DNA from: Balanoglossus misakiensis
Lineage: Eukaryota > Animalia > Hemichordata
NCBI GenBank assembly: GCA_040954595.2
Contig: CM082591.2
Location: forward strand, 124,001 to 188,000
DNA length: 64,000 nucleotides
Reading direction: 5' to 3'
The translations under genes and the position numbers were made by a program. The notes below the pieces were generated by a model that was not told the origin of the DNA, did not search any database, and was given only the letters and a program-made list of their open reading frames with translations. Positions within the stretch are counted from its first letter, which is position 1, and each line of letters opens with the position of its first letter. Shown here piece by piece: positions 1 to 64,000 of the stretch.

Positions 1-2613
1 GTTCAAATGACATCACATCAGTCTGACACTTTCTTGAAGCTCTCCCTTGATGAACTTTATCTTTTTCAGTGTATGCATCATAACAGATCCTATAGGTCAC
101 CAGGTGTGACCCATTGACCCAGCCGCATAACCTCATATGAATATAACATTGTTGGTGTCAAACCATATGTGATATAGTATATGTTGAATATGGGTAGGTA
201 GCATTAACTTCAAATGACAAACATTTCTGTGTTTGTGGAATTACACAATCATCACACAAGACTAAAAAGGGAATCTCGTACACCTCTTTCAAAAGTTGGA
301 ATCATGCAAAGAAACACAATTGAATCGTTGAAGATTACTTTGGAATATTGTGCTGGTAACACGTATATTGACAGACACTGGAAAAGTTAGAGCTTTTTGT
401 ACCTAACACAACAATACATCAAATTAAATAATATCAATTCAAGTCCATCCTAGCTGCTAGTTTCGCCAAGACTTCATAATAATGGAACCGAGCAGTTAAC
501 TGTCGTGACAGAAAATAACTAGATATAAAACCAGAATAGGCCATTATTGTAAAGTGGTGAAAGAACACTTCTCTGCTGGCCTATCATTTATGATTACTGC
601 ACGTGTTCTGTTTTCCCCCAAGGAAGCCATTATTATAATGAGACTCTAATAGTCCCATCCCAGACCCCATACATGACATCCTCAATTTTCCACAATTTAC
701 TTTTTGTTGTTGCCCAATGACTCGAATCAGCACGGCTAATAAGTAGAAGCGTATTAGCAGCGCCTGGAGAATTAGCAAGTCGCCTAGCTGCTGTCTATAC
801 TGAACGAGATTGCTGAACCACAGAACCTACAAACATTGCCAATTAACCTTTGACAGATTTTTAGCAATAATGTAATAGTACAGTGTTGTCCTTTCTCACT
901 TCATTAAAATGAAGTGCAGTATTTGCTGTGGTATAAACAACAAACCTTCAAGTTGGCAAAATAGAATACAAACCAAATAACAAGAGATTATGAAAAATGA
1001 ACCTAAACTGTCTGTACAGGAAGTGGGAGAGAAATGAGAATTACGTTTCAGTGATTTCAAAATCATTCATACAATGCATGCATGTGCATATTAATCAAGT
1101 AAGTGTTCCGTAAGCAACCCAATTGGTGAAATGCGTAAGTTGAACACCAGGGTACAAACAACACAAATGCATAAACTGACCGGAGATATCCGCCCATTCT
1201 AATGTACGTGCTGACACACGCATATTTCATTTTGTACCGGTATCATGTGACCGCCCCTTCCACCGCTGAAGTCTGTGCGCGACACATTATTCCAGAGAAA
1301 GCCTATTTGCATGAAGGTTTTTCTGTTCCATGCACATACCATTTACAGTCCTTTACGTAGCAAACATATTAACGTTTAATGGAAATTATTTCCAGCAACA
1401 TGCCTTTCACTTCCTGTTGATATGAAAATAATCGATAGTCTGTGCCAAGTAATATCAGAGCAACTACAAAATTTTGAACGGCTATGTGATATGGTTGATA
1501 TCAACTATATTCAATCCCCTGGAACAACTGTGACGCATTTGATTTATGATCGACTTCAAACAGTAAAAACGTCAACATGTTTTTCACATTGAACATGAAA
1601 ATCCACAAGATTTTGTTACCATGGAAATTAAACTATTCCCATCACAGTCAAATATACATTGACATGATCAATCGGTTGAATCCAAACTTCAAAATGCCTT
1701 TAAAGTCTTGGAGTTAAGTCCCTTGCTTATTGTATTCATTGATTGTCTTGATAATGACTTCATTCATAAGTTAATCTCCCCTTTTACAAGCTCTTGGGTG
1801 GCTAACAATTTTTCAAATTTCAAAGAAACATATAAGCATACATTAGTAGGCCTTTACGTCAAGCACCTTTTTGACTGGGCTATTCAACCTGATTTAGCTA
1901 TAGCACATCCTGTACATCATTAAAAGTAATAACACATCTTCGAATATTAGGCAAATTACCATCATTCGCTTAAAATATTCAACACGTCACTATGACTTTA
2001 TGCAGGAGACCTTTTGAAAACAGGGTTTTCACCATCTTGTTTCCAAAAAATATCACCGCTTTAATTTTTCTGTCAGTCAATTTATTCTCAATTTTAAGAG
2101 AGAATAATCTAAACTTGACTTCAGTCTCTAGAAGACAGATTGACACTGCGGTTGGAGAATGATCTAATTCAACATATGTGTTTGATATCGCATCTAACGG
2201 GCATATTTAAATGATTTGTACAGTTAGCGCTTCTCCAATCATCTCATACCTTTTTTATCAATGGGAAAACGGCTGTATTAACCTCACACGTTTAACTTTA
2301 ACACAAAACTACAGTTAAAGTGGCTCAGACCACACACTTTTCTGTGGACGTGTAGGTGTAGTTATCTCGTCTGTAATGAAGTACCTTGTTCACTATTAAT
2401 ATTTTATTTATTGGATTGCTGACTGTCTCTAATGTTCTTTCAAGCTTAAAGTTCAAAGATAAAAGCCTTACTTTATGCGTCCCTAGTTACCAGTCGATAT
2501 TTGCAACCACTGCCTTAAACTTTGAAATAGTGCCAGAGGGAACATCTTCTTGAGTTAATTCTTTGTCGAAGGAAATCCAACGAACCATTTAATGACTTAA
2601 ATTTAACAATGAA

Positions 2614-2688
2614 AATGATGAGGACAACAATGATGATGATAATGATGATGATGGTCATGATCTTGATGGTGGTGATGTTTGTGGTGAT
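2614..2688 (+). repeat. Degenerate (GAT/GGT)n trinucleotide microsatellite
   Basis: Runs such as gatgatgataatgatgatgatggtcatgatcttgatggtggtgat seen directly. Confidence 0.7.
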
Positions 2689-3051
2689 TTTCTCATAAAC
2701 TTAGGCATTTCTACTCTTTTGAAGATTCATTTAATCTGTGTTAAGTTAATTAATGTGCTCATGTCTTAGATTGTCTTTGTAATCTTCACCACACATGAAC
2801 TAAATGCTACGAAACAGTCAATTTTATGCTGAATATTGTAGATTCATAGATTATTTAAGAATATTGCTTGATCAAAGTAAGCACATTGCCTTCGCAAACC
2901 AATGAAGTTTCAGCGGTAATCCAATTCTCAATGGCATCTCATCGGGTTATAAGATCTTACCTAACAATCCCTTCCAAAGATCCATTGTGTCTGTCATTGA
3001 ATTTTATTTGTGACCAAGACATAATAGAAATAGAGCACCTTTTATTAATAG

Positions 3052-3063
3052 GCCCTGAGGATG
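3052..3063 (+). CDS. Candidate 12-nt microexon (ALRM if phase 0)
   Basis: ttttattaatag|GCCCTGAGGATG|gtaagt; length is a multiple of 3 and the donor is consensus. Confidence 0.4.
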
Positions 3064-3964
3064 GTAAGTAATTTCAACTCTGAAATTAAGTGTATTGCTT
3101 CTATAAACTACTGTGAACATGAGTGTGTGCATTAAAAGCGTCAATAGAATTCATCATTCCATGTTTATGGTTGCAGACAGTGTTTGGCATTCACTTCAGT
3201 TAGGTTGTTGATCATCAAGTGTACTGCGACAGATATTGACTCCCATGCCAGCGGGTGAATGCCCCGGATGTCACTCAGTGGGTGGACTCTATTGGATTTC
3301 ACTAAGATATTCATCCGAATCATCGACAACCATATTTCTTGACAGCCGAATCACTTTCTGATGTAACATTTTTCAAAAGCTCCAGTATGTCTTCACGTTT
3401 GACAAGATGAAGTACCTCAGTACAGAAACGGCAATTGTGAAAACAATGTATGTGCATACTATTACAGTTGTGTACTTTTGCAATAGTGCACAGACAAGAA
3501 ACTTTCTATGCAGATACTGTACTGTCTATACAGCCCCATTGCTGAAATCACCGTAGCGTGCCTTGAAACTGGCCTTCATCTTGTTGAAATAAGGTTTCAT
3601 CCCATCTTGACCTTTCACCCTTGTTACTATCCTTGAAATAATAAAATTTAATTGCCACCACTAATCTCAGTTGGACACTTTTACTGGAACGCTGTAAATT
3701 CCGAAATGGGGCTTTCTGGGACAAGGTCATGCTGTCACTGTGTCTAAATAAGTTTTAACATTATCAGATAATTTAAAACACATTTTGACTTTGGGGTTTT
3801 GCCTCAGAAAATTCTTCTGATGTGAAGTTAAGTGCAGAAAAGGAAGCGTTTTTAAAAGTTCGCCATCATAACATATATTCAGCATGCTGTTATCTCACAG
3901 TATAAATTAATGGCAAACTTGACCGTTTTCTCCATTTATTTCATGTTTCCTTATTGTTTGACAG

Positions 3965-3997
3965 AAAGCAGATTGTTTTGCTCACACACGCCCTACA
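3965..3997 (+). CDS. Candidate 33-nt symmetric exon (KADCFAHTRPT if phase 0)
   Basis: Long pyrimidine tract gttttctccatttatttcatgtttccttattgtttgacag before the exon, gtatgt donor after it; open in all three frames. Confidence 0.4.
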
Positions 3998-6900
3998 GTA
4001 TGTGTACTATACACACTCATTATATTCTGTTTTCGTATTCTTACACCTTGGCGGTTTGATTTTCTCAGGCTGTTGCTGAATACTTGACATGCACAGCATA
4101 GAGTCTGTTGTTAACGCATTTCTATGGTTGGTGCTTTGGAACGTGTTACATAAAGCAAAGAAGTGATTGCATGGATATGTGACTGATTACAGAACAGAAA
4201 TAACCAACCCTCATGAAATTGTCTCATTATTGATCAGGAAAGAAACAAAATGAAAGAAAGGTAGCTTGGTTCATTGAAAACTGTATGCTGTGTATAGATC
4301 AAAGGCGTTAATACAAACAATCACACATATCAGGCAGTAACCATGGGAATGATGGAACACTTCAGTATAATTTTGTACCCTATGGATTATCGCGATTACA
4401 AAAATGTGAAGGCTTGTCGAGCGAAAGACGTTTTGCACCAACGAGACTTTGTATGCCAAGAACAGAGGCAACAAGAAACAGGTCTCATTTTAAACGATCA
4501 AGACATCTGACATTTGCAATACAAGTGGATTTTCAGGGCTTCTTATTTTTTTCATGAAATTTCCTGATACCATCATAATTACTAGTTTGCCGTATTCATC
4601 AGTGATAAGCTGGGTCGCAGTCATAACGTTTACTACTCATATGATGCCTAAATATGCATCCAACCGAGCTAACAGACTTTAATTTATACATGATTACATT
4701 GACTTTTGGTGATAAGCACCTAATCTGGAGCCCAACAGTAATCAATGTTGTCTAAGGGATCCTATCGCCAATTACTGGATTTTACTGATTTTAGGATTTA
4801 TCCAAATCCATTGGGTATGCCTACTTAAAACACAGACGCCTAACAAATGGAAATCCTTCGTTCTTCAGACCCTTTGCAAACCAGAATTCCGTTACAAAAA
4901 CCTCTTGTCTGTCACTGCCAGTCACCTGGCAACCACCCAACACCCACGCAAAACTAATAACCAATCCCGTATAAGCACCCTCCCACCATCCATCCATCTA
5001 CGGTATTCCTCTGTGATCAACTCACTTGGCAACGCAATCAATTCAAGACCTTAGAGAAATTTAGAATGCAGTGGCCAATCCTTTGCTCTGTTAGGTCATG
5101 TCTTACATTTTGCTGACATTTTTGTATGTTACATAACTGACAACTGTTATCTAAAGTGACCCAGAAGATTGAGTTTGATTCACCCGTCTTCACTTAATAC
5201 TTGGTTCATGTGTACTGCTTTCCATTTTCCAGTAGATTCTTACATGCAATTTCACAACACTTCCTAAACTGTGCATTTTACAAATGATACCTCCATATAA
5301 CCTGTCAATGAGAAAAGGGCTTATTGAATTCCATAAGTAGGCTTTTAGTTCCTACTTTAAAGGAGTTTTATATGTAAAATGTTGACACGCAGGCCATAGT
5401 TGCTACAATGCAGAATCTATCGATACGAGTTTGATCGAAAGTTGAAAAACTGCAGCTCTGTGAAATAGTGTTCAATGGTTGTCATTCAATGCAAACCTTT
5501 TGATGCCACTAAACAGTTCTGCTAAAAGCGTGCAAATTTAACTTGATAATTTTATCAGAACTGGCTATTCCTTTTGGCTTAACTACGTTTATTAGCAGGG
5601 GAAAAACAAAAACACTTTCACAACAAGCATTATTATGAATAGCCTATTGGGAAAATAATGAACAATAATCACGTTCAAAACAAAGTGAAAAGTACACTGG
5701 ACTTTAAACAAAATGTATAATTAGTATTTCATGCATGGTTTGTATCTCTCTTGGCGTCGCGTCTTGCAGCCTAGGGAGAACTGTCTATCCCACATTGCTT
5801 CAACTTGGAAAATCCTGAATGCACGCTGTGTTCTTTGCGGCACCTCATCTGATTTCTACAATTCCAGCTAATTATATAACATATGAACGATTCGACACTT
5901 TCTGTATTCCCAATGTGGATCTTCACAGCCAGATAAGACAGCGAGCGCGTCTGTAGTGAGCAAGTTCTTGAGAATACGTTAAGTTTGTCAGTGTTTAGCA
6001 CGTTGTACAGGTGTTTCTATAATGGTTTACAAGCATTTATCACTGATGAGTGGCTGTACCATTCTTTCCATTTAATAACTCTAAAACTGATCTGCTTGCT
6101 TTTAAAAGTTACTTGCAACTGATAAATCACGTGATATCTTTATCGGCCTGCAGTAATCTTGTCAGATACAATCATACCACTTTATATTACGTCATGACAT
6201 CGAATGACTTGCCATATCACCAACATGATTTTTGTTATAATTACAATCGACAAACTCTGATCACATCAGATATGGCATGCTTTCTGATATATTCTAAAAT
6301 TTTCTGGTTTTGGCAACACAATGACATTAAGGTTTATTGTGAGATCTTGTATCTTCTTGTTGAATCTATTCTCTCAGGAAATATGGATATTCAGTCACTT
6401 TCAACAAGGTACAATGTACAAGTGTCTTATATCAGTTAGAATCGCGCTTGACATTTTCTGTGAGACAAGACCGTCCAGCATTTTCTTGGATATTCTGATT
6501 GATGTTATCAGAGAAAACATCTGACTATGACACAGACAGAGGAGTATAAGTATTAAATATTCCCTAAGGTCTCATTACCGTTATTTTCATAATCGCTTTG
6601 ACATGTGAGATGTCTTTGGTTGAGTGAACGTCAATGGATTGGCATTTTTGAATTCTATTTGCTGTTGTTATTTTAAGCTGGTTGACTTAGTGCCTGCTTT
6701 ATCTCTCTACTCACAGAACATGCATTTGTTGAAACCCTTTATTTATATATTGGTTGATTTAAAGTCCCTTGTAGGAAATTGTCTGCACTGTTTTCATGAT
6801 TTTACAAAAACAAAAGCCTATATTGATTTTGATAAAAACATGGTTTCAATCATTCTGTTCAGCTTTTTGCACTGAAATCTGAATGCTTTTCTGAAAACAT

Positions 6901-9067
6901 TGAATGCTTTTTTCGAAAATATGCACTTCGTTGTTAGCGATGGAGATTCAGAGAATTAATTACTTGTCAAGTTCATACAAAATGTTTCATAGTTTATGCG
7001 TAATCCATGCGTCTAGGCTGACTCCACACATGCTGTATTCGTCGTTTATGCAGAGCGAGCTGAAACACAACACCAATACATTGATGTGGTGCGTTTGTAG
7101 CAAACATTTACATTTGCTGTTTGAGGCAAGATTAGTGTTGACATAATCACAATAGAAAAACACAAAATGGGGCAAAGTGTTTACAAACAATCATTCGTAT
7201 CAATATCACATGATACATATCCTTCTTCACTTTGGCCTACATCCAAAGAAGATTTCTCAGAATGGTGTAGTCCATTAGAAGGAACATGTCAATTTCAAAG
7301 GATGCTCAGCTTATTCTGAATATTCTTGCGGAAATGCGTAACATTTTCATTCCTTGTTTGCTTCATTTAACATAATTGAGTTTGGATTTTACACTACAAA
7401 AAGCTTCAAATATGTGAATTTTAACTAAATTGTTGTAAAACCAAACATTCAATGTAGGTATGTACGTATACATGTGGACATTGCTTCCACATTTAACTAC
7501 CAGTGAATCAACAGTAACACAATTATGTTATCCTTTTCTTATTTGACAAGTAATGTCGCACAAAAAGATCTTACAGAATCCCACCAAGAATCGCTGTACT
7601 TATATAGGTTTAAATGTATGGATGAAACGTGATTAGAAGACTGATCTGTCTTTTATGTTTAGGAAACATTAAATATTGATGCTAGATTTCTTTATTCTAA
7701 AGTCTGGACGGGAGATAGTATTAAGGTTTAATAGTTAATTTGGATTATCTGGGTACACCTGACGGCACAATTGTACATTTTCTAAGCTACTTTTTGAATT
7801 GTTCATGTGGAAATGTATCCTGTCTCTGTTTATGAAAAATTAAAGAGGATTTAGGCTTGCAGAGTACTCGTCGTGGCACGCACAGCAAGAACAATACAAA
7901 AGATAAGCATTGTGAATGATATTTAGGAGATGCTTGATTTTAATCATTTGTATGTAAAGGTTGTTGGCAAAGGATTACATTGTCCGATTGTTCAAAGAAT
8001 ATAATCCCTTGAAAATAGCAAAACATTAAGACGGAATCAACCTCCGTATGCGGTCGATGAAACATTTTTTTTTAACAAAGCCAATTCTTTTTGGATTTAC
8101 TTGTTTCCGTTGAGCTGTATGGGTGATTGACATCTCCTAGGACTCACGACACACTTGTCACATGAGATGTTACTGTAGCTATAGATGTTGACATCTTTGA
8201 GTGTTACGTTCATTGCTTTGTCAATAAATAATCTGATTTTCCGGCAGACCAGTTTATTTAGCAATCCGCTGTCTCGGTGTCCTAAATTACTTGGCAGATT
8301 CTATGAAATGACCTGAGGCATAGACGACACTATTGCCACATCTTGCACTCATATATTCTAGGACTCCCCCTTTATGTTGTATATCAATACGATGGAATTG
8401 ACTGTAATCTATTACGATTGCCCAATGTGATAAAGTTGTATCCTAAGGGTAGACAAGGTTGTGATAATTATTACGAACAGGAGACGCATAATTGATTCAA
8501 ACAGCAAGTGTAGAAGATTCTGCAGATGTGATTGGCAGTTCTTCTGAAAGAAATTGACTGATGATAGATTAGGCCTGATTAAATTGACAAGATAGAGTCT
8601 TCATGATTAGTCTTCGTTTAACAAAACTGAAAAGTTATTAGCTACAGATCCAATGCATAGAGAAGCAGCTGAATTTTAGGTGCCTATAAAGACGTCTCTA
8701 TGCAAAGAAAATCAAATCACAACTCCTCGAACGTAGCTGTAAAGTTTTTGATCATAAATTATCAGTTGAGGTCATGATAATAAGCTTATTACGATGTCGT
8801 CATATTGTATGTGATTTACAGTAATGTTATACTAATTCGCAAGTACACACGAAATTAATTCAAAAATCAAGATTTGTGTATTATGTTAGTTTTCTTGTAT
8901 CAAACACAGTTTCTGATGTACAACACCATCAATTCCAGGATCTTTTCCAAGCGCAGATTGTGACATCTCTACATCTATGCTTATAGTATCATATTATGCT
9001 CCATAATCTCTGAGATTAATCTGTCTTAGGTTTTCCAATTACAGGCATTGTAATAGAAATTCAACAG

Positions 9068-9079
9068 GGGGACACTAAA
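9068..9079 (+). CDS. Candidate 12-nt microexon (GDTK if phase 0)
   Basis: aattcaacag|GGGGACACTAAA|gtgagt; weak pyrimidine tract. Confidence 0.3.
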
Positions 9080-11160
9080 GTGAGTTATTATCTTGAACTA
9101 TTTGTGCAAAAGAGCGATTGAATAAGATCTGGTCCAGACCATAAGGTCACTTACAAGGGTTCATTTGATTGGCTATGTCTACCTTAAAAGTACAAGTCAA
9201 AATGAAATGTGATTTTCAGGAGGAATGCGAATGAGGACAAGGACAATCAAAGACACATTTCATTTTTTGACAGCTTCCTATTTGAACTCAGAGATTAATA
9301 TTATACTGTTATATCAGGTGTCAACTATTGGGCAGGATAGCCAACTATTTTCGACAAACCTGATGTCATTTATTGGCTTTTACCAGGGATTTATCATAAC
9401 TGTCTTGACTTTGTTCTGTGTACTTTGTGGTTAATGTGCTGTTTTGACAGCAGTAATATATGGACCCTGATAATTGCCAGAAATAAAATAAGAATATTCA
9501 CTTCTGAAATATATCAGACAATCCCCGGAAAGAGTGCAGTCTAGATGATAGAGATGATATTGAATGTTGTATGTTTCCTATGTATATGTTTTGGGCTATC
9601 CCTACTTGTACGAAACAGATAGCCAGCGTATTCATGTTACCGGCCGGATAGTACAAGATAAAACATTAATTTATCTTGTATTAGGACGAGTTGTTGATAA
9701 ATGAAGGTAACACAATAAGACGTAAAAATGGAATTTGAAGACACTTGGTAAAAGTCACATTTTAGTACTGTGCTTTGAAAACTGTATTACGGTCTAACAA
9801 ATGTGTGTCTAAGCAATGCTACATGTCATTTGCTTTTATTGTTGAGGAAAATCACTGAGCAGATGCAACGTAATCGCAATTCACACTTCATGACTATGAC
9901 ATGACATTTAAACTGATTCTATCACTTAATCAATTTTTACATTATTTTGTTATGAGTTTAGTGCTATGTAGTGTCACGATTGATGTGTACAATTATACTT
10001 GCTGATTACAAATTAGCACTTAAGTTAAAGAGATCAATGTCATTCTATCTGATGAAACACATCTTCAACTTCAGAATGAAGGTAATTGAACACCAATCGG
10101 CAAAAACTATCAAAGGATAATCGAATGAGCAAAGTAATGCAATGATGTGATGTGGAATGTAGTGTTTAGCTCAATCAAAAGCCACTCTGAGCTCTCAGCA
10201 ATTTACGATCTTTACAATTGGATGTACTACTACTAACAACAATGTAAGTGCGACATAAATGGACTTGGAGAGTATTTAATTGAAAGTTATGGTGACTTTT
10301 AAGACAAGTAGTATTCAACCACTGATGTCGTTAAATATATGGGGCAGACAAATCGAGGACAAATCCCTCGCAGAAAAAGTGACATGGCATTTTGAAGTTC
10401 GTGTGTAGATGACATCATGATGTTATCATCACGTAGAACCTAGCACTGCGTAACTGCAATTGACAGATGGTAGCTATGTTACAGTACAGTGACCAAGTTG
10501 AAATCGGATGTATCTGAAATGTACATCATTGAGACGACACCAATCTATCATTTGATTGCATAGCAATGATAAAACATGCAAATATTGAACAATATCCCCA
10601 AGTTGCTCCTTTCCAAATAACTTCGTTATTTATTCAACAGCTGTTCGGCGTCCGACAGACACGCAGTTTCGATCCAACCATCCCTGTGACGTGAGCAATG
10701 TTTATCTCCCTCGGGGCTATTCGCAGTATAACGAACAAGTCACGACATGACTTTTAAGACTATTCGATCTTCTGCCATGGGCATTCTACTGCTGCAAGTA
10801 ACGACAATGTCCGCCGACACAATTATGTCTACTCATTCTGAATGCAATAGTTGAAACATAAACTCAAACGAATATTAACCAGAAGTGTATGATCTTTAGG
10901 TTGTAAATAACGTATCCCACGCTTTCCACATTAATGATCTTGCATTCACTTCGATGAGGAAACTACTTACATCCTGGAATGACATCTCTAACTGTTCTGA
11001 CATATATGATATATGATTATCAAGAAATACTAAAACAAAATGTTTATATGAACATTTTAGTACTGAAATAAATACACTTGAAAGTTGGGGTTCATTAAGG
11101 TTTTGTTAGCCGAGACAACAAGAAGTATGTGGCTTTCTCGAATCGTGATCGGCAATTATA

Positions 11161-11466
11161 TTATACCAGTATATTGATGGTGTAAATCACGCTATTTGAT
11201 TGGTCGAGACACGACACGTGACCGTGATATATTAGCCATATACCACAGTCATATATCATAGTTAAAGAAAATGCCTTTTTAAAATGTTTTATGCAAAGTT
11301 TCAATATACTGGCATAATATAATAGCAATAAAACACCCCCAGCCATGGTATACCACTCGATTTTGACCAGTTCAACTCCATATACGCACTCGCTATCGCT
11401 CGTGCGTATATGTCGTGAACTGGTCAAAATCTCGTGATATACCATGGCTGGGGGTGTTTTATTGCT
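11161..11466. mobile_element. Palindromic non-autonomous DNA element (MITE-like) with a ~143-bp hairpin
   Basis: 11324-11466 is a near-perfect inverted repeat (agcaataaaacacccccagccatggtata ... tataccatggctgggggtgttttattgct, with inner arms gattttgaccagttca/tgaactggtcaaaatc). A 17-bp inverted repeat with 1 mismatch links 11161-11177 and 11301-11317. Confidence 0.75.
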
Positions 11467-14400
11467 TAAATACATCATGGTCATAGTCATGCCCTTTATC
11501 ATGTGACATTTGGAGAAACTAAAGGCACACACATTAAGAAGATATCACAGAAATAGATGTATTTGTGGGTTCTTCATTTCGACTGCTTACTTAGCTGAGT
11601 GTAAAGAGATATGGTGTGTTGTTAGATCAATATGGGTGGCGTCCATTTGACCAGATCTTTCAGTACAACTGCTAACGTTGGAGTCGTGCGAATGTAACAT
11701 TCTTAAGTATAAATGCAATGATAGACAGAACTTGCAACCTGTTGTGATTATATACCATGGACTGATCAATCTAAGTATTGATGTGTGTATTGTAATATCA
11801 AAGCACATCTAGCGAGAAGACACGATAGTTTATAACATGTGTGAACACTTCCTATGATCAATACATTTGCACTACGTTCTATCAAATATTAATTCACATT
11901 TGTGCACATTTTCTGGTAGCGACACAATTATGCTTATTGATCAGACAAACTGATTAGGCAATTTATGCACTGGTTTGCATGCTTACAATTGCAGTCTATT
12001 AGATGTCTGACTGACTGTCTGTCTGCCTTTTTGCGTGTATATCTTTTATTCCATCTGTCCCTCTACCCATCCACCAGTACGCTTGCATTTTGTCTGAGAG
12101 AGTTTCTAGGCTAGCAACAAAATTCTCTGTTGCCAGGAATTATTTATGTGGTTTGGTTCATACTTATAGCGTGTGCATGGAAATATCACATTCCGATCCA
12201 GTATGTCAGAATAGTGCAAACTTTAAGAGCGAGAATGATAGGCTGAGTGATATATGGGAGTGTGTTAGACATTTTCAGTTCAGGAAATTTAACATGAATA
12301 TTTAAAGCCATGCACAAAAATTTTGTATATACTTGTCCTTTTTTATATGAGCTGGCTCTCGATAATAAATAAATAATAATAATAATAAAAAAAGTAAACA
12401 AATCATTTCATCTTTGCTTAGTAGTATTTGTTGAATAAAGGAGAACAACCAAACATAGGTGATATTATAGCTTGACCATAATGGAGTGAGGGAGGTTATG
12501 CTTATCTCAACAGTAATTTTTTAAATCTGCAAATTAACTAGCGATTATCTGTTGAATGTATTGACAGTCATCCTTAACAATTCTATGAGAGATATTGAGA
12601 GCCTTGTACCACAGAATCATTATACAGAGTATCAATTGGAATGTACACGACAAGCATCTTTAACTCCATTCTTAGTTCCTCATAGAAACGAATCTCGCTA
12701 GGATGGGAATGTAGTTAACGCTTGCATCGATGCGTGTTTAATAAGCTTACAGGGTGCTTTATACGAAGTCTCTTTGGTCGTCAAAGAACTATGATCACCA
12801 AAATTGAGCCTTGATTAAAGTTCTTCCTTGAACACTTTGGCTCCCAAAGATCAAACCACAAGACACGCGTAACCTTAGTATAAATGTCACCGGCATTCAT
12901 TAAGTCTATATTAATGCTTTCAAGCTATAGAACTCCACATAGCAGAAAGCCTGATACAAAATTACTAGGCACTAAGTCTTTATAGCAATGAACGATTATT
13001 TGTAAGAACTTTTATTAAACGTTAATGAGAAAGTAAGGGTTATATTTTGGCATTGTGTTGCTAAGTATCAAGTTAAAATATTCTTAATTAGTTTTTAAAC
13101 TATTCAAATTGTTCGTGCTTTTTGGCACATAGCAGTTTTTATTGTGTTGTATGTATTTCAAATATAGCTGACTGTGCAAATCCACTTTTGAAAGGTTGCA
13201 GTCACGCGAGACTATATCTATCTCTCTCTTTGAACTTCTCATTTCCTAGATGATTTTTTTATCAATTTTAATATTCAAAAAATTCATTGACATTATGAAC
13301 GAAGCCTCCTAGAATCTAAAAATAGATTACATTTGAACTGTCTTCAGGAGGGAGATAATAATTTCTGAACTTTAATAATGAGAGCGACAGTGACAGCCCC
13401 GCTTTGCTTTGCTCACCATGTATAGATGGAACTCTTAATATCTTATAACAAGCCATTTGCTCGTCTCCACTTTACAAAATGACCAGTAAGCCTAATTACA
13501 TCATGCTTTTCATTTCTGGTTAAAGATTAAATTACATTTTATCCTAATCTTTAATTATTTTTTTCCGAATGTAATCCCTGGTGAAGTGTAACTTTATGAT
13601 ATATACCAGCCTGAGTCTGCAGAGCATGAATTAAACATATTTTTTTCTTGTACATGTTGTATGAATAATCCTGTGTTTTGATAAAACAAACTATGGTTTA
13701 CACTTGTATATTATTGAAAGGCATATTTATGAGAAACACTAGCAATGGTACGGTATTCTAAAGTAATTCACATGGAAGAATATGCTTGTTTGAAAACAGC
13801 TCCATGCTTATGAATTCTACATTAATTTTCATTATTGCTGTTGGTTTACACAGTCCCAGATAATGTCCAATAAATTGTTGATAACAAATCACCAGTTCGT
13901 GTAGTGACTAAGAATGCCCTCAGCAATTAATCACAATTATGATGAAAATGTAGTTATAAGCTAACTCAATCTGAGTTGTTCTGCAACACATGCTGACATT
14001 CACATGTATTTCAATTTTTAATTCCCCCTCCGGATCATAAGAAGCCTATATGTTATCCGTTTTACCACCAGGGAATAGCTGTTGCCATATCAAGAACGTG
14101 GCGACCGTCCAAATTGTCTGCAGGTCAGGGATTGTCCCCCAAAGGTCACATGTTAACACTGATGAATGCGAATCTTTCTTCCCACACGCAAAACAACACA
14201 TCCCATATATAATATTAATATTACTTGTTTGCCTACAGCATTTAAAATGCCAATCCTGAAAGTTTTGCAAAAAAGAAATACACATCAATAGGGGAATCAT
14301 GATTAAGACAACATTCTTTGATAAAATATCTACCCTTAGCCAATATTAAACAATAGTGCTTTCCCATAAAGATAAACCGTTGTGAATCAAAATGAGGGCG

Positions 14401-14827
14401 GTTGTCGATTGGAATGTTTCAAAGCAAGACATGAACAGCACTTTTCGTCCTTTCTTAATTGTTTGAGCAATGTTCCAACCACCTTAAAATCTTTCATTCT
14501 GTTTTTAAAATGATAATGATTTTTATTTTTTAGTAACAATATTGACTACCTCTAGAAAGGCCTCTTCCACAAATACAACATGATATATTTTGCACACGAT
14601 TGAAATAATTTTTAAATAATAATCCTGCAGTGGGAGGTACATAAAGAATAGCTCTCAATTGTTTGTCGTGTATCGGTTTCTGCCTCATTACAGTTAAATG
14701 ATCTCAAACACACGAAATCAATATGCGTTATATGAGTTCACTTTCATCACAGTTATACAACTGTATTTACACACACATGTCTCAGTGTGGTTCTGTACAC
14801 GTATTCATAACATTCTAAATTTCATAG

Positions 14828-14860
14828 ACAGAGGTTGCCCTGTACAAAAGGCACCCCAAA
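14828..14860 (+). CDS. Candidate 33-nt symmetric exon (TEVALYKRHPK if phase 0; xRGCPVQKAPQ if phase 1)
   Basis: cattctaaatttcatag|ACAGAGG...CCCAAA|gtgagt. Confidence 0.35.
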
Positions 14861-16723
14861 GTGAGTAGATCATCAGAAAGGAAGATATAAGCCCCCAGAG
14901 GGCATCCTTTATTCTTTTTTATTGAATGCTACTCATGTCAAAGGTTGCTTCATAAAGCAAAGTACAGTCATTTAGATATCCTACAATCATGTTACATTTA
15001 GCAAACATTCTGAACCACAACAAGTATTTTATATCATAAAATTCGAGACATTGTCAGAAACCATTTGGATGTATGCATATACATGCATGCAAGTATGTTC
15101 TATTTCATTTGCGCAAGTTGTTTATGTATTCCATACAACTATAATGACTTCATCTGATGCTTATTGCACCTGTCGTGCGATTGCACAGTTGCAAAGGCAG
15201 TGACAACGTAATCCCGATTGTAAATGCGATGGTCTGTACACGAACCAGAAATAATCAGATGGACAGGAAGGTAAATTCTACATTATAACCTGATTTTAAC
15301 CTCTAACCATTGGTGGATTGGACTTACGTGCCCCATTATTGTTTCCGCATGGCATTCATTTCATGTATATGTGTTTGTGTGTGCAATGTCTCAGCGTAAT
15401 ACAGCAAAAGAGACCGCGTTAAGCCAATCTGCGTCAAAAGCAGTAGTACAGTCTGCTTGACTTGATTTCGTGTATACTTCGTGGCTGTCCACTTCAATTT
15501 ATCAGGGATTTAAGCTCAGGGTACTTTACAGCACTCTGATTATCCTTTTCGTAAACTCCCCCATACAATGTGACTTTCAATAACTGAAGGGTTATACGCC
15601 CCAATTTAAATTTATATTCATATATATTATTGCTGTTAAAATGTTTCGCCCTCTGTGAATACACCTCGCTTTATTACTCCCATTTCCTTCGCGATAGTTG
15701 TTTTTATTGCTTTTTAAATAAACGATGGCTGAATGTCAAATATTAAACATACCCCTTGGAGTGAAAGACGTGCATGATTCTCTTCGTAGAAGGTAAATTA
15801 TTCCAAGGTATCCAAGACTTTTATGACTAGCGTGGATTTGTATGCGCTGTGCTTTACCGTGACGATATACGCCAGCGGGATAGGAAATGTATTGCGCAGG
15901 GAATTCTCTGTTTCGTCTTTGATGACCACAGTTTCAACACCATGCCTCAAGGCAAAGCTATTATGCAGACATCGCAATTTGTAGCATTAAAAGTACCAGC
16001 TCCGGAGAGCTCTTAACGCTCATAGAAAGTGGTCGAATATATCGAAATTATTCATTTTCAATTTCACATGCTCCACTGACTTTCTATACACCTATTCAAG
16101 AGTACGTAGAATTCAATTTTTCTCAATGGCGCTTTGTAATCGGTTAGTTCGAATGTACATGAACAAAAGATTCTGCTTATGTCTTTAGAGTTGCGGAAGT
16201 GTTGATGTTTGGGTCATGAAATCTTAAACAGAAACATATCTTTGCATCCAACTACATTTTAAGTTCTTGCTTTTAACATAGGTGGTTTGTTAATGGTACA
16301 GAGCATAAGTAAAACTGTATCGTTGAAAGAACTACATATTTAGATTTAATGAAATATGACCAGACTTGCTTGGCCACTGTAACAGTAGTTGATAGCCATG
16401 TGTGGTTAGTAGACATTGAAACCCCATAAATAATACTGTATTACTGTAGTACTACTATGTATTAAGCTGTATACCTGAACTTAAGTTCTTTGTAGTTGAT
16501 TTAATGAAAAAGCAAAATTATGCTGAGATTATTTCATGAAAAAGAATTAATCCTTAAACGTTGATATCACTTAATTGCTGAAATAGGAGAGTCCAAGTGA
16601 GGCAAAACAACTTGTTCAAAATCGACGCTTGAAAGCACAAATAATTTTCCCTGACCCACTCACAAACATCATTATTGAAGTACAGACTGTCTCAGTTTAA
16701 GGGATATTTTCTTGTTCTCTCAG

Positions 16724-16815
16724 TGTTATGTGAAGATGAAAGCTCTGGTTCAGGAATAACAGATGTTAATTTAAATATCCTACCAGCTAGCGACAAGAGG
16801 AAACCAGGTACATCG
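16724..16815 (+). CDS. Exon 5' of the microexon array (phase 1 to phase 0), contains a KR site
   Basis: ttttcttgttctctcag|TGTTATG...ACATCG|gtgagt; only one frame is free of stops. Confidence 0.7.
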
Positions 16816-19800
16816 GTGAGTATCATCAAAATGTTGTCATTTTGACATTTTGTCGTATAGTTTAAAGAAAAGAGCTGGTCAGAATGTTGTTCTTTCAAAT
16901 TAAGCTTTACAAGAGACACTAGTTGGATTTTTGTGTTTTTGTGGAAATCAATTCTCTACCATGCCAAACTTTGTTGAGTTGTTTTTTGTAATAAAACTGA
17001 TTTATTTTTCTCTCTCTCTTCATTTTATCCCAATTCTTCATGTTTGCAGCATATGGTAAGTAACTATGTTGTTTTTAACCTGTCCAATCTCTCCTCAGAG
17101 GACTGTGTTCTGGCAGTACATGAGCGCCGCCACATGCTAGATGAATGTGTGAGAGTTTCTCCTAATCCAAATTTGTGGCGTCAGAAAGTGTACTTTGCAA
17201 TCCACAAGAGTGCACTGATTTTTATCAACATCTAGGGAAATGACATTTAATCATTTTACACATAACTGACAATGTGGAGAACATATAAAGTTACAATATT
17301 TTGAACTCGTAAATTTTACATAAGCTTATTATTTCTTTTATCACATATCAAAACTACCGGCACAAGATTAAAGTTTCCTGCAGAATTAGGAATATATTTT
17401 CACCTACATATCACATAAATTCCATTGGATGCCGTGAAATACTTGTTGATCAATACTTATACCATTTTACGACATTTGTCTAATGTCATAAAACATGCTG
17501 CTGTCCCAAATTCTGTCAAGGCAGAGTAGTATACAAGAAACAATGATAGGTCATTTTGTATCATAACATGATACCATATCAAAGTCCTGCCTTTCAGACA
17601 ATACCCCCGGTAGATTATCATCTCCTTTACCTGTAATGGCATATTCACTGCTTTTGAAAACTACTGATATGCTTTCACTAGAATTTGCAGACACATTGTC
17701 GTTAGTTCTCAAACAGTAAATATGTTTACCTTAGAGAGAAGACGTTGGACCACCATTACTAAAATGAACATTTTGCAATCCAATTGTGCTATGACCATAA
17801 TGACGCCGTGGTCTAGCTGTTAAATGGACATAGAGTCTGATATCAAATAGTGCACTACTCATTCTACACATCAATAACTTGCTGCCCCATTTTTGCCTTC
17901 AGTATAAGATATTGTTCTTTTTTATTTGCTGCTGGGTCACTTCAATGTGGGCGGTCTTATCATGTCAAAAAAGTTGGGAAAAGGGCACAGGCATGCAGTA
18001 GTAGTAGCACTAGTACTGAACATTTTTCATGAAATCTCAAAAGTCTTGTGTTCAAATGTTCATTAGTTTAAGATTCCATACATGTTTTAGTAATTTGCTC
18101 TATATACGCCAAGTCTTGGGTAATTCGATGCGCTTTAAAAAGCAATAACAGCTTGTCTTACACAAGTCGTTTCCCGATTATTGACTGAATTACAAATGCA
18201 TGTGAACGTATTTGGTGGCACTTTACATATATCGTCACAATTAACAGTTAACACTTTCTCAAATATGTTGTAGATGACAACATAGCATTTTAGTTCACAA
18301 TGGGCACTGCTTACCACGCGGGCGATTCGCTGACGCCATGCTAATGATTTCAAAGTCACGTTATTACACTAATTTGCATATTAACCAAAGCTAAGTGGTT
18401 GCATATCCACAGTCTATGTTCCATTACCCTGTTTTATTCACCAAGGTTTCCGAAAGAAGTAATTTCCAAACCAGAACTCCCACATTATGCAATTAAAATG
18501 AAGCAATCGCACCTTCTCACAATAAAATCCATGGAAAACGTTGCTAAGAAAATTATTTCAATTCAATGCCTGGTCCATTAATTTTAATTATTCTTTCTTT
18601 CTCTTTTTGACCATGGTGCATTTATTGAACAGGGACAAAGGGTAAGTGTTCAAAGAATTTGAAAATTACATGATTTTAATAAAATTGTAAATATCCTGTA
18701 TATTACCATTACACCATGTTCAAAATATTTCATGTGGCTATACTATGGCATAATGATGGAGCAACTTAACCAATAGATGGTTGTGATGAAATATGTACAA
18801 TGAACTGAGCAATACTGGCTTATCCAGTCATACACACACAAGTTAAACATTAGTTTTTTGAGGAATGAATCAATATCAACCTTTAAAGTTTGATACAATT
18901 ACTTTCGTGCAAATAATTCACATCTGATATATGTTGTTTGGTTTGTATCCAAGCAACAGTGACATTTGTTTACACAAAGCGATTTTATGATGCTTCACCG
19001 TGTACTGACAATAGCTCCAACAGTTTTTGCTCTAATACAAATGTCTACCTGCATCTTTAAACAGAGCCAGGACTGCAAACTAATTTGATATATCCTGAAT
19101 TTAGTACAGACCTGGCTATATGAAATCTGTGATAATTTATTGTTCATGTACATCATGATTATTTGAGTTATCTTCATTACAACAATTACTGCATTTATCA
19201 TCATTTTCCAAATAAACCGACAAAAGCAACACTTTAATTAACTTGAGCACTTCCGGGCTGATGATCTGTTCATTAAGCCCTGGAAGCATTTATGACCACA
19301 AAACTAAAACCTAACCATAAAAACAAGTGCTCAAATTCTCCAATAAAATCTATCTAATTTTTAAACCAAGCAAATAATACTTTACTGTTTATATCAAGGG
19401 ATGGATTTACAACTTATACGTACTAGACAGTGTTAAATTCAAACAAGCATTACAATTCATTAATTTTATAGGAAATAGAAAGAAATAGGTTGGATACACT
19501 GATTTAAATTTTGTAAGATTTTATATTTAAGTTCGTGGTTCATTTCTTGAATTTACTACATAGAGCATACACACACAACTCTTTGGGTCAAGAGTGTAGT
19601 TTTAATGTTTTAAATGGTGGCGCTATATTAAATATGTAGTCACAGACAATTCTGATGCAATGCACCAAAATCTACATCAAACTCACAACCAAGCTAATCA
19701 GAGTGTCTTTTCTTTTGTTCTTGACATGGAATTCTACAACTTTCACACCGGCAGATGGTAAGTATTGTATTGCCTTGCGAAGTTTTCATGCCAATTTGAC

Positions 19801-22358
19801 AGCTAAACATATATCGGAATAGTGTTCTCAAGACAACTTCTTTAAGTCATTTCCCTATAGATCCTTACAAGATAGATCTACTCAATGTACGACTGCGGTT
19901 TGTGGTAATCGTCTACGTTTCTACTATCTGCACTACTATTACTTATTCTTTTTCATGTATTGTTTTGTTCGTAACATTCAGTTTCATGAAAGAAAAACAT
20001 CATTGACTGTCTAAACATTACATTAATATTCTTTCATTTATTTCCTAATTCTTGTTTTGCATCAATCATCAGATGTGTAAGGTGAGTAAAATGTGTTTAA
20101 CAGTTGGTAGCATTTTTTTAAATTTCTTAGAAACATTTATTAAAGGCTGTTAATTATGGGAATACTTAATGCCTCGATTGTGAAATGTGCTACACTACCC
20201 TATGCTTGCCAAGCCCACTGGAGGGGGGGAGGGGGGGGGGGAGCGGGGTATTAATTCTCACAACCATGTTATGCAAAATTTACCATGAAAAGGGCATTAT
20301 CAGTTATTGTCCTGCACAAGAGCGAATGCCGAAAAAATGACATACAATCGAACAAAATATTTATAACATGATAGGATTACAATGAATGATATTTGCCATG
20401 GGTTTTATACATGGCATGAATGTGCAGAGATGCCATCCTGTTCTGGGGAATGTTAATTGTAATTATGCCAGGTTATCACTATAACAAGGTTATCATTACC
20501 TGTGGCTTGATGGACTTCTGCAGACCTAAAGGAATGGGTGTTTCTTCCACATTGAGTCCTGCAAATTTTCCCTCAGAAGTTCTCCAAATCCTGGCAACAA
20601 TCATTCATCCTTGCCAACCTCTTCATATTTTCTTCTTCTCCTTTCAACGTGTTTTTGGGGTCGAGAATATGCTATCATCATCCGACATGAGGCTTTCACC
20701 GTGAACGCGGTGAGGTGTCACGACTGCATGCACATAAAATGGCTTCATGTACAAATTCAGTGAAAGCACCTGGTGAATTAACATATACTACATGTAAATG
20801 TGATCACTCGCAACCAGTAGGAATCTCTATACACAGCTGTACCGGTACACATTCTGATTTTTAATTGGCTGACATGAAAGCAGTGTGTACATGATTGATC
20901 AAGTCTTACACCAGGTGCTGTTGATGTGCAATTGACTGCAGCCTGCATGTCATTCAATATCTGAACGATTGAACTCCACTTGTGTATTATCCAAAACAGG
21001 CATTACACTCAATGAATAAAACGTCACAGCGCCATCTAACGTTTGAGTGATATTTCTACCTTGTCTTGTACAACTTCCAATAAGTGTTTAATGTATTACA
21101 CACAGTAACATACATGTATGACACACCATACTAATCCCTTTGTATTTTTCTTCTTCTTGGTATGACATATCTTGGCCGTTATGACAATCAGCTTCATCCA
21201 GCGGTAAGTCATAATACTCATTTTGTAAGCAATTGATGAGTCTTATGCCAACAATTCCTAATTACAGCCCAGATGCTTACACTTGATTAGAGCTTGTTGG
21301 ATATGAAAATGGCAATTCAAGAATACATTTTGTGTAGGTTTATATACTGTTTTAATTATTTATCCATAACATTTGATGAATCTTTCTTTTCTCTCAATAT
21401 TCTCTCAAACACCTGTGCAGAACTGTAGGAATGTAAGTATACATTCTAATTGTTTTTTTTCTGCACTCAAACTTCGTTTCACAGATAAATAAGTCAGGTT
21501 CTTATTATTGCAGTATTTTACATTCCAGCCTACTTTCTGGAAAAGTATTCAGTATATTTTTGGAGACAAAATGAGTGGCTATACATCGTCACCATTAAGA
21601 GTCATGCCAAGACATGAAAAACAAAGCATTGTCAAATCGATTAGATGGAGGCACTGAAAAAATATTGATACTTGTCTTGCCAGGACCACTTGCTTCAAAT
21701 AAATAACCTATTTGGTATTTCCTTTATCAGTTATGGCCAGGAATGAGACCGGCACCAGGCAAGAAGGTAGAACTTATCACTTTGGGATATTTTCTTTCTT
21801 GAATTACATTATTGTTGGCATAATTCCTACACAAGGTGCCCGATATCGTATATATTCAAACATAGTAAAATTATTTAGATGGAATAATAAAGTATTCTCT
21901 GACAACCAACTCATCTTGTAGCTTTTTAATTTTTTTCTGCAGGCGTCGAACTCTGTTATGAGAAAAATTATCGCAAGCTGGGAGAAGCAAGTGTGGAACG
22001 CAAATCAAATGAATCAAAGAGCAAAGGATAAAGCGGCCAAAAGTATGTACACCAATAATTTAAGATAGCGCCCTCATTCTGCAGATTTTGGTACACCTGT
22101 TCTCACCACATCCAAATTAAAGTTTTATCAGCAAAGAAAGATTTCCCACAATGTGTAGTTTAATCAAAACTCTGTGTTGATCTCTGTCAGCAAATTAGCA
22201 TTTCACTTCTTACACATAATTTTCATTTCCTTGTCTCTGCAGTGGGCTCCGCATTCGGCAAGTGGGAAGAGCCAAAATATGACATTGAATACATACCAGA
22301 AGGACGCCCTCTTTCGAGTACGAAGGATTTGGACGTCTCTATGGGTCCCGATAGTTAA
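16724..22358 (+). CDS. Microexon-array gene encoding an uncharacterised protein, 5' end unresolved: xLCEDESSGSGITDVNLNILPASDKRKPGTS|HM|GQR|M|MCK|LHPA|NCRN|ASNSVMRKIIASWEKQVWNANQMNQRAKDKAAK|MGSAFGKWEEPKYDIEYIPEGRPLSSTKDLDVSMGPDS*
   Basis: Exons 16724-16815, 17050-17055, 18633-18641, 19755-19757, 20073-20081, 21192-21203, 21421-21432, 21943-22042, 22243-22358, all with AG/GT boundaries. Each large flanking exon has only one open frame and both give phase 0 at the array. Confidence 0.75.
17050..17055 (+). CDS. Microexon, 6 nt (HM)
   Basis: ~45-nt pyrimidine tract, tttgcag|CATATG|gtaagt. Confidence 0.8.
18633..18641 (+). CDS. Microexon, 9 nt (GQR)
   Basis: ttctttctttctcttttt...tgc...gaacag|GGACAAAGG|gtaagt. 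Confidence 0.75.
19755..19757 (+). CDS. Microexon, 3 nt (M)
   Basis: tcttttcttttgttctt...ctttcacaccggcag|ATG|gtaagt. Confidence 0.7.
20073..20081 (+). CDS. Microexon, 9 nt (MCK)
   Basis: tttcctaattcttgttttgcatcaatcatcag|ATGTGTAAG|gtgagt. Confidence 0.8.
20221..20248 (+). repeat. Poly-G tract in an intron
   Basis: gagggggggagggggggggggagcgggg. Confidence 0.7.
21192..21203 (+). CDS. Microexon, 12 nt (LHPA)
   Basis: tttttcttcttctt...acaatcag|CTTCATCCAGCG|gtaagt; an internal CAG would instead give a 2-nt exon. Confidence 0.7.
21421..21432 (+). CDS. Microexon, 12 nt (NCRN)
   Basis: tctttcttttctctc...cctgtgcag|AACTGTAGGAAT|gtaagt. Confidence 0.8.
21943..22042 (+). CDS. Exon 3' of the microexon array (phase 0 to phase 1)
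   Basis: tttttttctgcag|GCGTCG...GCCAAAA|gtatgt; only frame 0 is open throughout. Confidence 0.75.
22243..22358 (+). CDS. Last coding exon of the microexon gene
   Basis: tttccttgtctctgcag|TGGGCTCC...GATAGT TAA; phase matches the previous exon. Confidence 0.65.
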
Positions 22359-22481
22359 AGCAGAAGAACGTATATTCATTATTTTGGTAAAGATTTTCTT
22401 GTTTGTGTTATCTATCAATGACATTTGAACTTGTCCTTTTTGATGAGTGTTTGTTTAAATTATCTTCAATTTTCTTTTCAG

Positions 22482-22791
22482 ATACATCACTCAGAGCCGT
22501 CCCCAACCAAAGTTCCGGTCCCAACACACGTCCTACAATCGTGAAATATATTTTATTGATGTCGTCAAACACAAAAGCTATTTGTTACTGTCTGACCAAA
22601 CGCAATAGCTACTCAATGTCACCCACTTTTGTAACATTTTCCTTCCCACACTTAAAGAAGAAACTTGTGCTTCGCAGAATAGAAGAAGAAAAAAGCATTA
22701 GAAAAATAGCACAGCTCCGAGAATGAGAAACTTTATAGGAAGAAAGATTCTGGACCAAAACTAATGTTCGTCAACGGTAAAATGGTAATAA
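22482..22791 (+). other. Probable 3'UTR exon with polyA signal of the microexon gene
   Basis: Donor TTTG|gtaaag after 22386, acceptor tttcttttcag ending 22481, AATAAA at 22786-22791. Confidence 0.4.
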
Positions 22792-23928
22792 AGTTCAAAA
22801 GACAATGGATTTGATGAACTTTACCCTCTGACCCAAGATGATGTCACAGTTTACTAAATTATATCCATACATGGCAAATATTGATCGAGAACAATGTGAC
22901 CTGGCGATATTTCTATCCCAATTGGAATCTGTAATTGGCAATCGATACATTATTAATTCTTTGTTTTACCTTGAAATGTTAAGATGTAAGGTTTAAGTTT
23001 ATGGTGAATGGGTAAATTAAAAGATAGGTTCCCGTCTGCAATTACAGTTACAAGTGTGAAGTTGTCTTCTGTCATGAGATTTGCAAACACCTTTTAATCT
23101 CTCCAGTTTTCATTGTAACTTGGTGAAAGTGAAGTAGAAACCATCTCTCTTTTGTACAACCATGTACATGTGCAAAGGGGTTTTTACGACAAACAATTCT
23201 GGGATTAGAAAACCAGAGTGGGGCTTAGATCGAAGAACTTCTAGTCAGAGTTCAGGACCTGTCCTGAATGATTGGCTGGCGATGGCAAATACAAGGAGAA
23301 TTGGTCTGGTCAAAGAAAGACAATTTGCAGGAGAGACTGAATGTCGATAATTAAGACAAGTATTTGGAGCAGAAATCTTTTACACCATTTTATTTATTTA
23401 TTTATTCATTAAATATAACTACAACAAACCAACAAATAGGATAGTCAATCTGGATGAAAATACATTTCTGGTCGCGGAGGAATGTTGCGAAATACTAGAT
23501 CAATAGTAAATCATCGCATTGATTGAACACAGCACAAAACAGGTGGCAACAGACAATATTGGAGGCAATGTTTACAAAAAACAACACGCATTCATATGAG
23601 CAAAGAGATTCTTCAGCAAATTGTTAATATTAAATATGTTAATTTTTAGGTGGTTAGTGCAATAATTACATAATCTTTGAGTGGGTGCTAAATCCCACAC
23701 AGACCGAGATCTGTCAGATTTGATGAGTAATTTGAAATATTGTCAGATTATGTTTTCCACACATGGTCACAATATTAACTCCCATTCCAATGTGACTAAA
23801 GAGATTATATTTCTATAATCCTGACCACCATGAACAATTTGTAACAGTTCTTCTATGATCACATGCAATGCAACCAGATGGTCTTGGTGCTTCAGCAGCT
23901 TTGCCGTACCATATCCAATTACATGTAC

Positions 23929-24754
23929 CTACACCAGGTCTTGTTGTTCACCAGCTATTAAATGACCTGAAAATAGACAAGCACCTTATGAGAAAGAGCA
24001 GGAGAGAGAGGTGGGGAGAGAGAGAGAAATGCAGAGAGAGAGAGAGGGGGGGGGGTATACTTTGTCAAAAGAACAAGATTTGCCAATTATTTTGTGCAAA
24101 AAATAGCTATGGAAAGTTCAAAAATCTAGCGTTAGATGTTATAGCTGTTGGATCTGAATAATGATTTGAGAAAACTTTTCGTGTTTTACCTTCCTTATCC
24201 AGAAAATACACAACAATTTCTCTTTCATCGGATTCTTCGCTACTCTCTTCACGTCCACCGTGGTTCGGTATAAGTCTTTTCCCAAATATAGAACCACCGT
24301 TGTTTTGTCTTAGTCTTTTCCCAAATAAGGAACCACCGTTGTTTGGTCTAAGTCTTTTTCCAAACGAAGAACCGCCGTTGTTTTGTCGAAGTCGTTTACC
24401 TAGGAGAGAACCACCGTTGTTTGGTCTAAGTCGTTTACCTAGGAGAGAACCACCGTTGTTTGGTCTAAGTCTTTTTCCAAACAAAGAACCACTGTTGTTT
24501 TGTCGAATTCTTTTATCAAGTGAAATATCACTGTTGCCCAGTTTTTCTTCAGAAGAAGTGCCACTGTTCAGAACCATTTGTTTGTCAAACAAGTCTTCAT
24601 CATCAAACCCAGACGGGTTAACTGCATCAGTGTCACTGATTTCATGACTCTTCTCAACACTGGTGTCCAAGTTAGGACCTGCAGACTCAGACTCCTTCCC
24701 GGATGCCAATGTAATGCAGATAAGGACGGTGCAAATGATTATATACCCTTTCAT
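23929..24754 (-). CDS. Multi-copy amidated neuropeptide precursor NP1 (about 200 aa; exons 24754-24190 and 23966-23929)
   Basis: Signal peptide MKGYIIICTVLICITLASG, acidic spacer, six KR-[10 aa]-GKR units (IRQNNSGSLF, LRPNNGGSLL x2, LRQNNGGSSF, LRPNNGGSLF, LRQNNGGSIF), then LIPNHG-GR and an acidic tail. Acceptor ctgtag lies just before the ATG; the final exon after ctattttcag encodes GHLIAGEQQDLV*. Confidence 0.93.
23999..24055. repeat. (GA)n / poly-G microsatellite in the last NP1 intron
   Basis: ggagagagaggtggggagagagagag...gggggggg. Confidence 0.8.
24265..24516 (-). repeat. 39-bp coding tandem repeat (about 6.5 units) encoding the NP1 peptides
   Basis: gaaccaccgttgtttggtctaagtc-type unit recurring every 39 nt. 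Confidence 0.9.
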
Positions 24755-24774
24755 TGTAGAATCCGTTCTACAGA

Positions 24775-24945
24775 GAGATATACAAAGACAGACATAAAGA
24801 CAAACAGAACAGCAGGTATATAGGCAGACAGACAACACAGATAGACAGGCAAACCGACAGATGGGGGGACAGATGGACAGTAACGCGAGAAAGTCAATTA
24901 ACAGAGAGAGAGAGAGGGGCAAGAAAAAACACAGACAATGGATAG
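24775..24945. repeat. Degenerate (ACAG)n/(AG)n low-complexity tract in NP1 intron 1
   Basis: agacagacataaagacaaacagaacagc...; explains the spurious N-terminal extension of the 287-aa ORF. Confidence 0.75.
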
Positions 24946-25016
24946 ACTGGATTCTAAGTGAGTCAATCATCTAACGTAATGTGAGATCTTCAGGAGTGAA
25001 TTATAATCATACATAC

Positions 25017-25180
25017 CAACTACTGAACCACTCCTGAGCATCGATGTGAACAGATGTCTGTAAGTTCTAGTGGTAGTTTGATTAGCGCTTGCATGTCATT
25101 TATATAGTGCACACCGCATAGACATGCCATCAATTAACGTTTAATTACCATTATCATGGCAAATCCGAAAAACGTCATAA
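25017..25180 (-). promoter_or_regulatory. NP1 core promoter and non-coding exon 1
   Basis: TATATAAA on the - strand at 25106-25099, CRE half-site TGACG near 25175, donor GTTG|gtatgt at 25017. Confidence 0.65.
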
Positions 25181-26079
25181 TCAGAATAATTCCAGTAAAT
25201 TAGTTTAGTTTGTCGTGATTTGGGATTTTTCCCACCTTGTTAACATTTCACACTTTGCAGTTTAAATACCATGGCAACCTACAATGAAAATTAGAGTGAA
25301 AACCTTCATGATTTCATTAGGAATTTGGAATTATGATATTGTTGTCTATGGAATAGACAATTAAACAGGCAATACCCTTTGCAGCACAAGCCATTTACTA
25401 CACAGGATATCGTCCGATATCACCTCTTCAACAACCACACGAGCAAAAACATCAAATGTTGATTACTGTGAGCCAATTCTTGCTTACTTTTGTTGCAATA
25501 CAGAGGTTATTTTACCCCAAAAAAAGTTTGGCCAAAGAGAATGTACTGAAGCAATTTAGTTTAAATCTTCGGTTGTGATTTTCAAACAAATATTTCATTC
25601 TAGAATATGAGGGAATGCCACCTGACTTGGTTATCCATTCTGCTTCAGTCATGTTTCTCTGCGGCCAATCACTTCACACTTGACCGCATCGATCGTTATC
25701 ATGATTATGTTATAGCCCACAGAGAACAGACATCAGAAGCCTAGCATGGGTTCGTCACGAGACAATGGTTAGCTAACGATAATTGCTCTCTCCATTCAAT
25801 AAGTGACCTCCCAAGACAACGAAGTTAATAACTCATAGCTTCCATGACAACAAGCTCCACTGGATGTCCGACTGAATGTCACGTCCGTTAACAACATGGC
25901 CCCCGGACGAAGACAGTATCTGATAAAGGACTCCAACAATGCTGTATCTTGTCATTCATTCTTAACCATGCAAATAAAACCATTGACAAAAAAGGGAGAA
26001 TAAGAGGGATATGTGCATCAGAGATATGTGAGAAAGGAACTGAACTTGTTATCTGAAAGTTTAATAACAATATTGTAGT

Positions 26080-26115
26080 ATCAGGAGACTAAACTGGACA
26101 GTTTAGTCTCCTGAT
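26080..26115. repeat. Perfect 17-bp inverted repeat overlapping the hammerhead core
   Basis: atcaggagactaaactg-ga-cagtttagtctcctgat. Confidence 0.9.
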
Positions 26116-26153
26116 GAGTGAGTCCAGTGACTCACGAAACTGCGTCATAGAGA
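26107..26153 (+). ncRNA. Minimal type I hammerhead ribozyme motif (Penelope-like element type) with imperfect stem I
   Basis: CUGAUGA 26111-26117; stem II GUGAGUC-cagu-GACUCAC 26118-26135; GAAA 26136-26139; short stem III AC-ugc-GU; GUC cleavage triplet 26144-26146. Confidence 0.65.
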
Positions 26154-26677
26154 TTATGATGCCTTTCTTTTCTCCTACTACCCTACACTCTATACATACA
26201 TACATATGGCAAGTGGAACTCACAGGAGACAAACAAACATACACATTACAAAAATTCTGAGGGGCGTTGCTACAGATTTAACATTTTATTTCAAACTATT
26301 TAAATAAAAATACTCTTGAAAGCACTACATTTTAACCCATTTTAAAATACATTGTAAATATACATCAACTGTTAAGAACCGCGAAAGGTTTCGATTCTAA
26401 TGAGATTTCATACAGATCTATGTATTTAACCATTCATAATGAATTTGGTCAATCGTATGTAAATCAGTTATAATCATAAGTCTCAGATATAAGAAAAGCG
26501 GATTATATTTTACCTCATTGTCCGCAAGAAATTAATTTAATGATTCAAATGTAACAGATAAAAAAAGAATTGTGTAAGTTAAAATAATTTTGATCTGTTA
26601 AGAGATAACGTGCATACAAAGACTAGGGAATTGAAAGAATATAATGTTGACCCTGACAGGAGATCAATGTTATGTCT

Positions 26678-27090
26678 TTATGAAGAGAAAAGGTCGTTGA
26701 ACGTTTCAGAGAAGTCTTCGTTTGCCTTCAAGAGATCCATGTAATCGTCTATTGAACGACAGTTTGGTTCTGTGTGTGAATGGAAAAATATGTAAGTCAT
26801 TAAGTAATATTCGTAGAGTTGCTGATTTCAGACGTGTATACTTTGCCATGGGTTGCAATTGATAAAGGGTTGGTACAAATTAACCATGAGTAGAACATGG
26901 CGATATATATCGTCTCACCTCCTAATTGACAGATTGCCAAAACTGTTTTGATGCCAAGGTTAGACGATTCTGCCTTGAGTGTATCACTTCGCCTTCCAAT
27001 TCCAAATGCTGGACCAGGTCCTCTCGCAGCATCTGACACATAAACACAGACAACGGCAACCAGCAATGAGAGGACAATTCCACACTTCAT
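26678..27090 (-). CDS. Single-peptide neuropeptide precursor NP2 (87 aa; exons 27090-26919 and 26769-26678), predicted peptide ARGPGPAFGI-amide
   Basis: MKCGIVLSLLVAVVCVYVSDA|ARGPGPAFGI-GRR-SDTLKAESSNLGIKTVLAICQLG/EPNCRSIDDYMDLLKANEDFSETFNDLFSS*. Phase-1 intron G|gtgaga...cacacag|AA, acceptor ccttgcag just before the ATG, AATAAA on the - strand near 26285. Confidence 0.88.
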
Positions 27091-28717
27091 CTTTGTGTAA
27101 AAGTCTGCAAGGAAAATTAAATGTAAATCATCAAAAGATAGACCAACCATGGAAGTGAGCATGGCCAAACCACAGTCCCTCTATTACAGAGACCCCTTTC
27201 CCTTGGCAAAGACATTGTTGAAAATAAGGTAACACAAGCCTCTCCACTGGAAATTGTGACCCCTTTGCAAGATGACCCCCTCCCCTGCCCCCTGAACCTT
27301 GCCGGGTTCCAGCTGCAATGACTGGACACTCCCTAAAGCTTTTCATACACATCTACTTTACAAAACAACTGACAGCCTAAAATGTTGTGTTCAATGTTCC
27401 CATCACTATGATCAATTATTTGCAACAAGAGTAATTAGAAGACTCTCTAAGCGACAAAGAAGAATTGATTTTTAAGTCCTTTCTCGGGTCTTTCTCATGG
27501 CTAAGCGTGATTTTGCAATTTCATGCTAATTTCACACCCCATTGACTTACGATATTTGATTATGTCGTGAATGGAAATCAGATGAGAGACATATTTTGTC
27601 TCAAAGTTCTGAGAACGATGACAAAATCTTGTCGCATATGGTCAATTCTTGGAAGCAGCTTCTTTCAAATTTACTTGCAAAGCAAGTGTTAAACATAGAT
27701 AAAAACCTTTTGACCAGTGAAGATAGAAAATCATTTGAGAGAGGGAATAAAAACAGATGGGTACAACCCTGATTTCAACATGGAGTCACTTTATGTATTT
27801 GTTATTAAAGGGAATCTCTGGATGAAAATGTGCCCTCACTTATGTTAGCGTGTTTTTTAACTTGCTGATTCTCGCAGATGTACCGGTACAATATACTTTC
27901 AGAGAATGAAGATCAATGTGATAAGTGAGACAGAGCATATGAAGCCAGTTTGGCAGATTTCATTTAAATTCTGACGTAGATGTCAGGCGAAGTAGTCAGA
28001 CATATGTGTTCCTTAATCAGATAACATTTTATTTGCTTGTCAAGTTGAATGACGGCATTTAATAAGCTACTCTACTGATCGTGACACTTTGCCAACCATT
28101 TTAAATACAACGGTGATTTTACAATGCGTGAACACAACTGCATATATCCCCTCCACAATGGCAAGAGGTTGGCAAGGCAACAGCAGATTCTACTTAAATG
28201 TATGTGAATAAACTCAGCTACTTGGGGCCATGTGACTGCGCCACCACATGGTCATGAGAACAAAATAATTTGGTGTATGCTAATTGGAGGCAACCTTAAT
28301 CCCTTGAAAATCCCAATCAAAAATGCAATGCGATTTCTTCCTTCTTTGTCACAAACAATATTTCACGTGACCCCAATACAGATAAAATGTAAGCAAACTA
28401 CATTGCCAACCAGAACAAGATTTTCTATTTGAATACAGAAATGATTGACTGAGTGGTAAGCTATGTAACATTGTGAATTACAGGTTTTTTCTGTCTATCC
28501 AACATTTTCAATTTGTCTTCTCCAAACATCCTCCAGGGCAACTTGTATTCATAGTGATTCTTTATAGAAATATCAATAAGTTATTTGTTTTCATCCAAAA
28601 ATAAAGATTTTGTCTTAATGAAAGTCATTGTGAGCAACAATAGGTTCGATTTGGCGGGAAAGATTGCTTTAGACCTGGGCGTATCAGGGAAATTCAATTA
28701 CTATAGTTTGTGGAATG

Positions 28718-28725
28718 TGACGTCA
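28718..28725. promoter_or_regulatory. Full CRE site in the putative NP2 intron 1
   Basis: TGACGTCA palindrome; function untested. Confidence 0.3.
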
Positions 28726-31700
28726 CTACTAATCATTTTTGACTTGTGCAGTATGGCTGTCGCCAGGTTGATTTTCCTTTACTTGTTCTGTTAACCAGCG
28801 TCAACTGTAAAAAAGTTGAAATGGCTTATTTTAGAGCTGAGGCTAAAAGAATTGATTGACAACTTAGAAATTATTGAGGCAAAACTCACCGGAAAAGAAT
28901 TTATAAACAATATTACTTGCCATCTTTCTCTCCATGATGTAATGAAAATTAAAAAGTAATTGATGTCAAATATTAATTTTGTCAGAATTTTGCGAAGCAT
29001 TTTTAAATGGTCCCCAGGTCCATATATAAATTGCATTATCGAACAGTTTCTATTGATGGAAAAAAATCGATGAAGGATGCAAAATTTCAGAGTGATTTAT
29101 CAAATATATAGTAACATAGTTTGTTTTTATTCATTTTATTGATTTTAACAATCAGGAACAATTTGCAAGAGTTCATAAACCAGGTTAGCTCATTTATTTG
29201 ATTAAAGATAAAAGGAGTTCATGGAAGATTTCTTGCAAAACAAGGCGGGATTTTATGTGACGCATACCATGTCACACTGTTGTTTGGAGCGAAAACTATT
29301 GTGGTTTGATCATTATTGCAAACCAAAAATCAAAGATTTATCGGAAATACAAGTCAACGTGGTAACATCGAATGAGAATGTCTCTCGGTAGCCCTGCAAT
29401 TATAACCCTGATAATAATAAACAGTATCTTAGAGTGTCTTCAAATCAAAGCCTCTCTCTCTGTAGGAGATCCAACTTCTTCTCATTCTTGACTAAACCAC
29501 TTGGCCATGAGGATGATGATATAAAAACTCATACTTTTTTATAGCACTGGTCTATTATGCTATCCGCACGACGGGTGTTATATAATTTTTTTCCCATTAC
29601 CCCCAAAAGACAATTTGTCTATCTTTGTCTTCACAAATGTCATCTTTGATAAGATTTATACTCCATTTTATGCAGCGGGGGCACTAACAGAGAAGCTGTA
29701 TCATATTTTGCTGAATATTTAAAAAGGTTAAGACGTCCACTTGTCTGGCTGTGCTGCATCTATTTTGATTTTATTACGCATCACCAAAACATCATGGGCC
29801 TCATTTTAAGATTTGTTCTCAGCAGTCAAACAATTTACAGAAAATCATCATCAAAATCACGACAGGGTGACGAATTTTCAAACCAATTTACGATGAGACT
29901 TTTCATCAAGTTTAGTTACAGCAGGGAGATAAAATAACAATCTTCCCTTCAACATAGAGCGTGTACTTTGACATGGCAATTAACAAGTAATATGTTCACG
30001 ATGAAAATTGCAAAGTCACATTGTAACATTAAATTTGCCAAGTTTCGTTCATAAGTTGGACCTTGCTGCTAGAGTGAGTAAGAGGCGAGGTCTAGTGCCC
30101 ACTATCACCAAAGCTCACAAATCATCGACCATCCAACAAAGCTGCTAACCATCGTGATTGAATTTTGAAGAAAAATATCCATTTTTCTGACTTAACATCA
30201 GTACTGATCTTCAAACCCGACCTTTTAAACACAGAGGGAATATATTATCTGTTCTGCGTCCAAGCTCACAGCAAAGTGCCGTTTCTATAATTTCATCTAC
30301 AGTGCATATTCAGAGAAACTGTGAATAAGTGAAATCTTAACCAAGGAAGAGAAAACCACAGAAAGAGATATAAATTAACATCTTACGCATTCCAACATGT
30401 AGATATTAAGATGCATAACAATAATGTATCAACAAATCACTGTTTTGCAACAAATCATTGCTTTGCGGCACGTTGATGTAAAAACCTAAATATTCATGAT
30501 AAACCAAGATCACAGCATGGTGTACACGTAGGCAGACAATGCCTCGTAAACTGCTTCCATTTCCACAGTGTTATTAGGTTGTTTTTATTTATTACCTCCA
30601 AATATCATCCCGTAATATAAATCTTGCTTCATAAGCTGCCACTCTAACTCAATAAACTGCCTGCCTCCGATCTCCATGTAACCAATATAAATTCAATACG
30701 ACCATTATTTGCTTTACGCCGCCGCTAGCAATGGGCCATGCTCTTTGAGTCACTGTGCAGGCAATTTTATGGAATTTCAGAATTTCTGATCAGCCGGTAA
30801 CGTAATTACTGCTTCATTTTCAGTGCCTAGTCCAACACAGCCGCAAATACCTGGTTGGACTATCTTCGATTGTTGATTGCTTTCGACTCAGTTTATTTGA
30901 TTTGGCATTTCACAGAATAAATTGAATATTACAGTCTTGGTTTGGTTGGAGTTGTATCTTTCAGATATTCACTGTCATTCCATTTCAAATGTGACTCTGC
31001 CTTGAATGTGCAGTACCTTCCTCTGTACCTGGGGACTAAATTTCTGTGGACACTCGAAAATAGTGAGCACAATCAGTAAAAAATTAACAAAACAGAGGTG
31101 TATGCGATAAACTTCGGCTATTCTTCCTAGAGTTCAGCTTTTCGAATGATAAATGTAATTTTGAAAACTTTATCGCAAGAAAAAATGACAATAAGCCATA
31201 TCAAAAGTAAATAGGTTTTAGGTTTCATTCACTATGTATAAAAGAGGCATTTTTAATTTGCCTTCGCTGGCGATTAGCCTGTTGACGCCGCCAGTACTCA
31301 AGATTCTCTTTTAAAATAATAAAGCTTATCTTCTCTCAAAGAAGAGCATTCAATTTTAAAAGGGTGGCATGTAGCTGTGATAAATTACATGAATATATTA
31401 AGTCTGGAAAATTTATCAAATTTTACTCTCTGTGCAGTCGTTGATGAGTACCGCTAAGAGGGACATGATTTGTTGCCCTGGTGATAATCCTCTTTGACTC
31501 TACCTCTGTTGTCTAATTTATCTTTGGTGAACACACTTAATATCTACGGGGGTCACTGATTTATTGACGCGGCAAAGAATGACCGTTCCTGTTATTCTTG
31601 TTATCTTGTCTAAGCCATTAAACACACCGATGAGACATACCGGTACACACAAGGCAATGCGAATGTTTGTCGTGTTAAGCTTCGAGTATATGGTGCATGG

Positions 31701-32682
31701 GGTACACTTCATTACATATAATTCTTCTTGCTGCTGAAAATGTTTCCACCTTTTTATCGAGATGGTAAAATTTGGCAAAGTGCTTTTTCTATACACATTC
31801 ATAAGTGTCTGAATGTGCTTTGTGTTTGTGTGTGTGCGCGCGTGCGTGCGTGGAGTGTTTTGACAGTCACAGATATTCAAAATGAAATATTTCCTTAGGT
31901 TTGCATTTTGAAAAACAAGAAACAGTTTGAGCAAAACTATCCAAAGTTCAATATATCTATCAGCATACGCATACACACAGGAAAGATCTGAACATTTTAA
32001 AGTTTTTTTGGACCATAGAGGAAAGAGATTCTACATGGTATAAGCATGTTCGTGTGTAATGGATTCGGCCCATTTCATGTTTGATTATTTGGTAATAGCA
32101 TCTGGAATAACTTCTGTCATGAAAATAAACCTAGAGACATGTAAAGATCTTCTGACATTATCGAGGTTAATGTTGTTCCATGAGAAAATTGTTTGATGAA
32201 GCATATCATATTGCCGCGGCTTGGCATCAACGCACTGCTCCTACACTGCTTGAAGATATGCTACAGAATTGGCACGCTTTTTGATCATAACTATGTTAAG
32301 GTATTGATACAATATAGAAGGGCATAGAAGAAATTAACATTCCGGCTAATTCCTTGGGGATCAACACGAAACTTTCTCAGGTTGACATACCGGTATGGTT
32401 GGACAACTAAGTATTTCTAAAGTCTGGCACCAGTCACTAAAAGCAGTTTATTAATTGATCACTTTTCAGTCAACTAAACAATATGAATTATTGTTCAAGT
32501 ACCGGTATGTGTGCTTCAACTGCTTGTCCACTACTGAAATTTATATGGCTGAAATATGCTCGGAAACGGCAGAGTTAATATTCTTGAAACTATTCCAGTT
32601 CCACTCATTCATGTTCTAGTGTTAACCCCCAAAAAACATTCTTACAGCCTAAGATTAATGATCAAAAGAGTAACTGGCTTAC

Positions 32683-32940
32683 CGAGGTTTGACTGCTTGG
32701 AGGGATAATGTGAAGTTCAGCTGAGTTAACTTGTTCACTGCACACCTTTGATTTGAATAACTTGCTTCCTCTCAGTTCCTTTCAGTTGGCAAAGTCGGCA
32801 GTACTTCATCTGCCAACTTGTGTCCTTTTTATACATTGGGAACGATAATGTTATCCAGGTATTGATTATTTAAGTCAATTGAAAATTCAAACTATCTAAA
32901 GCGGAGCCTTGATGAGGATTGGTTGAGTTGGATGACGTCT
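32683..32940 (-). promoter_or_regulatory. Candidate promoter and non-coding exon 1 of NP2
   Basis: TATAAAAA on the - strand at 32833-32826, CCAAT near 32920, CRE-like TGACGTC at 32933, donor CTCG|gtaagc at 32683; linkage to NP2 is inferred. Confidence 0.5.
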
Positions 32941-35900
32941 TATCGGTAACCATAGAAATCAAGCAACACATTTTAAAATACACATCACCGATTGGACGAT
33001 GGGTCTGAACGCATTTGGTTGTTATGGAGACAGTGGCAGTGCCCGTACCCTACATCGGAGCACCGAAACATTTTTGGGCGTGGAACATAACTATAAATTA
33101 GCTTCGAGTTCTTTTTATTCGATTCACCGGTACGGTTAATAATTATTTTTGGCTTTGGTCTTTTGTACGTCATTGCTACAAAGTGACGAAACAACTGTTC
33201 CTCTGCCTAATTATCGCCTATTTTAACGTTTGAGTTGTCTCGACATAAACTGGCGTTCAAAGCCTGTTTCCATATTTGTTGATGAAACTATTGGCAAGAA
33301 ATGATAACAGCAGGATATCCTAGGTAGTTTTACTTGGCCACATGAACTTAACGCGATAGGGAACACTAATTAAGGGAATGCACTGTTTCATAAATGACTC
33401 TTGACCATTTTCTGTCTTTCTGAGAATTTCTGACCAAGCATGCGTGTGTGGCAAGTGTGATTTACAGCATCGTAAAATATTGAACACATTTTGGAGATGA
33501 AAGACGTGCTCACTTAAACGTCAACCTCCACAGAACATATTAGTTAAGATTGAACCGGTAAAAACCTGTGCATTACTGAAACAAGGTCCATGAAACATTG
33601 AAAATAGTCTCACTTGCTGAAATGATTTTGGAACGTATTGCCATCTATATGTGTTGGAATTCTAAATCTTGAAAATCCGTTTCAAGGTGTGATGAGAAGA
33701 ACTTGCGTCTTATCAGTACTCAATGCCTTACCAGAATAACGTTGGAGTAAATTGTTCAGAGACGTACACTTTCTTGAACCACAGTTACATGTATGTGACC
33801 TAAAACAACTTATAATGGAAGAGAAAAGACAGCTATGAGCCACTGATGTTATTTTGTTGAAGGATGTACCGTATATCCTACAGCTATTGCAATCATCAGA
33901 TCAGAGCGACAACAGATCAAGCCTTTTTACTCAATGTGATGAGCTTTCATCACATCTGTCTGTCGACAACCTGAATGCCATATGCCCAGAGCAACGGAAG
34001 AATCAATTTGCCGCCGACATCAAATCTCAAACCATTTAATGTCTGAAATAGTGATACAACTACCCTTACTGCTGTCGTTTTTCGCACATTTTCAAGCAAA
34101 TGGTCAGATTCAACATCAGTACGGAACAAGTAGCATTCTGAAATGTTTTTGAGATTTCAGTTCAAGGGATTTATTGTTTACAGCTGCCACGCACATTTCA
34201 CCGACGCGCTTACTCATTTGAATTAGTGATAACCAAAATTCAAAGTTTATACATATCACCAAGTGGGAGAAACATGTTTTATTTTCAGTTTTATCACTTC
34301 GGGGGGAGGGGGTAAACTATTAAGGAGTGGAAATGCGTCTTTAATGCAAGGAATGGCGATAACCCGCCTGGTAAAATATTGATAACTAATTCAATATCCC
34401 ATGATGCATGAGGACAGTGTGGGTCATCATGACGTCTAGTCTCAATGATACCATCATACCACAGTCTATTTTTAACACAGGGGAGTTGTACATTATTCTC
34501 CAAAGGATGTTTTTCACAATAATCGCCTTCAATTTAGTACGAGGGAATTTTTCAATTGTGGTAATTTTTTGCTCTATTACAGACATGTAAATGTTGCCGA
34601 TGTACATCTGTTATAAACACAGTAATGAAATTTCAAGCACAACATCGAACTTTGGAATGACGTGTGATCGATGCGCATATGATGCTTAATAGTGTTAAAA
34701 CAATCTCCTTGTTTGAACCTGACAATTCAGGGAAATCCGCCATCTTGAAATTGTGTCGACAAAATGAGATTTTAACACTCCCCTAGGTAGCAAAAACCTA
34801 TTTAAGGTAGCGAGAATTCAGCATGGAATGGTTGTGGTTTGAAGCATAACCTGGAGTGAATAGCAAAGAGGCAAGAGTGTGATATGATCGTTATCTGCAA
34901 TATTCATACTAACGAATGAAAACTATTCATGCAGTGAAATACACACAGGACATTATTTTCTTATCCTTAAATTAGACAATGATATGTATATGTAAATTCA
35001 ACAGTTCATCGCTTTTCATTTCATTTAATCTCACATTCTTGTGAACTTTCTTTCATGTATTTTTTTCATCCAAGACCTATATACTTAATGTTAATATTTT
35101 ATTACATTGGCGTCTGTATTCTTCTGTTTCTATGCAAGCTTTTTCTGACAAGTACAGATAACCTAGAATTATCCTGGCTTGGGAGGATAAATGGAGTTTT
35201 TAATCTGTGTCTATAGTTCTCTAATGGATTGTCAGTCACCGTGGTGATGAGAAGGGACTTGGCCAGTTCTGCATTCGACATATGCGGTTTATGATGTATG
35301 AAGGAAATATCAATTAAGATTAGTGGGTTAATATTGAGAATATTAATCAAAGTACAGCTTCTGAATAATATTTAGAGGTACAGTGAACGCAGTAAACCAA
35401 ACACCCCTCATTTCTCAAAGTCTTTAAAGTAGAACTCTGATATAATTGGACATGTAAACCAAACCCGAACCCTAACAGCGACTTGAAACAAAGCTGTGAG
35501 AAATGCCATGTGCAATAAACTCATCCTTGGAATTTCAGTGTCATCGACAGTTGTCACTGCGAACAATCAATTAGGCGGTGTAGAAACAAGGTTTCATCAA
35601 TTTATCTTGAAAACAAATCGACATTGCATTGTCCACTTTCACAGCAGGAAGGCTTTTATAAATGGCTTCTTCCTGTGCATCGCCCAGAGCTTGGTCACTA
35701 TACGTAGCCATTGCTCAACACTAAAGTAATCTTAAAAAGTCTAGACTACAATCAGTTGCAAACTTTAATTTGGACCAGAGTTACTTAATGAAATTCTTTT
35801 GACTACTTGAAACAAAATGTACACCGTACCTTCATCTGCTTTGTGTTATCAACATTTCTTGGCATAATATAATCTTACCAGAAATGCAAATAACGAATAC

Positions 35901-36435
35901 TTAAAACTGTGTTAATGGTGACATTTAAATTAAAAGTCCCGCTTGCAATTGGTACCTTATATTTATAGACAAGTTTGACATGTGCTTGAATGAGTATTAC
36001 TAATATAAACTCACAGCATCTACTCGTTTGTAATTGTGAAGTCTGAGTATTAAAACCTGTTGGCTCTGTATAGACTGCATGATTGTACATCACACGGCAA
36101 GCAATATTGCATATCAAACTTTCTTCAGTATTTAACCATACTGTCACAACGACCGACATATTTCGATGGCGGGATAACACCGAAAAAGGCAATTTCAAAG
36201 AAGTGTTTTACAGACATTGAATGGGACACAACGTTGTTGTGGGGTGACCTGAATGCATTGATATCAGAGGACAATGTGATCATATAAGATGTTGGCACTT
36301 CTGTTCAGTAATCTAATATTTGTCTGGACATCAACTTGTAACTCATTTCCATGTGATTAGAATGGTGACTTGCCTGTGACTTGGCTATAAAAAGGCTGAT
36401 TAGTGAACGAAGAAGTCAAGTAAGTAGCGAGTCCA

Positions 36436-36458
36436 TGAGTGTGAGAGAGAGAGAGTGA

Positions 36459-36505
<47 letters not shown>
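36436..36505. repeat. Compound (GT)n(GA)n microsatellite
   Basis: Seen directly. Confidence 0.9.
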
Positions 36506-36509
<4 letters not shown>

Positions 36510-38998
36510 ATATTGAATACAGTTCCAATGGTTTCAGTTTCAAGTTTGAAAGCCATAGCAAATAGTTCAACCAACCTCCATCTTAAATTTGACCAAAACA
36601 TTCAACAATTCAATGACCAGTACTTGTACCCCAAGCAATCGAAACTAAACTCTGTGAAATATATATTTGTTTTACGTTCTAGATGGTGTTCATTCAATGC
36701 TATAAGCAGGTCATAATTACCAGTCAAAGTTCATCAACTATTTTTCTTGGTAAATCAAATACCTGCTACACTCAACTTAATTCAATTGAAAATCCATTTT
36801 CCTGTTGGAGTGGACAGTCCCCTATTTCAAAATTCACTTAAGAAAGCATCATTAGGTTGCCTTTCTGGCAAAGTGACAATTTTCTTTTCAGACGCTACGC
36901 ATATGCTCAGGGGTGTACGAAGGCATTTTGAATGTGTTCTTGTAGTCAAATTTGTTTCCTGTCAGACCGAAAACATAAGAAGTTAGATATAATTCCCACG
37001 TCACATATTGCAGCTAATTTCCATTGCGTTCAATTCTAGCATTTCATCTATTAGAAGCTTCGAGGTAAAAAGTTTATTATATTCGTATAAGCATACGACG
37101 TGGTAAAACCCTCAATAATATCTCTCAGTATTTAACAGAATCTGCAATCGTGCGTGGAAATAAATTCGCAAAAAATTGGCATTCAGATATTGCCTTTAGA
37201 ATTCGCATATTATTCCAATGCGAATTAAGCTTATCAAATGTATGTACATGTTAAACTTCCAATTTTCACCGTTTCGTCTTATGCACATGGCTAGGTCATG
37301 ATCATCCGGAGAGGGCATTACCTTTAATTCTGAATATTAATTGTACATAATGTACCGGTACAATATGAGAATTTACAGAGTGTCATATGCTGAAACTGAA
37401 GAATTAACATCTACAATATCTCACAGCATCACCATTTTTTTTATTGTCGGTCACTGAAACATTGATAGTAAATGTTTGACGCGGGATATCAGAATGGCGC
37501 CAAACAGGGATGACGTTTGCTACTTGGTCGAATACGTTTAGACTTGCATGGCTTGAATTTTCCTGTTTCGTCATGACGATAAATTTTACCTTTAAAGACT
37601 GTACTTCTACAAGTAAACAAATACATTTGGTCGACATCGTAGGCCTTGAAAGACACATATATCTTGTGAAACGACTTGCGCAGCGTGCATGATTAGAAGC
37701 CATCCATTTCTTCGGTCTCTTTAGAAGACAGACTTAATACAGTTTTTCTACAATATTTTCATGAAGTATTCATCAAAATTTAGTTCATATTAATTCAGTT
37801 TATTCTCACAAAAAACTTCAAGAGTTTTTGTACACCAGAATTGTGGATTTCAGACAAATGCGCGACATTTTGCGTGAGAAAATTACTCCCACGTCTTGCC
37901 AGTGTCTCACATCAATCTACAGTCTAGTAGAGAAGTCACAGATAGAAATAGATTTTGTTGGAAAACATTTTCTATCCATATATATCTCTAGATTATTGCA
38001 CTAATGAGTTTTTCAGGATATTTTATACACTAATGTAATGCAACATTAATGACTCGTACAGTATTTAATCAGTGTATATAAGGACTGCCAACTTGGTTGG
38101 CGGAGGCGTAAAGCCATAGAATACAGTCAGACGAAAAGCAGTTTCAATGTTTTAAAGGTTAAAACGACATGGATTTGAAACAGTGTGGTGTCCTCCACAA
38201 ACCCCCACTTAAATGCCGCCATTACATTCACCCTGCTGCAAATCAAATATCGAATATTGCATTTTTAAGAAGTTAAAACAATTTTATGTCATGTTATTCC
38301 AATATTGGTCAGATACATTATTAATATCGTCTTTATAACCACAAATATCAAAGACATCCTGCCTTTTAAATGGCGGAAATGGACGCAAGCGATCAGCCTA
38401 ATAAACATTAATATCATAGCATATTAATGTAAGTATCGGTAATTAATAATCATGTGCAAACGCTTAGGGCATCGTCGGTGTGTATACACAAAGTTATGGC
38501 CAGTGCATGTTGTATAAGATGATGCGATGAACCTTGATCTGAAAAACCTCCCTTCTTAAAAGCTTGAAGGTAGAAATTGCTACACGATATATTTCTTCAT
38601 CTGTATTCCCAGTAATGCTTCTTTTCAAATACAGGCTTATTCTCAACTGATTGTAAACATTCCCGAGTTTTCGCAACTCTTCTTTTTGGATAAGATGGCA
38701 ATCGAAATTGTGCTTGGAGGTCGAATAGGACTCATACTGTACTCAATGGTGGCGTCAGTATACCACACACTATGGCAAATTACACTTAGTTACAACATTG
38801 TCAACAATATAAAATATTTTGAACGTATTCTATCACAAAAATATTTATTCACTTGCTCTTTGCAGATCTCCACATCTACCGGTATGTAAATTTAATGTTG
38901 CTTTATTATAAATGGGCAACAACTTTAAAGTTATTTACAGCGTTCATCTTGTTTCTACCCACTGTTTTATAAACAATATGATCAACTTTATCTCTATT

Positions 38999-41900
38999 TC
39001 AGTTAATCCAGGCATATTTGAAGAAGCCATTGTTCATCCAAAAGTTACACCGAGTCGCATTAAAATGGCTTCGAAATTGAATATTATTTGATATGATGGC
39101 TGTGTTCCCAAAGTAACCCTGCCAATCTAACCAATCAATGTTGGGCATTTCAGCAGTCCTGGCAAATGTGGTCAGATAGAGCTGCATCTGATCTCGAAAC
39201 AATCTATCATTTGTGTTTGGACTTAGAATCCGACCCATGGTACCGAAAAAGGCAAACATGTCCCATCCATGGAAGGCATATTGCGAATTGGACAGTACTG
39301 GTCGACTTGGGCGGGATGTTGCCACGTATCTGTAAACCCGCGACGTGAAGGCTTCATCAGCTCGACGTGCCAAGTTATCATAGGGACAGGTGCAGCAGAT
39401 ATCTGTTGCCATGGTAGTGAACGACAGTCTGGGTGTGGAACTTTTGTCATTGGTCGGATACAACTCCAAGGCTCGATTACTGATGTCTTGTCCGAATGTT
39501 TCAAGTTTAGCTGAAGGATGGGGAAAATGTGTGACTGCCTGTCAATTGTTGAAGCATGATATAACACAACTCAGCAAAAGCAAAATAATTTCATTTTGTG
39601 ATGCAGCTGAATCTCAGATAATTTCACAAGGGATTTTACTCACAAAACCTATCAAATTGGGGTACCAAGATTAAACGTGACATAAAGACAGAGAAAATGG
39701 CTCTCGCCATCTCTGGTACTGTGCAAATCATAGCAAAATGCTGACAGTGTCCAATACATTCGCTTGTGTTAAACGAAACAACTCTGCACCTATTCTAGTT
39801 TCATACAAAGCTTGACTGACTTGTATTTCTTGAATAAGCTGAATATTTTCTATTAATGAATTAAGTCAAAGGAGAAATGTGAACATCTCACCTCTTACGT
39901 ATGTCGCGTAGTCGTCCCATGACCAATTGTCAATATCATTTGGTGTGGGGTTCAAATCTATTTCCTGTGCCACGTTACCTACCATTAAAAATAATACCTG
40001 TGTTAATGTTGATGCTAAACATATTATTAAAGTTAACATCCTTCACTGTGAGGGAATCTTAGTGGAAGGGAGTACGCGTTTACTAACCAATAACTAGTGG
40101 CACATCAATGAAGTCAAAGCTCTCCCATATTTGCAATGGTGGTGCTCTTATCAATACTCCATCCACAACAGGAATGGCTCCACTTATTTTACCATTGGTT
40201 GGCAGATCGAAGTGTGACCCATCTCCAGTCCATGATGGATATTCCTGGCCATCAGAGAAAATGAAAATGACTGAACTAAGTGCAACCGAAACAGGTGACA
40301 TGGAGTGTCTGTAAATGTGTGATCTGATTGGCCACATTTCCATGGAGTGCCCAACAATATGTGATCTGATTGGTCTGCACACCATCGCTACATCAATACC
40401 AACTGACTCCAATGCAATGTTATATGCTTTGAAATGACTTCACAATTATCCAGCACTTACATGATATGGCACAGCATTCACAACATCTACAGCAGACATA
40501 TTCATCAAACAACTGTATTCTTTATCCAGATTCTCTTTGCCATGGCATCCTGCATTCTCAACAAACTTCATATTTTCTCTGAATGCATCTTGCATGTACT
40601 TGTCATAGACACTAGATCCTGAACTCATGATGGCGCGATGAATTAAATCTGTCAGTGCAAAGAAGTGCAAAACAGCATTTTTCATTCTTTCTGTAAGCTA
40701 CAGAATTTTAGTTGCCAAACTCACTCCAAAGAGACAATTTCATTCATTTATCGCCATACCTTTGACACGTTGTGACGTCAACAAAGCGAGCAAACTGGTT
40801 CCACCAGAGCCGTGTCCGTAGACAGTCACGTGACCTGGATTTCCTCCAAAATGATGGATCTTATTGTGTATCCATTCCAATGCTGCTATTTGATCAAACA
40901 GTCCATAGTTTCCAGAAAATCCAAAATTTTGTTGGGATAACGACTCCAGGGCCATGAAGCCCATAGCACTCAGACGATAATTAAAGGTGACATGGACCAT
41001 GTTCGTGTCAACTGCAATTATTTAAAAACAAATATTGGTAGAAAGAACACACTGTACAATGGTAAAGCTTGACATGTGTTTTTCTAGATTCTAAGTCTTT
41101 ATCTCAGTTGTAGGACACTTTAGAAACTGTTTGATTTAAACTTTTGTTCAGTATGATTGACAACCAGATGATATGTTCGCTTGTACCACCTACTTGCAAA
41201 TTTGGTGTTGGGGTAGAAACCTGGTGTATTGCCACTCCCAGTCAGGAAATTCCCACCATGAATGTATACCATCACTGGTATATTTTCTGTAAGGCACAAA
41301 AGGAGGAAATACCTCACAGTAAGGAACACTGACAATAAAAATGATTGAAAAACTATTTATCGATGTTGAATTGCAGACACTGGAAGCACAAATAAATAAG
41401 TGTTCAAAACAATTTGTGTCTTGAAATTATTTCGATAGAGAAGAGAAATCAAACACGACTAGGCCAAATGTAAGCAGAGGCATAGAAAAGTCAAAATATG
41501 AAGAAATCACTATTGAAATATACACAACTCTACCCTTTTTAATTACCAACCATTTTTGTTGATAGTTGGTGTCCACACATTGATGTACAGACAGTCTTCA
41601 CTACCACTGATCTTGCCACTCAGAAGATCTTTCTGTATGCAAGGTGATTTAAAGTTGTAAGCATTGTACTGCTTGGATCCACAGTCATTGATTGTCAAGG
41701 GGACGGTCGGTTTCCATCTCAGCTCACCAACAGGGGGTTTTGCATAAGGTATTCCTACCGGTATATAACAGTAGAAAAGTGTCGAATAAACTGGCTGTAT
41801 TAAAAATATGAAGTTTGCACAACAGTCTCTTCATTTTGCCAGAATTATCACAGAAAGAAGGGTAGATGGCCATATAGAAACACACACAGCAGTATGTATT

Positions 41901-42453
41901 TAATGTGATTCAAACTTCTCTACCAATTACATGTACCAAGTACTGGTAAGCTTTCACACAAAATTGTGTATACTAATAAAGGGCAATACCTAAAACAAAC
42001 AAGCCAAAGAATTATCGGAAGGACATCTTGCATGGACATGGATTAATGTGCGAGTGTGTTTTTAGGAATCTGACTATGTGATCGAAGAGGGCGTGCTTAA
42101 AACTTCACTGAGTATATTCAGGTGGAGATTTTAATCTTCTCTGCAACAAATTACATACTTTGAACTTGTGGATATCATGACACCAAATTACATTGCAAGT
42201 GTTTATTACTTTTTGTTAATATCTCACCTTTAAAGACAAACCCACCATCATGTTTGAGCCCTTGTAGTTTATGGTCTTGACCACACCCAAAATCAATTTC
42301 AACTCTGAAATTCTGGGAAGTGTAGTAGACAACAAGCGAGATGACAAGTAATATCAAAACCAGCACTACACATAACAGAATACATTGAAACCTGGACCTG
42401 GCGTGTGCAGGTGTCTTGGTGGCACTGGCAGACTCGGCCATACCAGTTGTCAT
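38999..42453 (-). CDS. Type-B carboxylesterase/cholinesterase-family protein with N-terminal membrane anchor (neurotactin / para-nitrobenzyl-esterase-like), 572 aa from M42453
   Basis: Exons 42453-42228, 41754-41551, 41286-41194, 41011-40760, 40648-40461, 40244-40088, 39978-39892, 39510-38999, all GT-AG and phase-consistent. Motifs GIPYAKPPVGELRW, SEDCLYINVWTP, PVMVYIHGG, NYRL, GNYGLFDQIAALEW, FGGNP, PVVDG, GNVAQE, AFHGWD. Confidence 0.93.
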
Positions 42454-42880
42454 TTTTGTAATCTGTGACTGTGTGACCCTTGCTCCTGGAATCTCTGATC
42501 TGCTTTGGAAAGATATATAACATGGAAAAGAAGTAGGAAAGCATCTGCTCTGATGTTTGAAAAACTAGAACGTGACTGGCTTATTGCGATTCTAGAAAAT
42601 GACTTCATTGAAGATATTATATGGTGACTCTGACTTTGGTTGTCTTTTTCTAATTATTTAACTTTGGACTGGGAGAAGGGAGAATGTTAACAAGTAAATG
42701 CAAAGGTCAACTAGGAAGATTGACGCAGGGCAATTGATCAAACTGTCTGCTTGAGATTTCACTACAAAGATTATCAGTCTCAGATGCAAACTCTGAAGAA
42801 GACGACAAATATATTTATAATCTGACCATGAAGATTGTCTCACTCCTGACTTCATGACTTGACTAATGTAATTATCTTAC

Positions 42881-43330
42881 ATTCAAAACCTGTTCACGTA
42901 AAAATAGGCCGTTGTCGCTGATTGTGTTTTCACCCGACTGACCCGAGCTTTCAAGAGTTCCCATTCTGTTTATTGCTATGTAAATAAAGCAGAGAACCTC
43001 TCTATTGTCAGGGCCAATAACACATCTATACAGCCGAACCCACATAATGCAGAGGCTGTCATCAACCACGATATGTTGCTTCATGGAGACCAATGAAGTA
43101 ATGCAAAAACCTTGGCAGCTTTTTCAGCTGCGAAGATTGAAACCACGCAATCTGCGCAAAGAGCGTTATTTTCAGGGGGACTTTGCTAGTCGTGTCTTAC
43201 CTGCGTCTCCGGGTCTACGCTTGCGTTGACCTCGATCAGGACACACACAAAACCGAACCCACTTTATTAACAAAAGTTGCGTTTTGGTAGATACCATTAC
43301 ACGATGGGGTATAATCTCAAGTCCATCATT
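42881..43330 (-). promoter_or_regulatory. Candidate 5' exons and promoter of the esterase-like gene
   Basis: Donor CGCAG|gtaaga at 43201 in CpG-richer DNA; candidate exon 42965-42881 (aaacag|AATGGGA...GAAT|gtaaga). Confidence 0.45.
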
Positions 43331-43780
43331 AAGTGGGTAGAAAACAGAGTTGTTGCTTCATTTCAATAATGCTAATACCACCCCCAGAAAATACAATGAT
43401 AGGAAAGATGTCTGAAGTACCGGTATACTATTATATTGACGATGGTATCTTTCGAAAACGTTTGGGTCATTGGTGTATACCAATATCAGCCTTGACCCAG
43501 ATTATTATGATTTTCACACCAGGTGAGAGCGCCCTCCAGTCGTCATATAGAATACGAACACTCTGGCTAGCAAGTAAACTTTTTTCCCCTCAGGTACAAC
43601 AGATTTAATGTTTCTGTTACTGTATAGTATTGGTAAATTGTACAGCTTCATTGAAACTTTTAACATGAATAAACTGATCATGAGCTTCCATGGCCTGTAC
43701 AGATCCGTCATAGCTGCACACTGCATGATCATCTGGTAACATTTGGCGATTTCTTATGAACTTATTTGATTTGAACCAGG

Positions 43781-43794
43781 GCGCCACCTAGTGG
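43781..43794 (-). promoter_or_regulatory. CTCF consensus site
   Basis: gcgccacctagtgg = CCACTAGGTGGCGC on the - strand; weaker matches near 43530 and 44108. Confidence 0.55.
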
Positions 43795-46700
43795 CAACTA
43801 CCTCGATGTATTGGTATAACTCAATGGTTGTATCTGATCTGGAAATAACTCAGTCAATCCTAAATTTGATCTGAACCTATTGCGACGCCTAAATTCATGT
43901 CAACATCTTAGTTTACCGGGTCAGAAAGGTCAATTAGTGATAGCCATTAATTCTTTTAACATACCGTTTCACCATCATGGTTTGAATAAACAGTTCTCTA
44001 TAGAAAAATAACATGCCAGCAAATTTGGGCATTATACTGCACCATAGACATTTCTCTTGGGTCTATAACTGTGCCAATCTAAAAACTCGGTGACAGCTTC
44101 GCATGACAGCGCCCCCTTTATTTAAAAAATTGTTAGAGGAAAACCTGTGACTTTTCTTTCATATTCCATATACCGGTATAAGCTCTCTGCCGCTTTAACA
44201 ACTTACGGGTATGGCATGACATGGCATCTGTCATTAAATCACTGGAGTTGAAATTTAGCCAGCCCGACTCTTAGTAATTTGAAATTTCTAGGTGGATGAT
44301 AGTTCTGTGGTTTAAAACTCTTCAGGAACTAGACATGGACACCGGAAAAGTGTTGTTCTTGGGGAAATGGAAACCTGCATGGTGACCTTCGGATCCATCA
44401 CTGTAGAACACATGTCACTCAACAGTTGACGCATTTAAGAAACGCAAGTAGGCCGTGTCCACTGAACGAGGCAATTTCCAGAAGATTCTTGTAAAATTTA
44501 AGATGTAAAATATAGATTACTTTATCGAGGAACATAATATATTAAAGAGTACCCTAGCGATTTCGTTGGCATTGTCGAATTGCGATGTGCTAAAGGGCCC
44601 CATCTCAATATATTGGTCGGCGATGACCCTGATTACGTTAATGCAGAAACAATACTATTTGCCCTGTAGGGTCGCGCCTGGTTCTCCAGTATCAAACGAA
44701 TTGAAAACAAAATGCCAGACAGCAGAGTTTCCTTTCTCTCGTTGACCACTGTGTGATCTAAACAAATTGATGACTTCTTAAGCAACATGTAGGCTTAGGC
44801 GGGAAGATAACATGGAAACCGTGCTCGAGTGTGAAAACGTGGCTTCTTTTCATTGCGTGTACATGGAACTAAGTGTCTTCCTCAATGTTGTGTCCTATTT
44901 CGTTAGTGTTGTATGGCCACCTTTCACTGTTGACAAAGGAACTCTGCTGAGTTGTTGCACGAATCCCTTATTTTCATTTATCACACTGACCATGGTTAAA
45001 TGACGGAAAAGAACTTAAGTATCTGTACAGTATGCACGGGGAAATGAAGGATTTACTAGTACGCTGATGAAACTCTTGAGTTACAGAGATGAATTTGGAC
45101 CATGTACAGGAAATGATGGTGATCACCATTGTGCTGAGGTCGAGCATCATTCATATCAGAAGCGAAATTGGACCTAAAAGATGAACGTGGAAATGGTGAA
45201 AAAGCCAAATGACAAATCACCACAAATTGAATTTATGTGATTAGATTAATTTAATTTAGGGTTTGCAGAAAATAGTGACTCGCAATGAAGGTATAATGTC
45301 ATAGTGACAGAGTTCTTTTACTGTATACAGTTTAGTTTGGTTTATTGCTTGAAACCATCAGGGATTATTGGTATGGAATTGATTTGTAATTTCTTTCGGG
45401 TGGCTTAAAATCTAATCCCTTTGAGTCGAATCATACAGAACGTGAGAGCGCGTGAGCAGTGATGTGATTGACCTTTGGGCGTACAAGTGGTATGGTGTTG
45501 ACATAAAGTGTGAAACACTTGAAATGAAGAAACCTGATTACGGTCATGCCTCAGCTACTTGGTCATCAAATTCATGAAGTTGATGATGATTTACACATTT
45601 GAAGGAGGTAATGGTACACTATGTCATCACAAAGGTTATACTCATCAAAACCATCTCTCCCTTATGGTTGCTCTGTTCTTATTAAACAGCAGATGGTTAT
45701 ATGCCCTTCAAATTATGTCTGATATAGATTTCAATTCATCCGCGATTGATTGCAAGCACAGACAGTATAAACCATTTGGACACAGACAACTAGAAACTTC
45801 CATATAAATGAAATGCCTTTAAAGCTTTGAATTACTTGAACTGCTTAAAACTAACAACATGGTCATTCATGATTGATTTAAAACAAAGACAAACATTCAT
45901 CCAATTTGACACATTCAAGTCGAAAATGTCAGTGTAAATGAACTTGGGAAAATCACAAACGAGTACGAAATAATAATGGTTATATCAAAGTAGTTTGCTC
46001 GTTACAATAAGGCCAAGATGTTGTCTTTTTAATGTGGAGTTTATCCTGGGTCCAATTTGGTTAACAGTAAGAGAAATACAGGGCAAAGTCAAGAATAATT
46101 TCTCTTTTCCCTTCCATAACACTGTACAGGTTTACTTTGACATCACAGACAGGAAGGCGGGGGCAAAAGGAAGGGACACTTCAGGCAATGCTTGAGTTGA
46201 CAACGTGATGTGACAGGATGTTCGTACATACCCGGTACTTCATGGAAGATGACAGGGTTACAAGTAGCAAAGTTGCTGCGTGAACACCAAATGAAGAATA
46301 ACACACTTTGACCGAAAAAGATCAGATTAAGCGAGTCATACAAAATTGTGTTGCTGGCTATCTGGCGTGTGTACAGTAATTTTGATATTTTACAGAAATC
46401 AGATTGTTCCCCATTCAAGAACATCTAATCTACATTGCTATGTTATGAACCAGTATAATACAACTTACTGCTTTATTTCCATAAACTTTGTGCCAACACG
46501 TAGGCGTATTTGGACTTTATGAATTACTAAACTTTCCTCTGGTACTGGTATATGGTTTCTTTGACTTTCTCTCGGTGACAGGTAGAGAGAATCACATCAA
46601 AGCACCTAGTCATGAGCAAATGATTTACGTGTCAGAAGAAATGAAAAAGCCTCTCAAAGCGAGTGATAGTCAATCTCTTAGGAAAGCTTTAAGGTGTTCA

Positions 46701-47360
46701 CGAGACATTTCGCCTCTAACTTTGAGACGAGATGTCCCGGTATAAAGTTGTTGCCACAAACAAAGCTCAGGAGGGCTGGTGAAATTATAGAAAAGTGCAA
46801 AGGAGTAAAGTTGACAAGATGTGTCGTCCCATAGAGTGTAAAACGGGTATAATTAAACATGAAACGATGTCTCCAAAGACCTTTCATCTTTACATGACAA
46901 CTCTTCACTGGGGAATTGTGTCTTGATTTTGATCACACCAAACGATGCACTCTTCATGTGAAAGAGTTACACATGAAAAGTCAGTAATTTCGGCGCAAAA
47001 GCCTAGACCATGACAGGCTCTGTCAGATAATCGTTTTGGGGACTACTACTCTATATCCTCTCCCTCCCTCCCTCCTCACTCTCCCTCTCTCGTATTCGTG
47101 TTTAATCATGTGGGCAGAAGATTCAGTAAACAAAACCTTCTCATTCATGGGGTTCATGCTGTTGTATCACGCCTGGCTAGACAATAATTACTTCTAAATC
47201 TCCACCTCGTTCCATGATCACTTACAGAAGGTGTCTTGGGAAACTATTTATTATCTTACTCAGGAAATGGCCAGCTCTGGGACTGGTCAAGTACATCTCC
47301 GTCCTGAGAGCACACTATCTGAGTCCTTCATAGTATTGTAAATAGTGTCAGACCATACCA

Positions 47361-47462
47361 ATGTGTGTGTATGTGCGCGCACACACACACACACTCATAC
47401 ATACATGGTACATGTATGCTGACATGTATGAACGTGTGTGTGCCTACTACGCAAACACGTGT
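47361..47462. repeat. (TG)/(CA)/(TACA) low-complexity microsatellite
   Basis: atgtgtgtgtatgtgcgcgcacacacacacacactcatacatacat. Confidence 0.75.
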
Positions 47463-49604
47463 ATCATACATGGCTGCCCTTTTTGCGTATTGATGGTCTT
47501 TAAATATCACAACTTAAAATGGACAGTGTTTCAATTAACTCTTATTTGTTTTGTGATTTTTTGGTGTCAGAAATGTGTCTTTGTGGAGGGATCACCAGAA
47601 TGTGAGAATAGAATATTTATTTCATTCATAAAGAAAACATGAAACAGAAGATAATAATGGCATTTTATTTGGTGATAACCATCTGAATATTAAATTGGGA
47701 ATGGTTCTGCTAACAGTTTATGATAATTCCCAATGGATACTGCATGAATTACAATGGAACTGACCGTGTGATTAATGTCATATTTGCTTTAGAATCTACA
47801 TCTTGATGGACACAAACGCGATATTTAATATTATATGTCAATATTGAGATTATAAATGCAAGAAATGGCGTCGGAATGTAGTATCTATTTTGTGGAATCT
47901 GCCTCCGAGGAAATGGAAAATTATAAATAATAAATGAAGAATCTTGGAATATTAAATATGTATCAACTGCAACAATGTCAGTCTATATTTCACATATACA
48001 TGCCACATCTGAAGGTCGGCCTGATTGATAGGTTTGTTACATCATAATTTTAATTGCAAATGTTAATTTTAATTGCAACATTTCTTTGGCAATTCTCGCT
48101 TGTACCAGTACAATGTTTTTCTTCATGCTAGGTGGTTCAAAATTGCATTCAAATAATTACAATCATAGTAATGTCTGAGTAATATCCGATTTTCATATAT
48201 GTAACACTGTAACACTCTTTCAGCTGTTTTGTTGAAAGCAAATTGACATGTCTGGAAATGTGTATAATCATAACATTTCCGGTATTACAATCATCCTGTC
48301 CAATCATCAATCATTAAACAAAACAAAACAAATGACAATGCAACATTATACCATGAGATCAATATTGTCTTTCACAGCATGAAAAGATCTGGTTGAACAA
48401 TTGTACATTCAAATAAAACCTCCATATAATATCCATCTGAACTAGAGATAAAGAAAACAACCCAATCGGTTTCTTCTGCAGATTTAGAATTTTATTCTAG
48501 ATTGTGTTTAGTTCTGTGTTTACTTTGAGAAAACAGGATGATATTCGCAAGCAATACACACAGGTGGTTACAGTTGTTTTAAAACAAGCATGATTTATAT
48601 ATATTCCATCTATATAGGGTACTTGCTGGGTAGTTTCGCGTTTAAATGCACACTATTTTTCCATATTGTGGATCACGTAATCAAATTAGGATTTCTATCA
48701 GTGCGGTTATCATTCTATCACCCGGCGTGATTCTATGCTTGGAATATACAATCAGCTGTGCTATAATGATGTCATGGGAAAGTAGATTTCTCTCCTTTTT
48801 CGGCATGTAGCGTAAAGGCACCTTTTAAAACCTTGCCTTCGCAATTGTAAGAGTTGAATGCCTGAAACTTATGTTACTGATAAGAGTGACGCCTTTAATC
48901 AAGATCATTTAATCTGTAAATGCAACTATACCCAATCCAGTCCCTCATTAAATAAAGTTTAGCCTTATATTCTTCTTTCAAGTGTGATAAAATCAGTAAG
49001 TCAGTATCCGTGAGCCCCATCAGAATAAGACCAACTGACCATACTTAAGTGTTTTTTATGTTCCCATTAAGCACGATGTGTGCAAATGCATTCAAGACGG
49101 AAGTGAAATCACACGTCATATGGGAAGCATTCGAGTGAACATGTGTACTTGCAAGTTTCCACCTTTCTATTTACATTAAAAGATTGCAAACTTTTTCAAT
49201 AAGACATATCCCAGACGAACATGTGAAAACTCTGCCTCTCAGACAAATTGTTTGTCTTCATAATGATATTAAATTGTTCTTGTCTTGTATTCTTCCGCTA
49301 TTACATTTCCATCATCGTGATGTCGAATAACATTTTAATTTGGCAAGTTCTAACATCATTTTATGTTTATCCTTTTTTGGAAATAAATCATAGATTAAAT
49401 ATTTTCACAAGTGATGCGATGTGTAATTTCACAAGCACAGAGACTAGACAACTATGAATACAAGTGCATACAGACTATTTGATAAAAACACATCAATACC
49501 AAAGCATCATGATCTTTCTTTCTAAAACACTTTTTGGTGAAATTGTTGTATGTATGGTAGAAGCCTTGGAACATCGCAGAATTTGAAAAGGTTGTCAGTT
49601 AATA

Positions 49605-49696
49605 TGAAAAGTATAGTTTACATATGAAGCTAACAAAATGACTAGGTTTCTGAAAAGTATAGTTTACATATGAAGCTAACAAAATCACTAGGTTTC
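49605..49696. repeat. 46-bp tandem duplication (2 copies, 1 mismatch)
   Basis: tgaaaagtatagtttacatatgaagctaacaaaat(g/c)actaggtttc twice. Confidence 0.9.
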
Positions 49697-50917
49697 TCTC
49701 TGAACTTTCTTCCCTGCATATCTATTTTGCTTCTCTTCCCAAGGCGAATGTTATTCAACCTTTTTGTTTTCATTCACTGAGTTTTTAATTTCGTATCGAA
49801 CACGAGTGTGGTTAACTGATACAGGGACAAGCGATTTATCATTTCGCACATTGAATGTCTATAGAGACCCTGTATATTTAACAGCATGAACACAACACAA
49901 CCAACAACATTAACAACATCGTAGCACTGTTCTCATCGGCCTAACAACCATTTGCTGTCATCAAAGCACTACTTTGCTGTGCTTAAGTACAACGTCACAC
50001 TTACTGTTATACGCAACCTATTACTGCATTGGGCCAAATATATTCTCAAGTATCTACAGTTTGGCCTACAAGTCTGACACAGGACTGTATATGAACGTCT
50101 TGGGGCAAATATGCATACTGCCTTTGAAATCTAAATAAGCGAACATAAAGCAGAAGAATAACATATTATGCGAGTACATGTACCATAACATACCGGTACA
50201 ACAACATCGGATGATCAAAGAACATAAGTTATCGTAACTGTATTTTATTGTGCATTCATTAGTGTCGATATGGCGCATTTTTGTGATTTTGCAGTGACTG
50301 TAATAATCTAAAAATGACCATTTCTTCAAAGTTTGTAGCTGTCGTCAGCACTCTATATATCACGAAATGCATTGGGGATGACAAATGTAGTCTATTTTTC
50401 TGTCAGGGCGGAATGCTTTTTGTTCAAAGATGCCCACCTAACAACACCCATCACTTCAGTCGAAAAAAATGTCAGAACAATTTCAAGCCAGTCATATCTC
50501 GTTGAGCACACATCATCGTACCAATGATAATTCCAATGTCTGGCGCACAGTGTATTTAATCTTTGTAATTTTGACAAAGTCTTTAGATTTTCAATTTACT
50601 TCATCGGAAATACAGTTGATATTGTGAGGCTGCGTCAAAAAACTCCGGTAAATATCTTGTATAGGTGAAACACTACACCTCTTTCAATTTTCTGTCAGAA
50701 AACATAGTACGATAGATGTTACTCCCCTGGAGTGTATCATTCAAACAGAACATGACTCTATAGGCAAGTATCTTCATATCACCACTCAATAAAATTGTCG
50801 GCTTCCTGCTAAATGGGTGACCCAGCTGCTCGATGAAACTTACCCCATGGGAGATCGCGTAATCTCACTCAAAAAGTCCTTCCGATCACATGGTCCGATT
50901 AATATACGGGACAGCGC

Positions 50918-51014
50918 TATATAAACTGTGGAGACGCTGCTCAAGTGACGAGTGGACCAGAAGATACAGCGTGGTTAGGATAAGAGAAGAAACCCAAACA
51001 CACAAACCAAGAAG
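50918..51014 (+). promoter_or_regulatory. TATA promoter and short non-coding first exon of an unidentified + strand gene
   Basis: gcgcTATATAAActg at 50918-50925, then a GC-richer leader ending GAAG|gtacgt at 51014. Confidence 0.55.
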
Positions 51015-52585
51015 GTACGTTGCTCACACTTATTCAGTGATTGCATTGTAACGCATTTCTTATTACGACAATCTCAAACAGTGGCTGGCATGCATTCCAT
51101 GTTTCACAAAAAGTAATCCATCAAACAGTTGCTACTTCATGCAGCATTCCAACAAAGAAAATCGTCAAAAATAGGCATCTGAAGCAAACAGGTACAAACC
51201 TGTTGGAAGTAAAACCTTATAACCCAAAGAGTAAGTTTCTGTATCACAAAATCCAACCTGATCCCAAATTCCCTTAAGATTGTCAGTTGCAGTGAAAGAC
51301 ATCAATAGAAATATGTTAGAGAACAATCATTCAGATATCACTCATATATCACACCTTATACCTTAAAATAGTTTGATCTATTTTGTTTCAATTTCCTCCC
51401 ATCGCCACATTTGAAAGTAATTACTATAATAACAAAAAAAAATATTGAATTTAGTAGTTTTAAATATACATCCGGTTCTAATGAAAGAGAATTACGTCTT
51501 CAAGCAAAACGTTTTGTGGATTTTTATCTATACGCTTACACTTCAGTAAACTTTTACTACTTATAATTGTCTGTAAAGAAATGCATTACATCTAATAGAT
51601 ACAGTCTATGCCTTAAGGACATCACGATTTCCTCGTACTGACAAGATTTTTTCCAGTAATCGACCTGAAAATTGATACGCGAGTATTTAGCAAGATCACA
51701 TGGTTTGTGTTTTTCTACGGTGTCTGATACTGCAACTTAAAATCTGACGAATTATCTCAGCCAATAGGAGACCTTCAACCGATATGCTTTGTAGCCTTTG
51801 GGCTGATCACTAACCTCTGATAAGAGTGGCAAGCGGAGAGAAGGTTTTTCCATCAAATAATGGCACGATATTGCAGGTGTCCCGTGGCGCAACAAAGCAA
51901 TGCCTAACTAAGGATGTTTAATTTGACCCCTGATAACCGTTTATCAAATTATCGCTATTTTCTCTGCACCACTTCTGCTGAAAGTCGCGATAAATTCAAA
52001 ACGAAATTACATTATCAGCATTGCTCGCCTCTGTGCACCATCGGTGCATTGGACGTAAAGCATTAAATGCTCAACGGGCAGATTTGATGTGCCTATCCCA
52101 TAGGTATTGTGGCGTCGTTGATTGCCAGCCGTCGAACAATGTTCCGGATGAAATAAGCCGTACATGCCTCCATGAACATCACGACAAAGTTTTATCAGCA
52201 GTTTGTACGCAACCCTTTCTGTGCACATCAAGTTTTCTTGAAATTCTTGCATACATAGAAAATTCTTTCTCCGCCTTCCTTCGTTTCTAACTTATCTTGC
52301 CAACTTTGTTTTAAACTAACATGTCGTTAACAATTATAAAATAATAATAATAAAATGGGTTTGCATGAATTCCAAATTTTAGTCAAAGAGAGTTATTATC
52401 TTAGCTGCTGTATTAGACATCAGGTTTTGTGTCATCAGACTGGAGAAATCGAGATACACAGGATGATGACGACACAAAAGAAATATGTATCAAATTCATG
52501 CGTGGTCACATGATATGCGCTACAACACTACTGTGTCAATTTTTGTATAAATAACATACAGCAACGTGGTTTAAATGTATCAATT

Positions 52586-53061
52586 TCATAAACCAATATT
52601 TTCATAACTGCTAAAAATTCCATGGTTGATTGATACTGAAAGGAAACCCCATACTTTCATGTATATCACACATCCACGTCTTTCTGTATGGTGACCTACT
52701 GTGCTTGGTTTTAAGTAGCTACAGATCACCAACATTTGGAGGACCAGACAGACAAAGAAACAGTCGGTTGCGATTTTGATGTATTTACTGCCCGTTTGCA
52801 GTAAAATATCGTCCAGTTGAACAGGTTTTAAGCCTGTGCGTCGCTTTGAAGCCATAGATGCGGGAGTTGACTGATCGTGGAGGAAGCCATTGAACGACAG
52901 TTTGTTACGCGCAGAAATCGCGTGCAGAACACCAAAACAACCGAGCGGGCAATATCAGCGGGCTTTATAAACTCTTGTTATGTTATATCACTTTTTTCTC
53001 TTTGTCACCTGAGCGCGTCTCAGCCAATCACGAATACGACATAATACGTGAGGTGTAATAA
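52586..53061 (-). mobile_element. Decayed Crypton-like (tyrosine-recombinase DNA transposon) 5' fragment
   Basis: ORF MASKRRTGLKPVQLDDILLQTGSKYIKIAT...ERRG...SVSINHG resembles, from memory, the Crypton/DUF3504 N-terminus (S-x-N-T-K-x-A-T; R-K-D-G-x-x-Y; S-I-R-x-G). Its terminus resembles that of the 11161 element. Confidence 0.45.
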
Positions 53062-56000
53062 ACATCATTAGTGATTTGAATAAATTTAAGGCAGGTTTCA
53101 GGTCTTGAAAATTGCAATATGTCTCATCTTCAGCACCATACTGCTTTTGCATGAATTAAAAACAAAATAAGCTAAAGTGTAAGAAAACTGTATGAACACA
53201 ACATAAGGCGATAATTTAAGAGTTCTTGGGTATCGCCGGAAAGTAACGTGACTTTAAAAAAAATGTAAATTACTTCTTAGCGTATTTGCGCCCTATTTTC
53301 GAGTCTGCTTTTTTCTTAATGACCATGTTGGATTGATCCGCGACTGTGTAAGACACAAGTGGCTGTATCTCAAGGGTAAAAGTTCTCCGTCTCTTTGTCA
53401 AGTCATTTCGTTCCACAAGTGAATGTTCCACATATCAATGCAGCCGTTTCCACATACACCTAAAGGCAATCGTATTACTGAGATACCTATGGGAAAGAGA
53501 AAATCGTGACTTGTAGTGTACAAAGGAAACGCGTTTCGATTCACTTGAGGTAAATTTTGCCAGCTTTGTCACTGTGGAACAAATTAGTGTCGAAACCATG
53601 AACAGTATATAAAGATTGTGAAGCCCTTTGGGGATCAGCCGACACAAACAGGACAATCATCTACAAAAGTGGCATACATGTATGTATCCATGTCTTTTTC
53701 TCACAATCGTTCGACGTATATCCCACACATTTGAGATTGTACTATGTAAAATTCACGTAAACTGCTGCCTTGACAATGACTCAACAACACAGCGAAAGCG
53801 AACGGTAACGCAGTAAAGATTTGTTCTTTTTAGTCAGATGGAATGAAGGACTGACAAGTGATATTTGTCCAGAGAGAAAGATCACCAAAGAGAATGCCAA
53901 ATAACGAGATATGCAGTGTTTTATGACAGTAAAATATATACTATACAGATCATTGAACAAGGCAACTAAATAATCAGTTCATGAACCAAACGACAAACAC
54001 GGAATGTAATATATTCACCGAATTCGGAACGGATATCTCTGAAAGTCAATATGGCACCGTCGCTATCACTTTAGATATCTATGCATGCACATTGCAGACA
54101 TCGTTAAAAGTGGGACACATTATTATAATCTAGAGGATTAAGTACATGTTAAATCTGAAAACGTCTGGATGCCTTCAAGATAAGGAATCATGGACATCGT
54201 CTTGTATGGCAACAAACACAATATATGCACAAGTCTTGTCTGTTTATCTGTGTGTCAAGTTAGTTGCTTGTTTTATATGCTTATCATGCATGAGTAGCAA
54301 AAGTTCAACATTAAAGTAGAAACCTCTTTATTGGATAATAAAATATGAGTTATCTAATGGTTTCTTATAATCCATGTTTAGTATAATTTATGGTAGATCA
54401 ACATCATTTATGTGTGACATCTTTTATTTTTCCTAAAATAGTAACTATGTACCGGTACACCCACTTTTACTAATTTGACTGAACACAGTCTTTAACCTGA
54501 AGTTGTCCAGCCGATCTGTTCGCTCTCAAAACGTGTTAATTGCATGAGAACCCTTCTTTTCCTTCTACAAACTGAGACATGGTGCTCCTTGACCAACCCG
54601 AGACAAAATATGGAAAATAGAAAATCCTTGAAACAGATATGCTTTATTAGCTCTCAGACTCATGTTTCTGTTGCGCCATTGGCAAATTCATATGTAAATT
54701 GTCTAAATTTCCATTTTTATTCATACAAAAAACACACTGTAAATAAAAGTATGATTTAATTTAATATAGAATTGTATAACTAATCAACCATCATTTTCAG
54801 GCCAGAGTCTCAAACACAAAAATCTTCCCATCGTAAGCAAATGCAGGCATCAATACATAATGTTGGTTGCCATGGGGGCATAGGTAGCAGGGGTAAAAGG
54901 TCAGGTTGCGAGGGTAACGAGACGTAAATCCGAGGATTTGGTTGACCTTACGGTCGTCTGTTTTATGTGACCCCTGTGTATGTTGGAGTATTGTATCCTT
55001 CAGCAAATGCGTTCTCCGACTCAATGTGGGATTTCAATTGCAGAGACCCTGAGGGTGCATTAACAAGAAATCATTATAAAGTGTTCGCGGGCGGAAAGCT
55101 AGTTATACCCAGGGAAAATACAAAAGCCGGTTACTCTCCAGAGCTAAAAAGCAAGGATCAAGCTGGGAATGTCAATACCTGATCGGAAAAACCCCCAAGG
55201 GTCAGTAATCTGGTACGTTAATTGGTTCCGTGTTAAAAACCTCAGGTACTCATCAATGAGTATGAACTTATAGCTTTAAAGGATGTACACACTGCTTTCC
55301 CTAAAGTTGATCCTACAATTTACACTTTGGTTGTTCATATCCACTTTTGAAATGTTTGCATGAATCGTTCATTAAGGTGCAATATTCATTTGAGGTCCAA
55401 GTGTTTTGCTTTTCTCACGGCTAATAGCCTGTGTTAGGAAATTCCAGCCATCAATCTGACTGGCAAAAAAGGGCAGATTTCTTGTGTTTCTGTCGACTCG
55501 GCAGGAGAATCGATAAAACAGTATGTTCAAGCTAGTCTGTTTCCTTGTTCTTAAATAATGCTGGCACGAAATCGCTTTTCTGGACTACAGAAGAACAATT
55601 ATGTACGCTGCCAAAGCAGGCTGTATGCATGCCAGATTGTTCAAAAGTGCGCCCTCAAACACAATGAATATCCGAGATGTTGAAGAGAAAACAAATCTTG
55701 GAAAGGCCTGTGTATATTACCATGAGATAATGTTACGTTATTATGGACTAGGTCATGATAATGAAAATTCAATTCATCCACAAGAAGTGTGAGAATGTAG
55801 TTTTGTCAATCAACAATTCAACAAATTTTTAAGTCACATATATACTGAATAAACATATTCATTCATTCATACTTTAGTCTGCAGAACGACAACGTATAAA
55901 ACTGTCATTTTGACATTTGTTCAGCTCAACCCTTTTAAACATAAAAGTGAACAGATCATTTGCCGATCTTAGCTTGACCAAACGTACAGTAACGCCTTAA

Positions 56001-57221
56001 TAAGAAATCTGTTACCTACTTCTAGACTAAACAGTTCATATCTGGCTGTGCACCTCTTCTATGAGAGAGCCTCTACTGGGATTTATGTACGATAGATTCA
56101 CTCCCTCGTGACTGAGAGAGTGGTGACACAATGTCTACATGAAGACGGAGGAACTATACAATACAGCCCTCCATCATGATAGACTCATTGCGATTCCACA
56201 TATACATTGCTCTCTGATATTATCTTAATAGTTTTTGCTATCATGAGAACTCTTGTACTACGCAACAAGTTCAAATGGTAGTGTGTCCATCGCATTCTGC
56301 TATTGATTTGCAAGTTGGACTTTGCAGGACACTCTGTGTTGTTTAATATTGGAAGTTATACGTCAAACGAGAACGGGAATAGATTTCTAATGACCTTCGT
56401 TCAACTGCAATGCAAGGCGGGACAATCATTGCACATACACTCACAGTGTAGCTTAATACACAATGCAGATAGTTGAGAAGTGACATGATTCATTTACTGA
56501 AAATTAGATACAAAAAATAAATGAATTAAACATTGATATGATTTTCAAGCTGCTTAGAATTAATTTTCAGCAAATTTAAATTGATAATGAAAGCGAATAA
56601 TTTGGAGTTAGAGTGGTGTTACTACAGTGAAAGCAGAACATTACAACACAAACTTAATTGGAAATTAAGAGCAGATTTTTGCCGATTATTAGAAGTTCAG
56701 GCGTAATTGTAACGACCCAGCTTGTACTGGAATCTACACAATATGTTTGACAAACTTACAAAGCGAGATTGCCACCTTGATTATTTTTAAAATGTGTTTA
56801 CTGCTTTCTTCCATTACTAGTTTGCTTTCTTATAGTGCCGTTGCTATGCCAACACCCAAATAAGAGTCTATTATAAAATAATTTTATTTGATCATATTAC
56901 AATATAAGGCGGAGGTGTATAATTACCCCATATTTTAACAGCTTTATGATTTTAACGCCACTGTATTTCAAATGGCCATTCTTTTCACTCGGTCAGGCAA
57001 GTAATAAATCATGTCGGAAGTGTTTCCTCAAAAACTAATTATTTAATGGAGTATTTCAATTGCATCAAAATCTGCTCATAGAAAGAAATCTTTTACTAAT
57101 TGCCACATTTACTTCTTAGTAATTAGAGGATATAATGTCACATATTTCTGTTTATTTTACATAAGTGAGCGTATTATTCATATTGAAATGAGGTATTATA
57201 TTACCTGGCTGTGTTTGCTAT

Positions 57222-57313
57222 TACTTCCTGTGGCTGGGTTTACTTCCGGTGACCGATTTTTCAGAGAATAAGAGCCGGAAGCAGCGAGAACGTCGATTTT
57301 TGCTTTTAAACAG
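57222..57313 (+). promoter_or_regulatory. Candidate alternative promoter/first exon with ETS motifs
   Basis: acttcctg, acttccggt and ccggaagc clustered in a CpG-richer patch, followed by ACAG|gtaatt. Confidence 0.4.
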
Positions 57314-60300
57314 GTAATTCGCGTACATTCTGCGTGGCATCAAACACTGTCCCTGTGAGTTCCCAACTTTGGTCTAACACACACTACAGCCTAGCCCTTG
57401 GTATGTGTTAATCTGTGATCACTACATGAGAACTTCAAGACTACTTTGGGTACTACTGAAAACAATGTATAAACCATATTTGGTAAATATTGATTTCATG
57501 GTTTCAAAATACTGCCAAGATATTAAATTCGTTGTAATGTGCATAATCTGTTTCAATCTATGAATGTTTCCATTCTTTTCTATTCGAAGTTATTTATAAA
57601 ACTGGATTTAGTTTATTTCTGTATATCTGCTTGACAAAATTACATATACACACTCATGTCATAAATCTGTCACTGGAATTCATTCTATATGAATGCAACC
57701 GTGTGAGATTCTATTATTTGGCAGCAATAATAGACAATGTCTATCAGTTCATCAAAGCCATTTACTGAACACACGAAGACTTGTAAAGAGGAATCATATT
57801 TAAGTGCTTGTTAGCTTGCTGTATGACGAGGAATCTTCACTGGTGTCATCACAATCATTTTGTCAATATGCACTTCAAAAATGACGTCAGCGCTCGATAA
57901 GTGCAAGCCTTTTTTTAGTGACGCATTTATTTCACTTGACCATTTAATGAGATTATATGGCGTACATTCACTAGAGTCGGGTAAATTATTATGAGTATGA
58001 TCAGGTTTTGAAAACTAAAACTGAAATTGTGTCAATTACAAGACGTTACATATTACAGAAAATATGTTTAGGCGTAAACTGATTTAATTTATGTTATTTG
58101 TAAAATTAGACAGCAATGTTTTATTTTCTCAGAAGTTTTCACTTGATACTGATATCAACAATTTTAGGCTGAGTGTTGCCTGCCAGGCTGAACACATGCA
58201 TACCTATATTTTCTTTCGGTCGTATTTGTGTGATATTTGTTAGCGATTTAAACAAAACCTAACGAGAACTAAGGGTTGGTTGATTTTGTGAATGAATGGG
58301 TCCATAATAACATTTTGGCAGTAAAGTGAAAAGATGTAACAATTCCTAAATTTCATTTTATAACTCATTACTGATGAATTGATTATGAGCTGAAAACTTA
58401 TTTACATTAAAGTACTGTTTGCGGCTAACTGAAAACTTTACGCATTTTTTAATGTTGGCGAGCAAAATAAACAAAAACACAGCGCATGGTATCACGTCGA
58501 GCTAGAGACAGGACTTGGTTTTGACTAGAATATCGCAATTACTCTATGTGTGGCGACAATACATCATGGTATGATTCAACGCTGCATGTAAATATTAAAT
58601 ATGAATTCAGTGTTTGATCTGTGTGTTTACCTTTCATTTATTCCAGCCGCGAATGTGCTGCTGTCACGTTAGATTTATTACAACAACTGATTTCAAATGA
58701 TGTGTCTTTGGTCAGCAGAAACAAGTTTAAAATACTTGTTATGCGCATGCGTTACCCATATCTGTATCCACAGTTGGGATATAGCTATATATAATGCTGA
58801 CTTCATTCACTTTGTCAAATGTTGCCAGCTATTTGACAGTTGGCTTGAGGGTTTATGCGACTTTAATTGTAGAGCTCTATTGGCCTGTCTCATATAGTCT
58901 ATAGCATTTCCCTGGACAGCAATATCACGGAGTTCCACTTATAAATAATCATACGGTTCAGTACCACTGAGTCTGTGTGCTAACCAGGGCAGGTCTAACT
59001 GCCAAATGTCTTGTAAGGTGTGCTCTCAACCTGCCCTGGGGATAGCCTAACAACTCAAGACGAATTTCATTGCTGTTCTAGCAACAGAACCATTTCAACA
59101 ACACCATTTGTTCTTTCTACCGTGTACACATTTACTAATGTATCAAAGTCGAATGGGTGTCTAACAAAGTTGGGCCACGATTTAGCCCAGAAAGAAAAAA
59201 CACCGTTTCTCGGATTTTTGCCAAAGGAAAAGAGTCAGCGATGTATTTGGAATTGTTTACCAATTCCACAACAATTAGATGGTAAATTCTATTTCTGATG
59301 ACAATTCAAACGTCACTAGGTAACAATATAATATGGCCCGCCATTGTTTTTATGTTTCCATTATCGTGCGGACTGTGTGACGATCGATTTCTTTGTCGTC
59401 ATCATTTCAGCATTACTCAGCCTGCGGAAGTCTGTGGTTGCTCTTTGCTAGGGTATGTCAATTTAACCTACGTAACAACCATAACTTTCTCATCAACAAA
59501 ACATTATATCTAACAAAAGGTGGATAGATAGTGTGCTATCTTTCAACTGAAATGATGGAAAATCTGCTATCAAAGAGTTAATTTCAAAAATACTAATTAT
59601 TTTCAGAAGATAGCGAGGAAGATGCTGTATATTAAACATTTAACATTTATTGTCTGTCGAGTAGTAACCCGACAAAACAATTTTAAAAGGTAGAAGGAAT
59701 ACAGTAATCAACTTAATCTACCGATCAGCTTAGTTATCACGAGGAAAGAAAATGAAAACACCTTGCCGATCGATTGCTATAAAACACTGACATCAATTAA
59801 TGTATAAAGTGTGTGGGCGAATGCATTAAATCACAATGGAAAATATGTTTAATTTTAGAGCAAAAAATGTGATAATATACTCCTGCTGGTGATGTCAGAC
59901 TGAGGTTATATTCTAGTTAGTTAACCCAACGTATTTTGGCCATGACTTCTAAAGAAAAAACACGATTAAAATGTTGTCATGGAAACAGCATTTAAACTTT
60001 ATTTTTAGGCATCAAAATATGGTCACATTTAACAGTATATAAAATACTTTCATGTCTAAACTACTTTGTGGTTAGTCGTAAGTAGACAGAAGCAAACTTT
60101 TCGAATTACAGACAATGTAAATGTTCTATGAATAACTTGAAGGCATATAGTGGAAGTTTGACGTCAAAAATAATTGAAAATCAGACGCTTATGTGTGATC
60201 ATCCCATGGGAAACAGTAAATAAGGGAGGTTAAACTTATAATGAGAAAAGATTGTGAATTAAGTGAATTGTAATAACTTTAAGCGTTTATAAAGAGTAAC

Positions 60301-60594
60301 ATTGTTAGTTGGGGTGTAAAATTACTTGCTTCCCATCCGCAGGCTGCATTTCATGCATAAATAATTCTGATAATTCAGTTAACTGAGACGGACATGGGAA
60401 ATAATATGGGCATGGGGTCAGTTTATTTTTTATCGCGGCGTTTTATTTCCGGTCGGAAAATTAAACCTTTGATATCGCCACGAAACCAGTGACGCAAATA
60501 CTTTGCAACTAAACCGATCTGGTTGAATACAATTAATATGCAAATCATATGTAAATAGATTATCATGATCTGAATGTCATTTGGGACGAGTTGT

Positions 60595-60767
60595 TTGGCG
60601 TCACGTCCGATTGGCGTATCCGTTGTGACAAAGAAAGCACGTGATTGGAACGAGAATTCTGCTAACCGTAGTGTTATAAATTGGCACTATCTTCCCTGTA
60701 AATCATTAGCAAAGAGGGGTGTCCGCGGAGTACACGACCCAGAAAGTGAAAAGCCCGACATTGACAG
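60595..60767 (+). promoter_or_regulatory. Candidate alternative promoter/first exon
   Basis: Two gattgg (reverse CCAAT) boxes, CpG-richer DNA, GACAG|gtaaga donor at 60767. Confidence 0.4.
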
Positions 60768-63700
60768 GTAAGACCAAAGTATATTTTCTCAGGGAATTCA
60801 TTTCATGTCCTATTAATGACATACCTATGGAAGTTTTCTTGTTCCAATCAGAAATATTGTTCGTTTAAGTCTGAGATAGCGATTTGTGTGAAATCAAGCA
60901 CCTTTAGTACGATTCATTTATTTGAATGTGATGTCGTACTATTCCTTCAAATGATGGACTCTTTTAAGCATGATCACATGACCCCTTGACTCCATGCTGC
61001 GATAACGACAGCCGTTATAAATGAACTTCTACTCTAGAGTTGGTAAAATTTAATTATCAGTGTTGTCAACCCTTTTGCTATAAATATCACAAGTATTTTT
61101 GTATGAAAATTCAATCAGGACATACTTCCATGTGACAAAATTCATTGAGCTTCGATAAGAAAATGATTAAAGTTTCACTACAGGGCAGCCTTGGATCACT
61201 TAAAGTAGATTTCTAAGCAGAAATGCACAGCTACTAGACAACATGTTTACTTGTTACAAATAAGATCTGTCATCATGACCATTTATAATTGTCAAGTTAA
61301 AAGCAGACAACCAAATTTTCACATCATCATGTATATTATTTAATGCCATTAAAGAATTTTAACTCACACAAGCTTTGCTTCAGTAATTATACAATTTTTA
61401 AGAAATTTGAGTCTTTCATACTTGTCCATTTTTTTTCTAGAACATTTTGAACAATTAAAGTAGAACAGAATGAATTAAGTCGTTAACCTATTTGTTTGAA
61501 GTACATCAACAATAGGCGGCCATTTTGAATGTCAAACAGTCCTCAAGATGATGCCCCCACCCATACTGCATGGTGACTAACACAAACAGTGTAAAGATTT
61601 CCTTGGAAAAAATCTAAATTGAATACACTGAATATTAAGCTGTGCAATCCGACTACTCTACTATGTCATTTTTCTTGTATGCGATTTTTGAGATTGATGG
61701 ATCAGTGTGTGCACTCCGTTTTTTCTTACTCGTCAAATTGATGTCTACGCTCTCGGCATGAATAACTGAAGTTGAAATTTAAGCCACCATGAGTTTCAAC
61801 TTTGTATACTGAATTAATATTTGTTAGTGTAATGAATATTTGTTAACTGGATGAATATATGGAATTATAATAAGTACATGATCATAACATTTTTTCCCCT
61901 ACTATTTAAAAGCAATTAACCCAATATTATTTGACTCGTATTAAACTCACAACGTTAGGTTGAACTTTGTATTGAACATACACAGGACGTGCTGCTTTTC
62001 AAATATGTATTCTTTCTCATAAAATTTTCATAGCACAATAGTAAATATGAGTAGATAACAAATGACAGGGAAGCTCACAACATTTATGAAAATATGTCAT
62101 TACATTAGATACCATGAATTCTTTTGAAAGTTGTCTTTCTTCTGAGTTTACCTTCATTCACAATGCTATCAAACATTTTACCATTTGCTGCGCTTGGGGT
62201 GAATATCTTTCCAAGACAACTTATGAAGCCATTGTTTAATATTCCAACAGCAACAGAAAATATGACAAACATTGTACAGCGACAACTGTGAGTCAAGTGT
62301 GTTATCAAACAATTGCATGCTGAACAGTTTACTCCCCTGGCAAGAAGAACGCTAATTATGTTTTAGGTTGGGCATGGCGAAAGAGTTCGGAGTGATTCCT
62401 GTTTAGATAGTGTGATATCCTTATGCAAATACTCAAGGAGTCAATACCATCGTCACCACGCTAAGCTAAGGTGTGAACCAATTTGCATATTATAAAGTGG
62501 TCAAGTGTCACCCAGGAAAGGGTACTTAGAAAGTAGATGATATCTAACAAAACTTCGCTTGCATTTCACAATAATTTGGATTTGGATTTCAAGAATCAGG
62601 TACCTTTATAAAATGACACCAAGTATGGAAATATTGACATCATATGTGTCACACTTCATCATGACACTCTTAAAAGTAAAGATCAATTTCCAATCTGCCT
62701 GTCATCTAAGAAGTGCTTCAAAGATTATAGCATTAAGACTTATTGATGAATTATATCTGTTGACAAATTCAGTTTGATAGCACGGGATGTTCATGATGGT
62801 TGAGGAAAAATCAAACACGAAACCTTGATGTGTCCTATATCCATATAACATTTCTGTATTGTATCATAACACGTGATCGGAAATCTAATATCTAGTGAAA
62901 TCAGTGCCATAAAGTCACCGTCATGAAGCTGATTTCTTGGTCTGATCTTCATGTGACCTTCTCACGATCTTGAATGTAATCTAGCTGGAGTCTGCAGTGT
63001 TGAAACTGGCAGAAGAGATAGAGAAAGAAAACAAGAGATCAAGTTTCACTGTCTGTAAATAAGAAATGGTCTTTCACATTTTAGTTCATCGAAGCATGAA
63101 AGAATTATTCTGTTTCCACACGGCCTTTCATAGTGAAGGACAAAAACATTTACATTTAAATTGGAATCTCAGCAATTAAATGCAATATCGGAACAACCCT
63201 ATCTGTAATTGCCTTATCACGCCCAAACAGAATGTCTCTTAGTCGCTTCATATCCCCAAGTGGATCCCACGGAAATGACAAAAATTTTCCCAGAGCTACG
63301 CTTCCCAAATACTTTGATCCTCTGTTCATTAAACTCAGAACAAGTGTCTTTAGTGAGAGAATGACCTGCCAGATTATTATCACCACAAATGCCCACCTGA
63401 AATCTCAAAGTAATTACCTGTAATGGCCGACAATAGTTTGAAAATCTCAGCTGATAAGATTTTCACGAAGTGAAGTCGAGTAGATAAAGTTTTTAAAGCT
63501 TTTGTTCAGTGTACATGTACAACGTAATTATGTACCGGTAGGTATGTATATGTATGTAATCGAGCTACTCTGACATTATATAGTGACGAGTCCTTCTTGA
63601 AATTATAAAATACTATTATAATATTGTCATTTGTTATAGAAATTCTACTCATACCCAGCAAGTAAAAGATATACTTCGCATTGTATTTAAAATACAACGT

Positions 63701-64000
63701 ATCAACAAGGCTATTAAACCTCTGAGGCCCGAGGGTATCTCTGCTTCATTGTCAAGTTGAAACTTACATTGGCATTCATGCATGCATGCATGACTTGAAT
63801 GAATAATGTCAAAGTTGCAATGACAAGTTTGCGAACTGTGTCAATTTGATTCAATGGCAAAAGTTTTCAGCAAAGAATGGGAAATCAGAACCAGTCATTT
63901 TTTTAATTGAAGCTGAGCATGTAATTTTTAGGTTATACACCAGGGCTCGGCCACTCAAAAGAAGACTGCATTAAATAACGTGAGTAAGATGTGACATCAC

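Follow-up and report, generated by a model that had tools for sequence, protein, structure and literature searches.

The microexon array and its splice signals

The window analyzed here is a stretch of 64,000 nucleotides from the hemichordate Balanoglossus misakiensis (assembly GCA_040954595.2, contig CM082591.2, positions 124,001 to 188,000 of the forward strand), and all coordinates below refer to it. The plus strand of the window carries two ordinary exons, 16724..16815 and 21943..22042, each with a single open frame and each in phase 0 towards the sequence that separates them. Within this sequence lie six consecutive microexons of 6, 9, 3, 9, 12, and 12 nt. Both the array and the phase of its flanking exons had been put forward in the original prediction, and all six donors (17056, 18642, 19758, 20082, 21204, and 21433), their CAG acceptors, and the exon sizes were verified. 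Microexon 1 (17050..17055, plus strand as for all exons described here) is 6 nt in length and includes an in-frame ATG, microexon 2 (18633..18641) comprises 9 nt, and microexon 3 (19755..19757) consists of 3 nt, a single ATG codon. Microexon 4 (20073..20081; 9 nt) provides an ATG and the first of two cysteines, microexon 5 (21192..21203) comprises 12 nt, and microexon 6 (21421..21432; 12 nt) provides the second cysteine. Microexons 1 to 5 are predicted from their splice signals, and microexon 6 is additionally matched in a protein from the acorn worm Ptychodera flava (described below).

Each microexon acceptor is the first AG past an AG-free zone of 49–84 nt (69, 82, 49, 78, 84, and 81 nt for microexons 1 to 6, respectively), compared with zones of 20, 19, and 42 nt at the three ordinary exons of the gene, and branch-point-like motifs are found 48–70 nt upstream of all six. 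The eMIC-like acceptor layout proposed at the outset is borne out by this difference. A TGC near the AG, also reported in the original prediction, is indeed present within 20 nt at four of the six microexons, against 27% of 922 CAG sites, and with TGCAG itself left out the figures become two of six against a background of 21%, so that enrichment for UGC is not demonstrated. Splice-site scores used here and below are rough, as the matrix was built on generic frequencies.

The number of such exons far exceeds that produced by Markov models of the sequence. Across 1000 third-order Markov sequences matched in length (5.1 kb), symmetric GTRAGT microexons with a pyrimidine tract occurred with a mean of 0.031 and a maximum of one, compared with the six present, while six GTRAGT donors by themselves have a probability of P=0.028 under this null. 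A length-free detector run on both strands of the window returned seven sites, namely the six of the array, whose lengths are all multiples of 3, and a single site of 5 nt outside it, against a null mean of 0.63 per 128 kb and a maximum of three in 60 runs. The thresholds were chosen after the sites were known, but the margin is large. No tandem duplication of the array was found. The array exons are non-repetitive and there is no convincing duplication among their flanks, with flank-to-flank scores of 16–28 (shuffled 95th percentile 22, maximum 28) that fit common splice motifs. The hidden array is very probably real, with all six microexons in use; for microexons 1 to 5 use is suggested by their frame and by splice signals that match microexon 6 in strength.

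The remainder of the gene model

Downstream of microexon 6 the gene continues with a seventh symmetric exon of 36 nt (21731..21766), which has a weak GTAGAA donor and ends in codons for Pro-Gly-Lys-Lys, a candidate amidation and cleavage signal. This exon was overlooked in the original prediction because of its GTAGAA donor, and the junction given there, from microexon 6 directly to 21943, omits it and is wrong, as the P. flava homolog reveals. The next exon, 21943..22042, runs from phase 0 to phase 1 and is predicted to form a single long helix. The last coding exon extends up to the stop codon (22243..22358) and has a P. flava homolog, and a candidate polyadenylation signal, AATAAA, is found at 22787..22792 on the plus strand by sequence only. 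The microexons make up 13% of the 130 modeled codons, or 22% when the 36-nt exon is counted.

On the upstream side of the array, exon 16724..16815 runs from phase 1 to phase 0 and has both a strong acceptor and a strong donor and one open frame; a random 30-codon stretch is open in 15% of cases. It encodes a Ser/Gly and acidic stretch (four acidic and no basic amino acids among 22 residues) followed, five codons from its end, by Lys-Arg-Lys, making it a candidate pro-region with an N-terminal cleavage site. Homolog searches with this exon gave none. Farther upstream, a candidate exon at 14828..14860 (33 nt if it starts at 14828, 29 nt if at 14832) is suggested by splice signals and frame; its end is in phase 1 and agrees with the frame of 16724. 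A further candidate exon at 9045..9079 (phase 1 to 0) is proposed from splice scores, with a further candidate of 7 nt at 10075-10081 that would reconcile the phases. Scanning of every ATG in positions 1-16720 did not establish a signal-peptide exon: the single phase-compatible candidate, 6321-6408, has a weak donor and is possibly a translated pyrimidine tract, a type of sequence that mimics signal peptides. The 5′ end of the gene may be split or may lie outside the window.

A homolog in Ptychodera flava

A search with the last coding exon alone (37 residues) against 1.84 billion proteins returned five matches. Four of these (P0001, P0002, P0004, and P0005) are long bacterial-type repeat proteins whose scores are summed from weak repeats, and they were dropped. 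The fifth, P0003 (XP_070546325.1; E-value 3e-4 to the last exon), is an uncharacterized P. flava protein of 79 residues, with which a 133-residue protein, P0007 (XP_070546262.1, isoform X1), is clustered. The four window exons from microexon 6 to the stop codon align to P0007 without gaps, with 57 of 87 residues identical: 4/4 for microexon 6, 11/12 for the 36-nt exon, 22/33 for exon 21943-22042, and 20/38 for the last exon. A stretch of 12 residues that follows microexon 6 in the P. flava homolog maps to 21731-21766, and both proteins contain the counterpart of exon 21943-22042, although the query had consisted of the last exon only. These two proteins likely represent the ortholog of the B. 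misakiensis gene, and the match suggests an enteropneust hemichordate as the origin of the window. The comparison covers microexon 6 to the stop codon in one species, and has no counterpart for microexons 1 to 5 or exon 16724-16815. Within that scope it supports the original prediction of a hidden gene with an in-frame array, and the gene and its microexon 6 are almost certainly real. Microexon 6 cannot be part of a longer internal coding exon in the window, because an in-frame stop lies inside its AG-free zone.

Both P. flava models appear to be truncated at the array. The first residue of P0003 is the methionine encoded in the 36-nt exon. P0007 reaches 46 residues upstream of microexon 6 and includes a hydrophobic stretch there, with 18 of the last 22 residues of the extension being F, S, L, C, P, or V, compared with 26 of 87 downstream. 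Only 3 of the 46 residues match the frame of the window, and these are the three codons across the acceptor. This composition suggests that intron sequence, including a conserved 3′ splice site, was translated to give the extension. The expectation that standard annotation would miss the gene agrees with the manner in which both models seem to break at the array.

Searches for related proteins yielded nothing further. Pfam contains no match to the exons of the gene and nothing meaningful for P0003 or P0007, the PDB gave zero matches by sequence and zero by fold, and the best Atlas scores (0.89 and 0.84) were under the bar. A metagenome scan produced 178 pattern matches, of which none was confirmed. 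A search of sequencing runs with 21900-22850 listed no RNA run containing this stretch, an outcome that speaks neither for nor against transcription. A word-based search with the exon 21943 region against proteins of 71-2000 residues gave no candidate; this search is poorly sensitive, given that P0003 lies within the range and was not retrieved. The same type of search with P0007 gave P0003 only, among five candidates. An alignment search against proteins of 234-2000 residues found none among 7993 scored, with a query in which exon 16726 was misplaced on the C-terminus. No related precursor was found by motif in the supplements of PMC10508912, PMC5627052, PMC4772807, PMC6188537, and PMC8557429; figures and bioRxiv supplements, which were outside the scope, may list hemichordate precursors. 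In the literature, as judged by titles and abstract openings among the matches listed, no run of microexons is described as encoding a mature neuropeptide.

Processing motifs and conservation of the predicted peptide

The 17 codons of the microexons are bracketed by the Lys-Arg-Lys of exon 16724 and the Pro-Gly-Lys-Lys of the 36-nt exon, and no dibasic site is present inside the array. Microexons 4 and 6 provide one cysteine each, six residues apart. Standard prohormone processing would turn such a sequence into an array peptide of ~31 residues that carries one disulfide ring and is amidated on its C-terminal proline; cleavage at the arginine of microexon 2 would give a shorter form. The Gly before the basic pair (Gly-Lys-Lys) is present in both species, the P. 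flava comparison covering the downstream dibasic site alone. Identity to P. flava is 15/16 up to Gly-Lys-Lys and 42/71 after it (Fisher p=0.008), a comparison of one species pair and of the C-terminal half of the peptide only, and high identity extends about nine residues beyond Lys-Lys. When the modeled protein was shuffled 200,000 times, a dibasic site within 10 residues upstream together with Gly-basic-basic within 15 residues downstream occurred in 0.33% of shuffles, and 0.018% had the same bracket and two array cysteines as well, figures that overstate the case because the features were picked after the fact.

Relationship to known splicing systems and peptide families

The known role of neural microexons is to tune intracellular and surface proteins by way of small inserts. 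The array resembles those regulated by the eMIC domain of SRRM3-4 (Srrm234) in its symmetric exons of 3–12 nt, long AG-free zones, set-back pyrimidine tracts, and consensus donors. Its sizes (6, 9, 3, 9, 12, and 12 nt) fall within the frame-preserving range of 3-27 nt that defines eMIC microexons, and its acceptors have the long AG-exclusion zone, with branch point and tract set back, that also characterizes this class. Long AG-exclusion zones with set-back tracts are reported from flies and mammals, and the eMIC domain has been traced to bilaterian ancestors (10.1101/2021.02.24.432780, 10.1101/2024.09.17.613571). Membership of the class also requires neural inclusion that depends on the eMIC domain, which may apply to these microexons. 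In contrast to the known targets, six microexons here stand in series, UGC enrichment is not demonstrated, and the array, if read correctly, would build a ligand rather than tune the surface of a domain. UGC is described in 74-79% of mammalian eMIC targets and as not strictly needed (10.1101/2024.09.17.613571).

The gene had also been called similar to the micro-exon genes (MEGs) of schistosomes, with which it shares a series of tiny symmetric exons, introns of 0.2–1.6 kb, and a resistance to annotation. In MEGs most of the coding sequence is reported to lie in small symmetric exons, all have a signal peptide, and they are described as fast-evolving and apparently confined to flatworms (PMC4350168, PMC10526429). 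The label does not fit the present gene, in which such exons account for 13–22% of the modeled coding region (the 5′ end being missing) and in which conservation is highest in the part of the array that can be compared. Accelerated microexon evolution, a mark of MEGs, is not seen, as 15 of 16 residues are identical for microexon 6 and the 36-nt exon.

Among peptide families, a cysteine pair and a C-terminal Pro-amide are features of calcitonin-type peptides (PMC6002491), and both are predicted here, Pro-Gly-Lys-Lys being present in both species. There is no profile match to calcitonin-type peptides, and the ring would begin ~13 residues into the peptide and be followed by an 11-residue tail, whereas starfish calcitonin has 39 residues and an N-terminal ring. 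On account of this mid-peptide ring and tail, the gene is not placed in the calcitonin type. A CRH/DH44-type helical hormone was considered for the C-terminal helix and rejected: P0003 and P0007 have no such Pfam match, and the Gly-Lys that follows the helix is missing in P. flava. Likenesses to allatostatin-C/somatostatin, elevenin, MCH, PTH/TIP39, CRH, endosulfine, and caldesmon were also weighed, and no search supported any of them.

Possible functions of the array

The interpretation tentatively favored here, to which slightly less than an even chance is given, is that the gene encodes a neuropeptide precursor gated by neural splicing. According to this model the six exons of 3–12 nt and the 36-nt exon would be spliced in together in neurons, in a manner requiring the eMIC form of Srrm234, to give one secreted peptide. 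The signal peptide would come from an unseen 5′ exon, convertases would cut after the Lys-Arg of exon 16724 and at the Lys-Lys of exon 21731, and PAM would amidate the proline. A disulfide between the cysteines of microexons 4 and 6 would close an eight-residue ring in the ~31-residue peptide. Skipping of the array would keep the frame and remove the ring and 17 residues, which would make splicing a ligand switch more than a shuffler of 64 variants. The position of conservation, which peaks before Gly-Lys-Lys, is the pattern expected of a mature peptide. The rarity of the motif bracket in shuffles, the acidic pro-region, and the two adjacent neuropeptide-like precursors also speak for this model. 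Against the precursor model, conservation over the 71 residues past the cleavage site remains at 59%, and this part is modeled as a long helix, which AlphaFold, on a three-row alignment, places at residues 8-47 of P0003 with a mean pLDDT of 70. The high identity beyond Lys-Lys and the undemonstrated enrichment for UGC also count against it. The gene matches none of the known neuropeptide families, the homolog is found in one species only, and microexons 1 to 5 and exon 16724 have no match in a homolog. As a convertase site Lys-Lys is weaker than Lys-Arg, and ten or more exons are unusual for a neuropeptide precursor. The precursor model also has no established signal-peptide exon, and a claimed hemichordate precursor was rejected partly for a missing signal peptide (PMC8557429, supplement), so that the same caution applies to the present gene.

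The failure to find a signal peptide among the ATGs in 1-16720 would be expected if the gene were an eMIC target of the ordinary kind. Its product would then be a small protein inside the cell, in which neural microexons lengthen a flexible linker before the conserved helix and the basic pairs are a localization signal or arise by chance. Most neural microexons are found in intracellular proteins, and the eMIC-like acceptors and the conservation of the helical C-terminal part also agree with such a protein. It is nonetheless considered unlikely, though a serious alternative, given that conservation is highest at the end of the array and not in the helix, that the cleavage and amidation bracket with two cysteines is rare in shuffles, and that the 124 upstream plus-strand ORFs contain no Pfam domain, bar one sub-threshold chance match. 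The 15% chance of an open frame in exon 16724 favors a different possibility, in which the upstream exons are untranslated and a short protein receives alternative N-termini from the ATGs of microexons 1, 3, and 4 and of the 36-nt exon. An in-frame ATG is found in three of the six microexons, one being ATG alone, and P0003 itself begins at the Met of the 36-nt exon. A start-codon switch of this kind is improbable, as the residues before that Met are identical in P. flava and symmetry of all six microexons would be needless ahead of a start codon; the ATGs may instead be selected for splicing, because ATG fits the donor and acceptor consensus.

Independent skipping of the microexons, as in MEGs, would create a pool of secreted variants. 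The 64 isoforms proposed in the original prediction are a matter of arithmetic only; all seven exons are symmetric, and none of their 128 combinations introduces a stop codon. The division of the two cysteines between microexons 4 and 6 speaks for joint inclusion, and loss of one would leave an unpaired thiol. Most of the coding sequence moreover lies outside the microexons, and conservation is high in the part of the array that can be compared, whereas mature regions of MEGs are described as fast-evolving (PMC4350168). A pool of up to 128 variants is accordingly held doubtful, at a low probability. The P. flava model, with 46 residues upstream of microexon 6 that include a hydrophobic stretch, would allow the gene to start at this exon and leave microexons 1 to 5 unused or in non-coding 5′ forms. 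This is the least credible of the alternatives and very improbable, since the extension resembles a translated intron and the signals of microexons 1 to 5 equal in strength those of the confirmed one.

Returning to the neuropeptide precursor, the full reading is that a previously undescribed hemichordate neuropeptide, ringed and amidated, is written by six non-repetitive neural microexons in steps of 2, 3, 1, 3, 4, and 4 residues and is made as a ligand only in eMIC cells; this is regarded as possible, and is put forward with reserve. If it is true, a run of six microexons builds most of one peptide, and a splicing program controls which ligand a cell secretes. Since annotation breaks at the array, such peptides would also be systematically absent from neuropeptide catalogs; they could serve as ligands of orphan receptors. 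Hemichordates adjoin chordates and echinoderms phylogenetically. Receptor expansions in hemichordates for which ligands are not identified have been described (PMC9400282). The present gene would also illustrate an annotation blind spot, its sole database records being "uncharacterized" fragments of 79 and 133 residues that apparently stop at the array. Even if the peptide reading fails, exons of 3, 6, 9, and 12 nt in series form a compact minigene substrate for the study of eMIC rules in a phylum new to such work.

Two neuropeptide-like precursors adjoin the gene downstream on the minus strand, and no literature match was found for their peptide motifs. The original prediction placed the gene tail-to-tail with both of them; this arrangement holds for the nearer one, and the second lies farther along the same minus strand.

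Peptide Precursor-Like Frames on the Minus Strand

The minus strand encodes a candidate peptide precursor of 215 residues (24110-24754), in which six related peptide copies are each followed by Gly-Lys-Arg, and the underlying repeat has a period of 39 nt and extends over 6.8 copies. The N-terminus is signal-like and is followed by an acidic spacer. The peptides may also be read as SIFamide-like. An exact-sequence look-up found no identical sequence to this precursor in the protein collection, and a literature search returned no match to the peptide motifs. The peptide ends bear a loose likeness to starfish tachykinins, although the GxF motif of the latter is inexact in these copies (PMC4772807). 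A second precursor-like frame was noted in the minus-strand sequence at about 26920-27090, with one short peptide directly after a signal-like N-terminus and ending in Gly-Arg-Arg.

Possible Further Features of the Array Gene

Upstream of the array gene, whose six plus-strand microexons measure 3-12 nt, small-exon candidates with fair splice signals are found on the same strand at 3052-3063, 3965-3997, 10075-10081, and 10200-10243, and these may be pieces of its unseen 5′ part. Splice signals also delimit a candidate plus-strand intron just 3′ of the stop codon (22370-22481), with a weak donor and a good acceptor at 22482. Within the coding sequence, the end of exon 16724 (16757-16813) and the segment encoding the protein C-terminus (22300-22355) are 32% identical in a MAFFT alignment, possibly reflecting a weak internal repeat, or chance. 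Residues 1-3 of P0007 (XP_070546262.1), the likely Ptychodera flava orthologue, constitute the model start and lie one substitution from microexon 4 (20073-20081), probably by coincidence.

Carboxylesterase Region

Pfam identifies a multi-exon carboxylesterase (PF00135) on the minus strand at 39000-42500. Inside this region lies a minus-strand microexon-like site of 5 nt (39643), with a 50-nt AG-free zone upstream of its acceptor and a GTRAGT donor; the number of such sites is within chance expectation. The enzyme has a hydrophobic segment at its N-terminus, likely a type II membrane anchor.
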